Assembly: GCA_964373665.1 (NCBI GenBank)
Contig: CAYJVM010000001.1
Coordinates: forward strand, 93,325-157,324
Reading direction: 5' to 3'
Source of the DNA: an uncultured archaeon
Lineage (GTDB): Archaea; Aenigmatarchaeota; Aenigmatarchaeia; CG10238-14; SCSR01
Length of the DNA stretch: 64,000 nucleotides
Numbering within the stretch: the stretch's first letter is position 1; each line of letters begins with the position of its first letter. A program made the translations under genes and the position numbers. Positions 1 to 64,000 of this stretch are shown here, in pieces. The notes below the pieces were generated by a model. The model searched no databases. It was not told where the DNA came from and saw only the letters and a list, made by a program, of their open reading frames with translations.

Positions 1-16
1 TTGGCGAGCTGGAAAA

Positions 17-568
17 ATGACGGGATTCAATCCAATAAGCAGGATATTGTCAATTTTCGGCTACCAAAACAATTGGAAAAGCGGTGCAGAAGGGGAGGAA
101 ATTGTCGCTGGTCGCCTTAACGAGCTCGGAGAAGGCTTTCGCACATTCAATGATGTAATGCTGCCTGGCGAGCAGGAAAATATAGACCACATAGTTGTGG
201 GACAAAACGGCATTTTTGCGATCGAGACGAAAAACATCAAAGGCAGAGTGCTTTGCAACGGGGATAATTGGAGCAAAGTGGTAGGACCTTCTATAGAGCC
301 GATTAAAAGCCCCAGCGTTCAAGCCAAAAGGACTGCAGCCAAGCTGACTAAATTTTTGCAAACTAAACTAGAAGATTCTGCACTTGCACAGAAGATTTAT
401 ACTACACCAATTATAGTTTTCGCCAACAAAGACGTTGAATTGGCCGTTAATAGGCAGGAAGTTCCAGTGCTAAGGCCCTTTGAACTGACGCGGTCTATTA
501 TGTTCAAGTACACGGAAAACGTTTTCGCTGAATCTGACATCGAATCAATAAGCTCTTTAATCAAATAG
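17..568 (+). CDS. NERD (nuclease-related domain) protein
   Basis: The motif HIVVGQNGIFAIETKN and the overall ~180-aa layout are typical of NERD proteins. The C-terminal part overlaps a minus-strand ORF. Confidence 0.55.
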   Translation: MTGFNPISRILSIFGYQNNWKSGAEGEEIVAGRLNELGEGFRTFNDVMLPGEQENIDHIVVGQNGIFAIETKNIKGRVLCNGDNWSKVVGPSIEPIKSPSVQAKRTAAKLTKFLQTKLEDSALAQKIYTTPIIVFANKDVELAVNRQEVPVLRPFELTRSIMFKYTENVFAESDIESISSLIK

Positions 569-753
569 CGAAGAAAATCTTTCACGATGGAGATGTATGA
601 CTTGCCTGTTTGGTAGGAATACCTTTTGAGTTTTACTTCCTCGATCAGTTTGCCAATTAGGCGGCATCTTTCTTCTGGCAAATAATTTTTACTCTCATCT
701 GCCATACAGTCTGTTATATGGACAGAACTAACAAAATCTCGCTTTTTATCCAA
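397..753 (-). CDS. possible integrase N-terminal (SAM-like core-binding) fragment
   Basis: The segment KSYISIVKDFLRYL resembles the phage-integrase N-terminal SAM-like domain. No catalytic domain follows, and the ORF overlaps the NERD ORF. Confidence 0.25.
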   Translation of the reverse strand: MDKKRDFVSSVHITDCMADESKNYLPEERCRLIGKLIEEVKLKRYSYQTGKSYISIVKDFLRYLIKELIDSMSDSAKTFSVYLNIIDRVSSKGLSTGTSCLLTANSTSLLAKTIIGVV

Positions 754-854
754 AATACTCCTATTAAACGAATATTTATCTCGCTTAATAGTTGTTCAAC
801 GCAATCCACCTCCGCCCGCCTTAAAAAGAACATTTATAAAGATGTTCAGTATAG

Positions 855-1283
855 TTGTTTAATATGAGATCAAATCTTATTCCATTATTAATATTCTCAT
901 TAGTTGCTATAGTTTTTGTAAGTGGTTGTACGCAGTATGGTGGACAACAAACCCAACCTGCATCACCAACGCAACCAACATCAACGACTGTGAGTAGTGT
1001 TGAAATTACATCTTCAGGATTCAGTCCAAACACATTAACAATTAAGACTGGTGAAACTGTTACATTTGTAAACAAAGATTCTCGCCCTCATTGGCCAGCA
1101 TCAGCCGTACACCCAACACATACAGTATACCCCGAAACTGGTGGCTGTATAGGAAGCAAGTTCGATGCATGCAAAGGTTTGGCACAAGGCGAGACTTTCT
1201 CATTCAAATTTAATCAAAAAGGAACTTGGAATTACCATGATCACTTGAACCCAAGTTTAACTGGAACAATAATTGTTCAGTGA
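855..1283 (+). CDS. secreted cupredoxin-like (blue copper) lipoprotein
   Basis: It has a signal peptide with the lipobox-like sequence VSGC, a Thr/Pro-rich linker, and His/Cys residues (HWPASAVHP, GGCIGS, YHDH) arranged as in cupredoxins. Confidence 0.55.
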   Translation: MFNMRSNLIPLLIFSLVAIVFVSGCTQYGGQQTQPASPTQPTSTTVSSVEITSSGFSPNTLTIKTGETVTFVNKDSRPHWPASAVHPTHTVYPETGGCIGSKFDACKGLAQGETFSFKFNQKGTWNYHDHLNPSLTGTIIVQ

Positions 1284-1626
1284 AAATTTAATGAGCGGTA
1301 TAAAGGAAGCATTAAAAAAAGTTTTTTTGGGAAACATATATAACTGGATGATTTTGATTCTAGTTATAATAGCTGCCATAAGCGCTTACCAGTTAGGCTA
1401 CCTAATAGGTGTCCTGCAAATTATAGTGGCGGTAGTTGTGGCTGGTGTGCTTGATACTGCAATAAAGTCTTACAATAAAGGAAGCTTCTATCTTTCCAAA
1501 AGTGGCATAATTTCTGGCATATTCATAGGAGCTTTGATTACACCGAATTTACTTGCCACTGTGATTGCAGCGGCAGTCGCGATATTATCAAAACACATAA
1601 TAAAAATCAGAGGCAGCCCCTTTTAA
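1273..1626 (+). CDS. small membrane protein
   Basis: Three predicted transmembrane helices and no recognisable domain. Confidence 0.35.
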   Translation: MFSENLMSGIKEALKKVFLGNIYNWMILILVIIAAISAYQLGYLIGVLQIIVAVVVAGVLDTAIKSYNKGSFYLSKSGIISGIFIGALITPNLLATVIAAAVAILSKHIIKIRGSPF

Positions 1627-2139
1627 TGTGGCAACTCGGAAACTTCTTCGTTCGCGCACTCCGACCACGCTGCGCTCTCACTTCGTTCTGGGAGCATAAC
1701 AAGTGATATACGGTTCAGCCCTCGGCTCGGGTTTCACCCAAATTTTGCTCCGTTTCACTCCGCAAAACTTCGTATATCCTTAACGTTGGGCGTAATTCAG
1801 AATTCGGCATTCCCCCGACCACCCACCCCTAATTTGAGAGGGGTTGCTTACGAAACGGAAAAATCCTTCGCTTAACCTTCACAACGAAAAACGAAAACCC
1901 AATTTGCTTCGCAAACAAAGCCTAACATTGGTTAAGCGGTTTCACTATCGCTACACCCAAAGATTTTTCTGACGAAACGGGCCGAGGCTTTTAGCCCTTC
2001 GGGCATATAGTCTGCTACGCAGAAATAATTAACAGAAAGAGGGGTCATCTTAAATTACGAAGATATAATATGTAGCAAAGAATAACATATGATAGAATTT
2101 ACCATAAGATTTAAATAGTACTAACTTTAACTAGAATAT

Positions 2140-2466
2140 ATGTCAAAGAATCTTTTGAAAGAATCAGGGTTAATGCAAAATGCTTATGATAGATTTCTTA
2201 GAACATTATGTAATAGGACAAGATTGTCAATTATTCAATCATTAAGGGACAAGCCTAAAAATGTGACTCAACTCACAAATGAGCTCGGCATACACCAAAC
2301 ATCTGTTTCTCACGGACTAAAGAGACTACTTGACTGCGGTTTTGTTCATGTAACGCAGAATGGTAGGGAGAGAGTTTATTCTGTCAATAAAAAAACAATC
2401 AAACCTTTGTTAGGGCTAATGGAGTCGCATATTGAAAACTACTGTAAAAAGAAATGTTGTGAGTAA
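2140..2466 (+). CDS. ArsR/SmtB-family winged-helix transcriptional regulator
   Basis: The stretch RLSIIQSLRDKPKNVTQLTNELGIHQTSVSHGLKRL is a typical ArsR helix-turn-helix. Confidence 0.7.
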   Translation: MSKNLLKESGLMQNAYDRFLRTLCNRTRLSIIQSLRDKPKNVTQLTNELGIHQTSVSHGLKRLLDCGFVHVTQNGRERVYSVNKKTIKPLLGLMESHIENYCKKKCCE

Positions 2467-2467
2467 T

Positions 2468-3031
2468 ATGGATAAGAAAAAATTTCCAATAGCGAATATT
2501 GTAATATTTATTTTAGTTATAACTCTTTTTATCTCTCTTTTCTATGTCGCTTCTTATTTTCGTGAGCAGGAAGAAGAAATAAGATCAGAAAATCCCATAA
2601 CTTTTTGCCAGCCTCCAAAAGCTCCTCCAGAAGAACAAAAATGTTATTTCACAACTCATATTCACTTTTTCCCAACCATGAAGATATTTGGAGAAGAAAA
2701 AACTCTTCCTTTTGAGCATGGTACTTTAGAAAAATTTCATACCCATTATGAGGAAAACAAGGTTCATTGGCATGCACTTATCCCAATTAATCCAATAACG
2801 AAACAACCCTTAGAAAATCTTACTTTAGGAGAGCTGTTTGATGATTTAGGGATACCTTTTGACGATGGTAGAATCTATGAGTTTGAGTCAGGCATGTTAA
2901 ATCCTGCAACAAGTCAGCCTGCAAAATTGGTAGTTTTCATAGAAGGTGAAGAGAAAGAGATAGAGAATCCACGAGATTACGTATTAAACCTAAAACTTGC
3001 GCATAGAAAAATTGAGATAATATTTGAATAG
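2468..3031 (+). CDS. membrane-anchored His-rich protein, possibly metal-binding
   Basis: It has an N-terminal transmembrane anchor and the His clusters HIHFFP and FHTHYEENKVHWH. The start was placed at the ATG just after the ArsR stop codon. Confidence 0.4.
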   Translation: MDKKKFPIANIVIFILVITLFISLFYVASYFREQEEEIRSENPITFCQPPKAPPEEQKCYFTTHIHFFPTMKIFGEEKTLPFEHGTLEKFHTHYEENKVHWHALIPINPITKQPLENLTLGELFDDLGIPFDDGRIYEFESGMLNPATSQPAKLVVFIEGEEKEIENPRDYVLNLKLAHRKIEIIFE

Positions 3032-3039
3032 GTGAAAAG

Positions 3040-3915
3040 ATGATAGAAGAAAAACAAAAAATAATTTTGGTTGCGCTTTCAATAATTCTATTTGTAATTA
3101 TAGGTCTTAGTCTGGCATGGATTTCTCAACAAACAGTACTTTCAGAAGAGCCAGGATTCCTGTTTATCGCTTTCTTAGCATTCGCTGCAGGCATTACTAT
3201 GATAGTTCTACCCTGTACTCTCCCATTAGTATTCGTAATTATTCCATTATGTGCTGGCAAAGGATACAAAAAAGGTTTTACAATGGCGCTTTTGTTTGGT
3301 TTAGGTTTGACAATAACCATAACCATTTATGGCGTAATCTTAGCTTCACTTGGAAGCTATTTTGGGTTAAGCAGAGGTTCTTTTATACTGTTTTTGATTA
3401 TAGGATCCTTAGCTTACCTCTTCGGTTTATCAGAACTTAGATTGCTAAACTTAAGATTACCTCACGCGAGATTACCGAGTTTTATACAAAAAGGCAGTGA
3501 TTATTGGAAGAGTTTCGGAACTGGCTTGGTTCTTGGAAATGTGGGCATTGCATGCCCTAATCCTTTGTTTTATGTCCTTCTTATCTACATAGCAGCACTT
3601 CCTGACCCATTCACAGGAGGCTTTGTTGCACTTCTGAATGGAATAGGAAGAGCCACTCCATTAATTTTGATGGCGGTCCTTGCTATTTTAGGAATACAGA
3701 CAACTCGGTTTATTGTTGAAAAGCGAATAGCTATAGAAAAGCTAACAGGTTATGGATTGGTAATATTTGGTGCATTTGTATTAACTGCTTGGATTTTCAA
3801 AACTCCGGGCTTATGGATAGCTCAACTACCGCCAAACTTGTGGGTATGGGCAACCTTTATTTTGCTCTCTGTGTTGCCTGCATTAATTAAACGTTTTGTA
3901 AAGGTGAAAGAATGA
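3040..3915 (+). CDS. CcdA/DsbD-family thiol-disulfide transporter-like membrane protein
   Basis: A polytopic membrane protein with conserved Cys in two transmembrane helices (LPCTLPL and IACPNPL). Confidence 0.55.
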   Translation: MIEEKQKIILVALSIILFVIIGLSLAWISQQTVLSEEPGFLFIAFLAFAAGITMIVLPCTLPLVFVIIPLCAGKGYKKGFTMALLFGLGLTITITIYGVILASLGSYFGLSRGSFILFLIIGSLAYLFGLSELRLLNLRLPHARLPSFIQKGSDYWKSFGTGLVLGNVGIACPNPLFYVLLIYIAALPDPFTGGFVALLNGIGRATPLILMAVLAILGIQTTRFIVEKRIAIEKLTGYGLVIFGAFVLTAWIFKTPGLWIAQLPPNLWVWATFILLSVLPALIKRFVKVKE

Positions 3916-4742
3916 AAGTAAAGAAAACATACCTCATTGCTGTGGCGTTGATTTTTATAGTCTTAGCAGTGGCTCTTAGTGGTTTTGCCTTATGGAATAA
4001 TTTTATTATCCCAAGTTTAGGAAATCTTAGTAATCTTTCACTGATTTTAATAATTGGTATTGCATTTCTTGCAGGAGTTGTTTCCTTTTTCTCGCCTTGT
4101 GGTTTAGCTTTATTGCCTACTGTATTCAGTTATAACTTAAGGAATTTTTCATCAGGGGAGGTTACAAAAACCAAAGTGCTTTCTGTAGGTTTGTATTCAT
4201 CAATAGGAATTTTATCATTCTACGCATTGATTGGGCTTATTTTTTCTCTTTTAGGATCTGTTTTCTTTCCATATCTCAAGACTTTGCAGTATGTGTTTGC
4301 TGCAATAATCATAGCATTGGGGATTGTTATGGTTAAGAACATCTCAATAAGATTCCCTTTCCAAAAGACAATCAGCTCCGCATTTGCTGGCAAAGTCTAT
4401 GAATCAGTTGGATTCAAAAATTATTATTTGTTTGGATTTGGATATGGTCTTGCAATTATGGGGTGTGTTGCCCCTATAGTTTCTGCCCTTTTGATATTCC
4501 CCTTTATCGTTGGCAATTTCTCATTGGGTATATCGGCATTTGTTTCTTATGGAATTGCACAAGCTGTGATGCTGACAATATTTGCATGGACTACTGTCTT
4601 CTCAGAGAAGAATGTTTTTGAAAAAGCATTAAGATCCAGTGTAAAAATTAAAAAACTTGCAGGTATCGGTCTTATCATAGGAGGGATAATATTATTAACT
4701 TACTACATATTTTTTGGGATGGGATTAGTATTAGGTGGATAA
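3912..4742 (+). CDS. CcdA/DsbD-family membrane protein (paralog)
   Basis: The motifs SPCGLALLP and GCVAPIV sit in transmembrane helices. The gene overlaps its upstream neighbour by 4 nt. Confidence 0.55.
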   Translation: MKVKKTYLIAVALIFIVLAVALSGFALWNNFIIPSLGNLSNLSLILIIGIAFLAGVVSFFSPCGLALLPTVFSYNLRNFSSGEVTKTKVLSVGLYSSIGILSFYALIGLIFSLLGSVFFPYLKTLQYVFAAIIIALGIVMVKNISIRFPFQKTISSAFAGKVYESVGFKNYYLFGFGYGLAIMGCVAPIVSALLIFPFIVGNFSLGISAFVSYGIAQAVMLTIFAWTTVFSEKNVFEKALRSSVKIKKLAGIGLIIGGIILLTYYIFFGMGLVLGG

Positions 4743-5334
4743 AATGGCAAAAGAAATAGAAATAAACATAAAAGCACTAATTGGCGGGATTGTAGGAGGA
4801 CTCACAGCATCATTTTTTGCATTTGGCCCATTGATTATGAGCTTGCTTGGGTTTGATGCTGTTACATCATTAACGGTCGTAAAATATTGGATGTATCTGA
4901 TAATTACTGGTGTAATAGTTGCTTTAGCCTTTCCTTTTTCTACACGCAAAAAGAGTATTTCTTTATCAAAATCAGGAATCTTAACTTCTCTTGTAAGTTT
5001 TGGGCTTATATTTATTATAGGGGTTTATGGACTCACACCAATTTTAGCTCCGTTAGTATCTGGGAATACGCGACAAGAAATTACAAATGGTAATTACAAA
5101 GTGCTTACGTTGTCAATTCCCGGAATGGTTTGTTCAGGTTGTGCAGCAAGCATACAAGGAGCGCTAAAGAATACGAATGGTGTGATTGATGCAAGCGTTA
5201 CTCTTTCAAATAAGCAAGCAATTGTCATTTATGATCCATCAATTACTACAAAAGAAAAAATTGTTAATTTAGAAATTTTCACTAGCATTTATCCTGCCAC
5301 TATAATAAAGGATGGGGATTGGAAGCGTGAGTAA
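4735..5334 (+). CDS. membrane protein with C-terminal heavy-metal-associated (HMA) domain
   Basis: The motif GMVCSGCAASIQ (GMxCxxC) lies in a ~70-aa ferredoxin-like C-terminal domain, preceded by transmembrane helices at the N-terminus. Confidence 0.6.
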   Translation: MDKMAKEIEINIKALIGGIVGGLTASFFAFGPLIMSLLGFDAVTSLTVVKYWMYLIITGVIVALAFPFSTRKKSISLSKSGILTSLVSFGLIFIIGVYGLTPILAPLVSGNTRQEITNGNYKVLTLSIPGMVCSGCAASIQGALKNTNGVIDASVTLSNKQAIVIYDPSITTKEKIVNLEIFTSIYPATIIKDGDWKRE

Positions 5335-5581
5335 AATGGCAAAAGAAGTTTTAGTTTTAAAGACTCCTGGATGTGCCTCATGTGCACAAGCAACCATATT
5401 AATCAATAAACTCAAGAAAGAAGAGAAACTTAAAATTACTGTTAAAGAAGTTGATATAACAAAAAATCCAGACACTCTCAGAAAATACCCTATTATGAGT
5501 TCTCCTGGAATTGTAATCAATGGTAAGTTAGAGTTTGTTGGAGTGCCAAGAGAGAAAGAATTGAGAGAAAAACTTAGATAA
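5312..5581 (+). CDS. thioredoxin/glutaredoxin-like small protein
   Basis: It carries a CASC active-site motif in a thioredoxin-like context and is ~80 aa long. Confidence 0.55.
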   Translation: MGIGSVSKMAKEVLVLKTPGCASCAQATILINKLKKEEKLKITVKEVDITKNPDTLRKYPIMSSPGIVINGKLEFVGVPREKELREKLR

Positions 5582-5954
5582 TTCTTTTGAAAGATGCCCA
5601 CCTTCAAAACCTTCTTTTTCAGAAAAAGAAGCAAAAACAAAAGCTCCTGCACTGTCCTTCGGATATACAGTCGCCTTCGGCAGATTATATTAAAAGGAAC
5701 CCCCTTTATTTTATTGGAAAATCGTGGCGTCCCGCCACCGCCGAATTCTGAACTCAAAATTTCTGCGAAATTTTGCCGTGCCTTGCAGGCTCTCACTTCG
5801 TTCGGGACGCCTAACAGCGATTATCTGTGATTTTCCTGCGAAAAATCCCCAAATTCTCTAAAGAGAACTTCAGATAATCGCGATGTTAGGTGACGTTTAC
5901 TTTACAGCTCAATATGATTCAATTTTATAAGCTCATCTAAACTATCTTTAATGA

Positions 5955-7502
5955 ATGAAGTGGAAATCCTTCAAGCACAACGGCGTCTACTTCCCTCCTG
6001 AATACCAGTGGAAAAAGCTGTCAGTCAAAATCAAAGCCGAGAAAGTGCAGCTGAATCAGGAGCAGGAGGAAATGCTCTATGCTTGGACGAAAAAAATCAA
6101 CACACCATACGTTCAAGACTCTGTTTTCCAGCAGAATTTTTTATCAGACCTAAAGAAAGTCCTTCCCAAGTTCCAGCATATCACAATGGATGACATTGAC
6201 CTCTCCGAAATTATCAAGTACCAGGAGAATGAAAAGAACCTGACTAGAGAAGAAAAGAAGATGCTGGCCGCAGAAAGAAAGAAGCAGAAAGAAGCGCTAA
6301 AGGAAAAATACGGCTATGTTGAGATAGACGGGAACAAGGCAGAAGCGGCAAACTGGATGGCAGAGCCTCCCGGAATTTTCATGGGTCGTGGCCAGCACCC
6401 GTTGAGAGGAAAATGGAAGAGAAGGATTATATCCGAGGATATAATATTAAATCTGAGCAAGGACGCGGCGGTTCCTGAAGGCAAGTGGAAAAAAGTCATC
6501 CATGGAAACGATTTCATGTGGATGGCATCGTGGCATGACGAGCTCACCGACAAGATGAAATATGTGTGGCCTAGCGAAGGCTCTGTTCTAAGGCAGAAGA
6601 GGGAGAAGGAAAAGTACGACAAGGCAATGTCCATCGACGACAACTTGGAGAAGATAAGAAAGCATATCCATGACGGTCTAAACTCAAAAGACGAAAAAAC
6701 AAGAAAAGTAGCTACAGTATGCTTCCTGATAGACAGGCTTGTAATGAGAGTGGGTGACGAAAAGGATGAGGACGAGGCTGACACTGTAGGAGCTTCGACG
6801 CTAAGGGTGGAGCATATAAAATTCAATCCCGATTCCATAGAATTCGATTTCCTTGGCAAGGACAGCGTCAGATGGGAGAAGAAACTGTTGTTCTCGGACG
6901 TTGACCCGACATTCGTGAAGAACATGAAAGAGTTTACCAACGGGAAAAAACCGGACAGCCTGATATTCGACGGCATAAGCTCGCGTGATGTCAACCAATT
7001 TTTCGGCAAGTGCATCAAAGGCCTGACGGCGAAAACATTCAGGACATACCACGCCACAAACACTCTGGTATCCTACCTGACATCTGTGAAAGTCAAATCT
7101 AGCGACACCGCGCAGCAGAAACTGTACCACGCAAAGATGGGCAACCTAGAGGTGGCGATAGCCTGCAATCACAAGAAGACGCCGCCGAAAACATGGGAGG
7201 AAACTTTCGCAAGGAAGCAGGAGAAACTAACAAAATGGATGAACACTAGTCCGAAGACAGAAAAGCAGGCGGAGAAGCTCAAGGAAAGGATAGAAAAATT
7301 GAAGATGGACATAGAGCTGTCGAAGAAAACTAAGGAATACAACCTGGGGACTTCGTTAAAGAACTATGTAGATCCGCGCGTTTACAAGTCATGGCTTGAC
7401 AAGATGGGGATAGACTGGACAAAACTATACACTTCAGCGTTGCAGAAAAAGTTTTCATGGGTCACCCGCTCAAAAGTCAAATGGGAAGACGTCGTGAGAT
7501 AG
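5955..7502 (+). CDS. DNA topoisomerase IB (eukaryote-type)
   Basis: FRTYHATNT and LGTSLKNYVDPRVY match the topoisomerase IB catalytic region (the active-site Tyr lies within LGTS.KNY.DPR). The lysine-rich N-terminal region is also typical. Confidence 0.85.
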   Translation: MKWKSFKHNGVYFPPEYQWKKLSVKIKAEKVQLNQEQEEMLYAWTKKINTPYVQDSVFQQNFLSDLKKVLPKFQHITMDDIDLSEIIKYQENEKNLTREEKKMLAAERKKQKEALKEKYGYVEIDGNKAEAANWMAEPPGIFMGRGQHPLRGKWKRRIISEDIILNLSKDAAVPEGKWKKVIHGNDFMWMASWHDELTDKMKYVWPSEGSVLRQKREKEKYDKAMSIDDNLEKIRKHIHDGLNSKDEKTRKVATVCFLIDRLVMRVGDEKDEDEADTVGASTLRVEHIKFNPDSIEFDFLGKDSVRWEKKLLFSDVDPTFVKNMKEFTNGKKPDSLIFDGISSRDVNQFFGKCIKGLTAKTFRTYHATNTLVSYLTSVKVKSSDTAQQKLYHAKMGNLEVAIACNHKKTPPKTWEETFARKQEKLTKWMNTSPKTEKQAEKLKERIEKLKMDIELSKKTKEYNLGTSLKNYVDPRVYKSWLDKMGIDWTKLYTSALQKKFSWVTRSKVKWEDVVR

Positions 7503-7543
7503 CAACTTTATAAGGCACTCATACCAAAAGTAAGTTAGGTAAA

Positions 7544-7960
7544 ATGTTCTTCACGAATGTCGACTGGCTGGCAGTCCTTATAGCTGCAATAGCCAACATG
7601 GTGATTGGCGCCTTGTGGTATTCTCCAATGCTTTTCGGCAAGTCATGGATGAAGCTTACGGGAATGTCTGAAGCTAAGATTAAAGCTGCGAAGAAGAGCG
7701 GCATGATGCAGTCTTATACAATTGCTTTCATAGGCTCTTTATTGATGGCATACGTTTTTGCCGTAATTCTCACATTGACAGCATCAGCAACCTTGGCTGC
7801 GGCAAGCAAGATGGCAGTCTGGGTCTGGCTAGGCTTTATAGCTCCTGTAATGCTAGGTATGGTACTGTGGGAAGGTAAATCTGTCACACTGTATCTGATG
7901 AACATTCTTTATTATCTTGTCGCGCTTTTGGCAATGGGCGTAGTTCTAATTCTAGTTTAA
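7544..7960 (+). CDS. DUF1761-like membrane protein
   Basis: Four predicted transmembrane helices, and the motif WYSPMLFGKSWMK is typical of DUF1761. Confidence 0.45.
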   Translation: MFFTNVDWLAVLIAAIANMVIGALWYSPMLFGKSWMKLTGMSEAKIKAAKKSGMMQSYTIAFIGSLLMAYVFAVILTLTASATLAAASKMAVWVWLGFIAPVMLGMVLWEGKSVTLYLMNILYYLVALLAMGVVLILV

Positions 7961-7966
7961 GGCGGT

Positions 7967-8350
7967 TTGATGGACAAGGTTGTCCACTTCGAAGTTCCTG
8001 CTGACGATTTGGATCGCGCGCAAAAGTTCTATAGCGATGTTTTCGGCTGGAAGATAGACAAGGTTCCTGGGCAAGATATTGAATACCGCATGGCCTACAC
8101 TGTGCCAGTCGATGAAAAGTTCATGCCCAAAGAAACTGGTGCAATAAACGGCGGCATGGTGAAGAGGTCTAACAAAGAGTCGGTCGTGATTGTCATCAAT
8201 GTCTCTTCCGTCGACGAGTACGCGAAGAAAGTGGAGGATGCGAGAGGGAAGGTTGTGATGCCCGCGCAGAAAGTAATGAACATGGGCCTTTATGCGAGAG
8301 TTGAGGACACCGAGGGCAATGTAATTGGCATCTGGCAGGATTTGAGATGA
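7967..8350 (+). CDS. VOC/glyoxalase-family protein
   Basis: VHFEVPADDLDRAQKFYSDVFGW matches the glyoxalase/bleomycin-resistance fold signature. Confidence 0.6.
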   Translation: MMDKVVHFEVPADDLDRAQKFYSDVFGWKIDKVPGQDIEYRMAYTVPVDEKFMPKETGAINGGMVKRSNKESVVIVINVSSVDEYAKKVEDARGKVVMPAQKVMNMGLYARVEDTEGNVIGIWQDLR

Positions 8351-8739
8351 AAACGAAAACTATACGGCAGACAGCTAATTTCAACGCCAGCACTCATGAT
8401 GTTTACGAGGCATTGATGAACTCGAAAAAGCACGCTAAATTCACCCAGTCCAAAGCCAGCATAAGCAGAAATATTGGCGGGCTAGTTTCCGCATATGATG
8501 GATGGATAAGCGGCGTTAACGAAAAGCTGGTTCCGGGCAAACTAATCGTGCAAAAGTGGCGAGGCACTGACTGGCCAGAAGGGCATTATTCGAAAGTTGC
8601 TTTCAAACTTGATAAAACCAAGAACGGCACGAAACTTACTTTTATACAAACAGGCGTACCTGTAGAGCATTATCAGGAAATTAATCAAGGCTGGCATGAA
8701 CATTATTGGGACAAGATGAAAAGAGTTTTCGGCTGGTAA
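8347..8739 (+). CDS. SRPBCC (AHSA1/polyketide-cyclase-like) domain protein
   Basis: Length and pattern match the Activator-of-Hsp90-ATPase homolog family. The gene is translationally coupled to the upstream ORF. Confidence 0.55.
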   Translation: MKTKTIRQTANFNASTHDVYEALMNSKKHAKFTQSKASISRNIGGLVSAYDGWISGVNEKLVPGKLIVQKWRGTDWPEGHYSKVAFKLDKTKNGTKLTFIQTGVPVEHYQEINQGWHEHYWDKMKRVFGW

Positions 8740-8775
8740 AAAAAGCTTAAATATATCATACACGACCTTATCACT

Positions 8776-8991
8776 ATGTCGCTTGGTTATCGAATTGGAA
8801 GAGGGGTAACTTTAGGGGTCTTGGTAGCAGCGCTTTATACACAACCAGTTTATGCGCAAGGACCTGTGAAGGAGCAACCTTTAACACCGCTACCCATACA
8901 GCCTGTTATCAGAGACGAGCCGACAGATTTGATAATCAAAAACGACGAGTTTGCCCCGATCAATCCATTGCCTACAGGATACAGAAGATAA
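8776..8991 (+). CDS. small secreted hypothetical protein
   Basis: A signal peptide followed by a Pro-rich tail. Confidence 0.3.
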   Translation: MSLGYRIGRGVTLGVLVAALYTQPVYAQGPVKEQPLTPLPIQPVIRDEPTDLIIKNDEFAPINPLPTGYRR

Positions 8992-9076
8992 TGGACCAGC
9001 TGGGATTTGAACCCAGAGCCTCTTCCTTGCGAAGGAAGCGTTATAGGTTAACTATCTACCGTTGATCTACTGGCCC
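8992..9076 (-). tRNA. tRNA, probably Ala(CGC), with a ~12-nt insertion in the D region
   Basis: On the reverse complement the acceptor stem is GGGCCAG/CTGGTCC with a G3:U70 pair, the T-arm is CTGGG-TTCAAAT-CCCAG, and the anticodon arm is CTTCC-TTCGCAA-GGAAG. The 5' half is 12 nt too long for a standard D-arm. Confidence 0.6.
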
Positions 9077-9354
9077 AAGTCATGAAAGTATTTTTGCAGC
9101 AGAGCTTTTATCTCTTGTGAAAATCTCGGATTCAAGCTTATTTCCAAACCGTAGCTTGTAGGTTTTGACAAAATCAAACCTTTTCTAATCATCTCTTTGG
9201 TCGATTTGTCGACCTTCTTTAAACCTTCTTTATCCAAGTCTCGAATGTTCCAGCCTTTCTTTATATTGTCTAGTGAAGTATGTGCTGCGCCCCATTTACC
9301 CCTTTTATGCAATTTCAAAAGTATTCTAACTTCGACATCTTCGTCTGAAAACAT
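9067..9354 (-). CDS. hypothetical small basic protein
   Basis: An ORF with no recognised motif. Confidence 0.3.
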   Translation of the reverse strand: MFSDEDVEVRILLKLHKRGKWGAAHTSLDNIKKGWNIRDLDKEGLKKVDKSTKEMIRKGLILSKPTSYGLEISLNPRFSQEIKALLQKYFHDLGQ

Positions 9355-9413
9355 AAGTACACTTATAATACTTCGTAAGTAACATTTAAATACTTCTATG
9401 ATATACTATATTC

Positions 9414-9758
9414 ATGAAAGCCGAACCAACTTTACTCGTCGAATTTCTTGGCGACAATCCAACAATTAGGATAATCGATTTTTTTCTTGACAATAGAACA
9501 GATTACTCAAAAAATGAGATAGTGAAAGGTACTGATATGTCAAAAACAACTTTCTATAAAGTTTGGGGTAAATTGGAAAAGTTCAGAGTAGTTGTTCCAA
9601 CAAGACGATATGGAAAAGCTCAATTGTTTAAAATCAACGAGCAGAATGAGCTTGTGAAAAAATTGATTTCCTTAGAGTTTACTCTGGGTATTCAAGCAAT
9701 GAACGAAGCACTAGTAAAAGTTCCTATTAGAGCAAATCCAAGACGTAAATATAAATGA
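9414..9758 (+). CDS. winged-helix DNA-binding protein (putative regulator)
   Basis: Its wHTH-like pattern of hydrophobic and basic residues resembles TrmB/ArsR-like archaeal regulators. Confidence 0.4.
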   Translation: MKAEPTLLVEFLGDNPTIRIIDFFLDNRTDYSKNEIVKGTDMSKTTFYKVWGKLEKFRVVVPTRRYGKAQLFKINEQNELVKKLISLEFTLGIQAMNEALVKVPIRANPRRKYK

Positions 9759-9912
9759 CAAGCATTCTCAGTTTAAACTATAGCTTAGAGTGGGTTGAAA
9801 GTTGTCGAATGCAATTTTAACGGAAGTTGGTGAATGACGACAATGATTATTGTTAACTATTAATAAGTGGTAAAAGAGAAAGATTTAAGTACTTTATCAA
9901 ATAACTTGTTGT

Positions 9913-10212
9913 ATGCAATATTCAGAAGGTACAGCTACGGGGCGAGTAAGAGTAATGCAGTTGGAGGATCCGGGAATCTTCCGCTATCTGCTTAACCTCA
10001 GTTCTAAAGGTGGGAAAGATGAATACAGATGGTTTGCCCGTACAAATAGAGACGACTCGGGGAGGGAACTAAGAGATGGTGATTATGCTAGAATTAATTT
10101 TAAGCAAGATTGGCCATATATTACAATTACGGGTTCTCCGATTTCTGATGAAGAAGAGAAAGTTGTAACAGATCTCGTATATCAGGATATCAAAGTCGAC
10201 AAATTTGGATAA
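9913..10212 (+). CDS. hypothetical protein
   Basis: ORF only. Confidence 0.3.
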   Translation: MQYSEGTATGRVRVMQLEDPGIFRYLLNLSSKGGKDEYRWFARTNRDDSGRELRDGDYARINFKQDWPYITITGSPISDEEEKVVTDLVYQDIKVDKFG

Positions 10213-10219
10213 CGTATAA

Positions 10220-10501
10220 CTAAATTCCCCCTTTCTTTCTGGTGTACTTACGCGGTAGTTCCAAAATACCCAAATCTCTCGAACCTCTTGCCTTTTCCAG
10301 ATAATCCCCTACCGTTAATTCGAGATTACTTTCTCTCAAGAAATCTATATCCCCTTTTCTCAAAACTTGAAGCTGGAGAAACCTTTCTTTGCAATAGCCC
10401 ATTAAAATTCTAAGGTCATGTTGATCCTGACGCTTCCTATAGTTAACAACTTTATCCACATCCCATACTATAGCATCATAAAGTTTCGACATCATACGCA
10501 T
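10220..10501 (-). CDS. hypothetical protein
   Basis: ORF only. Confidence 0.3.
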   Translation of the reverse strand: MRMMSKLYDAIVWDVDKVVNYRKRQDQHDLRILMGYCKERFLQLQVLRKGDIDFLRESNLELTVGDYLEKARGSRDLGILELPRKYTRKKGGI

Positions 10502-10532
10502 TTAAGTGATTAACTTTAAATTTATTCAAAAT

Positions 10533-10652
10533 GGGCGAGTAGCTTAGCCTGGTTGGAGCACTCGAACTTAGGTGAAGCTGATAGCAATCAGGCAGACACC
10601 GAGAAAGAGTAAACTTCGGGAGCGGTCAAGAGTTCAAATCTCTTCTCGCCCA
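10533..10652 (+). tRNA. tRNA with ~45-nt intron (isotype unresolved)
   Basis: The acceptor stem is GGGCGAG/CTCGCCC, the D-arm is GCTT-AGCCTGGTTG-GAGC, and the T-arm is AAGAG-TTCAAAT-CTCTT. A long insertion interrupts the anticodon region. Confidence 0.6.
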
Positions 10653-10807
10653 CTTTTATGACCAAACAAGACGAATTAGTTTCCAAAGATGATCTAGAAG
10701 CTATAATTCAAGGAAGAAAATATTTTAGAGACAGGAGAACAAAATCTTTATCCGCGATAAAGAGAAGGTTAAAACTATAGTGCTTGACATAAAAATTCTA
10801 AAAATGC

Positions 10808-11185
10808 TTGATTACAATGATAAAGTACTACAAGGCGCCTGACATAGAAATGACGGTAAGAGAAGTCTTTGCCAAGCTCGGCATGGACCATGACATCTCG
10901 CGGGTAGCATGCATACGGAGCAGGGGCTCGCAAAGCAGAAGGACGTTGGCAAGGTGCCATACTATTTCCAAGGCTGTCCAGACAGGGCTAGACATCAAGG
11001 CTCATTATGTCATTGAAGTGATTTCTGAGAATTTCGACAAGCTCAGCGACGAGGAGAAGGTGAAGACCATAATCCATGAGCTCATGCACATACCTAAGGC
11101 ATTTGGCGGCGGTTTCAAAGGACATGGTTATGTGAACAGGAGAACAGTCGATGGCATGTACAGTAAATTCAAGTCCCGCCTCTAA
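10808..11185 (+). CDS. putative HExxH zinc metallopeptidase
   Basis: It contains the motif HELMHIPKAFGGGFKGH. Confidence 0.4.
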   Translation: MITMIKYYKAPDIEMTVREVFAKLGMDHDISRVACIRSRGSQSRRTLARCHTISKAVQTGLDIKAHYVIEVISENFDKLSDEEKVKTIIHELMHIPKAFGGGFKGHGYVNRRTVDGMYSKFKSRL

Positions 11186-11454
11186 TCCCTTCTTTTCAAC
11201 CACCAATTCTTCAGCACGTTGTATGTCTCGGTCGATATCCAGTATCCCGTCACCGCAAAAATTGCATTTAACAGAGCCATATCGCCTCCAGAGATGACAG
11301 TAAAGAAATAAACCAGAGTAAACGTGACAAAAGCGATGAAAGCAGTTCTGGTCTTGCTTGTTTCCCAAGCCTTATCGGCTTCCACCTTCTTGTTCCTTAA
11401 CTTTATCTTGTTTATCTCCTCTTCCAATTCCTTCCGAGTCGCCATAAGTAACAA
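11182..11454 (-). CDS. small membrane protein
   Basis: A coiled-coil N-terminus followed by two transmembrane helices. Confidence 0.3.
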   Translation of the reverse strand: MLLMATRKELEEEINKIKLRNKKVEADKAWETSKTRTAFIAFVTFTLVYFFTVISGGDMALLNAIFAVTGYWISTETYNVLKNWWLKRRD

Positions 11455-11496
11455 GTATCTGATTTAATATTTATAACACAACTCTAATAGAATATT

Positions 11497-11709
11497 ATGA
11501 CGCACATCAAACTCCAAGACATTTACAAAGAGCTTAGGAAAATCGAGAGCAGAATGGCTACGAAAGAAGAAGTACATGCCCTAGCCGACACTTTCGAAAT
11601 CCTCGCCAGCAAAAGAACAGTACATGCTATAAGAAAGAGTGAACAGGACATAAAGAAGGGCAGGGTAAAGAAGGTCGATTCTGTCAAAGACCTGATGAAA
11701 GAGATGTAA
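11497..11709 (+). CDS. type II antitoxin (partner of RelE/ParE toxin)
   Basis: A 70-aa ORF 1 nt upstream of the RelE-like toxin. It is a small, charged, helical protein. Confidence 0.5.
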   Translation: MTHIKLQDIYKELRKIESRMATKEEVHALADTFEILASKRTVHAIRKSEQDIKKGRVKKVDSVKDLMKEM

Positions 11710-11710
11710 A

Positions 11711-11974
11711 ATGTATGAAGTCCTCAGAACAGATACTTTTCTGGAAGAGCTAAAGAGGTTCAAGAGAAACAAACAATTACTTGTAGAGTTGGATAAGAAA
11801 ATCCAAAGGTTAAAGGAAGACCCGCACAACGTAGGCGGTAACTTGTCAAGAAGTTTGAAAGGTCACAAGTCGACAAGGTTGGCTAAAAAGTTTCGGCTTG
11901 TGTTTAGAATTGATGAACATTCAAGGAAGATCTATCTAGAAGCCATCGATCATCGAGAATACATATATGAGTAA
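11711..11974 (+). CDS. RelE/ParE-family toxin
   Basis: The motif KFRLVFRIDEHSRKIYLEAIDHR matches the RelE/StbE C-terminal signature. Confidence 0.65.
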   Translation: MYEVLRTDTFLEELKRFKRNKQLLVELDKKIQRLKEDPHNVGGNLSRSLKGHKSTRLAKKFRLVFRIDEHSRKIYLEAIDHREYIYE

Positions 11975-13058
11975 TGATTTTATGAAGGATAGAATAAAGA
12001 GGGTATTTTCAAACCTGGACGATAAAGTGGATGCAGTCCTGATTTCCAACGCGGAGCATCCCAGCATAGACCTAAACTTCTTTTACATAACTGGCATACG
12101 TTCCGGAAGCTTCGCACATGCTTATGCCCTAGTAAAGCGGAACGGTGACAAAATCCTGATTACAAACCAATTGGAGGAGCAGATAGCCAGGGAAGAAAGC
12201 GATTTCCAAGTCGTTATTGTCAAGTCTAAGGACGACATGAAGAAATTGCTGTCAGGTATCAAAGTTCTCGGGATAAACTTTGAAGGCATAACCCACGCCA
12301 AGTTCTCCAAGGCGAAAGGATATACAAAGGCCAAGATTGTGGATGTTTCAAGTGCCTTGTGTGAGGCACGCTCGATAAAGGATAAGAAGGAGATAGAGAA
12401 CATCTCAAAGGCATGCGAGATATCAGTTTATGTGGCAGGTATGATACCATCGTTGGTTACAAAAGGCATGACCGAGAGGGAACTTGCAGGAAGAATGAAT
12501 TCTGTTATGATGGAAAAGGCAACCGGGCTTGCATTCCCAACAATCGTCGCATTCGGCACAAACTCTTCCAAACCACACTATCTTCCATCTGATAGTAGGC
12601 TTGGCAAGAATCAGTTTGTATTGGCGGACTTTGGGGCGGAGGTTGACAGATATGCGTCGGACATAACTAGGACTTTTATCTTTCGAAAGGCGTCCAAGGA
12701 AATGAGAGAGATGTACGAGACTGTGCTTGACGCCCAGATGCAGGCTATCGACATGGTAAAGGACGGCGTGAATGGGAGGGAAATCGACAAGTTTGCACGC
12801 GATATCGTGGAGAGAAATTACAAGGGGATGTTCATACACAATCTTGGGCATGAGGTTGGAATGTCTGTGCACGATGGAAGGAGCCTGGGCCCAAATTCGG
12901 ACTTTATGCTGAAGGAAAACATGGTGGTGACAGTCGAGCCTGGGGTCTACATTCCGTCAATAGGCGGTGTTAGGATAGAGGACACAGTGGTTGTAAGGAA
13001 AGGCAAGGCCAAGGTATTGACAAACTCTACAAAAGACTTGATACAACTGCAAACATGA
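11967..13058 (+). CDS. M24-family Xaa-Pro aminopeptidase/prolidase
   Basis: Metal-ligand blocks DFGAEVDRYASDITRT, HNLGHEVG and VEPGVY, plus the typical creatinase-like N-terminal domain. Confidence 0.8.
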   Translation: MSNDFMKDRIKRVFSNLDDKVDAVLISNAEHPSIDLNFFYITGIRSGSFAHAYALVKRNGDKILITNQLEEQIAREESDFQVVIVKSKDDMKKLLSGIKVLGINFEGITHAKFSKAKGYTKAKIVDVSSALCEARSIKDKKEIENISKACEISVYVAGMIPSLVTKGMTERELAGRMNSVMMEKATGLAFPTIVAFGTNSSKPHYLPSDSRLGKNQFVLADFGAEVDRYASDITRTFIFRKASKEMREMYETVLDAQMQAIDMVKDGVNGREIDKFARDIVERNYKGMFIHNLGHEVGMSVHDGRSLGPNSDFMLKENMVVTVEPGVYIPSIGGVRIEDTVVVRKGKAKVLTNSTKDLIQLQT

Positions 13059-13061
13059 TAG

Positions 13062-13451
13062 CTATCGACGAATTTGGGTTGGAGTGTAGTGTTGCAAAAT
13101 TCGAGACAACTCTTTCATTTCTTCATGCAACTTTTCTCTATTTTTTGTAACTCTATTTACATTAATGTAGGGCACATCAATTTGGTCTGGTGTGCCTTCA
13201 TCGAGAATAATGATACCTACACCTCCTAATGATTGCCATCCATTGTTTTCCAAATATCGTGATAGAGCAATAGTATCTGCTGCTCTCCATTCAGGATTAG
13301 CGAGCAGGAGTGACATATGATATTCGAGCACAGTAAATCCGCGGAACGAGCCGATATAGTTTGGTCCTCCTCTCCACAAAGCTTCCATAGAAGCGTCGAT
13401 TAGACCAGGTATATTATGAGTAAAATCTCTCTTGCAGCGATACATATACAA
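13062..13451 (-). CDS. hypothetical protein
   Basis: ORF only. Confidence 0.3.
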   Translation of the reverse strand: MYMYRCKRDFTHNIPGLIDASMEALWRGGPNYIGSFRGFTVLEYHMSLLLANPEWRAADTIALSRYLENNGWQSLGGVGIIILDEGTPDQIDVPYINVNRVTKNREKLHEEMKELSRILQHYTPTQIRR

Positions 13452-13507
13452 ACTCTCTTGTTAAGACATTTAAAACTTTTAAAACAACAAATGTAAACTA
13501 GATTTAG

Positions 13508-13620
13508 GCTCCCTTCGTCTAGCCCGGTCAAGGATACAGCCCTTTCGAGTTGTCTCAGAAAGGTTTGATGCAAGATGATAAAGCAAGGCTGTAACGCGGG
13601 TTCAAATCCCGCAGGGAGCA
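13508..13620 (+). tRNA. tRNA-Glu(TTC) with ~38-nt intron
   Basis: The acceptor stem is GCTCCCT/AGGGAGC, the D-loop is AGCCCGGTCAA, the anticodon stem is CAGCC/GGCTG with loop CTTTCG, and the T-arm is GCGGG-TTCAAAT-CCCGC. The intron sits next to the anticodon loop. Confidence 0.75.
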
Positions 13621-13855
13621 TTCCTAATTTGGGATATTAGGATTGCTGAAAAATTGAACGCTTTTAAATCGTAATGTCAGATGTAGTTCCCTTCTTGCCG
13701 AACTGGGCAGCAATAGACTCGTCGCCAAGAAATGTGAAATTTATGGACTTTATGAAAGAATTATCGTTGGATTTAATATATTGATTGATAAGCAAGCAGT
13801 TGAATTTTATTTACAGTTGTTTATCGTGTACTGTACGACGTGTTTCTGACTATGA

Positions 13856-14524
13856 TCACTCAGACTTTCCGCGGGGTTTTCTTGTCGTCCAAAACTCTGC
13901 CATACCATTTAAATCAATAGAAAGTATTTGTTCATAAATCTCTCCAAGTCCAGATGAGTCAAACAAATCACTTTTCCTTTTCCATTTATTCAGCTCACCC
14001 TCAGTAGCTGTATCCCTATAAGGAAAAACATCTTTGTAAACCGATTCTATACCTTCGGTTTCATAACCTGCAGGCAATTGTATTAACTCCTCTGCTACCG
14101 CTTGCAAAATGGCTTTCGCGTTAGCTCGTCCTCTCCCCCTAAGTGCCAATTGGGATTCCAATTCAGACAGCACCTTACCAACATATACCTGACGAACATC
14201 GGGCTGGAGCTTGGCAATTCTTTGACGCGGACCTTCGTACTCATTTCCATATCCAGGATTAGCGAAACCACTATACCAGTTGGCCTCCAAAACTGATGCA
14301 GGAATTATAGTGTCATTAACTGTATATTTCGGAGGATCTCGTGCACCAACACCAAATCCCCTATTGGCAACTAGCAACCCTTCTGGAGACAATCCCATCG
14401 TTTCCAATGTCCTTACAGTTACGTAACCACCCCTTGAGAACAATATGTCCATTTCTCTCAGCGCCTGTACAGCATCCATATTTAGACAATAGAAAGCTAA
14501 ATATAAAACATTTATGAAATCCAA
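13856..14524 (-). CDS. conserved hypothetical protein
   Basis: A 222-aa ORF with no motif I recognise. Confidence 0.35.
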   Translation of the reverse strand: MDFINVLYLAFYCLNMDAVQALREMDILFSRGGYVTVRTLETMGLSPEGLLVANRGFGVGARDPPKYTVNDTIIPASVLEANWYSGFANPGYGNEYEGPRQRIAKLQPDVRQVYVGKVLSELESQLALRGRGRANAKAILQAVAEELIQLPAGYETEGIESVYKDVFPYRDTATEGELNKWKRKSDLFDSSGLGEIYEQILSIDLNGMAEFWTTRKPRGKSE

Positions 14525-14912
14525 AATGCCAAAAACGGAAAAGGAGTGGAAGAAAACATTGAAGCCGGAAGAATACTATGTCCTCCGTGAAAAGGGTACT
14601 GAAACACCGTTCACCGGAAAGCTCCTGCACAACAAGAAGAAAGGCTCCTACATGTGCGCAGGCTGCGGCACCGAACTATTCACTTCAGATAAAAAATACG
14701 ATTCCGGCACAGGTTGGCCAAGCTTTTGGGACGCGAACAATAAGAACATAAAACTCAGGGAGGACAACAGCCACTTTATAAAGCGGATACAAGTCGTATG
14801 CAAGAAATGCGGCGGCCACCTGGGGCATGTCTTTGATGACGGCCCGAAGCAAAGCGGCAAAAGGTTCTGCATCAATTCATGTTCGCTTAACTTCAAGGAG
14901 AAAAAATCCTAA
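14514..14912 (+). CDS. msrB: peptide-methionine (R)-S-oxide reductase MsrB
   Basis: Two CxxC pairs (CAGCG and CKKCGGHLGHVF) plus the SelR signature GTGWPSF. Confidence 0.85.
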   Translation: MKSKMPKTEKEWKKTLKPEEYYVLREKGTETPFTGKLLHNKKKGSYMCAGCGTELFTSDKKYDSGTGWPSFWDANNKNIKLREDNSHFIKRIQVVCKKCGGHLGHVFDDGPKQSGKRFCINSCSLNFKEKKS

Positions 14913-15044
14913 CGCTCTGGCATAGTATTTCACATATACGATTATCTTCCTAATGACTCTGACTGAAGTATGATATTTTGGAACGCGTACTGGGGATTGG
15001 CATTTCTTCTAATGATGCTTTACATCCTCATGTGAGATTATGCA

Positions 15045-15065
15045 ATACAAAGTCTTATAAAATCT
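15045..15065 (+). promoter_or_regulatory. putative archaeal TATA/BRE promoter of ATP synthase operon
   Basis: A cttataaaat element lies ~55 nt upstream of the atpH start. Confidence 0.3.
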
Positions 15066-15111
15066 GCAAACCAGCTTAACTTTAGGTCGATCGAAGGAGT
15101 CCAAGGGTTGT

Positions 15112-15444
15112 ATGGCGATGGGTCTGGAAACCATCCAAAAGGTAAAAGAATTGGAAGATAGGTCAGACCAACTTATACAGCAGGCGGAGATTAAAAAAAA
15201 AGAACTGATTGAAAAGGCCAACGCCAATGCGCTGGAGATTTCTACCAAGTCCTATGAACAGGCCGTAGCTGACAGGCAGAAAAGGCTGCAGGAGCTCGAG
15301 GCAAAGATTTCTAAAGAGAAGGAGAAAATATCCAAGGACACCGAAAGGCACATAGAGGGCATCCTTTCCAAGTCCGAAGAATTCGTCAAAAGCATAGACA
15401 GGATCGTGTCCCAGTTCCTCGCGAAAGTGAAAGAGGGGAACTGA
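15112..15444 (+). CDS. atpH: A-type ATP synthase subunit H
   Basis: A 110-aa coiled-coil protein at the head of the A-ATPase operon. Confidence 0.6.
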   Translation: MAMGLETIQKVKELEDRSDQLIQQAEIKKKELIEKANANALEISTKSYEQAVADRQKRLQELEAKISKEKEKISKDTERHIEGILSKSEEFVKSIDRIVSQFLAKVKEGN

Positions 15445-17232
15445 ATGTTGGCTCCCGAGCATATGGTAAAGGTGAGAATACTCGGAAGCAGGAACCAGAT
15501 GAAGAAGGTCGTAAGCGAGCTTTACGGCATGAAGCTGCTGCATATAACAGAGTTCCCGCAGGCAGGAAAGTTTGAGACGGGAAAACCGTTCAAGGAAGCT
15601 GAATTCTACTCCAAGCATCTCATCAAGCTGCGCTCGATGATATCGTTTTTGGGACTAAATGGCGACGGCAAGAAAGTCTACGTCAAGGCCAACTTGAAGA
15701 AGCTCCTCAAGGCCGAGAAGGAGTTTGAAAAGCTGAGCATGAGCTTGGAAAAACTGAAGGAGAGAAAGGCCATGCTTGAGCAGGCGATAGGAAATCCAAT
15801 CTCGATGATAGCGACACAGTCAGACAAGATTTCAAAACCCAGATCGCTGAGGACGTTCGTCGGAGTTGCCGACAAGGCATTAATTGAAAGTATTGAAGAA
15901 TCAAGCTTGAGCCACGAGTTGGTCCATAAGCAGATCGGCAATAAAATCGCATTAATATTCACAGTCCCGGCGAAAGACGAAGCCAAGGCGGTCGACTTGC
16001 TGAACGAATTCAATTTCGAGGAAAAGCAGCTTCCTGAGATGAGGCATGAAGATGCCGCCAAGGAGCTTGGCGAAGCAAATGTAAAAATATCCGATATAGA
16101 ATCAAAGTTCAAGCATTTTTCAAAAGAGAATGAAACCCTCGTGCTGAATATGGAGCACAGCTTCACCGAACTTATCGAGAAAAGCGAGGCGCCTCTGAGC
16201 TTTATGGTGTCGAAAAGGACGTTCGTCGTCGAGGGCTGGGTGCCGAAGGAAAGTTATGAAATGCTTGAAAGGAAAATATCATCTGCCGCCCTGAATAAGG
16301 TTAGCTTGGAAACGCTGGAGACTGTAGAGTCGCCTCCGATAAAATTGAACAACCCCAAGCCGGCGCAGCCGTTTGAGGAGCTGTTGAAGATGTATGCGTA
16401 TCCAAAGATACACGAATTCGATCCTACAGTAATACTTCTTTTCACGTTCTCAGCTTTTTTCGGCTTTATGCTAGGCGACATCGGCTACGGGCTTTTCCTT
16501 CTTGCATTATCGTCCTTTTTATTCGTCAAGCTCAAGGGCGCTATGAAGTCAATATCGTACGTCATGATTTTCTGCTCCTTGTCCGCCATAGTTTTCGGCG
16601 CCGTATTCGGCGAGTTCTTCGGCATCGAGATCATACATCCGCTAATACAGAGGGCACATAATGTGCAGACCATGATATTGATATCGGTTATACTAGGCAT
16701 GATCCACATAACCGCGGGATTCGCATTGGGCTTTATCACAAAGATGAAAGATCACGGTTTCATGCACGCTCTATTCGAGAAGGGCTCATGGATACTTGTC
16801 GAGGTTGCGGCTGTGGCACTGGCGCTAGGAATAATGATGCCTATGCAGCCTCTTGTGTATGCAGGAGGTGCTCTTATGGCAGTGTCTGTCCTTATGCTGC
16901 TGAAGGGTGAAGGCATAAAGGGCGTGATAGAACTTCCCGGGCTACTCGCCAATGTGCTCTCCTACATAAGATTGTTCGCCGTCGGACTGGCTTCAGTCTC
17001 CCTGGCGATGGTCGTCAATAAATTGGGAGGCTCTATGATGCAGAACGGAGGCCTGTGGATTTTTGCAGCGGCTATGGTCTTCACACTGGGCCATGCAATC
17101 AACATCGCTCTTGGAGCCATCGGTCCGTTCCTTCAGACGCTCCGTCTTCACTATTTCGAGTTCTTCGCCAAGTTCATCGAGGGTGGAGGCAGTCCTTATA
17201 TCCCTTTTGGGAAAATAAAGAAATGGAGGTAG
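15445..17232 (+). CDS. atpI: A-type ATP synthase subunit I (a subunit)
   Basis: A soluble N-terminal domain followed by a C-terminal polytopic membrane domain containing the conserved Arg, in operon context. Confidence 0.85.
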   Translation: MLAPEHMVKVRILGSRNQMKKVVSELYGMKLLHITEFPQAGKFETGKPFKEAEFYSKHLIKLRSMISFLGLNGDGKKVYVKANLKKLLKAEKEFEKLSMSLEKLKERKAMLEQAIGNPISMIATQSDKISKPRSLRTFVGVADKALIESIEESSLSHELVHKQIGNKIALIFTVPAKDEAKAVDLLNEFNFEEKQLPEMRHEDAAKELGEANVKISDIESKFKHFSKENETLVLNMEHSFTELIEKSEAPLSFMVSKRTFVVEGWVPKESYEMLERKISSAALNKVSLETLETVESPPIKLNNPKPAQPFEELLKMYAYPKIHEFDPTVILLFTFSAFFGFMLGDIGYGLFLLALSSFLFVKLKGAMKSISYVMIFCSLSAIVFGAVFGEFFGIEIIHPLIQRAHNVQTMILISVILGMIHITAGFALGFITKMKDHGFMHALFEKGSWILVEVAAVALALGIMMPMQPLVYAGGALMAVSVLMLLKGEGIKGVIELPGLLANVLSYIRLFAVGLASVSLAMVVNKLGGSMMQNGGLWIFAAAMVFTLGHAINIALGAIGPFLQTLRLHYFEFFAKFIEGGGSPYIPFGKIKKWR

Positions 17233-17239
17233 ATAGCAA

Positions 17240-17467
17240 ATGGTTGAAGTAAACACAGGCCTTATAGCAATTGGGGCTGGCCTAGCCATAGGACTATCGG
17301 CGCTCGGTGCAGGCATCGCAGAAAAGGATATAGGCGCGGCTGCAGTGGGGGCAAGTGCAGAGAAGGAGGGCTTTTTCGCAAAGGGCCTTATCATGACTGT
17401 GCTTCCAGAGACGCTGGTAATCTTCGGGCTGGTAGTTGCCATACTCATACTGGGAATGGCCGAGTAA
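17240..17467 (+). CDS. atpK: A-type ATP synthase subunit K (proteolipid c)
   Basis: A 75-aa hairpin of two Gly/Ala-rich transmembrane helices with the ion-binding Glu in helix 2 (VLPETL). Confidence 0.85.
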   Translation: MVEVNTGLIAIGAGLAIGLSALGAGIAEKDIGAAAVGASAEKEGFFAKGLIMTVLPETLVIFGLVVAILILGMAE

Positions 17468-17471
17468 ATTC

Positions 17472-18041
17472 ATGCAAGGTGGAAGATTGGCACTGGAAGA
17501 CGTGATAGAAGAGATAGAAAGGCAGACTAGATCCAGTGTGGAGAATGTAATGAAAGAAGCGGAGAAGGAATCAGAAAGAATAAAATCCCAAGCGCAAAAG
17601 GAATCAGAAAAGCGTGCGTCTGAATTCAAGGAGGAAACAAAGCGGATGCTGGAAGAGAGGAACAGCTCCGAGACGCTTGCCGCCAAGGTCAAGCAGAAGA
17701 GGATGATACTTGCTGCGAAGAAGATGGCCGCCGACAGCATCTTCGAAAGCATAAAGCAGAAACTTTCCGCAGTGAGCGAGAAGGAGAAGGAATCTATCAT
17801 CGGACTGCTTGTGGAAAGGGCTAGGAAAGAGTTGCCGGATGCAAAGTACATATACTCCAACCAAGCAGACAAAAAGTCCGCGGAAAAGTCTGGATTGGAA
17901 TTCGCAGGTATCATTGACTGCATGGGCGGCGTTATAGTTGAAGACGGCACCAAGTCGGTAAGAGTGAACATGACGTTCGACAGGCTGTTCGAAGAATTCA
18001 AGGAGGGTATAAATGCAGAGATTACAAAGGTTCTCCAGTAG
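17472..18041 (+). CDS. atpE: A-type ATP synthase subunit E
   Basis: A ~190-aa charged helical protein in the E position of the operon. The start was set at the ATG just after the atpK stop. Confidence 0.7.
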   Translation: MQGGRLALEDVIEEIERQTRSSVENVMKEAEKESERIKSQAQKESEKRASEFKEETKRMLEERNSSETLAAKVKQKRMILAAKKMAADSIFESIKQKLSAVSEKEKESIIGLLVERARKELPDAKYIYSNQADKKSAEKSGLEFAGIIDCMGGVIVEDGTKSVRVNMTFDRLFEEFKEGINAEITKVLQ

Positions 18042-18933
18042 CGGAACAGGATACGTGTACACTAACACGCGCGTACGCGTGCTCAAGTCCAAGCTTCTTT
18101 CAAGGGACGACATGGAAAAGATAATGAAGATGTCAATCTCCGAAATAGCAAGGTTCCTGCAGGAGAGGGAATACAAAAAAGAGTTCGACGACCTGGGAAG
18201 GGTTCTCTCAGGCACGAATTTGATCGAGTATGCCTTGAACAGGAACATGGAAAACCAGTTCTCTTCAATTCTGAGATTCTCTGTCAGAGGCGCAAGAATG
18301 GAATTGCATTCATATCTCAAGAGGTTCGATGTCATGAACATCAAGACGGTTTTGCGGGGAAAGATGTCGGGCATAAAGAACGACGCGATACTGAACGAGC
18401 TTATAGTCGCTGGCGAATTGAACAGGCAATTCTTTAGGGAAATTTTAGAAAAGTCAAAGACGTTTGAGGATGCTGTGGAAAGCTTCAAAGGGACGAAATA
18501 TTATCCTGTTTTGAAATCGAACCAAAGCAGCATGCCTAACTTGGAGGATGGGCTGGACAGGCTCTATTACGGAAAGCTTCTGCAGAATGTAAGCAAGCCA
18601 CTCGCGGAATTTATAAAATACGAGATAACGGCGAAGAACATTGCTTTGGGAGCAAGGGCGAGAAGGCATGGCGTGGAGTTCAAGCCGTTGAAAGGCGGGA
18701 GAAAGATAGCTGAAGAATCAATTGACTCGGTAGAACTGCGCACGAGACTCAGGAAGGATTTCATCCAAAGGGCGTTGAAAATTGTCAGCATGTTTTCTCG
18801 CGACATCATGCCGGTTGTCGCATATTTCATAGCAAAGGAGAACGAGATCAGCAACATCAGGATTGTCGTAAGGGGGAAGAAGGCTGGTTTGGAAGAGTTT
18901 GCGATAAGGCGGCAATTGGTGGTGGGTGGTTGA
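18013..18933 (+). CDS. atpC: A-type ATP synthase subunit C
   Basis: A ~300-aa helical protein at the C position of the operon. Confidence 0.7.
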   Translation: MQRLQRFSSSGTGYVYTNTRVRVLKSKLLSRDDMEKIMKMSISEIARFLQEREYKKEFDDLGRVLSGTNLIEYALNRNMENQFSSILRFSVRGARMELHSYLKRFDVMNIKTVLRGKMSGIKNDAILNELIVAGELNRQFFREILEKSKTFEDAVESFKGTKYYPVLKSNQSSMPNLEDGLDRLYYGKLLQNVSKPLAEFIKYEITAKNIALGARARRHGVEFKPLKGGRKIAEESIDSVELRTRLRKDFIQRALKIVSMFSRDIMPVVAYFIAKENEISNIRIVVRGKKAGLEEFAIRRQLVVGG

Positions 18934-19249
18934 GATGGAGATAGCTGTTGTTGGGGACGACGATTTCACAGCCGGCTTTATGTTAGCCGGCGTCAGGCGC
19001 CATTACGAGCCTGGCGAAAACATAAACCAGACGATGGAGGAGATTATGAAAACCAAGGAAATAGGAATCGTCATCATGGAAGAAAAAGATTATAATATCA
19101 TCAATCCCAAGTTAAAAGAGGTCTTGGAAAACAAGGCGCAGCCGGTCATTGTGCCTTTGGCAAAAGAAGGAAAGGGGGACGACTTGAGGAAATACATCAA
19201 GAGGACTTTAGGTGTTGATCTATGGCAGAAGGAAAAATCTACAGAATAA
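18926..19249 (+). CDS. atpF: A-type ATP synthase subunit F
   Basis: A ~100-aa protein with [19 protein letters not shown], which is typical of subunit F. Confidence 0.75.
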
Positions 19250-20976
19250 GCGGGCCAGTTGTTATCGCGGAAGGACTTGATGCGAGGATGTACGAAGTTG
19301 TCAAAGTAGGCGACATAGGATTGATAGGCGAGGTGGTGCAGATAAACGACAACCGCTATACGATCCAAGTTTATGAGGACACGACTGGGCTAAAGCCGGG
19401 CGAGAAGGTCGTGTCGACTGGAGCGCCACTGTCGGTTGAGCTGGGCCCAGGAATTTTAACAACAATTTATGACGGTATACAAAGACCGCTGTCAAAAATA
19501 AGGGACGCTTCCGGAGATTTCATTCAAAGAGGCATTCAAATATCTCGTTTGGACGAGAAGAAGAAATGGAAATTCACGCCTAAAGTCAAGACCGGCATGG
19601 AAGCCAACGGCGGGGATGTCCTAGGCACTGTGCAGGAAACGAAAACGATCGAGCACAAGATACTGGTGCCACCGAACACTAAAGGAAAAATAAAGAACAT
19701 AAATGCAGGCAGTTATACGATACGCGAACCGATTGGAGAGCTTGACGACGGGACCAAGCTTTATCTGTCGCACAAATGGCCGGTGAGAATTCCAAGGCCT
19801 TACACGGAAAAATTAAAGCCGGAGATACCATTGACGACAGGTCAGAGGATAATCGACACATTCTTCCCCATAATTAAAGGAGGAACGGCGGCGGTTCCGG
19901 GACCGTTCGGTTCAGGAAAGTCTGTAATACAACATCAAATTGCTAAATGGAGCGATGCCGAGATTGTTGTTTACATTGGCTGTGGTGAAAGGGGGAATGA
20001 AATGACCGACGTGCTGGACGAGTTCCCGCATTTGATTGATGTAAGGACAGGAATGCCGTTGATGGAAAGAACAGTATTGATTGCGAACACATCCAACATG
20101 CCTGTCGCAGCGCGCGAGGCGTCTGTTTACACAGGCATGACGATTGCAGAATATTTCAGAGACCAGGGGTTCGACGTCTCTCTTATGGCGGATTCGACAA
20201 GCAGGTGGGCAGAGGCGATGAGGGAGATTTCCAGCAGGCTGGAGGAAATGCCGGGAGAAGAGGGATATCCAGCATATCTAGCATCTAGATTATCAGAATT
20301 TTATGAACGGTCAGGCAGAGTGAGTTGCCTTGGATCTGATTCCGAAAGGACAGGATCTGTGACAGCAATCGGCGCAGTCTCACCGCCAGGCGGGGATTTC
20401 TCCGAGCCTGTAACGCAGAACACACTAAGGCTTGTAAAAGTTTTCTGGGCACTTGACGCCAAGCTTGCGCAGAGGCGACACTTCCCGTCAATCAACTGGC
20501 TGGAATCATACAGCCTTTATGTCGAAAGTATCTCTCCATGGGCATCAAAGAACATAGCCAGCGATTGGATGGAGTTGAGGGCAAAGGCGTTGGACATTCT
20601 ATACAGGGAAGCGTCATTGCAGGAAGTCGTCCAACTCGTAGGCGCAGATGCGTTGCCTGAGAAGGAGAGGATAATTTTGGAAGTCGCGCGCGTGATTAGG
20701 GAAGGCTTTCTACAGCAGAGCGCTTTTCACGAAATCGACAGTTATTGCAGCATGAAAAAGCAGCACGAGATGCTCAAGGCGATAATAAAGTTTTACGAGA
20801 CAGCGCAGCAGGCTACTGACAAGGGCGTTCCTGCGAATTCGATAGTTAACATGAACAGCAAAACAAATATCTCCAAGCTCGGATTCATACACGAGGAACA
20901 TTTCGATGAGGACATGAAGAAAATAATCAAGGGCATGGACCAGGAGTTTGAAAGGCTGGTAGGTGGAGTGGGATGA
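19222..20976 (+). CDS. atpA: A-type ATP synthase catalytic subunit A
   Basis: Walker A motif GPFGSGKS and a non-homologous-region insert typical of A/V-type A subunits. Confidence 0.95.
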
Positions 20977-22355
20977 AGGAATACAGGACAATAAGGCAGG
21001 TCGCGGGACCATTGCTGTTTGTTGAAAAGACACATGAAGTCGGTTATGGGGAGCTCGTGGAGATAGAGACAGGCCACGGCCAGATGAAGACAGGACAGGT
21101 GATAGACACGTCGAATGATGTTGTTGTCGTGCAGGTCTTCGAAGGCACCAGCAACATCGATAGGAAGAGCGTCGTAAGGTTCAGCGGAAAGACAATAAAG
21201 CTTAAATGCAGTCCCGACATGCTCGGCAGGATATTCAACAGCCTCGGCAAACCATTGGACGGCGGCACTGAAATAATTCCGGAAAAGTACATTGACATCA
21301 ATGGCGAGTCGATCAATCCTTATTCGCGCGACGTTCCGAAGAAATTTTTGCAGGTCGGAATATCGTCGATAGACGGCATGAACACTTTGGTCGTAGGACA
21401 AAAGCTCCCGATATTCTCCCTTGCAGGCCTGCCGCACAATGAGATAGCGCTGCAGGTGGCTAGGCAGGCAAAGATAGGGAAAAACTTTGCAGTGGTTTTC
21501 GCCGCAATCGGGATCACGAACGAAGAGTCGCGCCAGTTCATGGAAGAGTTTGAGAGGACTGGAGCATTGGAAAGATCTGCAGTATTCCTGAATCTTGCAA
21601 GCGACCCGGCGATTGAGAGGCTGATAACGCCACGATCTGCATTGACTGCGGCGGAGTATCTTGCGTTCGAGAAAGGATATGACGTCCTTGTAATCATGAC
21701 TGACATGACAAATTATGCGGAAGCCCTGCGTGAGATAGGCGCAGCTAGGGAGGAAGTTCCTGGCAGAAGAGGGTATCCAGGATATATGTATACGGATCTT
21801 GCGCAGCTGTTCGAAAGGGCGGGAGTAATTAAAGGAAAGAAAGGCTCATTGACGCAGTTCTCCATCTTGTCTATGCCGAGCGGCGACATTACTCATCCAG
21901 TGCCCGACCTCACAGGATATATCACGGAAGGGCAAATAGTCCTGTCGAAGGAACTGCATGCAATGGGAATATATCCGCCTATAGACGTATTGCCGAGCCT
22001 CAGCAGGCTCATGCACAAAGGCATAGGAAAGGACAACACAAGGGACGACCACAGAGCAGTGAGCAACCAGCTTTATGCAGGATATGCTGAGGGCAGGAGC
22101 CTGAGAAGCCTTGCGGCAATCGTCGGCAAGGAGGCGCTGACAGACAGGGACAGGATGTATCTGAAATTCGCGGACGAGTTTGAGAATAATTTTATTAGGC
22201 AAGGTAAGTTCGACGACAGGAACATAAAGTATACGCTGGATCTGGCATGGAAATTACTATCCATACTTCCGAAGAGCGAGCTCACAAAGATAGATGATGA
22301 GTTGATCGAGAAATATGAGAAGGAACTCGGCCTAAAGTTCGCTGTATTAAGTTGA
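20973..22355 (+). CDS. atpB: A-type ATP synthase subunit B
   Basis: The conserved regulatory-subunit core lacks a canonical P-loop. The gene overlaps atpA by 4 nt. Confidence 0.95.
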
Positions 22356-22359
22356 TATA

Positions 22360-22995
22360 ATGCCTGCAGTAAAGCCGTCAAGGTCGGAATTGCTGAATCT
22401 GAAGAACAGGCTCAAGCTCGCATTCTCAGGCTACAATGTCCTGAAGAAAAAGCGCGACAGCTTGATTCGAGAGTTTTTTGTTCTTCTGCGCGGCGCAAGC
22501 TTTTCCAGTACTGAATTGGAGTCAGAGTATGTCAAGGCGCTTGAAGCAATCAACATGGCCCGCGCGATAGATGGAACGCAGACGATAAGGGCGGTGTCAT
22601 TCGCGCCGAAGAAGCCGATTAATCTACAAGTTGAATCGAAGAGGATAATGAACGTCGCAGTGCCGAAAATAAGCTTTGACAGATCCGCGCAACAGTTCTA
22701 TGACAGGGGCTATGGCATCATAGGCACTTCCGGATACATAGATGATGCGTACGAATCTTATGAGAATGTTATCAGGAAAGTGTTGCAGGTGGCTGAGACG
22801 GAGATAGCCATGAGGAAGCTGCTTGTGGAGATTGACAGGACTAAGAGGAAGGTTAATTCTCTGGAGTTCAAGATCATACCGGATATAGAGGAAGGGATAA
22901 AAGAAGTAAGGCAGAGGCTGGAAGAGATGGAGAGGGAGAATATTTTCAGGCTCAAAAGGTTCAAGTCGAAGAAGGAAAGGCAAGCCCAGAATTAA
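22360..22995 (+). CDS. atpD: A-type ATP synthase subunit D
   Basis: A ~210-aa coiled-coil central-stalk protein with LLNLKNRLKLAFSGYNVLKKKRD. Confidence 0.85.
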   Translation: MPAVKPSRSELLNLKNRLKLAFSGYNVLKKKRDSLIREFFVLLRGASFSSTELESEYVKALEAINMARAIDGTQTIRAVSFAPKKPINLQVESKRIMNVAVPKISFDRSAQQFYDRGYGIIGTSGYIDDAYESYENVIRKVLQVAETEIAMRKLLVEIDRTKRKVNSLEFKIIPDIEEGIKEVRQRLEEMERENIFRLKRFKSKKERQAQN

Positions 22996-23045
22996 GACCA
23001 AACTTTATAATCCAGCAAGCCTAAATAAACACAGGAGGTATTGAT

Positions 23046-23108
23046 ATGTGCACTTCATGCGCAACTCATGCAGGCAAGATGGGAAAGAGAGACAAGAAGA
23101 AGATGTAA
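23046..23108 (+). CDS. 20-aa CxxC peptide (MCTSCATHAGKMGKRDKKKM) with a strong Shine-Dalgarno sequence
   Basis: GGAGGT lies 7 nt upstream of the ATG. The ORF is too short for the supplied track. Confidence 0.25.
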   Translation: MCTSCATHAGKMGKRDKKKM

Positions 23109-23248
23109 TTTTTTTGCATACGCAGGAAATTTTATGCCATAAATAAGGGCTTGAATTATTGTAAAATATCCAGCAAGTCCATACAATGAAACCGTCATTA
23201 CAAGCCAGATTAGTTTTAATAAAACAGACTACCTAATTCAATCAACCA

Positions 23249-23334
23249 TGCAGGGGTCGGATAGCCTGGTCAATTCCGCCAGCTTGAGGTGCTGGTCTCT
23301 TAGTGAGTACGAGAGTTCGAATCTCTCCCTCTGC
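23249..23334 (+). tRNA. tRNA-Leu(GAG)
   Basis: The acceptor stem is GCAGGGG/CCTCTGC, the anticodon stem is CCAGC/GCTGG with loop TTGAGGT, the T-arm is GAGAG-TTCGAAT-CTCTC, and there is a 15-nt variable arm. No intron. Confidence 0.85.
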
Positions 23335-23366
23335 ACAGCTTTCTTAACAGTTAACCAAAGAATAAT

Positions 23367-23723
23367 ATGCTCAAAACGGAAGAATTAGTAGAAGCGCATG
23401 ATAAAATAATTGAAGAAAGTGGGGGTCATAGTGGAGTTTTGAATTTAGGAAATTTAGATTTTATAGTATCACAAATTAATACAACTAAAGACATTTATAC
23501 AAAAACTGCAAGAGCTTTGTACGGAATAATAAAAACGCATCCTTTTGTTGATGGTAATAAAAGAACAGCAATTGCTGTATCAGAATCCCTCTTACGAGAG
23601 AACGGTCTGAAGTATAAAGCAAGCGATGAAGATTTATGGGACATCGTGCACAATATTAATAAAGAAGAAATGACATTTGTTAAAGTGTTGAATTGGGTTA
23701 AAAGTAAGGCAGACAAAATATGA
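23367..23723 (+). CDS. Doc/Fic-family toxin (death-on-curing)
   Basis: It carries the Fic motif HPFVDGNKRTA. No Phd antitoxin lies upstream; the tRNA-Leu does. Confidence 0.8.
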   Translation: MLKTEELVEAHDKIIEESGGHSGVLNLGNLDFIVSQINTTKDIYTKTARALYGIIKTHPFVDGNKRTAIAVSESLLRENGLKYKASDEDLWDIVHNINKEEMTFVKVLNWVKSKADKI

Positions 23724-23818
23724 CAACATTAGATTATGTTAAGCAAACGTTGAAGGAAAGAAAGGAGTTGTTTAGAAAACTTGCTAATGAAGACAAATAC
23801 CTATTTAAGAAGGGCTAA
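23720..23818 (+). CDS. 32-aa ORF overlapping the doc stop codon (ATGA); possible cognate antitoxin or leader
   Basis: The overlap with doc suggests translational coupling. The peptide MTTLDYVKQTLKERKELFRKLANEDKYLFKKG is charged and helical. Confidence 0.25.
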   Translation: MTTLDYVKQTLKERKELFRKLANEDKYLFKKG

Positions 23819-23858
23819 TTTAGTTCGAATCTCTTCACCCGCTCCATGACATTCAAGC

Positions 23859-24479
23859 TTATTTCTTTGGTAGCCATGGCCAGGGAAGTTTATGAGCACG
23901 CAACTCCACACCACCTGGTTTTGGTGCCCGTAATCCTTTAATATCAAATTCATGCACTAGGTTGTAGCGGATATATAATTCATTAGCGTCCGTTAAATTC
24001 TCAAAACCTCCAATATCATCGATTTCTTCTTTCCATCTTTTTCGATATATATTTCTATCTACGTAAGTATTAATTTCTGTCTCGGTGTCTTTCTTTCTAG
24101 GGATCTAAGTTATTGCATCAAATTCCCATTCACGCATAGTTTTTCCTAAAAACTTCCAAACTTCCCATCGATTTAACTCTTCCATCATGACCCGAAGCTC
24201 ATTTTGTACCCGAGGATATGAGTAGTTAGCGAGATATTCTAGTAGATTAAAAATACGTTGCAGTTCTTTCTTGTTTTTGGCATTAATAAGCTCCTTAATA
24301 TGAGGCTCTAAAACATAGGCAAACATAGCATAATTGCTGACATCAATTTCTCCGGGTTCTAAATCTCTTTGGAGATTTTCCTTATACCTTTTCTTAATTG
24401 CAGGAATTCGTTGAAGGAACCATTTTGACAAGGTTTGTTGGTGACTAATGTTTTCATATCTACTACCCAGATGGTGCAC
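23859..24479 (-). pseudogene. hypothetical ~206-aa protein interrupted by an in-frame TAG (amber) codon at 24105-24107
   Basis: The annotated 124-aa ORF continues in the same frame for a further 82 codons after a single TAG. Confidence 0.4.
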
Positions 24480-24482
24480 AAA

Positions 24483-24887
24483 CTACTGAAAAGATTTACG
24501 CCCTTTCCTAGTCCTTCCAGTATCTTCCATATTCATCCTCTTCGTATACAATCCATAGGCAAATATCGCAAAAGACCAAAACCCGACAGAGAATATCCCT
24601 ATTGAAAATATGCCGATGGAGAAGATGCCTATCGAGAACAGTCCTATGGCAAAAGTGCCTGTCGCAAAAATACCGATGCTAAAGTTGCCCGCTGCAAAGT
24701 ATCCCACAGCAAAATTGTCAGCGCTGAGGACATCCGGAAAGTCTATGAACTTTAGGTATAACCCGAACAAAATCACCAGCACCAATAAAGGAAAGACGAA
24801 CCAGCCTGGATTGAGCGATTTCAGCATAATAGTATTTCGCAAGCCTTCCTTATAACTCTGACGCAGGCTTTTAACTGATGGTACCAA
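24483..24887 (-). CDS. membrane protein with pentapeptide (xGxFx)n repeat tract
   Basis: An N-terminal transmembrane helix precedes FAVGYFAAGNFSIGIFATGTFAIGLFSIGIFSIGIFSIGIFSVGF, which is encoded by 15-bp tandem repeats. Confidence 0.5.
   Translation of the reverse strand: MVPSVKSLRQSYKEGLRNTIMLKSLNPGWFVFPLLVLVILFGLYLKFIDFPDVLSADNFAVGYFAAGNFSIGIFATGTFAIGLFSIGIFSIGIFSIGIFSVGFWSFAIFAYGLYTKRMNMEDTGRTRKGRKSFQ
24610..24729. repeat. eight imperfect 15-bp tandem repeats (coding, inside the pentapeptide-repeat gene)
   Basis: The units are atgccgatggagaag, atgcctatcgagaac, agtcctatggcaaaa, gtgcctgtcgcaaaa, ataccgatgctaaag, ttgcccgctgcaaag, tatcccacagcaaaa and ttgtcagcgctgagg. Confidence 0.7.
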
Positions 24888-24895
24888 ATTAAATT

Positions 24896-25153
24896 ATGGA
24901 AGATAAGCAATTGGTGGGAAAAGTCACTCACTATTACAGCAAGATAGCGGTCGCCATCGTGGAGCTTGAAGGCGATTTAGAGTACGGCGACAGGATTTCA
25001 ATCGAAGGGCCGTCAACCAATATAGAGCAGACGGTTGACTCGATGCAGATAGAGCATGTGGCTGTGAAGACTGCGCACAAGGGAGATGCCGTAGGCTTGA
25101 AGGTGCCGGACAAGGTAAGGCCTGGAGACAATGTCTACAAGATAGTCGAGTGA
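24896..25153 (+). CDS. small beta-barrel protein, EF-Tu domain-2-like
   Basis: An 85-aa protein with GDAVGLKVPDKVRPGDNVYKI, which resembles the translation-factor domain-2 fold. Confidence 0.35.
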   Translation: MEDKQLVGKVTHYYSKIAVAIVELEGDLEYGDRISIEGPSTNIEQTVDSMQIEHVAVKTAHKGDAVGLKVPDKVRPGDNVYKIVE

Positions 25154-25186
25154 AACAATTTGAATTAAACTCGACAAGTAAAATAT

Positions 25187-25465
25187 ATGCAAAATAGATC
25201 CAAATATATACTAGAAACGGCTTTACAGCTTTTAGGAGAATATGATGGAGGACTAACTACGCCCCAAATTGTAGATCAAATAAGCTATAATGGCAGACGA
25301 TATTCAAGTAATGAAGTTTACTCCGCCCTTTCCCTTTTAGGTTCTGATAATGGAATTACGGGCGTGCCTGTAAAGGAAACTAGGTATACAGAAAGAAGGG
25401 GTAAAACCGCAAAGCGCATATATAAAACTATTCTGTGGGAATTGAAAATGAATAAAAATAAGTAA
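25187..25465 (+). CDS. hypothetical protein
   Basis: ORF only. Confidence 0.3.
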   Translation: MQNRSKYILETALQLLGEYDGGLTTPQIVDQISYNGRRYSSNEVYSALSLLGSDNGITGVPVKETRYTERRGKTAKRIYKTILWELKMNKNK

Positions 25466-25485
25466 ACGTAAAAACAATAAACTTC

Positions 25486-26166
25486 ATGAAGATCGTAATT
25501 TCTCTCGGGGGTTCTCTGCTTACTAGAGAGCTTACAGCGGAGCATTTCAGAAAGTATGTCGATGTTGTCAGGGAACTGTCGAAAAGGCACAAATTGATTG
25601 TAATTATCGGTGGCGGGAAAGTATGCAGGGAATACCAGAAAATAGGAAGGGAACTTGGAGCCGATAGTGATGAGCAGGACTTTATCGGAATAATGGCTAC
25701 CCATCTTAATGCTTCCACCTTTGTGACAGGTCTAGGCAAGAAGGCGCATCTGGTAAAGTGGAAGTCTGTAAATGATACTGTAAATGAGATTAAAAGGAAC
25801 TTTGGGAAGAAGATATTGGTCGCGGCTGGATTGGAGCCTGGATGCTCGACTGACCATGACGCTGCCCTTTTCGCTGGCGCTGTTAAAGCAGACTTGTTCA
25901 TCAACGCTTCTAACGTGTCCGGAGTATATTCAGACGATCCAAAGTCGAATCCGAACGCAAAGAAATACGATACGCTGTCATACGACGAGTTTTTGAGAAT
26001 TATAAACAAAAACAAACAAACTCCGGGAGAGTATAGGCTGTTCGATTTAAAGGCGGTAAAAATTATTAAAAAACGTAAGATAAAAACTATCCTAGTAGAC
26101 GGCAGTGACCCTAGAGAGATAATAAATGCGGTCGAAGGGCATCATAACGGAACAATTATCAAATGA
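25486..26166 (+). CDS. pyrH: uridylate (UMP) kinase, archaeal type
   Basis: The motifs KIVISLGGS, VIIGGG and ILVAAGLEPGCSTD are typical of the amino-acid-kinase fold of PyrH. Confidence 0.85.
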   Translation: MKIVISLGGSLLTRELTAEHFRKYVDVVRELSKRHKLIVIIGGGKVCREYQKIGRELGADSDEQDFIGIMATHLNASTFVTGLGKKAHLVKWKSVNDTVNEIKRNFGKKILVAAGLEPGCSTDHDAALFAGAVKADLFINASNVSGVYSDDPKSNPNAKKYDTLSYDEFLRIINKNKQTPGEYRLFDLKAVKIIKKRKIKTILVDGSDPREIINAVEGHHNGTIIK

Positions 26167-26175
26167 AAACAAGAA

Positions 26176-26517
26176 TTACATTTCTATGTAATTTTTGGTA
26201 AGCTTAACTTCTCCTGTTTCCTCATTGATAATAGCTTTCGATAATTGTAGAAAATCATGTCCTATAATATTCTTCTTACCGCCAAGTACCACAAGTCCAA
26301 AACCACATCCATCTATTTCGACGTCCACCCCATACTGCGGTTTTCTGTCCTTAAACTCGCCCATCGATTTCACATATCTATTGTCTAAATGAGGAGCGCC
26401 TATTTTCAAGAGAACTTCCTCATCTATCATTGTTCTGTCGGCACCCGTATCTACAACAGCTTCTACGTCTTCGAAGCTGCCGTTAACCGAAACCTTTGTC
26501 TTTTTAGTTATTTCCAT
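26176..26517 (-). CDS. retropepsin-like aspartic protease
   Basis: It has the VDTGADRTMI (D-T/S-G-A) active-site motif in a ~110-aa protein. Confidence 0.6.
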   Translation of the reverse strand: MEITKKTKVSVNGSFEDVEAVVDTGADRTMIDEEVLLKIGAPHLDNRYVKSMGEFKDRKPQYGVDVEIDGCGFGLVVLGGKKNIIGHDFLQLSKAIINEETGEVKLTKNYIEM

Positions 26518-26550
26518 ATTAATATGTTACATCCGGTAAATAAAAACTAT

Positions 26551-26654
26551 GCCCCAGTAGCTCAGTCAGTAGAGCGTGTACGTTCTAACGGCGCAAGCAT
26601 GGTAAGCAAACCTTTTTACAAACAAGGTCCGGAGTGCAATTCTCCGCTGGGGCT
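26551..26654 (+). tRNA. tRNA with intron, possibly Arg(TCT); irregular
   Basis: The acceptor stem is GCCCCAG/CTGGGGC, the D-arm is GCTC-AGTCAGTA-GAGC, and the T-arm is CGGAG-TGCAATT-CTCCG. The anticodon loop is probably GTTCTAA, followed by a ~30-nt insertion. The 3' anticodon stem pairs imperfectly. Confidence 0.5.
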
Positions 26655-26657
26655 TTC

Positions 26658-27515
26658 CTATTCAAGTCTGACAGAAACATTTCTCTTTCGCTGGCTGCCA
26701 TTAATGTAATCCCACTGATCGACCATATACGTGGCGCAGATGTCTGAAAACGCAGGCGCAGGTCTATCATTCGGAGTCTTTACGCAGATGTTGTGCGGTT
26801 TGTCCATCATCCCAATAAGCTCATCTGCGAACACATCTTTCAATCCATAATGCTCTAAGAAAGTATATGCAGGATTGGCTTGGAATTCTGGAGTATGAAG
26901 TCCATATTGGAAAAATCTGAATCTGTCTACATTAATACCATTCGCACAACGTCTTGCAGATCTCTTCGCAATATCAACCAATTCACTACGGGCATCTATA
27001 GAATGTCTTGCGGCGTCAAGCAACTTTTCCATAACAATTCCACATAGCAACTCATCCGGTCGGATATCGTGCCGGTCTGGCGGGTAAAGATAGTATTCCT
27101 CCAACTCTATAAATGCATTCTGCTGTCCATTGTCCTTGAAATAACCAAGAAAAAGCTTTTCCTCAAGTTCCATGGAACGTTTATTGGCGTTCTTTCTTCG
27201 GAAATACTCTGGGAACGCATTTTGTATGCGACGGCTGTAAGCCCTTTGCGGATAATGTCGTGGTATACCAAATACGACTGGAAGCGGAACGTATATAGTT
27301 TTGTCGCCTACTTGGTACATCTGCGCATCCTGGCGGCATACTTCATCAAGTACGTATGTTAGTGCGTTGCGCATATTTTCTCTCGGCTCAACTTCCATTT
27401 TCCGGGTTCCAACTATGTAAATATCGTCAGGTCCTGTGCTGTCCAGAGTAGTCAAAGAAACTACAGTCTTTCCCATCTTTTCGTATAATGCTGTCGCTAC
27501 GCCTCTGAGTTGCAT
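26658..27515 (-). CDS. conserved hypothetical protein
   Basis: A 285-aa ORF of archaeal-like composition with no motif I recognise. Confidence 0.35.
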   Translation of the reverse strand: MQLRGVATALYEKMGKTVVSLTTLDSTGPDDIYIVGTRKMEVEPRENMRNALTYVLDEVCRQDAQMYQVGDKTIYVPLPVVFGIPRHYPQRAYSRRIQNAFPEYFRRKNANKRSMELEEKLFLGYFKDNGQQNAFIELEEYYLYPPDRHDIRPDELLCGIVMEKLLDAARHSIDARSELVDIAKRSARRCANGINVDRFRFFQYGLHTPEFQANPAYTFLEHYGLKDVFADELIGMMDKPHNICVKTPNDRPAPAFSDICATYMVDQWDYINGSQRKRNVSVRLE

Positions 27516-27559
27516 GACATGATATAAAAAGTAAGATTTAAAAATCCGTGAAATCGACT

Positions 27560-27892
27560 TTAAACTTCGGCAAAAACTTCCTCGCCTTTGACACTAATCT
27601 TGAACGTCGGCTCTGGTTCAATGTTGGCTCCAGTGGCAGGCTTTTGAACGACAGCACCTGTCTTTACATTAAACTGCGCCAGATGGCATGGGCATGTGAC
27701 AATATCTCCTCTTAGGAAACCGTCAGCCAGCGAGCACTCCTCGTGCGTGCATATGCCATCTATAGAATAAATATTCCCGCCTATGTTCGCAACCAATATC
27801 TCCTTGTTCCCGGTAAAAATCTTCTTCATCTTTCCTTCAGGAAAGTCTGATAACACACCTATTTTCACTTGTGCCATGCTACTCTTTAACAA
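27560..27892 (-). CDS. Rieske [2Fe-2S] ferredoxin
   Basis: It has the Rieske ligand boxes CTHEEC and CPCH. The likely start is the internal Met (MAQVK). Confidence 0.7.
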   Translation of the reverse strand: MLKSSMAQVKIGVLSDFPEGKMKKIFTGNKEILVANIGGNIYSIDGICTHEECSLADGFLRGDIVTCPCHLAQFNVKTGAVVQKPATGANIEPEPTFKISVKGEEVFAEV

Positions 27893-28397
27893 TAATCCTA
27901 GTTGGTGTAGAAAGCTTCTTTGCAGCCCTATCCAGACCCTGTTTGGCTATTGGTATGTTGGACTTGAAGGTTCTGAGCCTGAATATAGTCTGCCCCATCT
28001 TTACCTGTGCCGCCAGCCTATTTGGCTTGCCAAATGAAAGCTTCATACCTGTTGAATACCTGTCCGCACCAGCACCTTGCGCAAGCGGCTTTTCCCTTAT
28101 GACTTGGTGCGGATACAGCAAGACCTTCATGAAATATCCCTTTAATAATAATTTTGTTTCAAGGAACTTTTGAGAGACTATCCTTGCCGCTTCCAAAGCA
28201 TTGTCCCTTACCTGCGCAGGTCTCTCAGCTACCAGGTCAAGTGTGGCGTCAAAATCAGGATTGTTCTCTCCCATGTTGAACACGTGTATCTTCGATGTGG
28301 GCATGCTGGGTATGTAGCTCTTTGTCTTATTGGAAGAGTATCTCGTCCACGGCCTTTCTATCGCCCTTACTGATCTTCCCGGTCTCAACGCAGCCAT
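27879..28397 (-). CDS. rpl10e: 50S ribosomal protein L10e (uL16)
   Basis: The stretches KIHVFNMGE, LYPHQVIREKP, GAGADR and FGKP are diagnostic of L10e. Confidence 0.85.
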   Translation of the reverse strand: MAALRPGRSVRAIERPWTRYSSNKTKSYIPSMPTSKIHVFNMGENNPDFDATLDLVAERPAQVRDNALEAARIVSQKFLETKLLLKGYFMKVLLYPHQVIREKPLAQGAGADRYSTGMKLSFGKPNRLAAQVKMGQTIFRLRTFKSNIPIAKQGLDRAAKKLSTPTRIIVKE

Positions 28398-28481
28398 AAA
28401 ATCACTTGAATTGTATGTTTAAAAAGTCTCCAAGTATATATCCCCGCTTTGATTTAAGTATTTTATCATTAGTTATAAATC

Positions 28482-28787
28482 ATGGTCGGCACACCTCACA
28501 AATATGAAATATGGTTTTCGTACGACAGCGGGAAGGTTCATGAGACTGGAGCTTTGCATGTGCAGTCAAAGTCCGATGCTCCAGTAGACACGACCCAGAT
28601 AATCAGGAATGTCGAGAGATCGTTTAGGCCAGATATGCCGGCAGACGAGGTGACGGGCTTGCTATATAGTATGCTGGAAAACTATGGGCTTTACAGATGC
28701 AATGCACGCAAAGACAAGCCTTCATCATGCTGGCAAATGTGCGCAGATATTATCATTTACACAAAGGGAAAGACGGCATGGTTCTAG
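28482..28787 (+). CDS. hypothetical protein
   Basis: ORF only. Confidence 0.3.
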   Translation: MVGTPHKYEIWFSYDSGKVHETGALHVQSKSDAPVDTTQIIRNVERSFRPDMPADEVTGLLYSMLENYGLYRCNARKDKPSSCWQMCADIIIYTKGKTAWF

Positions 28788-28789
28788 TG

Positions 28790-29149
28790 TTAAAACTGCC
28801 ATGAGTGGTGTTCGATTTTTAACTCGCTTCTGTATTTTCCGTTCGTTTCCCTATACTCTAGTTCCATCCCCCTCAGAGCGTGCAGATCAGCCAAAGGAAG
28901 TTTGTACATTTGAGAAAGTTTATTGAGTTGGACGTCGTCAAAATCAGACAGTCTTTTAGGTTTGAGAGACGAATCGTGCAGAAGTAATACAAGTTCTCTT
29001 GATGGTTCACGAATTGTTGCACTAGACACATGGATCACAGATTGGTCAGCATACATTGCAACATATTTTATTTCACCCTTCTCACCAGGAGCCAGCTCTA
29101 TCACTGGAATGACAGAATCTCTGTGCCTTGTGTTGACCTGATATCTCAT
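28790..29149 (-). CDS. hypothetical protein
   Basis: ORF only. Confidence 0.3.
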   Translation of the reverse strand: MRYQVNTRHRDSVIPVIELAPGEKGEIKYVAMYADQSVIHVSSATIREPSRELVLLLHDSSLKPKRLSDFDDVQLNKLSQMYKLPLADLHALRGMELEYRETNGKYRSELKIEHHSWQF

Positions 29150-29222
29150 AGGAAACTATACCTAATGCTAAATTAATATAGCTTATTTTTATCTTTTATT
29201 CACCAAATTAAGGTGTCAGATT

Positions 29223-29789
29223 ATGAGAGTCATCGGTTTGACAGGGACGATAGGTGCGGGGAAGGACATTGTCAGGGATATGCTTGAAAAAAAGTTCAGC
29301 ATCAAGGCTGTCAGGCTGTCCGATCTGCTTGATACCAGCATCTTGAAGAAGAACAGGATTAAAATCACCCGCAGTATCCAGCAGGATTTAGGGGACGAGC
29401 TACGAGAAAAGTACGGAGAACATGTATTGGCGAAGATTGCCGTAGATTTCATGAAGCCTAATGACGCAATTAAAGTTATAGACGGTATAAGGAATCCGGG
29501 CGAGGTGGAGTTCCTGAAGAAACAGTTCGGGGAGAGTTTTATCCTTATTGCAGTCGACGCGTCGCGCGAAGTTAGGTTCCAGAGGGTTGTAGGAAGGGGT
29601 CGCGACAGTGATCCTATGCAATATGAGAAATTTGTGGCCATAGACGAACGGGATCATGGAGTGGACCAGCCAGGGTATGGTCAGCAAGTAGGCAGATGCA
29701 TCGAAATGGCCGACATTGTACTGAAGAACGAAGGCAGTATGGAAGAGTTTGTGAAGACTGTGGATGAGTTCATTAAACAAATCTCATAA
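29223..29789 (+). CDS. P-loop nucleotide/nucleoside kinase (dephospho-CoA-kinase/dNMP-kinase-like)
   Basis: Walker A motif GLTGTIGAGKD and an NMP-kinase-like LID region RGRDSDP. Confidence 0.55.
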   Translation: MRVIGLTGTIGAGKDIVRDMLEKKFSIKAVRLSDLLDTSILKKNRIKITRSIQQDLGDELREKYGEHVLAKIAVDFMKPNDAIKVIDGIRNPGEVEFLKKQFGESFILIAVDASREVRFQRVVGRGRDSDPMQYEKFVAIDERDHGVDQPGYGQQVGRCIEMADIVLKNEGSMEEFVKTVDEFIKQIS

Positions 29790-29829
29790 CTGATGAAGGT
29801 TTATATAGAAAAATCTTGATATTAGAATC

Positions 29830-30369
29830 ATGATTCTTGGGACAGATGTTCTGCTAAAGCTTGTGAAGGAACAAAATCTCGTGGAAAATCTTTCTGAAAG
29901 GGAGCTGACGAATCCTGAAGGCGCCGGCTTTGATTTAAGGTTAGGCGAGCTTTACATGATAACAGGAAAGGCACTGCTCGGTATCAGTGAGAGAGAGACA
30001 CCTGAGATAGAAAGCGTGGCCAAGTTCGATGACGGAAATAAAGTATTCCATACTATTAATCCGGGAGAGTTTTACCTTGCCAAGACGATTGAGAAGGTAA
30101 ACACACCGCAGGACATTACAATAAACTTCAAACCTAGGACGACAACTTTCAGGTCAGGTCTGCATATAAGGACGGGGAATGTCGCGCCCGGCTACAAAGG
30201 CGAGCTTACTTTTGCGATAAAGAACGACGGGCCGGTGCCTGTCACACTTGAGATGGGCGCGAGGATTGTTCATGCGCAGTTCCATCTTGTCGAAGGTAAT
30301 GTTAATTCTTATCGCGGCCAATGGCAAGGCGGGAGAGTAACGAGCGAGGGGAAAGAAAGGCAACTCTAA
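29830..30369 (+). CDS. dCTP deaminase/dUTPase-superfamily protein (divergent paralog)
   Basis: NPEGAGFDLRLGE and the following beta-rich core align motif-for-motif with the bona fide Dcd at 33925-34497. Confidence 0.6.
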   Translation: MILGTDVLLKLVKEQNLVENLSERELTNPEGAGFDLRLGELYMITGKALLGISERETPEIESVAKFDDGNKVFHTINPGEFYLAKTIEKVNTPQDITINFKPRTTTFRSGLHIRTGNVAPGYKGELTFAIKNDGPVPVTLEMGARIVHAQFHLVEGNVNSYRGQWQGGRVTSEGKERQL

Positions 30370-30554
30370 TAGGAAGTTCACTTCTTCAGGTATTTGTGCT
30401 CTTCGGCAAGTTTTCTAAGCAATTTTCTATCTTCCTTTATGAACTTTCTCGCAATTCTTATCACATTGTCTCTTACCATATTATTTCCCATGAAAATATT
30501 TAGCGGGGATAAAGAAAACTGTTATAAAGTTTCAAACATACCATTTCTAGTACT

Positions 30555-32315
30555 ATGAGCTACACAACTGTAATAAATGGGCTGGAGCTTTACAAGCATT
30601 CGGAATTCCCTGTAGTCATCGGCAATCCTAAGAGTAACCTGGCTCTGTGTGTCGTATGGCAGGATGCTGATAGAATACTCAATTTCCACCCCGAGTTCAA
30701 GGAAAAGTTCGCATTAATAGGCAATCTACGCTCTCCTTTCGGCGTCAACATCATCCTTTACAATCTCGCTCTTAATCCCCAGATAAGACACGTCGTCATA
30801 TGGGGCCCGGACAAGCTGAGCAACACGAACATAGGCCTTGCAGGAAAGAACGCCCTCATCAGCCTGTGGAGGAATGGTATTGACAGTGAGAAGCAGATAA
30901 TAGATACTCCATTCAAAATTGTCGAGGAAATAGACAGCACGGTTGTCCCGATAATTTTAAAGAACGTGCAGGTTCACGAGTCAAGCTCCCAGCAGCAGCT
31001 GGATTTGAACTCATTGCCAACTTTGCCAGATGATAGATATATGGATGCGATCATGTTTCCGGAATTCGTTGTGAAGGCGCCTGAGACGTTCCCTTCTGAA
31101 GGCTATACGTATCCGATAAGGGAGAAGAAAGGCGCGGATGCATTCTTGTCACTGCTCCACACGGTATGGAAGTACGGGCAAAAGTCGCCGATAGACAAGG
31201 ACGGGGAGGAATTGAAGGAGATAAGGGGCGCGATTGTCGTGATTGAAGGAGAAGACCCGGAGAATGTTCACTTGCCTGACTGGCTGCTTAATGCGAAAGC
31301 ACTTGGAATTTCCAAGGAAAGCTTGGACAACTACTATCAGACGCAGTTTTCGCCGGAATTATACAGGAAGGAAATTTTCAACGGGATAACTAAATTCGAG
31401 AGGCCTCGAGACTATTCATATCTTTATGCCGAACTGATGTATGCATTCCCGCGTCCGGAGGAACTGGACAACACTGTGAAGAAGCTTTTCAAGAAAGGAG
31501 GTTATGATGCTGCAAAAAGCTTCATCGTGATCAATTCAAAGCTCGACGGAGATGCGACGCAGGATGTCGTGGACAAAGTCGACCTCATTGAAATGCCGGA
31601 TGAGAAGAAAGTTGAAGTATTATTGGAAGGGCTGATTCCGGCTACTGACCAGATACAGAACGTCATCGACAGGATAAAGCGCAAGGATGTGGACTTGGAC
31701 AAGGAAGTAGTCCTTTGGGATGTCCGATACCACAGCAGGCTGGAAAGCGGAAGGCCGTGCCTGCTCAAGTTCTCCTTCACCGTTAGGAACGGCAAGGTTG
31801 ACGTGCATGTTTTTGTCAGGAGCCATGACATCGCGCAGGCATGGTTTTTCAATTTCTATGGGATAGCGAAATTGCTTGGCAGTGTTGCAAAGGAGACTGG
31901 ACATATGCCAGGGTATGTTATCATGGAATCGGAATCGGCGCACTTTTATCAGAGGGACTGGGAAACTGTTAAGAAGCTGTTGGAGGAACAAATTGATAAT
32001 AAGCAAATTAGGATGTACTTTGATCCTGAACTTGATTCGGATCCGCGCGGCGTTGTTAATATAGCAGTGGTTGATGGCAGCATAAAGATGAAGCTGCAGG
32101 ATTTGAAGACAGGTGATCTCTTGTTCGAAACTGAAGGAAAGACTGCAAAGGAACTAATGTACAAAATCAAGCACTTTCAGTTGATTTCTCGTACAGACCA
32201 CGCTGCTTTCGTAGGTTCGGAATTAGCCAAGGCGGAGATGTGTATGAAACTTGGGATAGAATACAAGTATGACAATCCTATCGAATTGCCTAGCGGAGAA
32301 AGGGTTGTAAGCTAG
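30555..32315 (+). CDS. 586-aa fusion of an unknown N-terminal domain with a thymidylate synthase (ThyA)-fold C-terminal domain
   Basis: RPCLLKFSFTVRNGKVDVHVFVRSHDIAQAWFFNFYGIAKLL...ESESAHFY matches the ThyA active-site region (PCH..QFYV...LSCQLYQRS.D..LG.PFNI.SY.LL........HIY), including the nucleophile Cys. Confidence 0.6.
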   Translation: MSYTTVINGLELYKHSEFPVVIGNPKSNLALCVVWQDADRILNFHPEFKEKFALIGNLRSPFGVNIILYNLALNPQIRHVVIWGPDKLSNTNIGLAGKNALISLWRNGIDSEKQIIDTPFKIVEEIDSTVVPIILKNVQVHESSSQQQLDLNSLPTLPDDRYMDAIMFPEFVVKAPETFPSEGYTYPIREKKGADAFLSLLHTVWKYGQKSPIDKDGEELKEIRGAIVVIEGEDPENVHLPDWLLNAKALGISKESLDNYYQTQFSPELYRKEIFNGITKFERPRDYSYLYAELMYAFPRPEELDNTVKKLFKKGGYDAAKSFIVINSKLDGDATQDVVDKVDLIEMPDEKKVEVLLEGLIPATDQIQNVIDRIKRKDVDLDKEVVLWDVRYHSRLESGRPCLLKFSFTVRNGKVDVHVFVRSHDIAQAWFFNFYGIAKLLGSVAKETGHMPGYVIMESESAHFYQRDWETVKKLLEEQIDNKQIRMYFDPELDSDPRGVVNIAVVDGSIKMKLQDLKTGDLLFETEGKTAKELMYKIKHFQLISRTDHAAFVGSELAKAEMCMKLGIEYKYDNPIELPSGERVVS

Positions 32316-32360
32316 TTTTCGATAAAAACATTTAAATGCAAACATTAACATCATATTAAT

Positions 32361-32597
32361 ATGGTAAAAGCGATCATAGACATAAATAATGAGACAAATA
32401 AATTGTTGAATGTTCTCAAGGCCGAGTACGGGCTTAAAGACAAGTCCGAGGCTATCAACAAGATGGCTCATGAGTTCAAGAGATTTGTAAGGGTTGAGCC
32501 GGAAGTCAGACCAGAATACATAAGAAAATTGAAGAGGATTCAAAAACAAAAAAGAATAAGGGTAGACGATTTCGCCAAAGAATTCGGATTGAAATAG
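32361..32597 (+). CDS. type II antitoxin (RHH/CopG-like)
   Basis: A 78-aa ORF 1 nt upstream of the toxin gene. It is charged and helical. Confidence 0.45.
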   Translation: MVKAIIDINNETNKLLNVLKAEYGLKDKSEAINKMAHEFKRFVRVEPEVRPEYIRKLKRIQKQKRIRVDDFAKEFGLK

Positions 32598-32858
32598 ATG
32601 TATTTACTAGACTTGAGGGACAAAGTAAAAGAAAAATTCCATAAAATGGAGAAGAAAGAAAAGAAACAACTGGCTATAATAAATAAGAAGGTCCTACAGA
32701 TAAGAGAGGATCCACACAGATTCAAACCGTTAAGCAACGTGATGAAAAGGATAAGAAGGGTTCATATAGACAAGAGCTTTGTGCTCACATATTCAATCGA
32801 TGAGGCAAACAAAACTGTAATTCTTGAAGACTATGACCACCATGATAATATATATTGA
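32598..32858 (+). CDS. RelE/ParE (YoeB-like) family toxin
   Basis: REDPHRFKPL...IDKSFVLTYSIDEANKTVILEDYDHHDNIY matches the RelE-fold C-terminal pattern. Confidence 0.55.
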   Translation: MYLLDLRDKVKEKFHKMEKKEKKQLAIINKKVLQIREDPHRFKPLSNVMKRIRRVHIDKSFVLTYSIDEANKTVILEDYDHHDNIY

Positions 32859-32876
32859 AAGCAAGACAAAATTCGT

Positions 32877-33869
32877 ATGTTGTTTATGATAGTAAATGAT
32901 ATCACATATGGGAAGTTTGAAATTGACGGTGTCTTGGAAGAGCTGGTGAAATCCAAACCCCTACAAAGGCTCAAGAAAGTTCAGCAGTATGGAATACCTC
33001 CGGAATTCTACACATTTCCAGGATTTTCCCGATATGACCATTCAATAGGCGTCATGCTTCTGCTGAAGAAGCTGAATGCAAGTGTCGAAGAGCAAGCCAC
33101 TGGTCTGTTGCATGACGTCTCACACACGGCGTTTTCGCATGTTGTGGATTGGGTGTTAAACAATAGGCTTAAAGAAGATTACCATGATTCGATACAAAAG
33201 GACGTTGTCATGACATCTGGAATAGGGGACATTCTTGTAGAATTTGGTTTGAAAGTAGATAGGATAACTGACAAAATGAATTTCTCCCTTCTTGAGAGGG
33301 ACGAACCTGATTTGTGCGCTGACAGAGTTGATTATGCCCTGAAAGAGTTCCACTATTGGGCCGATCCGATGAACGTAAAGACTTTCGTAGATAATCTAAC
33401 ATCAGTTGGAAACAAGATAGTGTTCAAATCCAAAAATGTCGCAGAAATGTTTGGCAAGAGCTTCATGAAGTGCCAAAATGAGCATTGGGGAGGAGCGCAA
33501 GCCACAGTTAGATATCAATTGTTTTCAAAAGTATTGCTCATAGCACTGGAAAACGGCATAATAAAAATGGAAGATTTGAATAACGATGACGATTTTGTGA
33601 TGAAAAAATTAGTCAAATCTAACGAGGTGCGAATCAAGAGAATATTTAAGATTCTATCAAGCGACCTTAAGATCGAAATTGATGAAAAGACACCCCAATT
33701 GAAATTAAGGAAAAAGTTTAGATATGTTGATCCGTGGTACATGGAAAACAATGAAGTTTATAGGTTGAGCGAACAAGACGAAGAATATGAAAATTTCTTG
33801 GAGATGAATAGAGAATTAAATAAAAGGGGGATTAACGTTAGGCTGTCTGTTTCCATAGAAAATCTTTGA
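32877..33869 (+). CDS. HD-domain phosphohydrolase (dNTP triphosphohydrolase-like)
   Basis: The HD-domain metal ligands are present: YDHSIGV, LLHDVSHTAFSH and DRVDY. Confidence 0.65.
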   Translation: MLFMIVNDITYGKFEIDGVLEELVKSKPLQRLKKVQQYGIPPEFYTFPGFSRYDHSIGVMLLLKKLNASVEEQATGLLHDVSHTAFSHVVDWVLNNRLKEDYHDSIQKDVVMTSGIGDILVEFGLKVDRITDKMNFSLLERDEPDLCADRVDYALKEFHYWADPMNVKTFVDNLTSVGNKIVFKSKNVAEMFGKSFMKCQNEHWGGAQATVRYQLFSKVLLIALENGIIKMEDLNNDDDFVMKKLVKSNEVRIKRIFKILSSDLKIEIDEKTPQLKLRKKFRYVDPWYMENNEVYRLSEQDEEYENFLEMNRELNKRGINVRLSVSIENL

Positions 33870-33924
33870 ATTTGTCGTGGTGTTTAACGCCTGTAATTGT
33901 CATTTAACTAATTATCCAATCAAT

Positions 33925-34497
33925 TCATTTCCATCGAAAATCTTTGAAGATCTTACTCTCGTCCGACCCTTCCTGATTCTGATATTTCTCATCACCTCTT
34001 TTTCCATACGCCCTTTCCGGTGCGGATGTCAGTTTCGCAAGAGTAAGCTTTGCCACCCTCATTCCGGGATAAAGGGCAACAGGCATCTTTCCTATGTTGG
34101 CGATCTCCAAAACCAATATGCCTTCCCAACCAGGATTTATCCCTGCGGATGTTGTGTGCACGCTTATTCCCAATCTACCCAAGCTCGACCGCCCGTCAAT
34201 CAACCCCACCAGCTCCTCCGGTATTTTTATGTATTCCTTTACTGACGCAAGCACGAACTCGTCAGGGTGTATGATGAACGGCTTGTTGTCGTCTATAGTG
34301 ACAAGCTCCGTATAATTCTCCAGGGGCTGCTTAGGGTCTATGTACGGCACTGAGATGACTTTGAATATTCGGAACTCGTTTCCAAGGCGCAGATCTATAC
34401 CAGAAGGCTGTATCTGCGTGTCAGCGTCTTCCATGTTGTCTATCCTAAGCTTTCCGGAAGAAATGCATTCCTTGATGTCCCTGTCCGAAAGAATCAT
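33925..34497 (-). CDS. dcd: dCTP deaminase
   Basis: MILSDRDI, GIDLRLG, GRSSLGRLGISVH and PGWEG form the textbook Dcd pattern. Confidence 0.85.
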   Translation of the reverse strand: MILSDRDIKECISSGKLRIDNMEDADTQIQPSGIDLRLGNEFRIFKVISVPYIDPKQPLENYTELVTIDDNKPFIIHPDEFVLASVKEYIKIPEELVGLIDGRSSLGRLGISVHTTSAGINPGWEGILVLEIANIGKMPVALYPGMRVAKLTLAKLTSAPERAYGKRGDEKYQNQEGSDESKIFKDFRWK

Positions 34498-34527
34498 TCG
34501 AATCTAATTATAGTTAAACAATAATGC

Positions 34528-35187
34528 TTAAATTCTATCCTCGAATGCATTGTTCACAAAGTCCGGAGTAATTTCCCTTACAGAGTTCACAACGAAATCA
34601 GCATTCTCCATAGGTTTTCCATCGCGGGAAATTGCGACCACCTTTATTCCAGCATTCTTCGCAGACAAAATTCCAGTTGCAGAATCTTCCACCGCTATAG
34701 CATGATCATTTGAGACACCTAGACCCTCCAGGCACTTGACATACAAACCCGGATCAGGCTTTTTGTAGTCAAAGTCTGTTATCGATGAAATGAAATCGAA
34801 AAACTTGTAGAGACCATAGTATTCCAATGTCTTTTGGATTATGTCTTTCTGGCTGCCGGAGCATATTGCCAGTGAGAATCCCGCATTTTTAAGGGAAGCT
34901 ATAACATCTCTTACGCCGTCGAAGGGTTTTGAATACTTGGGTATATCCGCAAGAAAAGCACCACGCCTCTTCTTCACAAGTCCTTTGATGTCAAGCGACT
35001 GCAATTTATACTCATCCCGAATGGATTCGAGGAATTGAGTTGTTGTCCTGCCTATCTTGAACTTGATGTCGCCATCCTTCAAGTAAATGTTTTGCCCGGC
35101 CATCTCTTCCCTGAAGAACTCGAACATCGCCACTTCCGTGTTCACAATAGTGCCGTCAAAGTCGAAAATCACAGCTCGCTGCATCAT
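34528..35187 (-). CDS. HAD-superfamily hydrolase (beta-phosphoglucomutase/phosphatase-like)
   Basis: HAD motif I is AVIFDFDGTIVNTE, and the motif II and III patterns are also present. Confidence 0.7.
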   Translation of the reverse strand: MMQRAVIFDFDGTIVNTEVAMFEFFREEMAGQNIYLKDGDIKFKIGRTTTQFLESIRDEYKLQSLDIKGLVKKRRGAFLADIPKYSKPFDGVRDVIASLKNAGFSLAICSGSQKDIIQKTLEYYGLYKFFDFISSITDFDYKKPDPGLYVKCLEGLGVSNDHAIAVEDSATGILSAKNAGIKVVAISRDGKPMENADFVVNSVREITPDFVNNAFEDRI

Positions 35188-35209
35188 ATCATATTAAAGA
35201 GGAATGGTT

Positions 35210-36163
35210 TTAAAGTTCGACCAACTTCTCATAGTTGGATGCAAGGGCCAAGGCGCCTAGAGGGACTACGTCTTCTCCTAAATTTGTTATCTCGACGCGA
35301 GGACTTCGATTGTATGCAATATGCTGCATGTGCTTTTTAATCGGGTTCAAAATAAAGTCCTTGTTGTTCACTGCGACGCTGCCACCAATAGAGATTAAAG
35401 AAACGTCGAAGGCATTGTTGACGGTGGCTATCCCTATAGCGTTCATTATGCCTATCTTCTCCAGTATATGAAGGGCCGTAGTATCCTTTCTGCCGGCGGC
35501 CTCGAATATGATTTCCGACGTAAGGTTATCCACTGAGTTCTTTGTTAGAGAAGATATAATGCTTTTCTTATACAAGTTAGTCCCGAGCAAAAACTTGGCG
35601 TAGTTCGGAATGTTTCTCCCGGAGCAGTATCCTTCCCAGTGGCCAAATCCGCCGCAGCCGCACTGGATATTACCCTCTGAGCTTACCACGACATGGCCCA
35701 TTTCTGTGGCATTTCCGTCCTTGCCGAGAATCAGCTTGTTGTTCAAAAGAACTCCGCACCCTATGCCGCTGCTGATTGTCACATAGGCAAGGTCTTTCTC
35801 GTTTTTACCATGGCCATAGAACTTTTCAGCTATAACGCCCGCATCACAATCGTTCACTATATAGACTGGGACTTTGAATTCCTTTTCCAATGGCTTGGCC
35901 AGGTCAAAGTTGTTGTATGGCAGATTAGGAGTGTTCAGAATCCTGCCTTTCTTAACGTCTAATGGACCAACAGCGCCAATGCCTATCGCGGTAAAGTTCT
36001 TTGCTTTCAACGAATTTACCATCTGTATCAGCTGGTCTATAAGCGCTTTCGAGTCTTCGCCAATTATAACCTTCTGCGTAGCCTTTTTCTTTATTTGGCT
36101 GTCGTCCCCATAACATACGCGCAAATTAGTTGCGCCCAAATCGATTCCGATCACAGATTTCAT
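35210..36163 (-). CDS. ROK-family sugar kinase (glucokinase-like)
   Basis: An IGIDLGATN N-terminus together with the CxCGxxGCxE zinc motif (CGCGGFGHWE). Confidence 0.7.
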   Translation of the reverse strand: MKSVIGIDLGATNLRVCYGDDSQIKKKATQKVIIGEDSKALIDQLIQMVNSLKAKNFTAIGIGAVGPLDVKKGRILNTPNLPYNNFDLAKPLEKEFKVPVYIVNDCDAGVIAEKFYGHGKNEKDLAYVTISSGIGCGVLLNNKLILGKDGNATEMGHVVVSSEGNIQCGCGGFGHWEGYCSGRNIPNYAKFLLGTNLYKKSIISSLTKNSVDNLTSEIIFEAAGRKDTTALHILEKIGIMNAIGIATVNNAFDVSLISIGGSVAVNNKDFILNPIKKHMQHIAYNRSPRVEITNLGEDVVPLGALALASNYEKLVEL

Positions 36164-36175
36164 ATAAACACCAAA

Positions 36176-37342
36176 TTAAGACACTATGCTAAAAGGATTT
36201 CTTTTATTAATGGCATCCTCAAGCATATTTTCAACAAGAATATTCCACGATGCAAAATTAGGAGCGGCGAGGGACTCTCCTGTCTCAGCATCATAGTTCT
36301 CATGCATACCCCCCGTACTTTCGATATCTTTCAATACTAGATTTGTTATGTTTTCAGCTAACAGAATCGCCTCCTTTTGGAGGCCGTAGTTTATCAGGCC
36401 TTGCATGTAGATGTAGTTTGAAATAATCCATATAGGACCTTGCCAATTCGAAAAGGGCTTTATAATGTTCCTGTTGTTATAGGCAGGATCATTCTTAGCT
36501 AGTGTTCTTATACCGTATTTTGCCCACATAAAATCCTCGGACAGTAGATACCTTCTGATGGTTTCTTTGCCTTCTTCCTCTCCGAGCAGTTTTCCCCACA
36601 AAGGAACGAACGAAGAATAACCAATCCTTTTAATATGACTCCCATTTTTAGTATCCAAGTTATAGAAAATTTTCTCCTTCCCATCCCACAAATGCTTTAA
36701 CATACCATTTCTTACAGATTCGGCAAGTTCCCCGAAAAGCACCTCATCGTCATCCCCTAGAGCAGATGCTATTAATTTCATCGACAGGAATTCCAAATAC
36801 ATGAATGTGTTCAAATCAGCGCCGGCTACAGAAGAATTAGGATAATCCAGGACAGCCACATTGTTGTCCGCACCAGATTCCATACTATCATACCAAACTC
36901 CCAAGTTATACTTTTTGTTCCACAAATATCTCCTTCTGTACAATACAATTTTTTTAACAGTTGCCCAATGCGGTTTTATCCATGAAAAGTCTTTAAGGAA
37001 CTTTGAAGCCAGAAATACACCTTGTGATAAAAAGGGCTTTATATGATTTAATCTCGGGTCATAGCCATTTGGAGTTAAACAACCTGCCACTTTACCATCC
37101 GCTCCGGCATTTTCTATATAGTTCAGTGCCCAGTTTTTAAGGTAAATGGAATTTCTTGGGTCTCCGACTGAAAGAGCAATCCCCATGAAAAAGCCGTCCC
37201 AATCCCACTGCTCATCATAAGGGCCACCAGGAACAAGGTAGTCGTGTTTTATTTTTCCGCTAGCGGAACGTTTAATTTTGGCTTTCATAGGTTCGATTAT
37301 TAGCTTCATGTTCTTTATCAATTCCACATTCTTAGACTTCAT
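36176..37342 (-). CDS. GH63-like (alpha/alpha)6-barrel glycoside hydrolase (mannosylglycerate/glucosylglycerate-hydrolase-like)
   Basis: Length and conserved acidic/aromatic blocks match GH63/MG-hydrolase-type enzymes. It sits next to the MpgS-like gene. Confidence 0.5.
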   Translation of the reverse strand: MKSKNVELIKNMKLIIEPMKAKIKRSASGKIKHDYLVPGGPYDEQWDWDGFFMGIALSVGDPRNSIYLKNWALNYIENAGADGKVAGCLTPNGYDPRLNHIKPFLSQGVFLASKFLKDFSWIKPHWATVKKIVLYRRRYLWNKKYNLGVWYDSMESGADNNVAVLDYPNSSVAGADLNTFMYLEFLSMKLIASALGDDDEVLFGELAESVRNGMLKHLWDGKEKIFYNLDTKNGSHIKRIGYSSFVPLWGKLLGEEEGKETIRRYLLSEDFMWAKYGIRTLAKNDPAYNNRNIIKPFSNWQGPIWIISNYIYMQGLINYGLQKEAILLAENITNLVLKDIESTGGMHENYDAETGESLAAPNFASWNILVENMLEDAINKRNPFSIVS

Positions 37343-37354
37343 TACTACTGCCTC

Positions 37355-38815
37355 TCAACTTTTGACGGAATGTCTTACGCTTTCCCAATCTACGACATCC
37401 AGTGCTCTCAGCATTTCCATGCTTGGAAGAACATAGTCAGATGTGACATCAACTAGGACATTTCCGTGGTGGTCATTCGGATTCGGGACTGAAATGCTTC
37501 TTATTCTGCCACCATATCGGCCGTTAAAATCGCTAATATCATCCTCTTTCCATTCGTGGAATAGTCGTCCTCTCCTTTCAATCTGCCTTGATATATCGGT
37601 CAGAAATAGTGCGCAGTTGGTTATTAGCGCATACTCTCTGTCTCTTGGGCTGTAATAGTTTTCTATCTTTGGATTCGGATTGGCCGTTTGCATGAAGTAT
37701 CTTGCACCACCTCGGACATCTACGCCTGTCAAGTAAACATCTATGCCAGTTTCAACCCCCATTCCAGTGGCCAAATGCATATGTCGAGTCAAATCTACAA
37801 CACCATCCCCAACTGTTAACTTACCCGATAACAAACGCTCACCGCTTAAAGGCCAACCAAGTGTTCCCAAAAGGGTCGTAAGTTTAACCATATCATCGTC
37901 TTCCGAGCTGGCGCATATCAGGTTATTTGCGGCGAACCAAGGCTCGTTGTTCCTGCCTTCACCAGTTTTCAACAAATTAACACCATGAACGTCTCCTACT
38001 GGATATGCTAGTGGTATCGCCAAATGCTCCAATGCATGATATTCGGGATGTTGGCCGTTTCTTCGCGAGTGACCTGGATTTACTATGTCAGTATCATGCA
38101 TAACCAAGGATGTGTCATATAGATTCATTGTGGATTCGAGTGCAACAAGACCTGCGTATACAGTCATGCCTTTCGAGCCTCTTGGAGGTACGGGAAACTT
38201 TGGAGGTACAATCTCCAACCTTTTCAACTGTGCCCAATCAACATACCTCAAAACTTCTTTCTGGTCCGCGACTCTTGCACCTGTTCTTCTAGCCTCATAA
38301 GTGGCGGCTTCTTGTGTTCCAGCGTCAATTGCCAAGACATTTTCGATGCCTACAAGTTCTCCAGCGTATCTTATTACATCGGCGATCGTATTTGACTCCC
38401 CCGCAAAAGGCAGAAGCACTCTTACAGAACGCGATCTAAGCGTGTCTCTCGCCCTTTCAATAATGAAATCGTTGTTTCCGTCAAAAATGTCCACATTATA
38501 TCTCCCACCATTATCAGATACAGGGGAATTATAAATTCCACAAGAAGCCAAGGATTCCCTAACGGAGACCAATTCCTCCGGACCTGTGGTGTGGTAGACT
38601 GGTCTTCCCTCTTGACTCGTATCTATGTAAATGCCGCCTTGGTGATTTCCTCTTCTATAGTCTACCAAAGCTTGCAACCATCTGCCTAGTTCAGAAGGAG
38701 GATTTTCATAAGGCGCAAAACCTTTATGAGAATCAAAGAAGCGCCTTTCGCTAGATGTCATAAGAGGGACACCCGAATAAGATTTATTTACCATGTAATT
38801 TTGTTTACTCAACAT
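37355..38815 (-). CDS. mannosyl-3-phosphoglycerate synthase-like glycosyltransferase (GT55-like)
   Basis: The blocks VLLPFAGESNT, GSKGMTVYAGLVALE and MHDTDIVNPG parallel the MpgS motifs (IVPMKNE, GKGEGMLVGLLLAK, FVDADNYIPG). Confidence 0.5.
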   Translation of the reverse strand: MLSKQNYMVNKSYSGVPLMTSSERRFFDSHKGFAPYENPPSELGRWLQALVDYRRGNHQGGIYIDTSQEGRPVYHTTGPEELVSVRESLASCGIYNSPVSDNGGRYNVDIFDGNNDFIIERARDTLRSRSVRVLLPFAGESNTIADVIRYAGELVGIENVLAIDAGTQEAATYEARRTGARVADQKEVLRYVDWAQLKRLEIVPPKFPVPPRGSKGMTVYAGLVALESTMNLYDTSLVMHDTDIVNPGHSRRNGQHPEYHALEHLAIPLAYPVGDVHGVNLLKTGEGRNNEPWFAANNLICASSEDDDMVKLTTLLGTLGWPLSGERLLSGKLTVGDGVVDLTRHMHLATGMGVETGIDVYLTGVDVRGGARYFMQTANPNPKIENYYSPRDREYALITNCALFLTDISRQIERRGRLFHEWKEDDISDFNGRYGGRIRSISVPNPNDHHGNVLVDVTSDYVLPSMEMLRALDVVDWESVRHSVKS

Positions 38816-38934
38816 TCAATAAAAATCCGACCTAAAGACAGTTTTATATAGTGGCATAAGTACGACTGAAACACGGCTTAGAACAGCCTAATACAGAAAA
38901 AATAGGTTTTAATCCTAAAAGATGAATTTTAGCA

Positions 38935-39582
38935 TCATGGATTAATTTCCCGCAAAACTGTCCTGGCGGCTTCAAGAAAATTGTTCACTATGTAAGCCCT
39001 TCCTGCATTTTCATGAATTCTAAACGTCCTTGCATAGTCTCTTCTATTTCTACCATTGTAAATCAAAATGCCGCTACCGTTGGCATTTAACCCAGTCTCA
39101 ACATCTGTAGACCTATCGCCTATAAAGTAGACTTGCAACTCATCCAACGGATAGCCCAAATCTTTTGCGGCTTGTTCAAGCATGCTATTCCGTGGTTTTC
39201 GTGTGTGATTCTCTGTTACATAATCCTCATTGTATGGAACACCCCTCCTTCGCCATCTTTCAGCATATCTATGGCTTACTTGCGGTGCATAGTACCAGCC
39301 ATCAATTTGCACTCCATTTTCTCTGAGCATAGAATCCAGATGTGCGTTTACTTTTCTAACCCGTTCCTCTGTAAGAACGCCTCTTGCGACGCCCGACTGG
39401 TTCGTAGCCACAACAAGTCTTATCCTTTCATCCCCTTTCAATACTTTTAATCCATCAACAACTCCATCGCACAGTGCTAAATTATCCCGCCAGTCGTCAT
39501 CCTTTCCAAAAAAGCCGTTAGTATCGTCGTAATGCAGTGTATTGTCTCTGTCCAGGCCAACTAAAATTATAGGACTGTCCAT
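38935..39582 (-). CDS. HAD-IIIA phosphatase (GmhB/histidinol-phosphatase-like)
   Basis: VGLDRDNTL (DxD), VVATNQSG, and a downstream K...GDRSTD motif. Confidence 0.6.
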   Translation of the reverse strand: MDSPIILVGLDRDNTLHYDDTNGFFGKDDDWRDNLALCDGVVDGLKVLKGDERIRLVVATNQSGVARGVLTEERVRKVNAHLDSMLRENGVQIDGWYYAPQVSHRYAERWRRRGVPYNEDYVTENHTRKPRNSMLEQAAKDLGYPLDELQVYFIGDRSTDVETGLNANGSGILIYNGRNRRDYARTFRIHENAGRAYIVNNFLEAARTVLREINP

Positions 39583-39590
39583 ACAAACAC

Positions 39591-42500
39591 TTATGCCGCA
39601 TCTATGTCAGGTGCTCTTCCCCTATTCTGCTCAAGATACTTCATCAGTGCAGGTATGTGCTCAGGGGATATGCCTATGCCCGTCTGCCTTCCCATCTGGC
39701 TGTAAGCTTGCCTAACTTCAGTCTCAAGTCTATTCAAATATCTCACGCCATATTTGTCAAAGCCGAAATCGAATTGAATTATCTTTCCGCTGTCGTCGAA
39801 ATAGGCAGGAGTGTGTTCAAACCTTCCTTCATGCTTCTCCTTGATTTCGGATGGTATCTGGCTGTCCAGTACGCCTACATTGCAGTAAATCATTGTAGGT
39901 CCATCAATGCTGTATGCAGAGAATGGCCACACCTTGCCGCTTCTAGTTCTGTCGCCTCTTATTATAAGCGGCATTAGAGCAGTGTTCCATAGTTGGAAGG
40001 AATAAGGAACCTTTTGCTCTCCTTCCTTCAAAGTAGATCTGTAAACGTCAACGGTTCTTTGGAACTCCTTGTTTCCTCTTAATTTTGCCATGTCTTCTTC
40101 TGTCTTTCCTGCATGAGAATAATCCACATCAGTGAATCCTAAAGCGTCGTTAATCGCGACTACTTGATTCAAGTAGCCTTGGTATGCATCAGGATATCTT
40201 GCGGCTCTGTCCGTAGAGTCTCTTGCAACCAGATTCTTGGTTCCGTCTACAACTAGTATAACAGGTTGGTCGTTTGCTATTCTTGTTCTGTAACCTTTGA
40301 AAAGCCCGCTGTTTAAGACCTCTTTGTTGTTATGGCTTTCGGTCGACCCGACTTTAACTCCGATTATATAATCGACCCCCAGTGTATCATCGTCTGTTAG
40401 GGGCGCCACTGGAAGATACCCATAGCTTAGGTTCGGTGCGATAACTACATCCATACCAAGTTCTTGCGCTCTTACCTTTACACTTCTAACATAATCTTCA
40501 AGCAGCCGCACCTCGTATGCTGCACATTCGACTTCGAACTTGGAAAGCGCGTCGAAAGGTTCGACATCCGAATCTATGCTGAAAATCGTTTCGTACGCGG
40601 TGTATGTGATGTGGTTTTTCAAAAATCTTTTCACTTTCTCGTGGTCTACTATGTCCCTGAATCTCGTGTATTCAAGGTTCCTATGTAGCTCGTTTTCCGG
40701 ATCGAAGTTTCCTTCTCCAAATCCATTTAGTTCAGTTTTCCAGTCGGCAACAATTTTCCTCGGACTTTCTGCAGCCGACAAGCTGTGCATCAAATAAGTC
40801 GTGGGGATAATACCTTTTCTTTCCATTGATACAAAATATCTATGCAAGTCTCTGAATGTAGAGGCGCCAGTTTCCACTTCCCCGAACAGCTCTTCCCATC
40901 CGTCCAATGTGGAAAGTTCGTATGCTGTCCTGATGGCAGTTTTTGGCCTCTCGGACATATAGCCTTGGTAATGCTCGAATGCTGCCTCATGGACGCGCAG
41001 ACTTGAAACAAACTTGCCGAGAACATTAGTTTCATACGGATCCAAACCGTTTCTTAGAGCCTCTCTCACAAAAAGGTTGGTTGTCTGCTGACTAGCACCT
41101 TCAGTTGCGGCTACCAAGTTGCGAATGCTGGACGTTGCTGGATAGTTATCGAATGGGAAAATCCTCGCTACTTCCTCGTCACCAAGCGCCCTTAAATACG
41201 GCAACATATAACTTCTCGCTGAAGGTTTTTCCATCACCGCATGTATAACTTTCTGCTGCTCCTTTCTAACTTGTTCTTCAAACCTTTCTGGGTACGCAAT
41301 ATCTCCGACATCCGTTAGAAACGCTTCAAATTCTCTGAGCTCCTGTAGAAATGTCGGAAATCTATAGCTATGGTCTGTGATTAGCTTGTATCTGCGGTTT
41401 CCTATCATACCTCTGACATTAAAGCCGAACTGACCATTCCAATATTCTTGAACTCTCTCAGATCCTATTTCCCTTAAATAATCGAACGCCCACTCGCTGA
41501 TCGGCTCCATGCTCCCGCCGAAATGTAAAATGCTATTGGCCTCGTCCATTACGGCCTCTGGATTTCTAGACCCTTGCGCTATACTTTCAACTTCTTCCAT
41601 ATACTCTGCAATACCTCGCAAGTGGTTAGCAACAGCTTCAACTCCAGAAAACCCTTCAATGCCGTAAGCAATTTTTTGATCAAACATATCGCCATATTTT
41701 CTTATGACAGGCAGTTTGTCTTCCAACCCGAGTGAAGATGCAATTGCAGTCACTACACGGTCTCTGGTTGAATCCTTCTCTTCATCTGGAACATAAGTTG
41801 CATACGGCAGCAAATTCACTGCCAGCCCCAATGCAAAATACCTTTCCCTATCACTGCCATGAGTCATATAGTGCGATGCCATATTGAAAAGCGCCTCTCT
41901 GAATCCTGGGTTGTAACTGGGGTAATCCCAGTGGCTATCGTCGCGAATTACAGCACCTTCCTTAACCATTCGGACAGCATCCATCATGCCAGGCACCTTC
42001 AAGCCTTCAAGATATTTCAACTCTTCTCCATTCAACGAACCGATGAATTCTTCTGCCTTGCCTGAAAACGGCGCCCTAGTCCACTGCCACCTCCCTCTCC
42101 AGAGATTCATCACCGCATAAGGCAGATGCTCGCCTTGTTTGAATCGGTAAACTTTGTAACCTAACCTGCCGAATTCATCCCCTATGTGCTCACCTGATGC
42201 GGGTGGTACAACAAGCAGTCTGCTCCAAAGCTCTTCAAGTACATACCTATCGAATCCGGCAAGAGCATCTTCGCCGAACAATGCCTTCATTTGATCGTCA
42301 GATCTAGCAACTTCCCAGCTGTCAATGTCAAGAGAATTCACATCGACAGGTGTACCTACCCTTTGTTTAAGTTTGTCGTATCGGCTGGTAAATTCTACAC
42401 CAGGATCATATCTGGACATCTTATAGGTTTGCCTTAGCAAACTTACAACATCTGCGAGGCTTTCCGGTATTTCTACCCTATGTGAAAATCTGTATAACGA

Positions 42501-43538
42501 GTCTACAATATCTTGGAATATTTCGTCATGCCTTCTTCCATCATGACTAACATTCGGTAGATAACGAGTTACAAAATCTCGCAATCCATAAGGCAGCGCT
42601 TGAACTCTTTCATTCAAGCTGTCCAGCTGTTCGATTTCTTGTGGATACTTAAATCTAAAACTCAGCCAGTCAGCCTTTGGCAACTGGAAATGCATACCGG
42701 CAAAGACGAGTCTTACAGCTTCATCTACATCTTCTTTCTCATATCTTCTATCTTCTCTTTCATAGTTCCCATTTTTTATAACATCTGCAAAATCAGGTAA
42801 AACTTTCTTTTCGATATAACCATTCAACAGGGAACTTCTCTGAGAATCAGTCAACTTTGGCGATTCTCCTGTATTTTCCAATACACTCAATTGCGCATCA
42901 TATTCCGTCACCAGCCGCGATACAAGAATTGTGTAAAGTTCACGCTCCAGACTTTGGATATCAAAGCTTCTGTCTGAATAATAAGAACTGTACCAGCCCA
43001 TTTTTCCTGCTCTGCGAGTCGCAGCAAACAGCGCGTCTATTTTGACATTAAGAGAATCGACTTGCATCTGGTAACCTGCGGGGCGCGTGCGCCCAAGTTC
43101 TCTTGTTTCGTTGATCAAACGCTCAACCCTTTCATATACATCCCATTCGGCAGCGACCCCCACTTCTTCATAAATTCTGCGAACAGCAACTTCTTTTGCG
43201 TGCTTACCTCGGCTGGCTTTCGCCTTTGCAACAGCATTCATCCGCTTCAAGTATTCTAGCTTTTGCCGCATAGCTCCCGCTCCATCTGCTAAATCATCAA
43301 TACCTATAGTAGGATCAAACATGCGTCTTAGTGCCATCCTATCTTTCAAATAGGCCAACTCGAAGCATATGTATTTGTCAGCGCCATTGATTTCATCATT
43401 CCACGACTTTAGTACTTCAGCTATCTCATCGGGACTCGTTGATTCTGGATTAAAATCGGCCTGTAGTTCCGGCTCGGAAAATAATGCATTCGCTTCCTGG
43501 TATAATCTCTTTAAAATTTCATCACTCATCATTCCCAC
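39591..43538 (-). CDS. very large (1315 aa) protein of unknown function
   Basis: An uninterrupted 3.9-kb ORF with ~50% GC and codon usage consistent with its neighbours. No motif I recognise. Confidence 0.6.
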   Translation of the reverse strand: MGMMSDEILKRLYQEANALFSEPELQADFNPESTSPDEIAEVLKSWNDEINGADKYICFELAYLKDRMALRRMFDPTIGIDDLADGAGAMRQKLEYLKRMNAVAKAKASRGKHAKEVAVRRIYEEVGVAAEWDVYERVERLINETRELGRTRPAGYQMQVDSLNVKIDALFAATRRAGKMGWYSSYYSDRSFDIQSLERELYTILVSRLVTEYDAQLSVLENTGESPKLTDSQRSSLLNGYIEKKVLPDFADVIKNGNYEREDRRYEKEDVDEAVRLVFAGMHFQLPKADWLSFRFKYPQEIEQLDSLNERVQALPYGLRDFVTRYLPNVSHDGRRHDEIFQDIVDSLYRFSHRVEIPESLADVVSLLRQTYKMSRYDPGVEFTSRYDKLKQRVGTPVDVNSLDIDSWEVARSDDQMKALFGEDALAGFDRYVLEELWSRLLVVPPASGEHIGDEFGRLGYKVYRFKQGEHLPYAVMNLWRGRWQWTRAPFSGKAEEFIGSLNGEELKYLEGLKVPGMMDAVRMVKEGAVIRDDSHWDYPSYNPGFREALFNMASHYMTHGSDRERYFALGLAVNLLPYATYVPDEEKDSTRDRVVTAIASSLGLEDKLPVIRKYGDMFDQKIAYGIEGFSGVEAVANHLRGIAEYMEEVESIAQGSRNPEAVMDEANSILHFGGSMEPISEWAFDYLREIGSERVQEYWNGQFGFNVRGMIGNRRYKLITDHSYRFPTFLQELREFEAFLTDVGDIAYPERFEEQVRKEQQKVIHAVMEKPSARSYMLPYLRALGDEEVARIFPFDNYPATSSIRNLVAATEGASQQTTNLFVREALRNGLDPYETNVLGKFVSSLRVHEAAFEHYQGYMSERPKTAIRTAYELSTLDGWEELFGEVETGASTFRDLHRYFVSMERKGIIPTTYLMHSLSAAESPRKIVADWKTELNGFGEGNFDPENELHRNLEYTRFRDIVDHEKVKRFLKNHITYTAYETIFSIDSDVEPFDALSKFEVECAAYEVRLLEDYVRSVKVRAQELGMDVVIAPNLSYGYLPVAPLTDDDTLGVDYIIGVKVGSTESHNNKEVLNSGLFKGYRTRIANDQPVILVVDGTKNLVARDSTDRAARYPDAYQGYLNQVVAINDALGFTDVDYSHAGKTEEDMAKLRGNKEFQRTVDVYRSTLKEGEQKVPYSFQLWNTALMPLIIRGDRTRSGKVWPFSAYSIDGPTMIYCNVGVLDSQIPSEIKEKHEGRFEHTPAYFDDSGKIIQFDFGFDKYGVRYLNRLETEVRQAYSQMGRQTGIGISPEHIPALMKYLEQNRGRAPDIDAA

Positions 43539-43674
43539 CCTTCAAATACGATTTTACTGCATATTCAATCAAATGGCTTTTATTCCTAAATAAGCCTTCT
43601 GCTACTTTAGCTTCTATGTCCTTTATGGTCTTCCCGTCTATGGATATGCTTACTTTCTGTTTCATGTCACCATC

Positions 43675-44694
43675 TCAACCTTCATAGAATCTGTTGTAAA
43701 GCTGCCTATATTCTTGGGACGGAATCACCAATCTACCATTATCGACAATCAGCCTTCCATTGTGTACAAATCTGTAAGGACGGCTATACGGTGGGTTGAA
43801 ACCAAAGTGTCTAGTTTCACCATCAACTTCAATAACAGCTTCTCCTGTTGGAATAAAATATGCCATCCCTACACCACAATCTCCTATTATGTGAAGATAT
43901 GCATCACCCATTCCGTAAGCAGGTCGCCATCCAGTCGATCCGTTCAATGTCACCCTACCACCTTCCAAATTCTTTGCAAAAAAATCCCCAACATTGCCGT
44001 TGATAACTAACTCGCCGCTTTGTCTACCGCTGGCCAGATTGTCAAGCAGATGGGCTTTCCTTCGATAGTCATCATAAGTACCGCCTATACCCCACACTTT
44101 ATTCCAAGAATCCCCTACTCTGGGGAACATTGATTCCCTAGTAACCCCATATCTCTTGAATAAATTTCCCGCCGCGCGATCAGCATAAAACGACGCACCT
44201 AAAAACTGGGGATGCCGAAGTGCAAGTCTGCTCAATGATTCTAATCCACGCTCAACCGCCTCATATACGATCTGAGGTACATTGCGTGTAGGCTCCCAAA
44301 AGTGATGGGGAAAAAATGAGGGGTTTTTCGTAGTCTCAAGCTCAATTTTCTCCGTACCTCGGTCAAAAAGGCGACAAGTGAGTCCAGATACATACCAACC
44401 AAGTGCTGGAAGATTTTCGTGATTTTCAAATCTTCCCAGCTCAGATACAAGCCTATTTACATCGTCTTGAGTGTAGACTTCCAAATTGTCTATCATGCTT
44501 CTCGCCAATAAAGATGGAGTTACTGAAACTAGCATATCGCGTTCATGAATTTCCCTACGCCCTACATTAAAATCATTCATCATCTGAATGTTTTGGTTTT
44601 CGGTATGTCTATCTTGTGCAAACTTTCGGGTTAAAAATGCAATTGCATAGTCCTGTATCATTGAATAAGACATTTTCTCACCAACTCCTATCAC
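43675..44694 (-). CDS. protein with GXGXG beta-helix domain (glutamate-synthase C-terminal/FwdC-like)
   Basis: GELVINGNVGDFFAKNLEGGRVTLNGSTGWRPAYGMGDAYLHIIGDCGVGMAY is a typical GXGXG-repeat region. Confidence 0.5.
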   Translation of the reverse strand: MIGVGEKMSYSMIQDYAIAFLTRKFAQDRHTENQNIQMMNDFNVGRREIHERDMLVSVTPSLLARSMIDNLEVYTQDDVNRLVSELGRFENHENLPALGWYVSGLTCRLFDRGTEKIELETTKNPSFFPHHFWEPTRNVPQIVYEAVERGLESLSRLALRHPQFLGASFYADRAAGNLFKRYGVTRESMFPRVGDSWNKVWGIGGTYDDYRRKAHLLDNLASGRQSGELVINGNVGDFFAKNLEGGRVTLNGSTGWRPAYGMGDAYLHIIGDCGVGMAYFIPTGEAVIEVDGETRHFGFNPPYSRPYRFVHNGRLIVDNGRLVIPSQEYRQLYNRFYEG

Positions 44695-45377
44695 GGGCTG
44701 TTCCTATACCTGATATTCACATCTCTAATCTCCGGCTGCGTCCCGACCATCTCGTCTGGATTTTTCTTCAAATAACGCCCAAAAAGCTTATGCCCTATCC
44801 TCCTCTGCACTCCATCATACCAAGTTCCCTGGCCAAGAGTGCCTGCAAATCTGGATGCTTTTCCAAGGCCGTTAAATGCAAGATAAGTTGTAAGAGCCGC
44901 TGCAGCAGTTTCTACAGGCATATCTGAAACATTGTTTGAGAGATTAACCATCGCATTCCATATGGCGTTTGTATCAAGCTGTTTGACGACATCATAAAGC
45001 TCCATCATGCCTTGTCCAGCCACCTTTGCCGAATCAACAGCCTTGTTGAAATAATCCAAAGCTTCTGCAATTCTAGGAGGGAATGTATTGATAGATTCTT
45101 TAGCCTTACCAAGATAATCTGTCCCAACATTAGCGCCAGCTGACACCTTGTCAAGACCATCGTCTATCTTCGCAACATTTTCCAAGTTCCTCAAGGTCCT
45201 TGCATAATTGTTAATAAAATCAGGAGCTGCTCTTAATCCGTCTCCTACCTTTTCAAAATAGTTCCGGCCATCACCCAGAAGAACCCCAGGAATGCTAGCG
45301 CTCCCTAAAGCGCCGAAAAGATGCGGGCCTGCAAATCCTGCAGTTTTCCTAATGCTTCTTCCTAATCCATATAGCAT
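44691..45377 (-). CDS. hypothetical protein
   Basis: An ORF in the operon that overlaps its upstream gene by 4 nt. Confidence 0.4.
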   Translation of the reverse strand: MLYGLGRSIRKTAGFAGPHLFGALGSASIPGVLLGDGRNYFEKVGDGLRAAPDFINNYARTLRNLENVAKIDDGLDKVSAGANVGTDYLGKAKESINTFPPRIAEALDYFNKAVDSAKVAGQGMMELYDVVKQLDTNAIWNAMVNLSNNVSDMPVETAAAALTTYLAFNGLGKASRFAGTLGQGTWYDGVQRRIGHKLFGRYLKKNPDEMVGTQPEIRDVNIRYRNSP

Positions 45378-45383
45378 AATATA

Positions 45384-46025
45384 TCACCTAGGCCTAGGAA
45401 ACGCTTGATTGCTTGCGGCTGCATAAAAGTCCTTAAATTCTCTGCTACTCAAAAGATCCACATAAGGACCGCGATCCGTATATCTTCCCTGTCGTCTTGC
45501 ATTGCTGTCTATCTCGCAAACGACATCCCATGCTTCACGTCCCAAACCTCTTTCTAGCAAGCGATAACCAAGACCTGTTTTAACATCCATATAATTTTCG
45601 AATTCTTCGGGGCTTAGGCGCAGACCAGTAGCGCTTTTCCTCAAGGTCATTCGACCCTCAGGTTCTGGATTAAAATCAAGTTCTCTGCTATAACCCGCGT
45701 CTCTCAAATAACCAGCGACCTCTTCCATTCTATCTTCGGGTATAGGGTTAACGTAAACTAGCCGGTTGGTACATTCCGCCGCTAGCTGGTTGGTAAATGC
45801 CGCCGGGCGGTTTGGCAGCAAAGTGTATCCCGCAGGCTCCAACTCACCTACATAGAACCCGCCTACCAATGTATAGCTTGGATAGTTTTTTAGAGCAATG
45901 TCCCCAAGTCTTGTTGGGGCAACTGTAATGCCAGTGAAAGAGTCACTTTGAAACAGATGTGGCCAGCCATCTTCCAACAGCGCTTCTCTAAGCACTTCAA
46001 CTGCATTTCCGGTTTCATAACCCAT
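45384..46025 (-). CDS. hypothetical protein
   Basis: The first gene of the GC-enriched minus-strand operon. Confidence 0.4.
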   Translation of the reverse strand: MGYETGNAVEVLREALLEDGWPHLFQSDSFTGITVAPTRLGDIALKNYPSYTLVGGFYVGELEPAGYTLLPNRPAAFTNQLAAECTNRLVYVNPIPEDRMEEVAGYLRDAGYSRELDFNPEPEGRMTLRKSATGLRLSPEEFENYMDVKTGLGYRLLERGLGREAWDVVCEIDSNARRQGRYTDRGPYVDLLSSREFKDFYAAASNQAFPRPR

Positions 46026-46108
46026 ACCATATCACTTATTACTACCTAGTAGTATTTACTAGTATTTAAGCATTTCGGTACTTTAGTACATATTAGTAGT
46101 TACAATTT

Positions 46109-46456
46109 TTAAAATAACTTCAAAAGTTCTTCTTTGACTTTTCTAAAGGTAGCTTCGTTTATCTTACCCAAGTTTTTAATAGCGGACGTTTTCTTTAATG
46201 TGAATATTGCATTGGTTTTTATTCGACTAGGTTGAGGTAAGAAACCATATTCAAGGTCATTTTGATCTATTAGAACGGAATAATCTACATTACGAATGTT
46301 AGAAGTTAATCCGCAAGATATGAAATCTTCTAATTTTCGATTAATTCCGCTTTTTGATAATACAACTACTGGCCTTTTTTTACTTGCTTTCAAATCTGTA
46401 AACGGAAAAGATATAAGAATTATTTCTCCTTGTTCAAAGTTTATTCCAGATTTCAT
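46109..46456 (-). CDS. mazF: MazF/PemK-family endoribonuclease toxin
   Basis: GEIILISFPFTDLKASKKRPVVVLS is the PemK/MazF signature. Confidence 0.7.
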   Translation of the reverse strand: MKSGINFEQGEIILISFPFTDLKASKKRPVVVLSKSGINRKLEDFISCGLTSNIRNVDYSVLIDQNDLEYGFLPQPSRIKTNAIFTLKKTSAIKNLGKINEATFRKVKEELLKLF

Positions 46457-46700
46457 CTTCTTTGTTCTCCCATAAGTCTTTAGCTACTTTCTCAGCATGT
46501 TTAAGCATATAATCAAACTCTCGAGCAAATCTTTTAGATGCTTTAGCAGATTTTTCAATTAGTAACTTATCACCTTTCTTCACTATGAGTAATTCTTCAC
46601 CCTTTCTAATTTTCATTTCCCTTCTGATATCAGATGGGATGGCGATTTGTCCTTTTTGTGAAACTCGTATCGTTTTAAACTTCAATTCATCTTTCAACAT
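46434..46700 (-). CDS. mazE: AbrB/MazE (SpoVT-AbrB domain) antitoxin
   Basis: RVSQKGQIAIPSDIRREMKIRKGEEL is a swapped-hairpin AbrB motif. The gene overlaps the toxin gene. Confidence 0.6.
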   Translation of the reverse strand: MLKDELKFKTIRVSQKGQIAIPSDIRREMKIRKGEELLIVKKGDKLLIEKSAKASKRFAREFDYMLKHAEKVAKDLWENKEDEIWNKL

Positions 46701-46746
46701 TAATGTTGTAAGAATGTTGTAAGAATTTTCTTACTTGTAAAGATTC

Positions 46747-47856
46747 TCAGTTCAAATATTTCTTTAACTCCTCAACCTTGTCGGTCATCTCCCAAGTGAA
46801 CTCAGGTTCATTCCTTCCAAAGTGCCCGTAAGCCGCAGTCTTTTCATAAATAGGCCTTTTCAATTTCAAATGCTCAATAATAGCTTTAGGCCTCATGTCG
46901 AACGTTTTCATAATAATTTCTTCAATTTTATGGTCAGGGATTTTCCCAGTCCCGAAAGTATTGACATAGACAGAAACAGGTCTTGCGATTCCGATTGCGT
47001 AAGCAATTTGCAATTCACACCTATCAGCAAGACCAGCTGCAACGATGTTCTTGGCTATATATCTACCCATATAAGCGGCAGACCTGTCGACCTTGCTTGC
47101 GTCCTTGCCGGAAAAACAGCCTCCTCCGTGCCTTCCCCAACCTCCATAAGTGTCGACTATGATTTTCCTTCCTGTAAGTCCAGTGTCAGCAGGGGGTCCT
47201 CCTTTCACAAACTTTCCAGTCGGGTTTATGTGAATGATTGTGCCATCGTCTATCCAGTCTTTGCAGACAGGCTTGATAACATTCTCCAGTATCTCCTTCC
47301 TAAGCTGCTCCATTGGTATGTCTGCGTGGTGTGCAGATACAACGACAGTATGCAGTCTCTTCGGTTTTCCATTTTCATATTCTATGGTCACCTGAGACTT
47401 GCCATCCGGCCTCAACCATTTAATTTCTCCGGAACGCCTTACTTCAGAAAGCTTCATCACAAGCTTGTGCGCAAGAACGATAGGGAGCGGCATGAATTCT
47501 GACGTCTCGTTTGTAGCATACGCCATCATTAATCCTTGATCACCAGCACCCTGTTCCTTGTCATCGCCTTGACCCTCAGTGACACCCTGTGAAATATCTG
47601 GACTTTGCTCATGCAACGACACCAGGACAGAGCAGTCGTCATAATTAAAACCGTATTCAGGGTTGTCATAGCCAATCCTCTTTAAGACTTTCCTCGCGAC
47701 TCCCTGCGCGTCGATATAGCCTTTCGTTGTAACCTCACCCGCTATCATTATTAGGCCTGTTGTCGTCAAAGTTTCTACAGCAACTCTAGAATTAGGATCC
47801 TGCTTGATCAATTCGTCTAATATAGCGTCGGAGATTTGGTCACAAATTTTGGACAC
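46747..47856 (-). CDS. metK: S-adenosylmethionine synthetase (bacterial/eukaryal MetK type)
   Basis: [22 protein letters not shown] and [20 protein letters not shown] are the MetK signature blocks. Confidence 0.9.
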
Positions 47857-47998
47857 TTACTAACGATAGCTAGTATGTTTTATCCGGGTGACCTTCTGTT
47901 ACTGACTCTGATGTAAACAAAAATTTTCCGTCCCTCATTTTTATTAACCCTTATTTTAGCGATTTAATTTTAAATAGTTTAAGGAAGCAGGTAGTTAC

Positions 47999-48496
47999 AT
48001 GAGATTATCTTACATGTCAAATAATGCTAAGAAGGCGGTAGGGTATGGCTTGTTAGCCTTAGACGTTATTCTATCAGCATGCAGTGGGCCCGGTAATTTT
48101 GGACCGCCACCTGCAGCAACATATACAGCTACACCTGCAGCAATACAGCAGCTTGATGTTAATGCATGCAAGGCGCAGCTGCATAGAAATATACAGAACC
48201 AACGCGGTCGCGGGCAGACAAATTCTGAAAGGCTGTATAATCTGGTTCTATGGTTTCAAATATCATCGGGGGGTGGACTGTCAAGGTATTCTCCTTCAGA
48301 AAGAGATGACATGCTATATAGAGATGTAATGAACTTTAAAGACGCCAATCCTGATTTATCGTACGCGCAAAACGGGAATACTCATACATTCTCCAACCCA
48401 GATCCTGCGGGTGCCGTTGAAAAGGTGGATGTGACAATCGGCGGTTTGCCAATATACTGGAGAGCAACGTATAACCCCAATGGCAAATGTGAATAA
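47999..48496 (+). CDS. secreted lipoprotein, hypothetical
   Basis: A signal peptide with an LSACSG lipobox. Confidence 0.4.
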   Translation: MRLSYMSNNAKKAVGYGLLALDVILSACSGPGNFGPPPAATYTATPAAIQQLDVNACKAQLHRNIQNQRGRGQTNSERLYNLVLWFQISSGGGLSRYSPSERDDMLYRDVMNFKDANPDLSYAQNGNTHTFSNPDPAGAVEKVDVTIGGLPIYWRATYNPNGKCE

Positions 48497-48691
48497 ATAC
48501 TTGTTACCTGAATAGTTTGTTTACGGAACAATGTATTGGTCTGATTTTACAGAGTGATAATGAATTAAGAGAAAACCCTATACATGTCCCTACTCCTAGA
48601 GTAGTTGTTTCTGTACAAAGTTAGAGATTATAATAAACAACTTCAGCGAACTGATCGAATGCTTAAATACTTTACTATTCAGCAATAAATT

Positions 48692-49027
48692 ATGGTATAT
48701 AAAAGTAATACAGGTATGACAACTCAAGCTTACCAAGGAAATGTCCATTCTTTCAATCTTGTTGAACAAATGAAAGCACATGGGTTGCCATTTCTTGAAG
48801 AGGTAGATGGGATTAAATTCCAAATTCGTTTTGATGGAGCACAACCACATTATGACGAGGTTGGAAGAACTGAAGATGGATATCTTATTTTAAGACCGAG
48901 GCAAGAAATAGGCAGATTACGGTTTTATAACCAACAAACCAATAGATGGGAAGTTGCAGATGGTGGCGGCCATCAAGCTTATTTTGATGCCGTAAAACGA
49001 CAACATCAAATGGTTACTACCTCATAA
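48692..49027 (+). CDS. hypothetical protein
   Basis: ORF only. Confidence 0.3.
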   Translation: MVYKSNTGMTTQAYQGNVHSFNLVEQMKAHGLPFLEEVDGIKFQIRFDGAQPHYDEVGRTEDGYLILRPRQEIGRLRFYNQQTNRWEVADGGGHQAYFDAVKRQHQMVTTS

Positions 49028-49044
49028 ACTTTAACCGAGAGTCA

Positions 49045-49392
49045 ATGCATAGAAGCATTAAAAACTTTTTAAATCTGAAGATGCAATATTGTTTTATGCC
49101 TACTTTTTCTAAAAGAGGAGTTCTTAGCCATCCCAATGGCAACTATTTACGGGAAGGTGGGCGCTTTGACGGCAAACCATATCATGTGGAAAAGGGGCAA
49201 TTCAAAAGATTGAGAACAGAGATTGAGCAAGAAGGAGGCATTGAGAGAATGTATGAAAATTATCAAACGTGGTATGCATATGATAGCATACCTGTCTTTT
49301 TTGATCCATCCGGAAGAACAGACAGGTCAGGCATTTCCTATGCAACAAACTTGAGGCTGGATAAAGAAAGGATTCCTGTAAAGACAGCTTAA
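49045..49392 (+). CDS. hypothetical protein
   Basis: ORF only. Confidence 0.3.
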   Translation: MHRSIKNFLNLKMQYCFMPTFSKRGVLSHPNGNYLREGGRFDGKPYHVEKGQFKRLRTEIEQEGGIERMYENYQTWYAYDSIPVFFDPSGRTDRSGISYATNLRLDKERIPVKTA

Positions 49393-49455
49393 CCACAAAG
49401 GAATTATCAGGCATTTAAATAATACCGCCCAATTAATTTTATTGGAGGTTTGAAC

Positions 49456-49626
49456 ATGGCATCATCTTTGGTAGTAAAATCTGCTGTGAGATCGCATCTC
49501 AAGGGAATGCGTGCAGGCGGAGACTTTTTCAAGGCTTTGGACGCAGCTGTAGCACATAAGGTAAAGACTGCAATGTCAAGGGCCAAGGAAAATGGAAGAA
49601 AGACCTGCCGCGGTTGTGACGTTTAA
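49456..49626 (+). CDS. 56-aa small protein (DUF1931/histone-fold-like?)
   Basis: GGAGGT lies 7 nt upstream of the ATG. The protein MASSLVVKSAVRSHLKGMRAGGDFFKALDAAVAHKVKTAMSRAKENGRKT... is followed by a hairpin and a T-run. Confidence 0.35.
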   Translation: MASSLVVKSAVRSHLKGMRAGGDFFKALDAAVAHKVKTAMSRAKENGRKTCRGCDV

Positions 49627-49650
49627 GGGTCACGCGACCCGGTTTTTTGT
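49627..49650 (+). terminator. hairpin gggtcacgcgaccc followed by a T6 run
   Basis: A GC stem with an oligo-T tract immediately after the stop codon. Confidence 0.4.
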
Positions 49651-49662
49651 TTATGGTGAATT

Positions 49663-49920
49663 ATGGCGCTCATTGTTGGTGAACAGACGATTGCATTCCT
49701 ATTAGTAGGGGTTATTTTCTCAATTGTGGGACTTTTTGCGTTTCTCAAAGCGAGAACTGTATTGAAAGTGCAGATATGGGTGCAGAAAACCTGGTTTGGC
49801 GCCAAATATGTCCCCAGTGAAAGAACCCGAGTCATAGTCCAGATTATGGGCGCCTTGTACCTCATCTTCGGCGTTGCTTTGATGTTGTTTTATTTCGTCA
49901 ATACATCCGGCTATATTTAG
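49663..49920 (+). CDS. small two-helix membrane protein
   Basis: Two transmembrane helices in 85 aa. Confidence 0.35.
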   Translation: MALIVGEQTIAFLLVGVIFSIVGLFAFLKARTVLKVQIWVQKTWFGAKYVPSERTRVIVQIMGALYLIFGVALMLFYFVNTSGYI

Positions 49921-51107
49921 AATCCAAAGTCCCACCATCTACTTGGCGACTTTTCCTCTTCGTCCCTCTTCTTCATCATGGCCGCGACTTTCTTTATGCC
50001 ACCTTCCGCCGCGTCTACTGACTTGCTGTTGTTGCCTATGCCGACTGTGTTTCCCACACCCACGACAATTATGATGCCCTTTTCTGCAGTGTCTGCAACA
50101 TTTTCCTCAACCATGCTCGCTACCTTGTTCGCGCTCTTGAGCACATCAACAGTCATCGGTGATATCGCCTCCTCTTGGCTCATCTTGACGACAAAAGTAT
50201 CCAATGGTATGTCCTTCTCTGTGGCTATGTTCTCAATATAGGCCCTGTCAACTCCCAAGCCGCCTATGGCAACACCCACCCCTTCGGCGATGCTCCCGGT
50301 CTTCTCACCCTCCAGCTTTGCAGCTGCGTCAACTGTTATTATCTTCGCCACCTTTTGCTTCTTGGTAAGATTTTCAACAGCCTTCCCAAGTCTTCCCAAT
50401 CTGCTGCCCGGGCCTTTCGCCTTGACGAAAATCACATTCTTTCTTTTGATCTTCTTCCTCATGACGACCGTGTCTTCTTCTATCACCCTTGTCTTGGAGT
50501 TTCCAACCATTCGTGCCACAACCAGGCCTCCGATAGAATCCCCAACCGGCCAGCCGTTGGCAAACGCCTCAGTGCCCCTCATCAAAGCTTTTGATATCCT
50601 TTCTATAAGCGGCAGCTGCATCTGCAGTATAAGGCCAAGCTGCCAGCTCTTGGTCTTCTTGATCAATTCTATAAAGTGCTTGACCACTTTTGATATCTGG
50701 TTCAATGACATCGCGCCTGCCAATGTCATCATCGTATTGGCCTGGCTTTCAGCATCCATATTTGGGGCGACCCTCTTCACAAAGTGCTTGAATCTCCTCT
50801 CGGACTGGATTTCTATGTGCTCCACTTTTTTCACTAGCCCATACGGGTCAATGCTCACAGGCTGGATGGAGAAAAATTCCATAAAGTTGCTAACCTTCTC
50901 ACTGACATCCTTGGACGGTTTTTTGGAAACCTTCTTGACTGCTATACCCTTCGCCTTTTTGGTGAATCCTTCAAGCATCGTCAATGTATGGTCAAGTTTC
51001 CAGAGCATCTGGGTCACCATCAGGCGCGGATAAAGGAACATCATCGCGAAAAACATGACTATCCATATTATGTTCGCTATCGATCCCAGATCATCGAAGA
51101 GAGCCAT
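49917..51107 (-). CDS. membrane-anchored protein, DUF1512-like
   Basis: An N-terminal transmembrane helix and a ~380-aa soluble domain with a Gly-rich C-terminal region (GVGVAIGGLGV) of the kind seen in archaeal DUF1512 proteins. Confidence 0.4.
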   Translation of the reverse strand: MALFDDLGSIANIIWIVMFFAMMFLYPRLMVTQMLWKLDHTLTMLEGFTKKAKGIAVKKVSKKPSKDVSEKVSNFMEFFSIQPVSIDPYGLVKKVEHIEIQSERRFKHFVKRVAPNMDAESQANTMMTLAGAMSLNQISKVVKHFIELIKKTKSWQLGLILQMQLPLIERISKALMRGTEAFANGWPVGDSIGGLVVARMVGNSKTRVIEEDTVVMRKKIKRKNVIFVKAKGPGSRLGRLGKAVENLTKKQKVAKIITVDAAAKLEGEKTGSIAEGVGVAIGGLGVDRAYIENIATEKDIPLDTFVVKMSQEEAISPMTVDVLKSANKVASMVEENVADTAEKGIIIVVGVGNTVGIGNNSKSVDAAEGGIKKVAAMMKKRDEEEKSPSRWWDFGF

Positions 51108-51343
51108 TTAATCACTGTTTTTAATCTACCGAATACTAACTTTAGATTCCCTATTTAAATTAGTTGCAGTTTATAGCTTTGAATAAATAAGTGCCACTTT
51201 TCAACATGGTTAATTTAAGGAAAAGGTTTATCTATAGCCTTTCCCAAATATTTTTAAATGTCTTTAGGAACCATTCACCCTAAGTTATCTAAAACTTATT
51301 TAAGTTTAGCAGTTCTTACTAACTATCCCTCAAGGTAGTTAAA

Positions 51344-51643
51344 ATGCGAACTCGGATTAATTTCAATATAAAACATGGTGTAAGAATAAATCTACCTATT
51401 ATTATAATTAAAGAGGACAATTGGTTTGTAGCTCTGGTTCCAACATTGGGTGTTGCGGCACAAGGTAAAACTTTAGATGAAGTTAAAGAAAACATGTCCG
51501 ATTTGCTTGGAATGTATTTTACAAACCCGCATACACCAAAACCAAAAATCAAAACTCTGGTCAATGCCAATATAATATTCTCAACAATTTCTGTCAATGT
51601 GCCAAAAGGTGTTGAAAATACCCAAAGCAATACCGCTGTCTAG
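51344..51643 (+). CDS. hicB: HicB-family antitoxin
   Basis: DNWFVALVPTLGVAAQGKTLDEVKENMSDLL matches the HicB/UPF0150 pattern. Confidence 0.55.
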   Translation: MRTRINFNIKHGVRINLPIIIIKEDNWFVALVPTLGVAAQGKTLDEVKENMSDLLGMYFTNPHTPKPKIKTLVNANIIFSTISVNVPKGVENTQSNTAV

Positions 51644-51839
51644 ACGCAAAGTTGTTCAAATATTACATGGTAATGGATTTGTACTTTCACGGGAAGGTGG
51701 AAGACATACTGAATTTGAGAAGTTGGATGATAAAGGCAAATGGTGGGTAACATATGTCCCTAGACATGCTGAAATCTCTGTAGGTGTTATTCAAGAAATT
51801 ATAAAACAGGCTGGAAAGGAGCGGAGCGAGTTTTGGTAA
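51597..51839 (+). CDS. hicA: HicA-family mRNA interferase toxin
   Basis: KVVQILHGNGFVLSREGGRHTEFEK...VPRHAEISVGVIQEIIKQAG matches the HicA/YcfA fold. The true start is probably internal. Confidence 0.6.
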   Translation: MCQKVLKIPKAIPLSRRKVVQILHGNGFVLSREGGRHTEFEKLDDKGKWWVTYVPRHAEISVGVIQEIIKQAGKERSEFW

Positions 51840-52345
51840 AGAATAAGGCAACCTATTCTTTCGTGTCTACATTATAGTCTTCTTTGTTCATGACACCTTG
51901 AGATTAATCACGATGTTGTTATGTTCTGGCGAAAGATTATCAATTCAGAGATTTGCACAATGCAGAAGTTTTATAAAATATTGTTATTAAAGATGAAGGT
52001 AATACCATAGTTCGTGGCACCAAAATTTGCACAGATTTTGAGCAATGTACACCATCTATAAAAATTCTACTTAAATTCGATTTTTGAGGCTAATAGACTT
52101 GATTTTTAGAGGGTGTTAATGGGCATATCAAATCACTTAAATATAGCATGCACAAAAAATACCTTACTTTTTGTCACATACGAAGTATTCAGAAACAGGC
52201 TCTGTTGGACTGTTAGATGCTATAAAAGTGAAAATTGGTATTTTTGATTGGTCCCTTATTCTGGGGTATTACCAAGATGAATATTTCATATGTTCAACTA
52301 GCACCACTCTTCATACTTAAATAGCTTACTGACTAGTAATTACTA

Positions 52346-52627
52346 ATGGTTCAAAAATATAACCAAAGATTGGAAGAAGCGCGATTGGAACTGGCAGGAA
52401 ACATAAGGGAACGGGTGGCGTATTCTCTGAGAGAGGAAGTTTCTGAATTAGATATTATATCGGCAAGCGATGCCTATTTTAATATTCGAAACGGCATGTT
52501 ATACACGCTCCGCCAAGTTAACGCTAGACAATCGGAAACGGTAGGAATAACACCCGATGAAATACCTCTTGAAGGGTATGATGCTTCTCGACTTCTTGAA
52601 ATAGCCAAAAGAATCGGAGCCGGATAG
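52346..52627 (+). CDS. hypothetical protein
   Basis: ORF only. Confidence 0.3.
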   Translation: MVQKYNQRLEEARLELAGNIRERVAYSLREEVSELDIISASDAYFNIRNGMLYTLRQVNARQSETVGITPDEIPLEGYDASRLLEIAKRIGAG

Positions 52628-52667
52628 AAGCAATTCGCGTTCTTATTTATTTATAAAATCCGAAATA

Positions 52668-53357
52668 ATGTTATCGATATTTATGGCGGAGAGCTCTGGC
52701 GAGAAAAAGCGCAGTAATTTCAAGATGTTCCTTGCATTGTTTCTGATCGCAGGCATAGTTGGTCTGCTTGCCTACGGCAACAAGGGGGACAATGCCGTCA
52801 GCAGCGTTCTAGGCAGGTTCACCAATATAGGCGCAGGGGGCGATGCCTTTGACTTGAGGCTATCGACAGACGCCACTGTGCTTTACGGCAACAGCTTCGC
52901 TCTATCCGGTTCGGACATTACTATTTCAGGCGTCTGCAATGTTGTCAATATAGGTGAGCTTACTATAGAAAGGGAGAACACAAGGTGCACAATTCAGACA
53001 AGCGGCTATTCCGGCAAGTTTGATTACACGCCATTCGGAAGCATAGTTCTGGCAGGCCAGTCTTCAGCGGTAAAGCTTGATACTTATACCTACAGCTCTG
53101 GCAAGCCCGTCAACTTTGAGGTGGAAATAATTCCGATGGGCATGTTTGTGACAGGCATTTCCAAGAGCAAGCTCTCCATGGTGGCGCCTTTCGGAGAGAT
53201 AGCCAAGTTCTCCAACGGCGAGCTGAAGGGAGTGTCCTACCTGAGCGGAACCCCCCTAGACATAAACAATTTAAATGGCAATATCGAATTAAAAGATGGT
53301 GTTCTGACCATTACAGGAGCGGCAACTGCCGTCAAGAGCACCGAATTCACTTGGTGA
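52668..53357 (+). CDS. membrane-anchored beta-rich extracellular protein
   Basis: An N-terminal transmembrane helix followed by a Gly/Ser/Thr-rich domain. Confidence 0.35.
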   Translation: MLSIFMAESSGEKKRSNFKMFLALFLIAGIVGLLAYGNKGDNAVSSVLGRFTNIGAGGDAFDLRLSTDATVLYGNSFALSGSDITISGVCNVVNIGELTIERENTRCTIQTSGYSGKFDYTPFGSIVLAGQSSAVKLDTYTYSSGKPVNFEVEIIPMGMFVTGISKSKLSMVAPFGEIAKFSNGELKGVSYLSGTPLDINNLNGNIELKDGVLTITGAATAVKSTEFTW

Positions 53358-53827
53358 CATTTTTGTATCAAAGAAGGCAAGGAAGAGGAGACTATAACTA
53401 CAATGTGGCCATATTCGTAGACGGGCCGAACATGCTCAGGAAGGAGTTCATGATAGACCTGGCCGAGGTCAGGAGAGTTGCGCGCAAGTTCGGCAGAGTG
53501 ACGATTTCCAAGGTCTTTATCAACCAGTACGCGCCGGAAAAGCTCATAGAGGCCGTCATCAACGAAGGGTTTGAATGTATAATGGTTCTGGGCGAGAAGA
53601 GTTCTGACAACACTTCCGCGGACGTTGACGTCTCAATGACTGTGGCGGCGATGGAGGCTATAATCACGAATGACATTGACGCTGTTGTAATTGTCACTAG
53701 GGACGCCGATTTCCTTCCTGTGATGCAAAAGGCGAAGGAATATGGGAAGAGGGTCATTGTCATAGGCGCCGAGGCCGGATTTTCAGCTTCCTTGCAGAAT
53801 GCTGCTGATCATCTTGAAGTTCTATAA
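53351..53827 (+). CDS. NYN/LabA-like (PIN-fold) domain protein
   Basis: VAIFVDGPNM, DVDVSM and VVIVTRDADFLPVMQKAKEYGKRVIVIG form the NYN signature. Confidence 0.65.
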   Translation: MVTFLYQRRQGRGDYNYNVAIFVDGPNMLRKEFMIDLAEVRRVARKFGRVTISKVFINQYAPEKLIEAVINEGFECIMVLGEKSSDNTSADVDVSMTVAAMEAIITNDIDAVVIVTRDADFLPVMQKAKEYGKRVIVIGAEAGFSASLQNAADHLEVL

Positions 53828-53859
53828 GATTTATATACTCTAAGGCCTTCTAGAAGATT

Positions 53860-54261
53860 ATGACAAACCCAGTTGTGGAAAGTTATACTATACCACATAC
53901 AAGAAATTTTCAGATAATGAATTTAGACACGGCAGGGAGAATAGCTTTACCCTACGGTAGAAGCATTCCTTATTCAAACTTGGATTTTGAACTTGGAAGA
54001 GCGCACCTTGAAGTTGACGTAGCTGGAACTCGAGAAACACACGATTTTGACTATTTGGTTTTGTACACTAACTATGAAGGACGTGTAAAGGTGGATAATC
54101 AGAGCCGAATTTTAATACCAAGAGGTGTTAGAGATCTTCTTAAATTGAGCGATAAGGTTGCTTTAGTTGTTGGCGGCGATGGTGTTCTTGAAATTTGGGA
54201 TTACAATAATTGGAAACAATATAAAGACTTGTATTCAAAGTATAAACGAAAAGGCGAGTAG
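53860..54261 (+). CDS. MraZ-like duplicated SpoVT/AbrB-fold protein
   Basis: Two D-x-x-G/S-R-I-x-(L/I)-P repeats are present ([13 protein letters not shown] and [12 protein letters not shown]). Confidence 0.45.
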
Positions 54262-54269
54262 TAAAGTCT

Positions 54270-54455
54270 ATGACTAAAGGAACGCCCTCCATGGGCAAAA
54301 GAGTTGGATTAAAGCATACAAGATGCAGACGATGCGGCAGGACATCCTTCCATATTCAGAAAGGAGAATGCTCTGCATGCGGATTTGGTAAGAGCCCTAA
54401 AATAAAGACTTATTCTTGGAAGACTCATGACATCAGAAGAATGAGAAAATTATAA
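54270..54455 (+). CDS. rpl37e: 50S ribosomal protein L37e
   Basis: [11 protein letters not shown]...[24 protein letters not shown] is the L37e zinc-ribbon signature. Confidence 0.85.
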
Positions 54456-54509
54456 AATGCTAATACAAGCCACGAACTTAATAATTCTTTCAAATCAATT
54501 ACATTTAGG

Positions 54510-54635
54510 GGGCCCGTAGCTCAGCATGGTAGAGCAGCTGATGCCAAGTTGAAGCTTTTAACCATGTGTGAAAAAGCATTGATTCCCAGATGAAAGGAAA
54601 CCAGTTGGTCGAGGGTTCAAATCCCTCCGGGCCCA
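54510..54635 (+). tRNA. tRNA-Gly(GCC) with ~50-nt intron (Trp not fully excluded)
   Basis: The acceptor stem is GGGCCCG/CGGGCCC, the D-arm is GCTC-AGCATGGTA-GAGC, the anticodon loop is ATGCCAA with U33, the T-arm is GAGGG-TTCAAAT-CCCTC, and the discriminator is A. Confidence 0.65.
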
Positions 54636-54807
54636 TAAAGACTCGTACTTAGTTGTATGCGAGTCTTCTTTATCGCCTTCTCGGCCTCATGCGTCTAAGT
54701 CACTTTTAATGCATCGGTAATGTAGTGAGGTTAGTGAAGCATAAGGAATGTGCATGGGTCTTGCCGTCCATGTAGCGTTTATATGAAGCATCTACTAATT
54801 ACTTTCT

Positions 54808-55176
54808 GTGTTCTCAACAGGTCTCCTCCGTCGTGTGACGGTTAAAAGGCTGGAGCTAGGGAAATCGAAGGAAGAGTTACGTATCGCATTACACATCTAC
54901 GAATGGCAAATCGCTTATCTCCAAAATCTTAATTCGTCAGAGATACGGCAGATGGTGTCTACAAGAAAGAGGATACGATATCTGTCTAGGTCTCTACCAC
55001 ATCAAGTAGGGAAGGCGACAGAATCGCTGGTCAATGATTTGGACGTTAATCTTATCAGCCGACTGAGAAATGAGAAACTTAATGGCCGTGTCAAGAAGAT
55101 ATTGGGTAATAACAGTTATCTTAAACTGGCCAGAATGATTAACAGTGGCAAAGCAAAGTCAAGTAAAGTAAACTAA
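54808..55176 (+). CDS. hypothetical protein (inside putative integrated segment)
   Basis: ORF only. Confidence 0.3.
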   Translation: MFSTGLLRRVTVKRLELGKSKEELRIALHIYEWQIAYLQNLNSSEIRQMVSTRKRIRYLSRSLPHQVGKATESLVNDLDVNLISRLRNEKLNGRVKKILGNNSYLKLARMINSGKAKSSKVN

Positions 55177-55182
55177 TCGCCC

Positions 55183-55461
55183 TTATCTTCTTTGTCTATT
55201 CTGTTCTTCAAGACATGAGCCGTGGGCGTAGCCGGAGTACCAACCGTACTTGCGGGTGTATATCTTGACGGCGTCAAACATCCTGTTGCCTTTTCCACAG
55301 AATGTACATACACGATCTTCGAATCTTGTTGAAAATGATGCTGTCCCTTTCCTCGAACCTCCTTTACCCATTTGACTGATGAGCCATATACCGCCGCCGA
55401 CGATCGCAACCCCTATGATGAAGTAGACTGTTCCCATGTGCCCTCCGCGAACCTCCACCAT
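55183..55461 (-). CDS. small membrane protein with a C-x-x-C...H/C zinc-ribbon-like tail
   Basis: An N-terminal transmembrane helix and the motif CTFCGKG...HGSC. Confidence 0.3.
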   Translation of the reverse strand: MVEVRGGHMGTVYFIIGVAIVGGGIWLISQMGKGGSRKGTASFSTRFEDRVCTFCGKGNRMFDAVKIYTRKYGWYSGYAHGSCLEEQNRQRR

Positions 55462-55684
55462 CTCTGGGGATGATACGCAAGGCGAGACACGCAGTCAAGA
55501 CCACAGGCTCAAGTTTTTTCATGATCAATCATGATAGAAGAGATAAGTGGCAAGCTGAGTACATTGACCCATGCGACTGCGATTCAGGGTGGGTGAGCCT
55601 TCGGGCAATCAGACCTGAAGGCGAAATCTCGGCCGATGCCAGCCGAAGCGGCGAGCACGAGACCTGAACCGCTTAGCGTGCCGG

Positions 55685-55700
55685 TCCCTCCGGGCCCATA
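55685..55700 (+). repeat. direct repeat identical to the 3' end of tRNA-Gly (tccctccgggcccata)
   Basis: A 16/16 match to positions 54622-54637. It is preceded by gtgccgg. Confidence 0.7.
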
Positions 55701-55776
55701 CCTAAATGGGTAAATCCCAGTTCATTCTGCCGTCAACTTTATATGTTCCAAAGACCCACTAATTAGTGGGTATAGT

Positions 55777-56031
55777 ATGCCTGTAGTGAAGTTAGACGAA
55801 AAGGGAAGGATACAGCTCCCGAAAACATTCAGAAAGGAACTGCATCTAAGACCGCGCCAACCTCTTGTTGTCAAAAAGCAAGGGGAACTTCTCACCGTGA
55901 GCAAAGTGACCAAAGTCAGTCCTAATGAGGATCCTCTGCTCAGGGACATTATTCTGAATCCTCTCAAGAGCAAGAAAAAGGTCACCAAAGAACTTCTCGA
56001 AGAATTGAAAGACGAAATGTGGTCCGAGTGA
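55777..56031 (+). CDS. vapB: VapB-type antitoxin (SpoVT/AbrB domain)
   Basis: VKLDEKGRIQLPKTFRKELHL is a swapped-hairpin motif. Confidence 0.6.
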   Translation: MPVVKLDEKGRIQLPKTFRKELHLRPRQPLVVKKQGELLTVSKVTKVSPNEDPLLRDIILNPLKSKKKVTKELLEELKDEMWSE

Positions 56032-56423
56032 TCCTAGTCGATTCGAATATCTGGATTTTTGCTGAAGTCAAAGGCGGCGACGAGCATTATCTGGCAGTTG
56101 AAAAGTTGCGGCACCAACTTGGGCGGGGTGTTGTAACCAACGTAATAGTATGTTCGGATGTATTTCATTTGCTTAGCAGGATGTTCGGCTCTGCCGTCGC
56201 GAGGGCTAGACTGGATACGATACTTAATCATCCGGCTGTCGAATGGCACGAGTTCACCCGGACGCAGATGCTAGAAGCCGTGAGATTGTCTCATGCGAAG
56301 CTGTTGCGCATCAATGACGCACTGATTGCTCAACAAGCCAGTGAATTGAACGTTCCAATCCTCACCGACAACGTGAAGGATTTCAGGAAAGTCAAGGGCA
56401 TTGAAATTATCCCGTTAAGATAA
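56019..56423 (+). CDS. vapC: VapC PIN-domain toxin
   Basis: ILVDSNIWIF, ...ND and ...TDN are the PIN acidic residues. Confidence 0.75.
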   Translation: MVRVILVDSNIWIFAEVKGGDEHYLAVEKLRHQLGRGVVTNVIVCSDVFHLLSRMFGSAVARARLDTILNHPAVEWHEFTRTQMLEAVRLSHAKLLRINDALIAQQASELNVPILTDNVKDFRKVKGIEIIPLR

Positions 56424-56476
56424 TTGCCCACGTTTAAGAGGGATAGCCACATGGACCTGAACCATTTGAGCCTTGG

Positions 56477-56489
56477 TCCCTCCGGGCCA
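56477..56489 (+). repeat. second direct repeat of the tRNA-Gly 3' end (tccctccgggcca)
   Basis: A 12-nt exact match to the tRNA 3' strand. The upstream context gacctgaacc...ggtccct parallels repeat 1. Confidence 0.6.
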
Positions 56490-56497
56490 TCCTAAAA

Positions 56498-57118
56498 TTA
56501 CTTCCTCAAAACTCCAAACGCTTGATTTGTTCCCATTTTTTGGAAGAAGCCTAATACTATGTTAAGCATACCAAGATGCTCTACTAAATACGCGCGATTC
56601 AGCGGACCGACATCAATCGGTTCATATCCTAGATCACTAGCCAGTTGTGAAACCTTCTCTTTGGCTGTTTGGTCATCGCTACAGATGAAAACGTTCGCTT
56701 TTCCTTCTTTAAAACTGAGTGACGATTCAAGAACTTGGGCGAAAAGTGTATTAAAGGCTTTGACTATTTTCGCATCTGGAACAATCTTTGCAATCTCTTC
56801 TGATGCAGATGTTGTAACATCCAAACCACTGAAATCCTGTTTAAGCGGATTTGAAATATCGACCAGCACTTTTCCTTTCAAATTTCCTGCAGTCTTTAGA
56901 ACATCATTCATTGCACTCCACGGCACTGCCAATATCAAAACATCGCCAAACTCAACGGCCTCCTTTATAGAACCTCCCATGAACTTTCCTACAGACGCAG
57001 ACAAATTTCTTGCCTTCTCAGGTTCCCTGGAACCGATAAAGACTTCATGTGATGTCTTCGCCAAGCTCTTTGCGAAAGCGGTTCCCATATGACCGGTTCC
57101 TATTATTCCTATCCTCAT
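56498..57118 (-). CDS. NADP oxidoreductase, coenzyme-F420-dependent family (Fno/Npd-like)
   Basis: A Rossmann N-terminus (MRIGIIGTGHMGTAFA) with a P5CR-like fold. Confidence 0.55.
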   Translation of the reverse strand: MRIGIIGTGHMGTAFAKSLAKTSHEVFIGSREPEKARNLSASVGKFMGGSIKEAVEFGDVLILAVPWSAMNDVLKTAGNLKGKVLVDISNPLKQDFSGLDVTTSASEEIAKIVPDAKIVKAFNTLFAQVLESSLSFKEGKANVFICSDDQTAKEKVSQLASDLGYEPIDVGPLNRAYLVEHLGMLNIVLGFFQKMGTNQAFGVLRK

Positions 57119-57127
57119 ACTCTACAC

Positions 57128-57625
57128 TTATCCGATGTAACTTAAATTAGTTTCGTCGAAACCCTTCACGATTTCGATATGCGGCATTCTATTCGGCTTC
57201 CATCCCATGCTTGCATAAATGACCTCAGGGAACAGTCTTGTCATGTCCTTGGAGATTATTGCAACAGGATGGTTCCTCCCAAAGGCCTTCTCGCTAACCA
57301 TAGTCGTCGCAACACGATTATAATTCTCATCAAGTATTCCTATTGTGTGCAGGTATTCGTGAAGCAGCAGGTGAAAAATATAATGCTTATAGTATTCCGG
57401 CTTGGTCTGCTCGATAACATTCATTGGGGCCTTGTTTAGAACAATAAGATTCGACCCGACAGGATGGAATGCGCCTATGAATGTTCCAGGTTTCCCTCCC
57501 AAGTCGGATAGCCCCAGCATTAGGCCGGCGCGCCGCCTGCCTAAGAACTCTTTTACAACTAACTTGACGATTTCAAAAAGTTCTGAGACACCTTGCGCTT
57601 CTTCGAGCATTTCCGTGTAATTCAT
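57128..57625 (-). CDS. putative HExxH metalloprotease
   Basis: It contains the motif LLLHEYLHTIG. Confidence 0.4.
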   Translation of the reverse strand: MNYTEMLEEAQGVSELFEIVKLVVKEFLGRRRAGLMLGLSDLGGKPGTFIGAFHPVGSNLIVLNKAPMNVIEQTKPEYYKHYIFHLLLHEYLHTIGILDENYNRVATTMVSEKAFGRNHPVAIISKDMTRLFPEVIYASMGWKPNRMPHIEIVKGFDETNLSYIG

Positions 57626-57632
57626 AAAATCA

Positions 57633-58253
57633 CTAAAATCCTACATTTTCCTTGATTAAAATCATGGTAATTCTTCCCGGCCTTTCTTTGTTTATCACCA
57701 GCAGCTTGCTGACAAAACTTCCCGGAACTCCGTACGCTTTCTTGGCGCGTTCGCTTTCTAGAGGCAATGAATGTTCGTAAATTCTCTCAAGCCCTTCTTC
57801 AAAAGTCTTAACTATCTTGTTCGTGCCTACAATCCAAATTACATTTCCCGCACAGTAGGCATAAGCCGGCAACTGACTTCCAGAATTGGATGCAACCAGT
57901 ACTTTGCCATCTTGTGTAACTGCGTGCACGCTCCCAATAACCCATTGAGGTGCAGCACCTAACTGATTCATTTCCTGCCATTGCTTGCTTCTATCCATTT
58001 TCATTAATTTCTTACGAACAGGATTGAATCTATCTGAATTGTTTATCTCGTTAGTTATACCTGTCTCATCCAGAGTAACGGAAGTCATGTTCATTACCTC
58101 AGCGCCTTTGGGCATCATTTCCAAGACTTTCTTCCTTGCATCTTCCCTGCTGTTAACAACTACAGCCTCTATTCCATTACTTTTCAATGCATTGATCGTC
58201 TTTTCAATTTCCTTATCAGTTGCTAATTTCTCCCATTTTGTCATAACAAACAC
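57633..58253 (-). CDS. LUD-domain (LutC/YkgG-like) protein
   Basis: Length and conserved Gly/Ser blocks match lactate-utilisation LUD-domain proteins. Confidence 0.45.
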   Translation of the reverse strand: MFVMTKWEKLATDKEIEKTINALKSNGIEAVVVNSREDARKKVLEMMPKGAEVMNMTSVTLDETGITNEINNSDRFNPVRKKLMKMDRSKQWQEMNQLGAAPQWVIGSVHAVTQDGKVLVASNSGSQLPAYAYCAGNVIWIVGTNKIVKTFEEGLERIYEHSLPLESERAKKAYGVPGSFVSKLLVINKERPGRITMILIKENVGF

Positions 58254-58274
58254 GTGATAAAAGGAAAGAAGAGT

Positions 58275-58463
58275 TTAGTTGCTCTTCAATTCTTTCAATC
58301 TTTCAGCAACGCCTTTGGCTTGCTTTTCCAAATAATCATTGTATTCTTCAAGCATCTCTATCTTCTCACCTTTAGTAAGGAAACCTCGCGCCCCGAATCC
58401 ACCAAATCCGCACATCACATTGCCACCTCCTTTATATCGCATACCCGATATTTGGAAATTCAA
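58275..58463 (-). CDS. small protein divergent from PadR (DUF5320-like)
   Basis: A 62-aa protein with a Gly-rich N-terminus and a coiled-coil C-terminus, transcribed divergently from the PadR regulator. Confidence 0.3.
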   Translation of the reverse strand: MNFQISGMRYKGGGNVMCGFGGFGARGFLTKGEKIEMLEEYNDYLEKQAKGVAERLKELKSN

Positions 58464-58526
58464 GTATTTAAATATATCGGATGTCCAATATTTAGTATGG
58501 GAAAGAAATACGACTATGACTGCGAC

Positions 58527-58805
58527 ATGAGGGGTATGCTGTCGTTCTTGATACTTTTCCTATTGTCGAAAAAACATATGCACGGGCAGCAATTAGCGGT
58601 TGAAATAGGGCGAAGGAAGGGGGACAAGCCGAGTCCTGGGACAATATATCCGGCCCTGAAAAGCTTGAAAGAGGCGGGATTGATCGAAGAAAACAAATCT
58701 GGAAAGACTATAACCTACAGGCTGACCGTAAGGGGAAAAGGTTCTCTAGGCATCGCAAAGAAAAGATTCTGCCAGACTTTTGTCGGGGTTTTCGAGTCGC
58801 GCTAA
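58527..58805 (+). CDS. PadR-family transcriptional regulator
   Basis: MRGMLSFLILFLLSKKHMHGQQLAVEI...GTIYPALKSLKEAGLIEE is a classic PadR sequence. The start was set at an internal ATG. Confidence 0.7.
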   Translation: MRGMLSFLILFLLSKKHMHGQQLAVEIGRRKGDKPSPGTIYPALKSLKEAGLIEENKSGKTITYRLTVRGKGSLGIAKKRFCQTFVGVFESR

Positions 58806-58806
58806 T

Positions 58807-59097
58807 TCAGCTTATTTCCAGCTTGACTCCGCCGAACCGCTTTGCTATCAAATTGTAGCTTAGTGCTGACACCAAGCCGAACAAAAATCCTAACGCCCCA
58901 TAGAATACAGGCAGGAACAACAACGCCGCAGGGCCGAAGAACAGTGATGGCGTATAACCGTAAGACCCGAAACCAGCTAGTACAAGTAGATTGAATAAAA
59001 TCCCTAAAATCAGCCCAAGAATTGCATATGTGATGCCCATGATTTTGGCAGTGGAAAGCGGGTCAATCTTCTTCAGCATCTTCATCTTCGCTTTCAT
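58807..59097 (-). CDS. small membrane protein
   Basis: Three transmembrane helices in 96 aa. Confidence 0.35.
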   Translation of the reverse strand: MKAKMKMLKKIDPLSTAKIMGITYAILGLILGILFNLLVLAGFGSYGYTPSLFFGPAALLFLPVFYGALGFLFGLVSALSYNLIAKRFGGVKLEIS

Positions 59098-59135
59098 CTA
59101 ATCTATAATAATTTGAAAAAGTTGCTTTATATGCG

Positions 59136-60125
59136 TTATTCTTCTACGATGGACAAATCCGCGACATTATTCCTTTCATCCATTTCATCTATGGAATTTT
59201 CGGGATCCAGAATTATTTGCAGCGTTGTAAAGTCTTCCTCGGCATAAAGGTTGCCGTAAATGATGCTGAGCTTGGCTCCAGGATCAATCGACAACGCTTC
59301 CTCGGTTTTCACAATCTTGTCGCCTGCTTTAATCTGCAAAATTGGGGGCTGTGAAGTCAAAAGACCGTCATTCTCTATTATGATGCTTATGTTCAGCAGA
59401 TAGTATGTCTGGACGAGCCTTTTCACGGTTGATTTGGTCGCATTGACTTGCACTATCCTGAGATCTGGCTTGGCCTCCATGCTATAAACATCATCCAATA
59501 TACTCGCTTCCCTTTCGGAGACCTCTATCGCTTTGCTTGAAGGCACTGTAAGAACAGGGTACATGATGCTGCTGCTATCCTGGGTATGCCTCAATCCAAG
59601 CGCGTGTCCAAGCTCATGCAGAGCCAGGTTTGTCATATCATTGTCATTTAATGCATTCCCTTCGGATCTTAGCAAGAGTTCTATATGCGCATGCCTGATA
59701 ATGCTACCATAGCTTGTGTTGACGAACTCCAGCTCGGTGTCCCCTATGTTGTCCAAAGAATTTTCTTTCAGTATTGTGACCCATTCGACAGTTATGTCTG
59801 CGTTCTTGTCATTGACCTCTGTAAGCTTTACCAATCCACCTGTTGCGTCCTCCCAGTTTTTCATGGCCCGTCTAAAGTCTTGCAGATAACTTGCATCAGA
59901 CCCGTCCAGGGATTCCGCATTTATGTAAACTGTCAGTGGAAAACCCGTCCACCTGGTTGCCGTCGCATTGCCTTCATCGATTTCAGGCAACGTGAAATTC
60001 GCAGGTCGGCTGACCTGCGGAGTCTGTGGAGTGTTCAGATCGACCACAAGTTCCCCTGCCCTATAGCCTATCGCAATTACTATAGCCAATGCAAGGACGC
60101 CAATTAAGGTATTGACAATGCTCAT
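59136..60125 (-). CDS. matrixin-like (M10) zinc metalloprotease with C-terminal CARDB-like domain
   Basis: ALHELGHALGLRH and a Met-turn SIMYP, preceded by an N-terminal transmembrane/signal anchor. Confidence 0.7.
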   Translation of the reverse strand: MSIVNTLIGVLALAIVIAIGYRAGELVVDLNTPQTPQVSRPANFTLPEIDEGNATATRWTGFPLTVYINAESLDGSDASYLQDFRRAMKNWEDATGGLVKLTEVNDKNADITVEWVTILKENSLDNIGDTELEFVNTSYGSIIRHAHIELLLRSEGNALNDNDMTNLALHELGHALGLRHTQDSSSIMYPVLTVPSSKAIEVSEREASILDDVYSMEAKPDLRIVQVNATKSTVKRLVQTYYLLNISIIIENDGLLTSQPPILQIKAGDKIVKTEEALSIDPGAKLSIIYGNLYAEEDFTTLQIILDPENSIDEMDERNNVADLSIVEE

Positions 60126-60158
60126 ACAGATAAATTACGCAAACCCTATAGATATAAT

Positions 60159-60536
60159 ATGGTCAAGCTTCCAGAGCTTAGGAAGGCAAGGGAGGAATTA
60201 AGAAAAAGGGCAGATGATCTCAGGAAGGCAGGGGAAGAAATGGCCAAAAGAAGCCAGGAGCTGCGAAGGCTGGGGGATGAGTTGAGGAAAAGCGCGAGAG
60301 TTAGAGAAGAGATTGTCACATTTAGGAAGGAGTTCCAGAGGAACATGGTTACGTTTTTGACAGGCGCGCTTGCCTTCGTTTTCGCCCTTACATGGAACGA
60401 TTTGATAAAGGAAACTATTATATTTTTCGTGCCGCCGTCCAAGGAATTGTTTTATAGGTATGCGACAGCTATCATCGTGACATTTGTCGTCATATTCGTG
60501 CTTTACATTTTGTCAAAGTTTAAAAGCAAGGATTGA
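60159..60536 (+). CDS. coiled-coil plus transmembrane hypothetical protein
   Basis: A charged helical N-terminus followed by two transmembrane helices. Confidence 0.35.
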   Translation: MVKLPELRKAREELRKRADDLRKAGEEMAKRSQELRRLGDELRKSARVREEIVTFRKEFQRNMVTFLTGALAFVFALTWNDLIKETIIFFVPPSKELFYRYATAIIVTFVVIFVLYILSKFKSKD

Positions 60537-60548
60537 TACTATTTCTTA

Positions 60549-60633
60549 GGGCCCATAGCTCAGCATGGTAGAGCAGCTCGCTCTTAATTTTGGGGTTACG
60601 AGACGGTCAAGGGTTCGAATCCCTTTGGGCCCA
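60549..60633 (+). tRNA. tRNA-Lys(CTT) with ~11-nt intron
   Basis: The acceptor stem is GGGCCCA/TGGGCCC, the D-arm is GCTC-AGCATGGTA-GAGC, the anticodon loop is CTCTTAA, and the T-arm is AAGGG-TTCGAAT-CCCTT. Confidence 0.7.
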
Positions 60634-60752
60634 CTGCCGTTTGGGTTTGAAACCCCTTTAAGGACACTGAATCCGTACTTCGATGGGTCCGGAGACGGAC
60701 CGGCGTCGACAGGGCCAGCATTGGACTCTTCGGTTTCAGCGGAGGGTCTGCC

Positions 60753-61217
60753 GTGTCGGTGCTGGTAGCGGGTACACGTCCAAGCTGGGTGAAGTCTCTG
60801 GTCGTATACACGCTGCCATGCGACCTCTCCGGCTACCTGTGGTATTTCGAAAGGTTCGCTCCTCGCTCGCTGGATCGTTTCTATACGGACGGGAAGGCTT
60901 GGCTCCCTGGTTTGGGGGACTATCTGAAGAGGTCGTTTCTAGACGACCTCTTCAACCACAATATCAAGCGAGAGATTGCGCGCCTAAGGATACCGATGCT
61001 GCTGATTCAGCCAGACAACGATGACGAGGTGCCAAAATGGTGCAGCGACCAAGCGTATGAGCTAAAACCAGAACCGAAGAACTATTTTCTCATCAAAGGG
61101 ACTCATACTATGCATTTGCGTGACGCCTCAGGTGGGCCAACTGGTTGGAACTTTGAACAGGAGGAAGAAGTGACCGGAAAGACGTTGGAGTGGTTCAAGA
61201 CAACGCTCTCAACGTGA
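60753..61217 (+). pseudogene. C-terminal fragment of an alpha/beta-hydrolase (dienelactone-hydrolase/peptidase-like)
   Basis: IPMLLIQPDNDDEVP and KGTHTMHL resemble the catalytic Asp and His blocks. No N-terminal nucleophile-elbow region is present. Confidence 0.4.
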
Positions 61218-61706
61218 GAGATAGACCGACCGTTGAAACTCGAGGACGTCAGACAAACATAGTGAGAATGGGCCGAGGATGGTGTCTACCTCCGTTTCAC
61301 CCAAGGCCATTCTATAGCCGCGCGAGTCATCGATCACGTGTATCCACTCGATGTACGGTACGTAACGAGGCAGGGCTGATCCTACAGCCTGGTACCCGGC
61401 CAATTGGCCACGGATGGTTAGGAGTTTGAGCGGGTTGGACAAGGTGAACTGGATGGCACTCTTAAATTCCCCGGGACGGCCGCCGAGCCGTGTCTGGTCA
61501 CGATATCCCTTTAGGTGGCCGAACAGGAAGTCCTCTCCGGGGAGAAGCGGGTGGGTTGATCCAAGCTGAATTTGGCGTCGATAACCCTCCTCGCTCATAA
61601 CATGCGTGGTTAGCAGCACCGGCTCGCCGTACTTAAACGGGTGCTTCATGAACATGTCGTCCACTGGGGAATAAAACGTCTGTAACAACCCTTCCATAAT
61701 AATCAA
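61209..61706 (-). CDS. hypothetical protein in GC-rich insert
   Basis: An ORF with ~58% GC. Confidence 0.3.
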   Translation of the reverse strand: MIIMEGLLQTFYSPVDDMFMKHPFKYGEPVLLTTHVMSEEGYRRQIQLGSTHPLLPGEDFLFGHLKGYRDQTRLGGRPGEFKSAIQFTLSNPLKLLTIRGQLAGYQAVGSALPRYVPYIEWIHVIDDSRGYRMALGETEVDTILGPFSLCLSDVLEFQRSVYLSR

Positions 61707-61724
61707 ATTATATTGTGCACTTGA

Positions 61725-62045
61725 CTATAAATACATTCCCTCGATAGGAATTACCTCGGTCGCGGGCGGAACGGAGCAATAGCTAACTGCCAAGACATCG
61801 CCAGCGGGCGTTCCGGCGACGAGAGATCGGACTAGATCGACCCGCTCTCCAAACGACCCATTGCCAGAGCAGCGTTCAGGTTCAGCCCCCTCCGTGCAGC
61901 TACCCAGACCACCGATGACGATGACCTTGCGGTCTTGCGCAGGGGCCTGAGTAAGACGTGCTTCCGAAACAAGGGGGAGGTGGAATGAGGATGCTGCCAA
62001 GAATGCTATGAAAAAAAGGGCCGCTCGAACACCGCGCTTCTCCAT
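61725..62045 (-). CDS. signal-peptide-bearing fragment, possibly the 5' part of a disrupted gene
   Basis: A signal peptide and a Cys-rich segment. It is on the same strand as the downstream ORF and in a different frame. Confidence 0.25.
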   Translation of the reverse strand: MEKRGVRAALFFIAFLAASSFHLPLVSEARLTQAPAQDRKVIVIGGLGSCTEGAEPERCSGNGSFGERVDLVRSLVAGTPAGDVLAVSYCSVPPATEVIPIEGMYL

Positions 62046-62090
62046 AGCCTTCCTCCCTGGTGAAATGATGAGATTCCGGGGCTCGATGTA

Positions 62091-62705
62091 CTATAAACCG
62101 AGGGTGAGTATGAAAAAGACCACGTGCGTGGGAAAAATGGGTACCAAGAGTGACAGAAGTGCGACAAGAGTAGCTTGTGGAGCACTTAGGCGGTCCATGA
62201 TAGCAAAACCGCGGTAGCTCAGGCGGAAGGACCACACGAGAGACCCTAGCTGAGCAAGTAACAGAGTCCCCTGAACAATCTCTATGGAAAGTGGACCGCT
62301 AACGGTATTCTCGGACAATGAGAACATGAGAACCGTTATGAAGACCCAATGAAAGACGACGAAGGGGGCTAGGCCGAAAATGACCGCTTGTGCTGTATTT
62401 GCAACCTCAAGTCTGCCCATTGCAAACTTCACGACAAAAGCGACGAGCGTTGCAGTAGCGTAGAGGAACAGTCCGCTGCCCAGCGGGATTAGGGGTACGG
62501 GGGCCCAAGTCTCGTGATGTGCCAAGAACGAGGGACCCGCAATGAGCGTGAACAGTAGAGAGGTTGCGAGCAGCATGCCTGCCAAGTAGATAAATGCGGA
62601 CCTAGTCGATCGGCGCTGTTCAGAGCCTGGGAAAAACCGGGAAAACGCAGCTAAGAGGCGGCCGATATAAGGAGTTTGTTTGGAGGCTAAGGAGGTGGTG
62701 GACAT
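62091..62705 (-). CDS. polytopic membrane protein
   Basis: Five to six transmembrane helices; GC-rich. Confidence 0.35.
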   Translation of the reverse strand: MSTTSLASKQTPYIGRLLAAFSRFFPGSEQRRSTRSAFIYLAGMLLATSLLFTLIAGPSFLAHHETWAPVPLIPLGSGLFLYATATLVAFVVKFAMGRLEVANTAQAVIFGLAPFVVFHWVFITVLMFSLSENTVSGPLSIEIVQGTLLLAQLGSLVWSFRLSYRGFAIMDRLSAPQATLVALLSLLVPIFPTHVVFFILTLGL

Positions 62706-63789
62706 AATACAAGTAGGGTTTCGACAAGCTTAAAGATAAGGGTAGGTTAGCACTATCGGACGTTTGCTGCGGATGTCACCGTGACCAGGAAGGCTCTTCG
62801 TCCTTCGCTTGGTTGATCGTGAGGTTCTGAAGGTTGGCCGCAGCAGCCTGAGCCACACCCCACACTTGATTGCGAATTCCTCTGCGGGGCAAGCGTCCGG
62901 CTCAGACAGGATCAGGCGGCGGGCGAACGGATAGCGATGCAGCCGCTGGCGAGAAAGGGTATTCAGGTGGTAGGCGGCGGGTAAGCACGCATGGTTAAGT
63001 TTCGGGGCTTCTTATAGGGGATAAACGTCGACTAGCCGTCTAGGCCAAGCGAATAGACCAACCCTCGCCTACTGGGGAAACGAATCGCCTGTCTTTGCTC
63101 ACTGAGGCAGCAAGGCAGGCGATCCTCTTCGTGGTTGTGAGAATGCCGCGAGCAATGTTTCGGGCCTGCCGACGAGTGACCGGGTGCCCTATTCGACAAT
63201 TGTAAGCCAGAATCAGGCCAGCCAACTGGTCACTTAGATGTTGATGACAAGTCATAAAAGTACTATGGCTTCCATGATATATATACTTTTCAGGGCCTGT
63301 ACAACGCTCCTGCCTGACTGCAGGATACTTCAATGGTGATCCGTCCAGGCGCAAGAAGAATTGCCCGCTATGGAGGACAGCCCCACTCCTGTCGCGTTCC
63401 CGCTCATCGGTTGAGATTGGCGACCGATAGTGCTTGCCTGGAAGGAAGAAACGTGGGATTCATGGTTCTCGTTCCTTTGCGGTCTCGGGGCGCCGTCGAG
63501 TACGTAGGCCGACAAGAGATGCCGCTGGGAATCAGGCGCTGCCGCGGGTGGGCTGGCTGGCTCTCTATGCCCACTGGGACTTCTGCCGATTATCGACCAA
63601 GAAAGCACTCACCATCTCTGGCTGGCGGCCTCTCGGTTACTTGGTCATCGTCTTCGCGGAGGTCGGACCCATCATAGTCCGATCGGATCGGATGTCAACC
63701 CATCTTCGGTGGGTCGACTGGCCCTTCTCCACGCCGAAGCGGGTCAGATGTGGCGCCGAGCGCGAGATTCAAACCTGTTCCTGTGCCGG

Positions 63790-63803
63790 TCCCTTTGGGC
63801 CCA
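63790..63803 (+). repeat. direct repeat identical to the 3' end of tRNA-Lys (tccctttgggccca)
   Basis: A 14/14 match to 60620-60633. It is preceded by gtgccgg and marks the return to AT-rich sequence. Confidence 0.7.
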
Positions 63804-64000
63804 TCGACCTGGATAATCAAATATCTTTATACAATCTAAATTACTATACATGAGAATTCCTATAAGCATTTTATTTATAATATCCTTTTTGATAATACCC
63901 GTGGCACATGCTGAAGTTGATAGCATACCTTTAACATTCGTTTCCGAAAACTCCAATGGCACACTCTTCAACCTTGGTGAATTAAAAAATTATGAAGTTG

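Follow-up and report, generated by a model that had tools for sequence, protein, structure and literature searches.

An uncultured archaeon carries a horizontally acquired operon of six genes, one of which encodes a His/Cys-rich ectoprotein that, judging from sequence comparison, founds an undescribed family, whose members are encoded beside DsbD-family genes at loci for resistance to mercury and copper in many uncultured microbes. We interpret the operon, with moderate confidence, as a metal-responsive envelope system for thiophilic metals, most likely Hg(II) and/or Cu(I)/Cu(II). The analysis covered a 64-kb stretch of archaeal DNA, referred to below as the window.

Structure and acquisition of the operon

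Six co-directional ORFs on the plus strand, spanning positions 2140 to 5581, encode an ArsR/SmtB-family regulator, the His/Cys-rich protein, two DsbD_TM permeases (CcdA1 and CcdA2), a membrane-anchored HMA protein, and a thioredoxin (Table 1). The original prediction of six close-packed genes read in one direction agrees with these ORFs, and all of its component assignments were corroborated by the ORF calls and by Pfam and NCBIfam searches, judged against the curated cut-offs. All junctions are operon-like. The stop codon of the ArsR gene at 2466 is followed by the ATG of the His-rich gene at 2468, and the corresponding positions are 3031 and 3040 for His-rich/CcdA1, 4742 and 4744 for CcdA2/HMA, and 5334 and 5336 for HMA/thioredoxin, while the ATG of CcdA2 at 3912 overlaps the CcdA1 stop at 3915 (ATGA). 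For three genes, an internal start was preferred over that of the longest ORF: 2468 instead of TTG 2432 (His-rich), 4744 instead of GTG 4735 (HMA protein), and 5336 instead of 5312 (thioredoxin). The resulting 187-aa and 196-aa products of the His-rich and HMA genes are present as called genes in a public collection.

Table 1. Features of the operon and its flanks, with positions counted from the first nucleotide of the window
Feature	Coordinates	Strand	Description
Imperfect 28-nt direct repeat, left copy	1674..1701	+	partner 5789..5816
13-nt inverted repeat TTCAGAATTCGGC, left copy	1796..1808	+	repeat search of window
Cupredoxin-like exported protein	855..1283	+	Cupredoxin_1, 38.3 bits
TTTAAATA box, putative archaeal TATA element	2110..2117	+	read from sequence, 22 nt before ArsR ATG
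ArsR/SmtB-family regulator, 108 aa	2140..2466	+	HTH_5, 6.5e-12; NF033788
His/Cys-rich ectoprotein, 187 aa	2468..3031	+	N-terminal TM anchor, beta-rich domain
CcdA1, DsbD_TM permease, 291 aa	3040..3915	+	PF02683, 39.2 bits
CcdA2, DsbD_TM permease, 276 aa	3912..4742	+	PF02683, 35.8 bits
Membrane-anchored HMA protein, 196 aa	4744..5334	+	HMA, 46.5 bits
Small thioredoxin, 81 aa	5336..5581	+	Thioredoxin_3, 54.6 bits; active site CASC, residues 12-15
13-nt inverted repeat, right copy	5740..5752	-	repeat search of window
Imperfect 28-nt direct repeat, right copy	5789..5816	+	partner 1674..1701

The operon forms part of an island of low GC content, with GC3 values of 0.22 to 0.32 versus 0.54 to 0.61 in the host. 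It is bracketed by the 28-nt direct repeat, the 15-nt core of which is exact and occurs twice in the 64 kb, a count reached in none of 100 shuffles (0/100). The 13-nt inverted repeat likewise has only two copies in the window (two matches were reached in 2/100 shuffles), and DNA similarity to the relative L011 starts at approximately 1785. The upstream cupredoxin gene has the same foreign codon composition as the operon (GC3 of 0.245) and is possibly associated with it. Cupredoxin homologues occur close to the module elsewhere, as phmmer matches in L022 and L049 and as a Cupredoxin_1 gene in L046.

The first gene product belongs to the ArsR/SmtB family by its winged-helix HTH_5 domain (PF01022, 45.6 bits; cut-off, 22) and its NF033788 match (63.6 bits; cut-off, 55). 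Cys66 follows its recognition helix, and its C-terminal tail reads C-KKK-CC. When aligned to CmtR, a sensor of Cd and Pb (PDB 2jsc) whose alpha4C-type metal site consists of C57, C61, and a C-terminal Cys residue, C66 falls opposite C61 and the tail is present, while the equivalent of C57 is missing (R62). Both alpha4 Cys residues are present in the ArsR of locus L001, and the C-terminal CxxxC(C) tail is kept in operon-linked ArsRs at other loci. The TTTAAATA box, which L010 and L011, both close relatives, have kept as well, would be expected to give a leaderless transcript, and the regulator may control the operon.

The His/Cys-rich family and its genomic partners

The His/Cys-rich protein consists of an N-terminal TM anchor with KKK on the inside, followed by a beta-rich domain. 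Its key residues are C47, C59, H64, H66, E83, H91, H93, E95, H100, W101, and H102, and the predicted HxH clusters are indeed visible as HIH, HTH.E, and HWH. The protein matches no Pfam or NCBIfam model, and no sequence relatives were found in the PDB. Its AF2 model (pLDDT, 93.9) has no counterpart among PDB folds at an E value of ≤0.001 using Foldseek (best E value, 0.07; TM, 0.25). We define the family by an N-terminal TM anchor and the pattern C-x11-C-x4-HxH ... HTHxE-x4-HWH, both of which the window protein displays. It comprises 108 representatives after clustering at 50%. Across 70 aligned divergent members, the Cys pair and six His residues are ≥90% conserved, and the window protein has every invariant residue of this alignment.

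The gene directly downstream of the His-rich gene is of the DsbD family at 31 of the 35 loci that could be assessed, and two more have such a gene within 3.5 kb; four of the 35 were fetched through CcdA1 itself, and leaving these out gives 27/31. In addition, Rosetta-stone fusions join the His-rich domain to DsbD_TM, either directly (P0026) or with YtkA in front (P0046). In these fusions, the His-rich domain takes the place of the periplasmic alpha domain of DsbD. It is unrelated to the alpha and gamma domains of DsbD; Foldseek returned no match at an E value of ≤0.001.

Both permeases score above the DsbD_TM cut-off of 27.1 bits but are only distantly related to each other (25% identity). Their transmembrane Cys residues, located in PCTLP and ACPNP of CcdA1 and in SPCGL and GCVAP of CcdA2, are invariant among 10 aligned homologues. 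CcdA1 belongs to a large subfamily (818 matches at an E value of ≤1e-10) and shares 90% identity with its L001 counterpart. CcdA2 and the anchored HMA protein are invariably found together, and the gene for the latter comes next wherever the DNA continues.

The HMA protein combines a three-TM, MerT-like module with an HMA domain of the MerP type (GMxCxxC, here GMVCSGC; cut-off, 24.8 bits) that is predicted to face outward. Since the domain scores 43.2 bits against the MerP equivalog TIGR02052 (cut-off, 92.55), it is an HMA domain and not a MerP equivalog. An HMA-domain membrane protein had been anticipated at this position, and this assignment stands with one correction: its N-terminal part resembles MerT (Pfam MerT, 19.3 bits; cut-off, 32.9) and lacks the Cys pair of TM1, which is replaced by FF in an alignment to a MerT reference sequence. 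In the homologues from L015 and L044, the MerT-like module is missing altogether. Their HMA domain is attached to a single N-terminal TM anchor, which places it outside the cell.

The thioredoxin exceeds the Thioredoxin_3 cut-off (24.8 bits), falls under the equivalog cut-off of the MJ0307-family model TIGR00411 (62.6 bits), and is 80% identical to its L001 counterpart. The protein begins MAKEVLVLKTPGCASC and has no signal peptide, TM helix or anchor, or hydrophobic leader, and is therefore considered cytoplasmic. A small Trx_3 gene comes next in 15 of the 20 loci with downstream DNA, and contig ends account for three of the five exceptions. Gene adjacency and the fusions together support a putative electron transfer from thioredoxin via CcdA to an extracytoplasmic client, while the gene order suggests that CcdA1 may serve the His-rich protein and CcdA2 the HMA protein.

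The complete six-gene set occurs in at least three other lineages. Comparison of the loci shows a mosaic, built from a conserved three-gene core (His-rich, CcdA, and thioredoxin), a swappable CcdA2/anchored-HMA pair, and ArsR. The core adjoins MerA in three or four loci (L001, L029/L030, and L047), and the L001 MerA has GGTCVNVGCVPSK and a C-terminal CC. In about four others, it lies within or near copper loci, with CsoR-CopZ-CopA (CPC/YN/MxxSS) in L046, CsoR and a CPH ATPase in L007, CopC/cupredoxin in L049, and a multicopper oxidase in L048. TlpA/AhpC-TSA-type proteins are encoded nearby in L006, L013, L019, L036, and L049, and in L044 the six-gene set is followed by VKOR and glyoxalase genes.

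Proposed function and comparison with known systems

This recurrence of the core beside MerA and copper genes lends comparative support to the earlier proposal of an envelope thiol/metal system. The system could operate as follows. Upon metal binding at a thiolate-rich, CmtR-like site (Cys66 and the CKKKCC tail), ArsR would leave the promoter. The cytoplasmic CASC thioredoxin would hand reducing equivalents to both CcdA-type permeases, each of which would move electrons across the membrane via its transmembrane Cys pair. CcdA1 may thus hold Cys47/Cys59 of the His-rich ectoprotein reduced, and CcdA2 the CxxC of the outward HMA domain. At the cell surface, the reduced ectodomains would then bind metal, with six His and two Cys residues acting as ligands in the His-rich protein and two Cys residues in the HMA domain, and sequester it or pass it on, so protecting envelope thiols. 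Because the 64-kb window contains neither merA, copA, nor csoR, we assign no single metal. A six-His site is better suited to Cu(II), Zn, or Ni than to Hg(II), which counts against this interpretation.

The set has precedents in spirit. One is Scs, in which a metal-induced, DsbD-like reductase is tied to copper tolerance (PMC10907172; cited in PMC7785015). In the Salmonella/Proteus version (ScsB with ScsC/ScsD and the copper-binding CueP), a DsbD-family membrane protein brings cytoplasmic reducing power to envelope proteins, and tolerance of copper depends on their Cys residues being reduced. Unlike Scs, the archaeal operon encodes its own cytoplasmic thioredoxin and ArsR and no exported or periplasmic thioredoxin-fold partner; its permeases are of minimal CcdA size (276 to 291 aa), without the periplasmic domains of ScsB, and its putative clients are the new His/Cys-rich domain and the HMA domain. 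The same cast is found in the NCBIfam Tso models, namely TsoR (ArsR-type), TsoB (a rhodanese/DsbD fusion), a MerT/CopZ fusion selenoprotein, and TsoX (thioredoxin-like). Four window proteins match these weakly, at 35.2, 39.2, 26.3, and 18.8 bits against cut-offs of 115, 805, 375, and 52, respectively. The ORFs are uninterrupted by TGA, and the window contains neither selenocysteine nor a rhodanese domain.

Further precedents come from mercury resistance. Regulators of the ArsR type are known from mer operons of archaea and actinobacteria, as in those of the Streptomyces lividans type and Sulfolobus merR-merH-merA (PMC3466566), and a CcdA or TrxA conserved domain is found in actinomycete proteins annotated as mercury transporters (PMC12195606, table 4). 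The HMA protein in turn resembles MerTP or MerT-MerP in that its GMxCxxC HMA domain is fused to three TM helices alignable to MerT. However, its NCBIfam MerTP match is weak (8e-11, 41.8 bits; cut-off, 180), the TM1 CC is lost, and homologous operons can do without the MerT-like module. The operon also departs from described mer operons in that these lack the His-rich family, in that the window contains no merB and no merA (tblastn with the L001 MerA), and in its cytoplasmic thioredoxin; the actinobacterial "ORF3 precursor" type carries the annotation of an exported protein. The window encodes neither CopA, CopZ, nor CsoR, and the operon and the genes flanking it include no CopY either; cop genes of the CopA and CsoR type are present in the sibling loci L007 and L046. 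The operon is thus, as originally proposed, not a standard mer or cop operon.

Alternative interpretations

A possible, if doubtful, alternative is metal import by a MerP/MerT analogue. The ectodomains would capture Hg(II) or copper, the transmembrane Cys pair of one or both CcdA-like permeases would relay the ion, and the CASC thioredoxin would receive it, destined for a MerA encoded elsewhere or for the many thaumarchaeal cuproenzymes. Genuine transporters exist among DsbD_TM relatives, so either permease could move metal instead of electrons. This idea is consistent with the annotation of the CcdA-domain actinomycete proteins, with the presence of a MerT-like module, and with the resemblance of CcdA2 to the ArsG permease family (5e-9, far under the NCBIfam cut-off). 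Moreover, L001 and L029/L030 place the same genes beside MerA without a canonical Hg transporter, and in published surveys all but one of the archaeal mer operons lacked mer transporters (PMC3466566). The strong induction of a DsbD-family gene of N. viennensis by copper limitation, not excess (PMC7785015), would fit acquisition as well, if that gene is an orthologue of CcdA1. On the other hand, Hg import would be harmful in the absence of MerA, and the MerT-like module no longer has the CC pair on which Hg transfer depends; in L015 and L044, the module is missing entirely. Known metal-sensing ArsR/SmtB repressors derepress upon metal excess, which fits detoxification better than acquisition, and electron transfer is the classic role of a CcdA paired with a cytoplasmic thioredoxin.

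General extracytoplasmic disulfide reduction or oxidative-damage repair, with metals being incidental, seems improbable. In such a system, the His-rich protein would be an enzyme, for example a metal-dependent oxidoreductase, with a regulatory disulfide reset by CcdA. CcdA/DsbD systems do have many clients, and both the TlpA/AhpC-TSA-type neighbours and the VKOR and glyoxalase genes of L044 point in this direction. Against it, the HMA domain and the ArsR with its putative thiolate site are metal-specific parts of a conserved set, and MerA, CopA, CsoR, CopZ, CopC, and cupredoxin recur as neighbours.

A System II cytochrome c maturation locus (CcdA, ResA, and partners), suggested only by the DsbD_TM Pfam name and the annotation of some homologues as "cytochrome c-type biogenesis protein," has a negligible probability and is effectively rejected, in line with the original prediction: the operon shares with System II (CcdA-ResA/CcsX-ResBC) and E. 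coli DsbD the DsbD_TM core, two essential transmembrane Cys residues, and a cytoplasmic thioredoxin as the presumed electron source, but it has no heme-handling proteins or cytochromes c, its sole thioredoxin is not an exported or anchored ResA/CcsX-type protein, no CxxCH or ResB/ResC-type WWD motif occurs in ORFs of ≥100 aa of the window, and 316 kb of related loci contain one CxxCH only. The host also looks thaumarchaeal (topoisomerase IB), and thaumarchaeota are not known to have c-type cytochromes.

Beyond the envelope thiol/metal system favoured here, there is a small chance that the His/Cys-rich ectoprotein represents a new type of metalloreductase or redox metallochaperone acting outside the cell, in which thiol electrons delivered by its dedicated CcdA would change the redox state of a metal at the six-His site. 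It might, for example, reduce Cu(II) to Cu(I) before the metal passes to the HMA domain, or act on Hg(II) ahead of MerA. If so, the mer and cop systems of archaea, DPANN, and CPR would have a widespread accessory that has so far gone unrecognised.

Operon organization and gene products

ORF calling in the window identified six ORFs in the same direction, running from 2140 to 5581. One-base gaps separate neighboring genes at 2466/2468, 4742/4744, and 5334/5336, an eight-base gap lies at 3031/3040, and the two CcdA genes share an ATGA overlap (3912-3915). These junctions are those of an operon, confirming the original prediction of a codirectional six-gene operon. For three genes, the longest ORF (from TTG 2432, GTG 4735, or ATG 5312) probably starts too early; the ATG codons at 2468, 4744, and 5336 were preferred because each comes straight after the stop of the preceding gene. 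Products of 187 and 196 amino acids are the versions recorded in the public protein collection. In addition, a TTTAAATA box at 2110-2117, 22 nt ahead of the ArsR ATG, is kept in the two closest relatives, and its position would fit a leaderless archaeal transcript. A scan for sigma-70 promoters, a model irrelevant to an archaeon, stayed at background (17 found versus 14.5 expected).

Features of the operon and the repeats that bracket it
Feature	Coordinates	Strand	Evidence
ArsR/SmtB regulator, gene 1	2140-2466	+	HTH_5, 45.6 bits; NF033788, 63.6 bits (cut-off 55)
His/Cys-rich ectoprotein (HisRich), gene 2	2468-3031	+	Without Pfam or NCBIfam match
CcdA1, DsbD_TM, gene 3	3040-3915	+	39.2 bits (cut-off 27.1)
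CcdA2, DsbD_TM, gene 4	3912-4742	+	35.8 bits (cut-off 27.1)
MerT-like module plus HMA, gene 5	4744-5334	+	HMA, 46.5 bits; GMVCSGC
Small thioredoxin, gene 6	5336-5581	+	Thioredoxin_3, 54.6 bits; CASC
13-nt inverted repeat bracketing operon	1796-1808 and 5740-5752
Imperfect 28-nt direct repeat bracketing operon	1674-1701 and 5789-5816

The domains originally assigned to the six products are borne out by Pfam and NCBIfam scores and by Cys and His motifs. In an alignment of the ArsR protein with the Cd/Pb sensor CmtR, C66 takes the position of CmtR C61. The protein also has a Cys-rich tail at its C terminus, which is kept in most operon-linked ArsRs. The ArsR of the MerA-linked locus L001 differs in having both alpha4 Cys. 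In loci L013, L014, L015, L017, L029, L030, and L044, a conserved palindrome, TATGAAnTAnAATTCATA, directly precedes the ArsR start codon and is a likely operator; the ArsRs of these loci form a second operon-linked clade, and the clade of the window lacks the palindrome.

CcdA1 and CcdA2 share only 25% identity in pairwise comparison, and both keep two transmembrane Cys that are invariant among ten aligned homologues. The N terminus of the HMA protein has three transmembrane helices that can be aligned to MerT, with FF at the position of the MerT CC pair and a Pfam MerT score of 19.3 bits (cut-off, 32.9). Among related loci, the anchored HMA gene comes after CcdA2 in every case. The homologues in L015 and L044 have a single N-terminal transmembrane anchor in place of the MerT-like module, which makes a predicted outward-facing HMA domain the conserved feature. 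The thioredoxin (active site at residues 12-15) has no hydrophobic leader and is thus predicted to be cytoplasmic.

The HisRich family and its linkage to CcdA

HisRich begins with a KKK-flanked transmembrane helix followed by an acidic stretch, the features of a predicted type II anchor that places the domain outside the cell. This domain carries two Cys and the clusters HIH, HTH.E, and HWH. Word-indexed searches gave only five close matches, or 11 with a 70-sequence profile, so that it took an exhaustive HMMER search through 1.84 billion representatives to reveal the family (108 homologues at an E value of ≤0.001, 37 at ≤1e-10). In the 70-sequence alignment, H91, H93, and H100 are invariant, and conservation is 90% or higher at C47, C59, H64, H66, G75, G85, L87, T92, E95, and H102; none of the 70 members has a Pfam domain over this region.

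With this alignment, AF2 produced a model with a pLDDT of 93.9 and a pTM of 0.80, while five sequences only gave a useless model (pLDDT, 54). The transmembrane helix is followed by a beta-rich domain in which the neighboring strands 44-48 and 58-62 carry C47 and C59. A Foldseek comparison of the model with the PDB returned no match at an E value of ≤0.001 (best E value, 0.07; TM, 0.25), and the family profile gave only spurious, chance coiled-coil matches to PDB sequences. Because the fold search returned no cupin, the idea that the HxH...E motif is cupin-like was abandoned. A ThiS-like "VNG...DGD.IE" signature in the C-terminal part of the family consensus, together with a weak ThiS match in one member, suggests a beta-grasp subdomain.

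The loci compared with the window were profiled with phmmer and comprise seven genomic loci (DPANN Woesearchaeota and CPR/Patescibacteria), 35 metagenomic loci, and seven found via exact protein matches; genomic and metagenomic HisRich loci were retrieved with a 15-sequence family alignment. A HisRich gene is present in 48 loci, including the window, 35 of which have sufficient downstream DNA for assessment. A DsbD-family gene lies immediately downstream in 31 of these 35 (27 of 31 without the four loci retrieved through CcdA1 itself), and two others have one within 3.5 kb, separated from HisRich by a P-type ATPase (L006) or a beta-propeller protein (L007). Of the 20 loci with sufficient room, 15 have a Thioredoxin_3 gene downstream; in three of the remaining five, the contig stops within the CcdA2 or HMA gene. 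Two proteins join the components physically: P0026 fuses the HisRich domain to DsbD_TM, and P0046 adds a YtkA-like domain ahead of both. In each, the HisRich domain fills the slot of the DsbD periplasmic alpha domain. The genuinely new element of the operon is this unannotated ectodomain family, which has no solved structural relative and is tightly and widely linked to CcdA. No paper describing the family or the six-gene set was found, which is weak evidence given incomplete literature coverage.

An ArsR gene was found in 18 HisRich loci. The full six-gene order recurs in L010 (HisRich identity, 79%), L015 (41%), and L044 (CcdA1 identity, 60%); in L016, L017, and L020 the contig ends before the order is complete. 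The segment from CcdA1 to the thioredoxin gene is variable, holding CcdA2 and HMA in the window, a BNR/sortilin protein in L001, and CcdA2, HMA, and two extra genes in L010. These extra genes (2757-4330) encode a 328-amino-acid anchored protein with a DGIPPIENPKY motif, presumably DUF3179-like, and a 211-amino-acid membrane protein with an ACCAP motif. Extra genes in L005 (6179-6879) encode a 69-amino-acid zinc-ribbon protein ending in KDECVFCSYA and a 166-amino-acid membrane protein without Pfam match, homologues of which also occur in L047 to L049. The module of HisRich, CcdA, and thioredoxin genes repeatedly includes extracytoplasmic beta-propeller proteins of the BNR/sortilin or YncE-like type (L001, 9439-11628; L046, 4578-5480; L007, 7470-8867). 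A possible parallel exists in Nitrososphaera viennensis, where the gene clusters that copper limitation induces include a DsbD-family gene and a "sialidase" (PMC7785015).

The low-GC island and its surroundings

GC3 is 0.22 to 0.32 in the six operon genes versus 0.54 to 0.61 in host genes of the window. The operon genes occur at 81 to 83% DNA identity in three other contigs with different flanks in each: the L001 copy sits between aEF-2 and EF-1alpha, the L011 copy adjoins a large gene that by its look we take to encode an ADP-forming acetyl-CoA synthetase, and the L010 copy adjoins small Cys-containing membrane proteins. Similarity to L011 sets in at 1785, within ten bases of the left inverted repeat, and from there the left flank is 81% identical to the L011 region upstream of ArsR. 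There is good support for horizontal acquisition of the operon but not for any mechanism, and no integrase or transposase lies within the operon unit. The noncoding flanks at 1627-2139 (GC, 0.43) and 5582-5954 (GC, 0.40) are richer in GC than the operon (0.35) and may mark the edge of a mobile unit.

In the flanking noncoding DNA, Rfam models matched nothing but a tRNA fragment at 9000-9054 (minus strand; RF00005, 35.9 bits, model positions 8-63). It edges a low-GC stretch at 9001-10000 (GC, 0.355) and may be a remnant integration site. Directly downstream of the island, 5955-7502 encodes a full-length eukaryote-type DNA topoisomerase IB (three Pfam domains; E values, 1e-19 to 2e-67), an enzyme by which Thaumarchaeota-like archaea can be recognized. 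A perfect 19-nt inverted repeat, CGACATTCGTGAAGAACAT / ATGTTCTTCACGAATGTCG (6907-6925 and 7544-7562, 618 nt apart), has one arm within this gene and the other at the start codon of ORF 7544-7960. Further tRNA matches lie at 13508-13620, 54510-54635, and 60549-60634; the long ones (113 and 126 nt) presumably contain introns, and the one at 60549 is given a four-base anticodon by ARAGORN and is a normal tRNA according to Rfam (56.5 bits). Taken together, the topoisomerase IB and the intron-containing tRNAs suggest that the host is a thaumarchaeon. A nuclease-related domain (NERD) protein with host-like GC is encoded at the very start of the window (17-568; E value, 2e-20).

Metal context and candidate functions

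Several related loci place the module among mercury or copper genes. L001 has the order ArsR-MerA-HisRich-CcdA1-BNR-Trx, its MerA carrying GGTCVNVGCVPSK and a C-terminal CC pair, and L029 and L030 read ArsR-HisRich-MerA. In L047, MerA, a true MerT (CC)-HMA-cupredoxin-HMA fusion, ArsR, Trx, CcdA2, and an anchored HMA protein are followed by an IS66 transposase, CcdA1, a YtkA-like protein, and Trx. For copper, L046 reads cupredoxin-CsoR-CopZ-methyltransferase-CopA-BNR-HisRich-CcdA1-Trx, with the motifs CPC, YN, and MxxSS in CopA. CsoR also occurs in L007, alongside a CPH-type ATPase that has an HMBD domain, and L049 encodes a CopC/cupredoxin protein together with a CopY-like regulator. In L048, a multicopper oxidase lies at a distance of 6.8 kb. 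L006 carries a CPC ATPase, possibly for copper, between the HisRich gene and CcdA1.

In the window, a cupredoxin-like gene (855-1283) overlaps an ORF for a 117-amino-acid membrane protein (1273-1626). Its GC3 of 0.245 is a foreign codon composition like that of the operon (host genes, 0.54 to 0.61). The protein has a lipobox-like FVSGC, the His clusters PHW, VHP, THT, and YHDH, and a C-x8-C pair. Its C-terminal loop, in which type-1 copper sites carry C-x-x-H, contains no Cys. Both L022 and L049 carry homologues close to the module, and a Cupredoxin_1 gene is present in L046.

Linkage, fusions, and the mercury and copper sibling loci support the predicted envelope thiol/metal system, specifically a thiol pathway of the envelope that is built on CcdA and associated with metal resistance. 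Beside these observed parts, their conservation, and their genomic context, we infer an electron path, client pairing, metal identity, and regulation. The arrangement thought most likely, with about even confidence, is a reductive relay. The cytoplasmic thioredoxin would reduce both CcdA permeases, of which CcdA1 would pass electrons to the Cys pair of HisRich and CcdA2 to the CxxC of the outward HMA domain. A thiophilic metal would bind the reduced ectodomains at the cell surface, and metal reaching the cytoplasm would cause ArsR to derepress the operon.

The main rival, import, is possible though clearly less probable. The CcdA-like proteins would be Cys-lined permeases like MerT, with the HMA and HisRich proteins as MerP-like receptors and the thioredoxin as cytoplasmic acceptor. 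MerA-linked sibling loci without a canonical transporter speak for import, as do actinomycete CcdA-domain proteins annotated as mercury transporters (PMC12195606) and the induction of a DsbD-family gene by copper limitation in N. viennensis (PMC7785015); however, merA is absent from the window, the MerT Cys pair is lost, and derepression on metal excess is the norm for metal-sensing ArsR repressors. A role in envelope repair independent of metal is improbable. Cytochrome c maturation at a CcdA-ResA locus, against which the original prediction was to be judged, has next to no likelihood and was rejected, as the operon has no exported thioredoxin and no CxxCH or WWD motif occurs in window ORFs of at least 100 amino acids.

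The reductive relay has its closest functional analogue in the Scs system of Salmonella and Proteus, whose DsbD-like reductase supports copper tolerance (PMC10907172). However, Scs, like ResA, involves an exported thioredoxin-fold partner that the window operon lacks. By gene content, the operon comes closest to ArsR-regulated mer operons known from actinobacteria and archaea (PMC3466566). It was rejected as a canonical mer operon, since no merA occurs in the 64-kb window and the MerT Cys pair is missing. CopA, CopZ, and CsoR are absent from the operon and no cop genes adjoin it; as predicted, it is not a standard mer or cop operon. The NCBIfam selenoprotein operon (Tso) models have a strikingly similar cast, but all four window matches fall far below their cut-offs. 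Surveyed archaeal mer operons comprise only merA, an ArsR-type regulator, and a TRASH protein, and are described without transport or accessory proteins (PMC3466566, PMC8261052). A literature search found no paper bringing together CcdA, mercury, thioredoxin, and MerT.

The N. viennensis copper study named no partner for its copper-responsive DsbD (PMC7785015). HisRich, as a conserved, confidently foldable, unannotated family genetically bound to CcdA, is a concrete candidate partner for CcdA/DsbD in archaea that make no c-type cytochromes, and the defined six-gene unit is transferable to a model host for testing with Hg and Cu. If true, the proposed pathway would add a new client class to the CcdA family and an extra envelope-protection or metal-handling layer to the mer/cop systems of Thaumarchaeota, DPANN archaea, and CPR bacteria.

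Follow-up and report, generated by a model that had tools for sequence, protein, structure and literature searches.

Why does a 5.3-kb segment of an archaeal chromosome carry a nucleotide kinase, two proteins of the dCTP deaminase (Dcd)/dUTPase fold, a fusion protein with a thymidylate synthase (ThyA) core and an HD-domain hydrolase? An earlier note, made from the DNA sequence alone, saw in this combination the logic of a phage DNA hypermodification pathway and offered an unusual housekeeping route to dTMP as its fallback. We examined the segment within its window, the whole 64-kb stretch analysed from this genome, together with about 20 kb of each relative. All seven ORFs were found at the coordinates first assigned to them, and profile and PDB matches agreed with the nucleotide-metabolism families named for these 5.3 kb. 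The host had been placed in the Nitrososphaeria, which is the wrong taxon. Neighbouring genes show 60-88% identity to MAGs JACPAE01 and JACPJU01, and the host is an Aenigmatarchaeota-like DPANN archaeon close to Aenigmatarchaeota MAGs. We read the region as a chromosomal housekeeping cluster for deoxypyrimidine interconversion that is interrupted by a strain-specific insert, and give this reading a probability of about 70%.

The conserved core and the genes between

Of the five nucleotide-metabolism genes proposed as a cluster, four form a conserved unit. These are a UPF0200-type P-loop kinase (188 aa, 29223..29789, + strand), a divergent Dcd/dUTPase-fold paralogue (179 aa, 29830..30369, +), a three-domain thymidylate synthase-family fusion (586 aa, 30555..32315, +) and the dCTP deaminase Dcd (dcd190; 190 aa, 33925..34497, −), which is convergent to the others. 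Their order is kept beside rpl10e in the two nearest genomes (L001 and L010), where the second neighbour is a gene that, reading the sequence by eye, we take to be of Rieske type. Core orthologues are 60-86% identical, with values for L001 and L010 of 68% and 60% for the kinase, which keeps its position, 86% and 84% for the 179-aa paralogue, and 85% and 77% for Dcd. Synteny in relatives had been named in advance as an outcome that would speak against hypermodification, and it is present in these two closest genomes. These families are found beside the ThyA fusion again and again, in dozens of genomes from two domains, so their grouping exceeds chance.

The gaps between the core genes hold different small genes in each genome. 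In the window, one gap contains a DUF2683 small protein, presumably an antitoxin (78 aa, 32361..32597, +; PF10884, 27.9 bits; cut-off 27), and a YafQ/RelE/ParE-type toxin (86 aa, 32598..32858, +). The toxin exceeds the cut-off of PF05016 (23.4 against 23), falls just short of TIGR02385 (27.7 against 27.9) and matches TIGR00053 at 3e-15, yet below that model's cut-off. The two genes abut at 32597/32598, giving the small toxin and adjoining antitoxin of a type II RelE/YafQ/ParE pair. Neither gene was found at the syntenic loci of L001 and L010, and in L010 a Fic/Doc toxin occupies the same gaps.

Downstream of the pair lies an HD-domain phosphohydrolase with a SAMHD1/COG1078-like N-terminal region (330 aa, 32877..33869, +; PF01966, 24.6 bits). 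In the PDB it matches 2hek (1.9e-8), 2q14 (7e-7) and SAMHD1 (about 3e-5), and its H...HD...D motifs align with those of 2hek and 2q14. It is 40-200 aa shorter than characterised SAMHD1/dGTPase-type members and scores 18 against dGTPase equivalog cut-offs of 393-494. The protein has 4516 relatives at E-values up to 0.001. Among the best 120 of these, the named ones are from DPANN or CPR genomes, and the nearest non-self relative is 56% identical. Homologues in other Aenigmatarchaeota lie in unrelated gene contexts, and none of the 47 fusion loci described below gave a match to the HD gene. Proposed as the dNTP-clearing enzyme of the cluster, it is not a conserved member. The GC content of the segment with the toxin pair and the HD gene is 0.34-0.40, compared with 0.43-0.49 in the flanks. 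This low GC and the absence from the syntenic loci suggest that the toxin pair and the HD gene were inserted in this strain and lie outside the pathway.

Beyond dcd190, a HAD-IA phosphatase (219 aa, 34528..35187, −; PF13419, 5.4e-38) matches pyrimidine nucleotidase models only below threshold, and L001 and L008 carry distant homologues in the vicinity of the fusion. It is possibly a nucleotidase; its claim to membership of the cluster is weak.

A thymidylate synthase-family fusion in two domains of life

The fusion comprises an N-terminal MtrA-fold domain (about aa 1-150, 30555..31004, +), a ThyA catalytic core (about aa 175-495, 31077..32039, +) and a C-terminal PterinBD-DUF4346 domain (about aa 496-586, 32040..32315, +). 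Its AF2 model (pLDDT 89.3, pTM 0.84) contains the ThyA alpha/beta fold and, at the N-terminus, the Rossmann-type fold of MtrA. The sequence matches PF00303 (61.7 bits; Pfam cut-off 24.3) and PterinBD-DUF4346 (50.5 bits), while the N-terminal match to Pfam MtrA (PF04208) is weak (18.2 against a cut-off of 25). A helical insert of about 55 aa (about aa 300-360) in the core is restricted to the long form of the family. The best curated model for the core is that of methanogen-type ThyA, TIGR03283 (2.1e-23, aa 188-471), where the fusion scores 82.9 against an equivalog cut-off of 174.55; it reaches none of the NCBIfam equivalog cut-offs for thymidylate synthase. A pattern scan across 185,579 species, each represented by a single genome, yielded 47 fusion loci, all labelled as DPANN, Patescibacteria or unclassified MAGs. 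No relatives were found in IMG/VR. Viral structure matches in BFVD covered the ThyA core only (TMq <=0.32), and the whole architecture was seen in no viral protein there. The fusion is most likely an uncharacterised three-domain thymidylate synthase variant of ultra-small archaea and bacteria.

We aligned 51 family members, 37 of the long form and 14 of the short form (CPR). The Pro-Cys catalytic motif, P401 and C402 (C146 in E. coli), is invariant, as are R422, D425, N433 and Y465 (R166, D169, N177 and Y209). S423 (S167) is Ser or Thr, and H463 (H207) is His in 50 of the 51. The arginines contributed by the partner subunit (R126/R127) are replaced by D382/K383 in 37/37 long-form members and kept as RR in 14/14 short-form members. 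Asn at position 177 specifies uracil, Asp at this position confers the cytosine specificity of dCMP hydroxymethylases, and Asn at position 169 is the mark of 5-hydroxy-dCMP synthases (PMC13326640). With N177 invariably Asn and D169 invariably Asp, both of the latter signatures are absent. A bulky hydrophobic residue at L143 is said to exclude water and so favour methyl over hydroxymethyl transfer, and an acidic residue there has been linked with hydroxymethylation (PMC13326640). No bulky hydrophobic residue occupies this position in any of the 51 aligned members; it is Gly (35) or Ser (2) in the long form, including G399 of the window protein, and Glu (13) or Gln (1) in the short form. Near C5, the family also differs from ThyA in having Leu/Ile for H147, Val for Q165 and His for C168. 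The hhalign alignment to E. coli ThyA covers residues 106-241; the N-terminal half of the core is unalignable, and the folate-site residues E58, W80, W83 and Y94 fall outside the aligned part.

In MtrA, His84 is the cobalt ligand and Glu54 its hydrogen-bond partner (PMC4915002). His84 aligns with L95 of the fusion, a position that is hydrophobic across the family, and the Glu54 equivalent falls in a one-residue deletion. For the C-terminal domain, neither a close structural relative nor a recognisable ligand-binding relative was found; elsewhere, DUF4346 is found joined to proteins that are MtrA-like or DHPS-like (MJ0301-type). Ten residues of the extra domains are invariant across the two domains of life (C32, W35, N70, N74, W83, W105, D496, R498, H549 and E561).

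In bacterial (CPR/Patescibacteria) genomes, the fusion adjoins a canonical thymidylate kinase (Tmk; PF02223, 2.7e-35) in about 21 of 34 loci, 18 identified by clustering and 3 by tblastn. Dcd or Dut-fold genes lie near it in 16 bacterial loci and a dCMP deaminase in six, and homologues of the UPF0200-type kinase of the window stand beside it in seven CPR loci. L017, L020 and L040 have operons of this kind, for example tmk-thyA-dCMP deaminase-kinase-dut. An FNR-like oxidoreductase is encoded directly downstream in six CPR loci, and no folA was seen near any fusion locus. In L029 and L040, both CPR genomes, ThyX directly adjoins the fusion, which is thus not always the sole thymidylate synthase.

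The kinase and the two Dcd-fold proteins

The kinase has the P-loop GTIGAGKD and matches AAA_18 (34.3 bits; cut-off 29.4) and the UPF0200 protein SSO1041 (PDB 3lw7/3h0k, E = 5e-16). It also matches the kinase domain of the anti-phage dCTP deaminase in PADLOC (6.5e-33), the N-terminal half of NF041025 (1e-23) and, over its full length, the phage dNMP kinases of PHROG 139 (2.7e-11). Stand-alone copies are present in many Aenigmatarchaeota MAGs. Judging by these matches, the UPF0200-type kinase is probably a deoxynucleoside-monophosphate kinase. In CPR operons it is found together with canonical Tmk, and its substrate therefore need not be dTMP.

Two Dcd-fold genes, a deaminase and a dUTPase-type paralogue, are normal in archaea (e.g. 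MJ0430 and MJ1102 of M. jannaschii). In the window, dcd190 far exceeds the equivalog cut-off of TIGR02274 (205.3 bits against 92.8) and matches Dcd of M. tuberculosis (2qxx, 1.6e-47). It keeps the Ser-Arg motif (DGRSSLGRLG) and the catalytic Glu (LVLEIAN), with Asn in place of the DPG-motif Asp. The 179-aa paralogue matches PF22769 (E = 7.6e-22) and stays below the cut-offs for both dCTP deaminase (80.7 against 92.8) and archaeal dUTPase (PRK02253; 58.2 against 130). In the PDB it comes closest to 9ln0 and 8y1w, chains of 155 aa that lack the Glu. It has Ala at the equivalent of E. coli Dcd E138, and Glu occurs at this position in 0/112 full-length representatives of its subfamily. On these residues the paralogue is not a deaminase; we presume that it handles dUTP. 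The DPG Asp is Ala in this protein (VAPGY), and among subfamily members the position is unconstrained (A 22, D 22, S 21, N 14, H 13). This Asp (motif III/DPG) is essential in dUTPases, and its loss counts against a role in converting dUTP to dUMP.

A proposed route, its alternatives and known systems

Gene assignments and folds, together with conserved catalytic residues, synteny and neighbourhoods shared by two domains, lead us to a route of dCTP to dUTP, dUMP, dTMP and dTDP, in which each substrate and product is a prediction. Dcd would deaminate dCTP to dUTP, and its paralogue would presumably turn dUTP into dUMP. The fusion would then methylate C5 of dUMP, using the covalent Cys of ThyA-type enzymes and a reduced pterin as C1 donor, which the MtrA-fold and DUF4346 domains may help to bind or retain. 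The kinase would phosphorylate a dNMP, probably dTMP to dTDP in this genome, because no canonical tmk was seen in the window. The toxin pair and the HD hydrolase that separate thyA from dcd would be a later insertion with no part in the pathway. Several observations weigh against this route: the residues at the L143 and R126/R127 positions, the score below the methanogen-type ThyA cut-off, the missing DPG Asp of the Dcd paralogue, ThyX beside the fusion in L029 and L040, and the company of the kinase with Tmk in CPR operons.

The phage-like alternative supposes that the fusion hydroxymethylates dUMP or dCMP, that the kinase acts on the modified dNMP and that the Dcd-fold and HD proteins clear the canonical dNTP, leaving a modified pyrimidine in the DNA of the cell. 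The non-hydrophobic residues at the L143 position and the resemblance of the kinase to PHROG 139 speak for it, as does ThyX in L029 and L040, which would free the fusion for another reaction. However, the invariant Asn and Asp at N177 and D169 argue against it, as do the linkage to tmk, the conserved chromosomal position beside rpl10e, the lack of viral relatives in IMG/VR and BFVD beyond the core, the HD gene, which is no conserved partner, and the presence of two Dcd-fold genes, which is normal in archaea. Moreover, no glycosyl-, amino- or other transferase or DNA-modifying gene was seen between 27 and 37 kb of the window. We consider hypermodification very unlikely, and synteny, tmk linkage and active-site residues support the housekeeping fallback instead. 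It is also improbable that the toxin pair and the HD hydrolase, possibly joined by the kinase, are an antiviral nucleotide-depletion islet that landed in a nucleotide cluster. The low-GC segment is absent from relatives, the same gaps hold another toxin in L010, the HD protein is a member of the SAMHD1/dGTPase superfamily and the kinase matches the anti-phage deaminase models, all of which would suit such an islet. Yet the kinase is a conserved, housekeeping-type gene without a deaminase domain in many Aenigmatarchaeota MAGs, and the HD protein has no PADLOC match and comes from a very large family whose members are singletons with unrelated neighbours.

A further question is whether the fusion is a classical folate-dependent synthase. 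That it is not, and instead uses a bound pterin or corrinoid C1 carrier or hydroxymethylates dUMP, seems unlikely to us. The hydroxymethylation form is suggested by the L143 equivalent and the coexisting ThyX, and it would mean that some organisms carry 5-hydroxymethyluracil in cellular DNA. In the carrier form, which we rate as unlikely, dTMP would be made without classical free methylene-tetrahydrofolate; the two extra domains would hold a pterin, or a corrinoid without His ligand, and a partner, for instance the FNR-like reductase found downstream in six CPR loci, would recharge the enzyme. Symbionts, on the assumption that they probably cannot make folate, would be well served by such an enzyme. 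The company that DUF4346 keeps elsewhere, the invariant residues of both extra domains, the lack of folA near fusion loci and the altered residues near C5 (H147, Q165, C168) are consistent with a bound carrier. Against it stand the missing cobalt-ligand network of MtrA (His84, Glu54) and a C-terminal domain without a recognisable ligand-binding relative, and the extra domains could be purely structural or regulatory. If the carrier is bound, the enzyme would be self-contained and possibly reductase-coupled, which would explain thymidylate synthesis in cofactor-scavenging ultra-small symbionts.

Under the preferred housekeeping reading, the cluster itself follows ordinary pathway logic. It brings together three uncharacterised components common to two domains: the ThyA fusion, a large Dcd-fold subfamily that is Glu-less and has no fixed DPG Asp, and a separately encoded kinase akin to the kinase domain found in anti-phage dCTP deaminases. 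DPANN archaea and Patescibacteria are commonly regarded as dependent on hosts for their nucleotides and cofactors, so how they obtain thymidylate bears on our understanding of their biology. Should the extra domains bind the C1 donor, the fusion would represent a third organisation of thymidylate synthesis beside ThyA with DHFR and ThyX. The locus also indicates that a conserved housekeeping locus can serve as a landing pad for toxin modules.

Among known systems, methanogen-type ThyA (TIGR03283, MJ0757-like), for which use of a non-folate pterin is presumed, has in common with the fusion its ThyA fold, catalytic Cys and R-S-x-D and N motifs. The window protein differs in its MtrA-fold and DUF4346 domains and its insert of about 55 aa, and the family occurs in DPANN and Patescibacteria rather than methanogens. 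Residues 364-478 align with classical ThyA of E. coli and phage T4 td (1tis, 6auj) at 24-30% identity and share C146, R166, S167, D169, N177, H207 and Y209, whereas L143 is Gly, H147 Leu, Q165 Val, C168 His and R126/R127 Asp/Lys, two domains are added and the N-terminal half is unalignable. Unlike MtrA, the cobamide-binding methyl-H4MPT:CoM methyltransferase subunit (5laa, 5l8x), the MtrA-fold domain is fused to an enzyme and not to a membrane anchor. The fusion differs from the enzymes of phage dCMP/dUMP hydroxymethylase pathways (T4 gp42 with gp1 kinase and dCTPase) and from 5-hydroxy-dCMP synthases (RB69 gp48, 9iqc) in its Asn at N177 and Asp at D169, and from such phage systems in a chromosomal, syntenic and tmk-linked setting without transferases or viral relatives. 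The kinase is homologous over its whole 188 aa to SSO1041 and to the kinase domain of the anti-phage dCTP deaminase (AvcD/DCD type), but it stands alone without a deaminase domain, and CPR operons encode it separately, beside a housekeeping-type dCMP deaminase. Finally, as in the archaeal pairs of Dcd and Dcd-fold dUTPase (MJ0430/MJ1102; Thermococcales 9ln0/8y1w), one Glu-bearing and one Glu-less protein share a genome, although the DPG Asp is gone from both paralogues of this clade.

Gene content and taxonomic placement

All of the ORFs that an earlier note had placed in this cluster were recovered at their coordinates, and its family calls agreed with our profile searches. These searches identified a 188-aa P-loop kinase (29223-29789) and a 179-aa Dcd-fold protein (29830-30369), the latter scoring below the curated cut-offs for both dCTP deaminase and archaeal dUTPase. 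In the 586-aa fusion (30555-32315), a ThyA core is joined to a PterinBD-DUF4346 domain at the C-terminus, while the N-terminus gives a weak MtrA match. Next come a DUF2683 protein, its gene directly adjoining that of a YafQ/RelE/ParE-type toxin (together 32361-32858), and a 330-aa HD protein (32877-33869), whose N-terminal region aligns with dNTP triphosphohydrolases of the SAMHD1/COG1078 type. The convergent dcd (33925-34497, - strand) is canonical, scoring 205 bits against TIGR02274 (cut-off 92.8).

The fusion, the kinase and the HD protein have their nearest relatives in Candidatus Aenigmatarchaeota, Micrarchaeota and other DPANN MAGs. Two groundwater MAGs from Aenigmatarchaeota, L001 (JACPAE01) and L010 (JACPJU01), match neighbouring genes of the window at 60-88% identity. 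The earlier assignment to Nitrososphaeria is wrong. That misassignment may stem from a eukaryotic-type DNA topoisomerase IB gene at 5955-7502 (+), with matches to PF02919, PF01028 and PF14370 (E down to 2e-67), which is carried here by a DPANN (Aenigmatarchaeota-like) genome.

The rest of the window is a typical piece of archaeal chromosome, with A-type ATPase subunits, tRNAs (Rfam, ARAGORN) and a putative ribosomal protein L10e gene (rpl10e), named from its sequence. Two Rfam tRNA matches, at 13508-13620 (113 nt) and 54510-54635 (+; 126 nt), were missed by ARAGORN and thus probably contain introns, and the ARAGORN call at 60549-60634 (+) has a four-base anticodon. Three consecutive large ORFs on the - strand, of 486 aa (37355-38815), 1315 aa (39591-43538) and 339 aa (43675-44694), had no Pfam match at 1e-4. 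A SAM synthetase (46747-47856, -) with three S-AdoMet_synt domains (PF00438, PF02772, PF02773) has an 88% identical orthologue in L010. This domain set is typical of bacterial and eukaryotic MetK rather than of the archaeal enzyme and would point to horizontal acquisition of the gene.

Conserved core and accessory genes

A common backbone is found in the window, L001 and L010: a Rieske-type gene (a label read from the sequence, not from a family search), rpl10e, the kinase, the Dcd-fold paralogue, the ThyA fusion and an opposite-strand dcd. The four conserved genes are separated by gaps that form an insertion hot spot, with different small accessory genes in each genome. The window gaps (28482-29149, 32361-33869) hold two orphan ORFs, the RelE/YafQ toxin pair and the HD gene. 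Those of L001 (7920-8820, 9546-9911, 11783-14059) hold an HTH protein, a retropepsin-like protein, a SAH hydrolase and a PfkB kinase, while those of L010 (7330-8527, 9198-9563, 11396-12022) hold membrane ORFs, a Fic/Doc toxin and an unknown 208-aa ORF. A SAH hydrolase and a PfkB-family kinase also adjoin the fusion in L008 (6424-8668), a locus labelled "Roizmanbacteria"; neither gene is in the 64-kb window.

The HD hydrolase had been counted as a cluster member. Its family is very large (4516 matches with E up to 0.001), and the named members among the 120 matches listed are DPANN and CPR MAGs, the nearest non-self relative in that list being only 56% identical. No HD homologue occurs at any of the 47 fusion-bearing loci, and in other Aenigmatarchaeota the family lies in unrelated gene contexts, which together rule out the HD protein as a conserved partner. 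The toxin-HD segment also has a lower GC content (0.34-0.40 versus 0.43-0.49). Considering the shared backbone, the differing gap genes, the missing HD homologues and this lower GC, the conserved unit consists of four genes, and the toxin pair and HD gene are a later, strain-specific insertion. PADLOC made no defence assignment for any of the HD, toxin-pair and Dcd proteins. A search for insertion scars around the toxin-antitoxin pair and HD gene found only a 21-nt direct repeat at the 3' ends of HD and dcd (33850-33870 and 33928-33948; 20/21 identical, 78 nt apart). The HD gene ends in codons that copy the opposite strand of the final dcd codons, and the inserted cassette is not flanked by the repeat copies.

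Distribution and neighbourhood of the fusion

A scan of one genome for each of 185,579 species yielded the 47 fusion loci. Eleven carry the long form seen in the window, under the labels Aenigmatarchaeota, Micrarchaeota, unclassified archaeon, "Roizmanbacteria" and "Gammaproteobacteria", some of which we suspect to be wrong. The short form (~500 aa, 27-36% identity) accounts for about 34 full-length loci and two fragments, mostly labelled Patescibacteria and in several cases just "bacterium" or "Mollicutes". Four Roizmanbacteria- or Gammaproteobacteria-labelled MAGs (L007-L009, L011) have the long form otherwise seen in DPANN MAGs, which implies mislabelled bins and/or cross-domain gene transfer; L011 is bacterial, since PBP1 is encoded next door.

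We clustered the neighbours within 5 kb of the fusion. The most frequent was a canonical thymidylate kinase (tmk, PF02223), present at 18 loci and at three more by tblastn, followed by Dcd or Dut-fold genes (16 loci and the window), a UPF0200-type kinase (nine loci and the window), and a dCMP deaminase and an FNR-like NAD-binding oxidoreductase (six loci each). The oxidoreductase (PF00175, ~224 aa) lies directly downstream of the fusion in six CPR loci (L018, L022, L023, L024, L027 and L037), where it may be its redox partner.

Operons such as tmk-thyA-dCMP deaminase-kinase-dut (L017, L020, L040) are a signature of dTTP synthesis, and this context is the strongest argument for the predicted production of dTMP by the fusion. 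A complication is that in two Patescibacteria genomes a ThyX gene (PF02511, 5.5e-52) lies directly beside the fusion and tmk (L029, 8549-9253; L040, 1419-2465), accompanied in L029 by a truncated second tmk. With ThyX, FolA and ThyA queries and a Tmk query from L026, no Tmk, ThyX, FolA or second ThyA was found in the window or the DPANN loci, which represent too small a part of each genome to indicate absence.

Predicted substrates and departures from known enzymes

An AlphaFold model of the fusion, built on 51 homologues, was confident (pLDDT 89, pTM 0.84). Profile alignment with E. coli ThyA spans only the C-terminal half of the core; the N-terminal half, with the folate-site residues, was unalignable. 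Within the alignable half, five active-site residues (C146, R166, D169, N177 and Y209 in E. coli ThyA) do not vary among the 51 family members; position 167 holds Ser or Thr, and 50 of the 51 have His at position 207. The states of N177 and D169 bear on whether a uracil or a dCMP-type substrate is used (PMC13326640). By these criteria the retained Asn and Asp argue for a uracil-type substrate and against a dCMP hydroxymethylase or 5-hydroxy-dCMP synthase.

The earlier note had proposed phage-type hypermodification, with a housekeeping dTMP route as its alternative. Hypermodification is not supported, in view of these uracil-type residues, the tmk linkage of the fusion and the missing transferases. 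Viral relatives are missing as well: IMG/VR held no relative of the fusion, and viral structure matches cover its ThyA core only. Synteny, one of the checks proposed for the cluster, points the same way, as the order kinase, Dcd-fold paralogue, fusion and dcd is kept beside rpl10e in L001 and L010. The best-supported reading is thus a housekeeping route encoded by the four conserved genes plus the strain-specific toxin-HD insertion. The route would lead from dCTP through dUTP, dUMP and dTMP to dTDP.

The canonical 190-aa Dcd has kept its Ser-Arg motif and its catalytic Glu, and its closest match is the M. tuberculosis Dcd, a bifunctional enzyme. Unlike Dcd and dUTPases with a conserved DPG Asp, this clade's otherwise canonical Dcd has Asn in the motif (INPGW; window 33925-34497 (-), L001 14093-14665, L010 12074-12646), which might make it deaminase-only. 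The 179-aa paralogue has Ala at both the catalytic Glu and the DPG Asp positions. Of the best 150 matches in an exhaustive search, 112 were full-length representatives of the distinct subfamily to which it belongs; none has the Glu, and the DPG Asp position is unconstrained. The paralogue is thus no deaminase, though it might hydrolyse dUTP through some other mechanism. That its gene keeps its place between those of the kinase and the fusion hints at a part in supplying dUMP. The window kinase is a relative of UPF0200/SSO1041, with homology both to phage dNMP kinases and to the kinase domain found in anti-phage dCTP deaminases. In CPR operons the UPF0200-type kinase coexists with a canonical Tmk, so dTMP need not be what it phosphorylates; no Tmk is in view beside it in the Aenigmatarchaeota loci.

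A cobalamin-dependent thymidylate synthase, an idea drawn from the MtrA fold, was dropped as the main reading, as MtrA's His84 and Glu54 are absent. Members of the fusion family are already annotated as "thymidylate synthase" in databases, although a look-up of the window fusion by its exact sequence matched no record. Our literature search of the available library, in part loosely aimed, found no publication on the fusion or the UPF0200/SSO1041 kinase. What remains unusual is, first, the three-domain thymidylate synthase itself: it is confined to ultra-small archaea and bacteria, its L143-equivalent is non-hydrophobic, and it carries two extra domains without an assigned role. The second unusual feature is the catalytically atypical Dcd paralogue. 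Compared with classical ThyA, the long form has Gly and the short form Glu or Gln at the L143 position, H147 is replaced by Leu or Ile, Q165 by Val and C168 by His, and the long form alone has Asp/Lys in place of R126/R127 and a helical insert of ~55 aa.

Follow-up and report, generated by a model that had tools for sequence, protein, structure and literature searches.

Thymidylate synthesis is essential, is a drug target, and is regarded as well understood, with two types of enzyme, ThyA and ThyX. Among the described systems that resemble the protein studied here, ThyA (EC 2.1.1.45) in its minimal archaeal or methanogen form (TIGR03283) has the same fold, the same set of Pro-Cys, R-S-x-D, Asn and His-x-Tyr motifs, and works in the same pathway, alongside dCTP/dCMP deaminase and thymidylate kinase. 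The cofactor specificity of methanogen ThyA in general has not been established (PMC9012536). Protozoan DHFR-TS is the classical case of a thymidylate synthase (TS) that acquired a module for handling its cofactor; there too, a junction peptide links the TS N-terminus with an alpha/beta domain associated with the pterin cofactor. MtrA, which binds cobalamin as a subunit of methyl-H4MPT:CoM methyltransferase, and its cytoplasmic homologues (5LAA, 5L8X) share a Rossmann-like fold and a nucleotide-tail pocket with the N-terminal domain of our protein, and NF002128-type proteins (P0210, P0133, and P0198) pair the two accessory domains of our protein in identical order and share their invariant residues.

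The protein described here, a fusion of these elements, departs from each of those systems. Compared to ThyA and TIGR03283, it scores under the equivalog cutoff, carries an MtrA-fold domain ahead of the enzyme, and has a DUF4346 domain in place of the C-terminal lid, and the clade to which it belongs lacks the inter-subunit arginine pair and has a 67-aa helical insertion. Unlike DHFR-TS, it has no DHFR (no PF00186 match in Pfam/NCBIfam), its N-terminal domain has the MtrA fold, and its second accessory domain is C-terminal; Foldseek matches to DHFR-TS chains had TM values of 0.27–0.31, consistent with a match to TS only. In contrast to MtrA, it lacks His84, Glu54, the membrane anchor and an mtr operon, has a remodelled loop, and occurs in hosts that are not methanogens (DPANN, CPR). 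Compared to the NF002128-type proteins, it has a TS between the two halves.

The fusion gene lies on the + strand at positions 30555..32315 of the 64,000-nucleotide stretch of DNA that we analysed (the window) and encodes 586 aa from an ATG start, comprising an MtrA-like domain, a TS fold and DUF4346, as supported by the ORF list, full-length homologues and an AlphaFold model (mean pLDDT 88.3, pTM 0.59). Given that an identical protein exists in a public collection and that full-length relatives at 81–47% identity have a common N-terminus, this ORF is a real gene with a correct start. The first-pass annotation had placed a 586-aa protein at exactly this ORF and described it as an enzyme of the TS fold that retains the Cys nucleophile and is approximately doubled in size by fused extra sequence, a description that we can confirm. 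The motifs that it quoted are present (GRPCLL at residues 399–404, RSHD at 422–425, AHFY at 462–465, and the N-terminal GNPKSNLALCVVW...WGPD at 23–86), its alignment of the nucleophile to ThyA held up in profile comparison (hhalign, 96% probability, E 3e-9), and alignments of relatives showed the extra sequence to be a conserved module and not junk. Its idea that the addition might deliver substrate or act as a second catalytic module is a fair hypothesis. Its domain boundaries required revision. It had restricted the TS to the C-terminal ~200 aa, but TIGR03283 spans residues 188–471 (model positions 3–200 of 201), and therefore half of what it took for a ~300-aa N-terminal domain belongs to the TS, as its first half. 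What had been considered a domain matching no known family is an MtrA-fold domain of ~145 aa, followed by a linker and that first TS half. An N-terminal extension does exist, as had been proposed, but a second accessory domain, the C-terminal ~90 aa of DUF4346, had been overlooked. The fusion thus consists of three modules: a diverged MtrA fold, a TS with a helical insertion, and PterinBD-DUF4346.

The TS fold, of the minimal archaeal type, occupies residues 183–490 (31101..32024, + strand), as delimited by TIGR03283, PF00303, hhalign and Foldseek. The window protein matched TIGR03283 at E 2e-23 with 82.9 bits, below the equivalog cutoff of 174.55, and short-clade relatives scored 147–164 bits; Pfam Thymidylat_synt (PF00303) covered residues 364–483 and, at 61.7 bits, exceeded its cutoff (24.3). 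In the hhalign comparison to E. coli ThyA, residues 361–490 corresponded to 106–241, pairing C402 with C146, R422 with R166, S423 with S167, D425 with D169, N433 with N177, H463 with H207, and Y465 with Y209. The codon of the catalytic nucleophile Cys402, equivalent to E. coli Cys146 in the profile alignment, lies at 31758..31760 (+ strand), and this residue (P401-C402) was invariant in 145/145 full-length representatives, as was the dUMP-binding set. The N-terminal half fell outside the profile alignment; there, W243 in a 'PDW' motif looks by eye like E. coli Trp83, which with Trp80 belongs to the folate-binding elements, and Y291 corresponds to Tyr94 according to a short-clade alignment to E. 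coli TS that begins at residue 91. Foldseek returned many TS structures at E ~1e-13, with the best target coverage for 9iqu and 9iqc, entries of the minimal TS fold. Judging from these comparisons, the predicted identity of the fusion protein as a TS is upheld. Enzymes of the TS fold that are specific for dCMP have Asp at the position equivalent to Asn433, and the presence of Asn instead of Asp at 433 speaks for dUMP rather than dCMP as the substrate. A function as dCMP hydroxymethylase or hydroxylase, suggested by the top Foldseek match (9iqc/9iqu), was rejected given that Asn433 is invariant and the gene context is that of dUMP to dTMP to dTDP conversion.

Full-length representatives fall into a long and a short clade, distinguished by a 67-aa three-helix insertion at residues 296–362 (31440..31640, + strand), between the TS 'AFPRP' and 'DQI' blocks. 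This insertion is present only in the long clade, which includes the window protein and comprises 57/145 representatives, and is missing in the other 88. Its helices (302–326, 332–344, and 349–360) were modelled by AlphaFold with pLDDT >90. The long clade has also lost the inter-subunit phosphate-binding Arg pair: E. coli D124-S-R126-R127 aligned by hhalign to D380-L-D382-K383, within a D-L-D-K-E motif at residues 380–384 (31692..31706, + strand) that replaces the canonical TS 'D-S-R-R'. This motif was found in 56/57 long-clade sequences, and the short clade has (T/S)-R-R-A-V. Given the absence of the Arg126/Arg127 pair, substrate binding in the window's clade differs from that in textbook ThyA. 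Besides losing these equivalents, the long clade has gained Arg59, in the phosphate loop of the N-domain, and Arg224, in the TS. Loss and gain coincide in one clade split without independent recurrence, so this swap is weak evidence of physical contact; as proof that the N-domain touches the dUMP site it was rejected, being a weak lead at most.

The MtrA-fold (Rossmann-like) accessory domain comprises residues 1–145 (30555..30989, + strand) and was recognized by NCBIfam NF002126 (E 5e-11) and by profile matches to MtrA crystal structures in the PDB, in which the family profile reached E 7e-5 for 5LAA and E 6e-4 for 5L8X. Pfam MtrA (PF04208) scored the window N-domain at 18.2 bits, under the cutoff of 25, and the sister protein P0210 at 57.5 bits, which passes; P0210 also matched MtrA at E 2e-15, and its model superimposed on MtrA with TM 0.74–0.80 and rmsd ~2.3 Å (Foldseek). 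The N-domain is thus a member of the MtrA group at the superfamily level. Its conserved core includes F18, C32, W35, G56-N-L-R59-S60, G63, N65, I67, N70, N74-P75, W83, L88-S-N-T91, G94, W105, and E125. In MtrA, the nucleotide tail of cobalamin is contacted by Tyr18, Lys52-Thr53, Gly57, Val61, and Asn64 (PMC4915002). The fusion has F18, S60, G63, I67, and N70 at the positions of Tyr18, Thr53, Gly57, Val61, and Asn64, with R59-S60 at Lys52-Thr53. The cobalt ligand His84 aligned to T91 or L95, depending on the alignment, and to Ser in P0210, its hydrogen-bond partner Glu54 fell in a gap of the N-domain alignment, and no His was conserved anywhere in the N-domain across the alignments of relatives. 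The loop that bears His84 has five residues in MtrA, nine in the fusion and three in P0210. By these alignments, the N-domain keeps the nucleotide-tail pocket of MtrA without its cobalt-ligation pair. No membrane anchor or mtr operon accompanies the domain: it is followed by the TS instead of a transmembrane helix, and its neighbors are nucleotide-metabolism genes. A poorly conserved linker of variable alignment columns (residues 146–182; 30990..31100, + strand), with pLDDT <50 at residues 175–182, ends with the conserved F168 and P180-S-E182 and leads into the TS. Searches for a stand-alone N-domain, which the first-pass annotation had envisaged, returned short matches; most of these were fusions cut short by truncation or frameshift, their ends lying in the first TS residues, and the candidate P0070, from word-index and exhaustive profile searches, resembles an internal deletion or assembly artefact.

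The PterinBD-DUF4346 domain, three strands followed by two helices in the AlphaFold model, occupies residues 496–575 (32040..32279, + strand), and PF14251 matched residues 496–572 (E 3.6e-13; 50.5 bits, cutoff 29.6). Its invariant residues are D496, R498, G499, H549, A560, E561, and D573. The region also matched the C-termini of the DHPS-like family TIGR00284 and of NF002128, a 390-aa NCBIfam model named 'MtrA' that covers both accessory domains. Neither sequence profiles (0 matches at E<=10) nor Foldseek retrieved a relative of solved structure, and the origin of the Pfam name 'PterinBD' could not be traced in the literature searched. Proteins with the MtrA-like domain and DUF4346 but no TS exist (P0210, P0133, and P0198), and P0244 and P0220 keep both accessory domains along with a degenerate TS remnant that has lost the catalytic Cys. 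W35, G63, N70, and N74, as well as D496, G499, H549, A560, E561, and D573, are invariant in every clade and also in the TS-less forms, and these residues belong to the MtrA tail-pocket region and to DUF4346. The P0210 model reached pTM 0.71 despite a 45-residue disordered linker. The accessory pair therefore behaves as a single unit, and its retention in TS-dead forms argues for a function of its own. TS-dead P0244 and P0220 and TS-less P0210 adjoin tmk or dCMP-deaminase genes, not folate genes. A candidate for a separate TS gene beside P0210 was dismissed, as the upstream ORF encodes an unrelated coiled-coil protein.

The fusion architecture was found in ~69 species-level genomes, nearly all of CPR bacteria and DPANN archaea, and the family comprises 405 clusters at 50% identity. 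The first-pass annotation had considered that the N-terminal region might be a known archaeal ThyA extension present in many genomes: the conservation is real, but a functional description was absent from the literature searched. In a sister clade, the combination of MtrA, Thymidylat_synt, and DUF4346 is already recorded in databases. The literature searched, on DUF4346, on an MtrA-TS fusion and on TS in DPANN, contained no description of the architecture or its function, and a survey of fusions in Archaea gives other Mtr fusions but not MtrA-TS. The fusion is an uncharacterised variant of a known enzyme.

In the window, a dCTP-deaminase/dUTPase-family gene (29830..30369, + strand; PF22769 DCD, E 7.6e-22) lies upstream of the fusion and is, by homology, the predicted supplier of the dUMP branch. 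A second, stronger dCTP-deaminase paralogue is located 1.6 kb downstream on the opposite strand (33925..34497, − strand; PF22769, E 7.5e-46). The gene order in the window is syntenic with that of an Aenigmatarchaeota relative (L001). Over 70 loci, the neighbors of the fusion were DCD/dUTPase (26), thymidylate kinase (25), and dCMP deaminase (7), often only a few bases away and on the same strand; all these neighbors were nucleotide enzymes, and no folate enzymes were found nearby. It is on this gene context that the role of the fusion in thymidylate synthesis rests. The sole recurrent redox- or cofactor-related family beside the fusion was an FNR-type FAD/NAD(P)H oxidoreductase (PF00175), encoded in 7/70 loci, all from the short clade and not including the window, and in L027, L033, and L035 it follows the fusion after 3–5 bp, in the same orientation. 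Genes for B12 uptake or remodelling did not recur near the fusion. In one locus (L004), the gene of a PduO-type cobalamin adenosyltransferase is found 4.5 kb from the fusion. E. coli-type FolA was not detected by a single-query tblastn in the flanks of ~78 loci or in the 64-kb window. However, 54.8% of 4,581 CPR genomes carry folA, and FolA from CPR is functional (PMC11974145). Given this frequency (~55%), the absence of FolA from the flanks says little, and many fusion carriers probably own an ordinary DHFR. CPR bacteria also run folate C1 metabolism, with glyA in 81% and folD in 80% of genomes, while most cofactor biosynthesis is missing (PMC11974145).

Taking these results together, the fusion is very probably a working ThyA-type thymidylate synthase converting dUMP to dTMP. 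In this reaction, Cys402 would attack C6 of dUMP and Asn433 would read the uracil, while carbon and hydride would come from a pterin-type methylene donor, most likely host-scavenged 5,10-methylene-tetrahydrofolate. As to the accessory domains, the TS catalytic domain appears to have been inserted into an older two-part protein of MtrA-fold and DUF4346, and we tentatively propose that these two together form a non-catalytic clamp for a small molecule, most likely scavenged folate. DUF4346 begins a few residues past the TS homology, at the site of the canonical folate-closing lid (after E. coli residue 241), and could thus cover or hold the pterin; the domain also ends the DHPS-like family TIGR00284, a further link to pterins. 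The MtrA-fold domain, given that it keeps a pocket for an aromatic base plus ribose-phosphate but has lost cobalt ligation, may grip a group that is both aromatic and anionic, be it the pABA-glutamate tail of folate or a nucleotide. Organisms unable to make this scarce, imported cofactor would benefit by holding it tightly. Whereas folds, conserved residues, architecture, distribution, and gene context are results of the analysis, we infer the ligand, this benefit, and the geometry of the clamp, the latter from the order of the domains and a single pTM value. What counts against a folate clamp is that the conserved pocket has a nucleotide character and folate is no nucleotide.

That pocket, which in MtrA holds base, ribose and phosphate, could instead bind a pyrimidine nucleotide, either dUMP or dTMP or, as effectors, dTTP or dCTP; the accessory module would then capture substrate, complete the active site by standing in for the lost arginines of the partner subunit, or regulate thymidylate synthesis allosterically. 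Since TS-less and TS-dead relatives still adjoin tmk and dCMP deaminase genes, a nucleotide-linked or autonomous role fits better than that of a pure folate holder, and the nucleotide enzymes in the neighborhood of the fusion, as well as the long clade's loss of Arg126/Arg127 with gain of Arg59 and Arg224, point in the same direction. Yet that exchange is one clade split, such a role leaves DUF4346 and its association with pterin-enzyme families unexplained, and we know of no allosteric regulation of ThyA by dNTPs; we regard a nucleotide-binding module as unlikely. It is unlikely, too, that the accessory domains recycle the cofactor, in which case MtrA-fold and DUF4346 would constitute a new dihydropterin reductase or electron-delivery module returning dihydrofolate to tetrahydrofolate, a functional analogue of DHFR-TS receiving NAD(P)H electrons via the FNR-type flavoprotein in some lineages. 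The invariant Asp, Glu, and His of DUF4346 are of the kinds that bind or protonate pterins, TS-dead forms retain the module, and the FNR-type gene close to some fusions would fit such a role. However, the N-domain has no dinucleotide- or flavin-binding motif, we know of no NAD(P)H or flavin binding by the MtrA fold, and the FNR-like gene accompanies the fusion in ~10% of loci, all of the short clade, with the window not among them. ThyA and DHFR are coupled, non-FolA reductases such as FolM and a DHPS-fused flavin-dependent reductase exist (PMC9931769, PMC1971073), and FolA was not found in the ~78 loci or the window; against this, the FolA search consisted of one tblastn query on flanks, and folA is present in over half of the CPR genomes surveyed (PMC11974145).

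Cobalamin binding is the only known function of the homologous MtrA fold, and precisely the residues around the cobalamin nucleotide tail are conserved, so the fusion could be imagined to bind a cobamide base-off, without a His ligand, as in corrinoid iron-sulfur proteins. Methyl-Co(III) would then be the donor to Cys-activated dUMP, or Co(I) the reductant, yielding dTMP without dihydrofolate. One alignment places Ser or Thr at the His84 position, the FNR-like neighbor would suit reductive activation of a corrinoid, and the PduO-type gene of L004 would fit as well. Nevertheless, this variant seems very unlikely: His84 and Glu54 are missing and the His84 loop is remodelled in length, the TS retains Asp425 (=Asp169) together with every catalytic residue of ThyA, as one would expect if the methylene-pterin chemistry is ordinary, and B12 uptake or remodelling genes do not recur nearby. 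To our knowledge, corrinoid-dependent TS chemistry has never been reported. A broader version, in which a ThyA scaffold reaches a ThyX-like outcome, is unlikely; here the MtrA-fold would carry a cofactor for redox or methyl-transfer chemistry (a cobamide without His ligand, or a group of the flavin type) and DUF4346 would hold the pterin, the FNR-type reductase may recharge the cofactor in some lineages, and dihydrofolate may either not be released or be re-reduced on the same chain. It is very unlikely that the accessory domains are ligand-free scaffolds for folding, oligomerisation, or assembly with Tmk and DCD. Fusions are common in reduced genomes, the pTM of 0.59 for the full-length model makes inter-domain geometry uncertain, and the altered dimer-interface motif of the long clade could mirror a changed quaternary structure, but the invariant polar residues W35, S60, N70, N74, D496, R498, H549, E561, and D573 cluster at ligand-type loops and pockets and are kept across clades at ~30% identity, TS-less forms included.

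This large, conserved, and apparently unstudied ThyA variant is a common form in ultra-small CPR bacteria and DPANN archaea, which live by scavenging cofactors and nucleotides from their hosts. The clade-specific loss of the Arg pair would demonstrate an alternative way of constructing the TS active site. Should cofactor recycling or corrinoid use prove true, this would be new enzymology and would, for the first time, assign a function to DUF4346 and to the MtrA branch that lacks the histidine; a ThyX-like outcome on the ThyA scaffold would amount to a third thymidylate route, specific to CPR/DPANN symbionts, in which the MtrA fold is put to a new use. If the accessory pair just holds folate, the fusion would show how such cells manage scarce cofactors.

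The open reading frame at 30555–32315 (+) begins with ATG and encodes 586 aa, as the first-pass annotation had stated, and every motif quoted there was found in the protein. An identical copy is present in a public collection, and homologues that align over the full length at 81 to 47% identity have the same start and end; sequence conservation thus confirms both the gene and its limits. The N-terminal region had been described as a single uncharacterized domain of ~300 aa; Pfam and NCBIfam instead resolved it into an MtrA-like domain (residues 1–145), a linker (146–182), and a thymidylate synthase (TS) fold starting at about residue 183. In Pfam, Thymidylat_synt matched residues 364–483 (61.7 bits, cutoff 24.3) and PterinBD-DUF4346, missed previously, matched residues 496–572 (50.5 bits, cutoff 29.6), with a sub-threshold MtrA match at 49–119. 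The NCBIfam archaeal TS model TIGR03283 spanned residues 188–471 (model positions 3–200 of 201), and the MtrA subfamily model NF002126 residues 14–140 (E 5e-11). These matches therefore give the layout MtrA-like domain, linker, TS fold (about 183–490), and DUF4346 (496–575). The AlphaFold model (mean pLDDT 88.3) was consistent with this layout, with an alpha/beta domain, a low-confidence linker (175–182), a TS fold containing three additional helices (302–360), and, at the C-terminus, three strands leading into two helices; relative domain placement in the model is uncertain (pTM 0.59).

The window protein is very probably a thymidylate synthase, encoded in a gene cluster for the steps from dUMP via dTMP to dTDP, a well-supported reading of the sequence. 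Profile comparison matched it to E. coli ThyA with 96% probability (E 3e-9), and the proposed alignment of the Cys nucleophile held, with C402 equivalent to Cys146. R422-S423-x-D425 likewise corresponded to Arg166-Ser167-x-Asp169, N433 to Asn177, and H463-x-Y465 to His207-x-Tyr209, while Y291 was equated with Tyr94 via a relative of the short clade, whose alignment to E. coli TS starts at residue 91. These catalytic and dUMP-site residues were invariant or nearly so across 145 full-length representatives. Asn at the TS position of residue 433 goes with dUMP, not dCMP, as substrate, and Asn433 points to a preference for dUMP here. Foldseek matched the protein to TS-fold proteins only, with the highest target coverage for the minimal TS-fold entries 9iqu and 9iqc.

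The representatives fell into a long clade that includes the window protein (57/145) and a short clade (88/145). The long clade, and not the short one, has a 67-residue helical insertion (296–362) and D-L-D-K-E in place of the canonical D-S-R-R motif. In ThyA, both arginines of that motif reach over the dimer interface to contact the phosphate of dUMP; in contrast to canonical ThyA, the window's clade lacks this inter-subunit pair. Arg59 of the N-terminal domain and Arg224 of the TS fold were found in the long clade, and we treat them only as a lead, since the Arg changes represent one clade split with no independent recurrence.

As a single query, the N-terminal domain matched MtrA weakly (5LAA, E 0.08), while a 27-sequence profile retrieved 5LAA (E 7e-5), 5L8X (E 6e-4), and 8Q3V (E 0.02). 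An exhaustive profile search over 1.84 billion representatives yielded 405 clusters, and local HMMs found the three-domain architecture in most of the best 150. In a few proteins, this domain is joined directly to DUF4346 and passes the Pfam MtrA threshold. One of them, P0210, matched MtrA at E 2e-15, and its AlphaFold model (pLDDT 88, pTM 0.71) superposed on MtrA structures with TM 0.74–0.80 and rmsd about 2.3 Å; Foldseek against the PDB gave no significant match other than MtrA. In MtrA, the cobalt ligand His84 is hydrogen-bonded to Glu54, and the cobalamin nucleotide tail contacts Lys52-Thr53, Gly57, and Asn64 and is sandwiched by Tyr18 and Val61 (PMC4915002). The fusion family keeps the tail-pocket positions as R59-S60, G63, N70, F18, and I67, but lacks His84 and Glu54 and has a His84-bearing loop of different length, which argues that the domain is an MtrA fold retaining a predicted pocket for an aromatic plus anionic group, with MtrA's cobalt ligation gone.

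Alignments of relatives identified D496, R498, G499, H549, A560, E561, and D573 as invariant in DUF4346. TS homology extends to the position matching E. coli residue 241, and DUF4346 starts a few residues further on; in canonical TS, a C-terminal segment at this position closes over the folate. DUF4346 also matches the C-terminal ends of TIGR00284 (DHPS-like) and NF002128 (a 390-aa 'MtrA' model). Relatives among solved structures were found neither by sequence profile (0 hits at E ≤ 10) nor by Foldseek with the TS-free P0210 model.

Recurrent neighbours of the fusion were DCD/dUTPase (26/70 loci), thymidylate kinase (25/70), and dCMP deaminase (7/70), often on the same strand and a few bases away. 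Among the 124 ORFs directly next to the fusion, Pfam identified thymidylate kinase (15), DCD (14), FNR-type NAD-binding oxidoreductase (5), and dCMP deaminase (4), with no folate enzyme among the recurrent families; E. coli-type FolA was not found at any locus or within the window. The FNR-type family (PF00175) occurred near the fusion at 7/70 loci, and at L027 (7503–8165), L033 (7503–8165), and L035 (7526–8188) an FAD/NAD(P)H oxidoreductase gene of this type (about 221 aa) begins on the same strand, 3–5 bp 3′ of the fusion gene. In a Wolfebacteria genome, one apparent operon (L041:4549–8065) combines the two types of thymidylate synthase: thyX (234 aa, RHR..S motif), tmk, an intact gene for the three-domain ThyA fusion, and dcd follow one another on the same strand.

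The window holds two DCD-family paralogues within 4 kb (29830–30369 and 33925–34497), the upstream one much more diverged (78 vs 156 bits on PF22769) and also scoring on a dUTPase model. Directly 3′ of the TS gene lies an 86-aa ParE/RelE-type toxin-like ORF (32598–32858; PF05016, E 9e-5), and a 330-aa HD-domain protein (32877–33869), faintly similar to dGTP triphosphohydrolases, may be a further nucleotide-pool enzyme of the cluster. A 1315-aa ORF occupies 39591–43538 (−). G+C is 0.52–0.53 at 60001–64000, against about 0.42 elsewhere, and Rfam found one tRNA and no rRNA in that segment. Rfam tRNAs at 13508–13620, 54510–54635, and 60549–60634 (113, 126, and 85 nt) include unusually long ones, which probably contain introns; two of the three went undetected by ARAGORN, which gave the third a four-base anticodon (ttaa).

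With each species represented by one genome, a scan yielded 69 fusion loci, nearly all labelled CPR/Patescibacteria (Paceibacterota, Uhrbacteria, Wolfebacteria, Roizmanbacteria, Ryanbacteria, and others, with many labelled Saccharibacteria) or DPANN archaea (Aenigmatarchaeota, Micrarchaeota, Woesearchaeota). The window shares gene order with an Aenigmatarchaeota MAG (A-type ATPase, L10e, DCD). Some carriers (L011, L018, L048, L050, L062, L067) are labelled Gammaproteobacteria, Mollicutes, Weeksellaceae, or Methanosarcinales; they are probably mis-binned or mislabelled MAGs, or they may reflect horizontal transfer.

P0244 and P0220 (393–394 aa) have lost the catalytic half of TS together with its Cys, but still carry the N-terminal domain, DUF4346, and, of the TS fold, the first third (E 7e-7). 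On a 538-kb archaeal contig, P0244 (L074:8001–9182; 393 aa) has a dCMP-deaminase/kinase fusion gene on one side and a thymidylate-kinase gene on the other; it may be a pseudo-enzyme that has kept a function. P0210 (273 aa, three contigs) lacks any TS and has a thymidylate-kinase gene next downstream; its nearest relatives, at about 470 aa, have all three domains and are already annotated in databases as MtrA + Thymidylat_synt + DUF4346. The architecture is already in sequence databases, partly labelled, and our literature search turned up no published description of it or of DUF4346. These TS-dead and TS-less forms beside thymidylate genes argue that the accessory pair has a thymidylate-linked role independent of TS catalysis in the same chain.

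What the pair does may be read in several ways. The nucleotide type of the pocket and the gene context of TS-less forms would suit a nucleotide-binding or regulatory module, which we nevertheless consider unlikely. A built-in reductase is slightly less likely again: the DHFR-TS precedent, the FNR-type neighbour gene, and the autonomy of the accessory module speak for it, but folA is present in 55% of CPR genomes and there is no dinucleotide-binding motif. A corrinoid role, which would have to be histidine-free, and a purely structural role both seem improbable. Reviews describe even methanogen ThyA biochemistry as poorly known.

We tentatively favour a non-catalytic, ligand-holding clamp. DUF4346 would form its pterin side, in view of where it sits and of the pterin-enzyme families in which it also occurs, and an aromatic-plus-anionic group would be held in the pocket of the MtrA fold. 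In CPR genomes, glyA is present in 81% and folD in 80%, and most cofactor biosynthesis is missing (PMC11974145); such a clamp would fit organisms with this combination of folate C1 metabolism and missing cofactor pathways.
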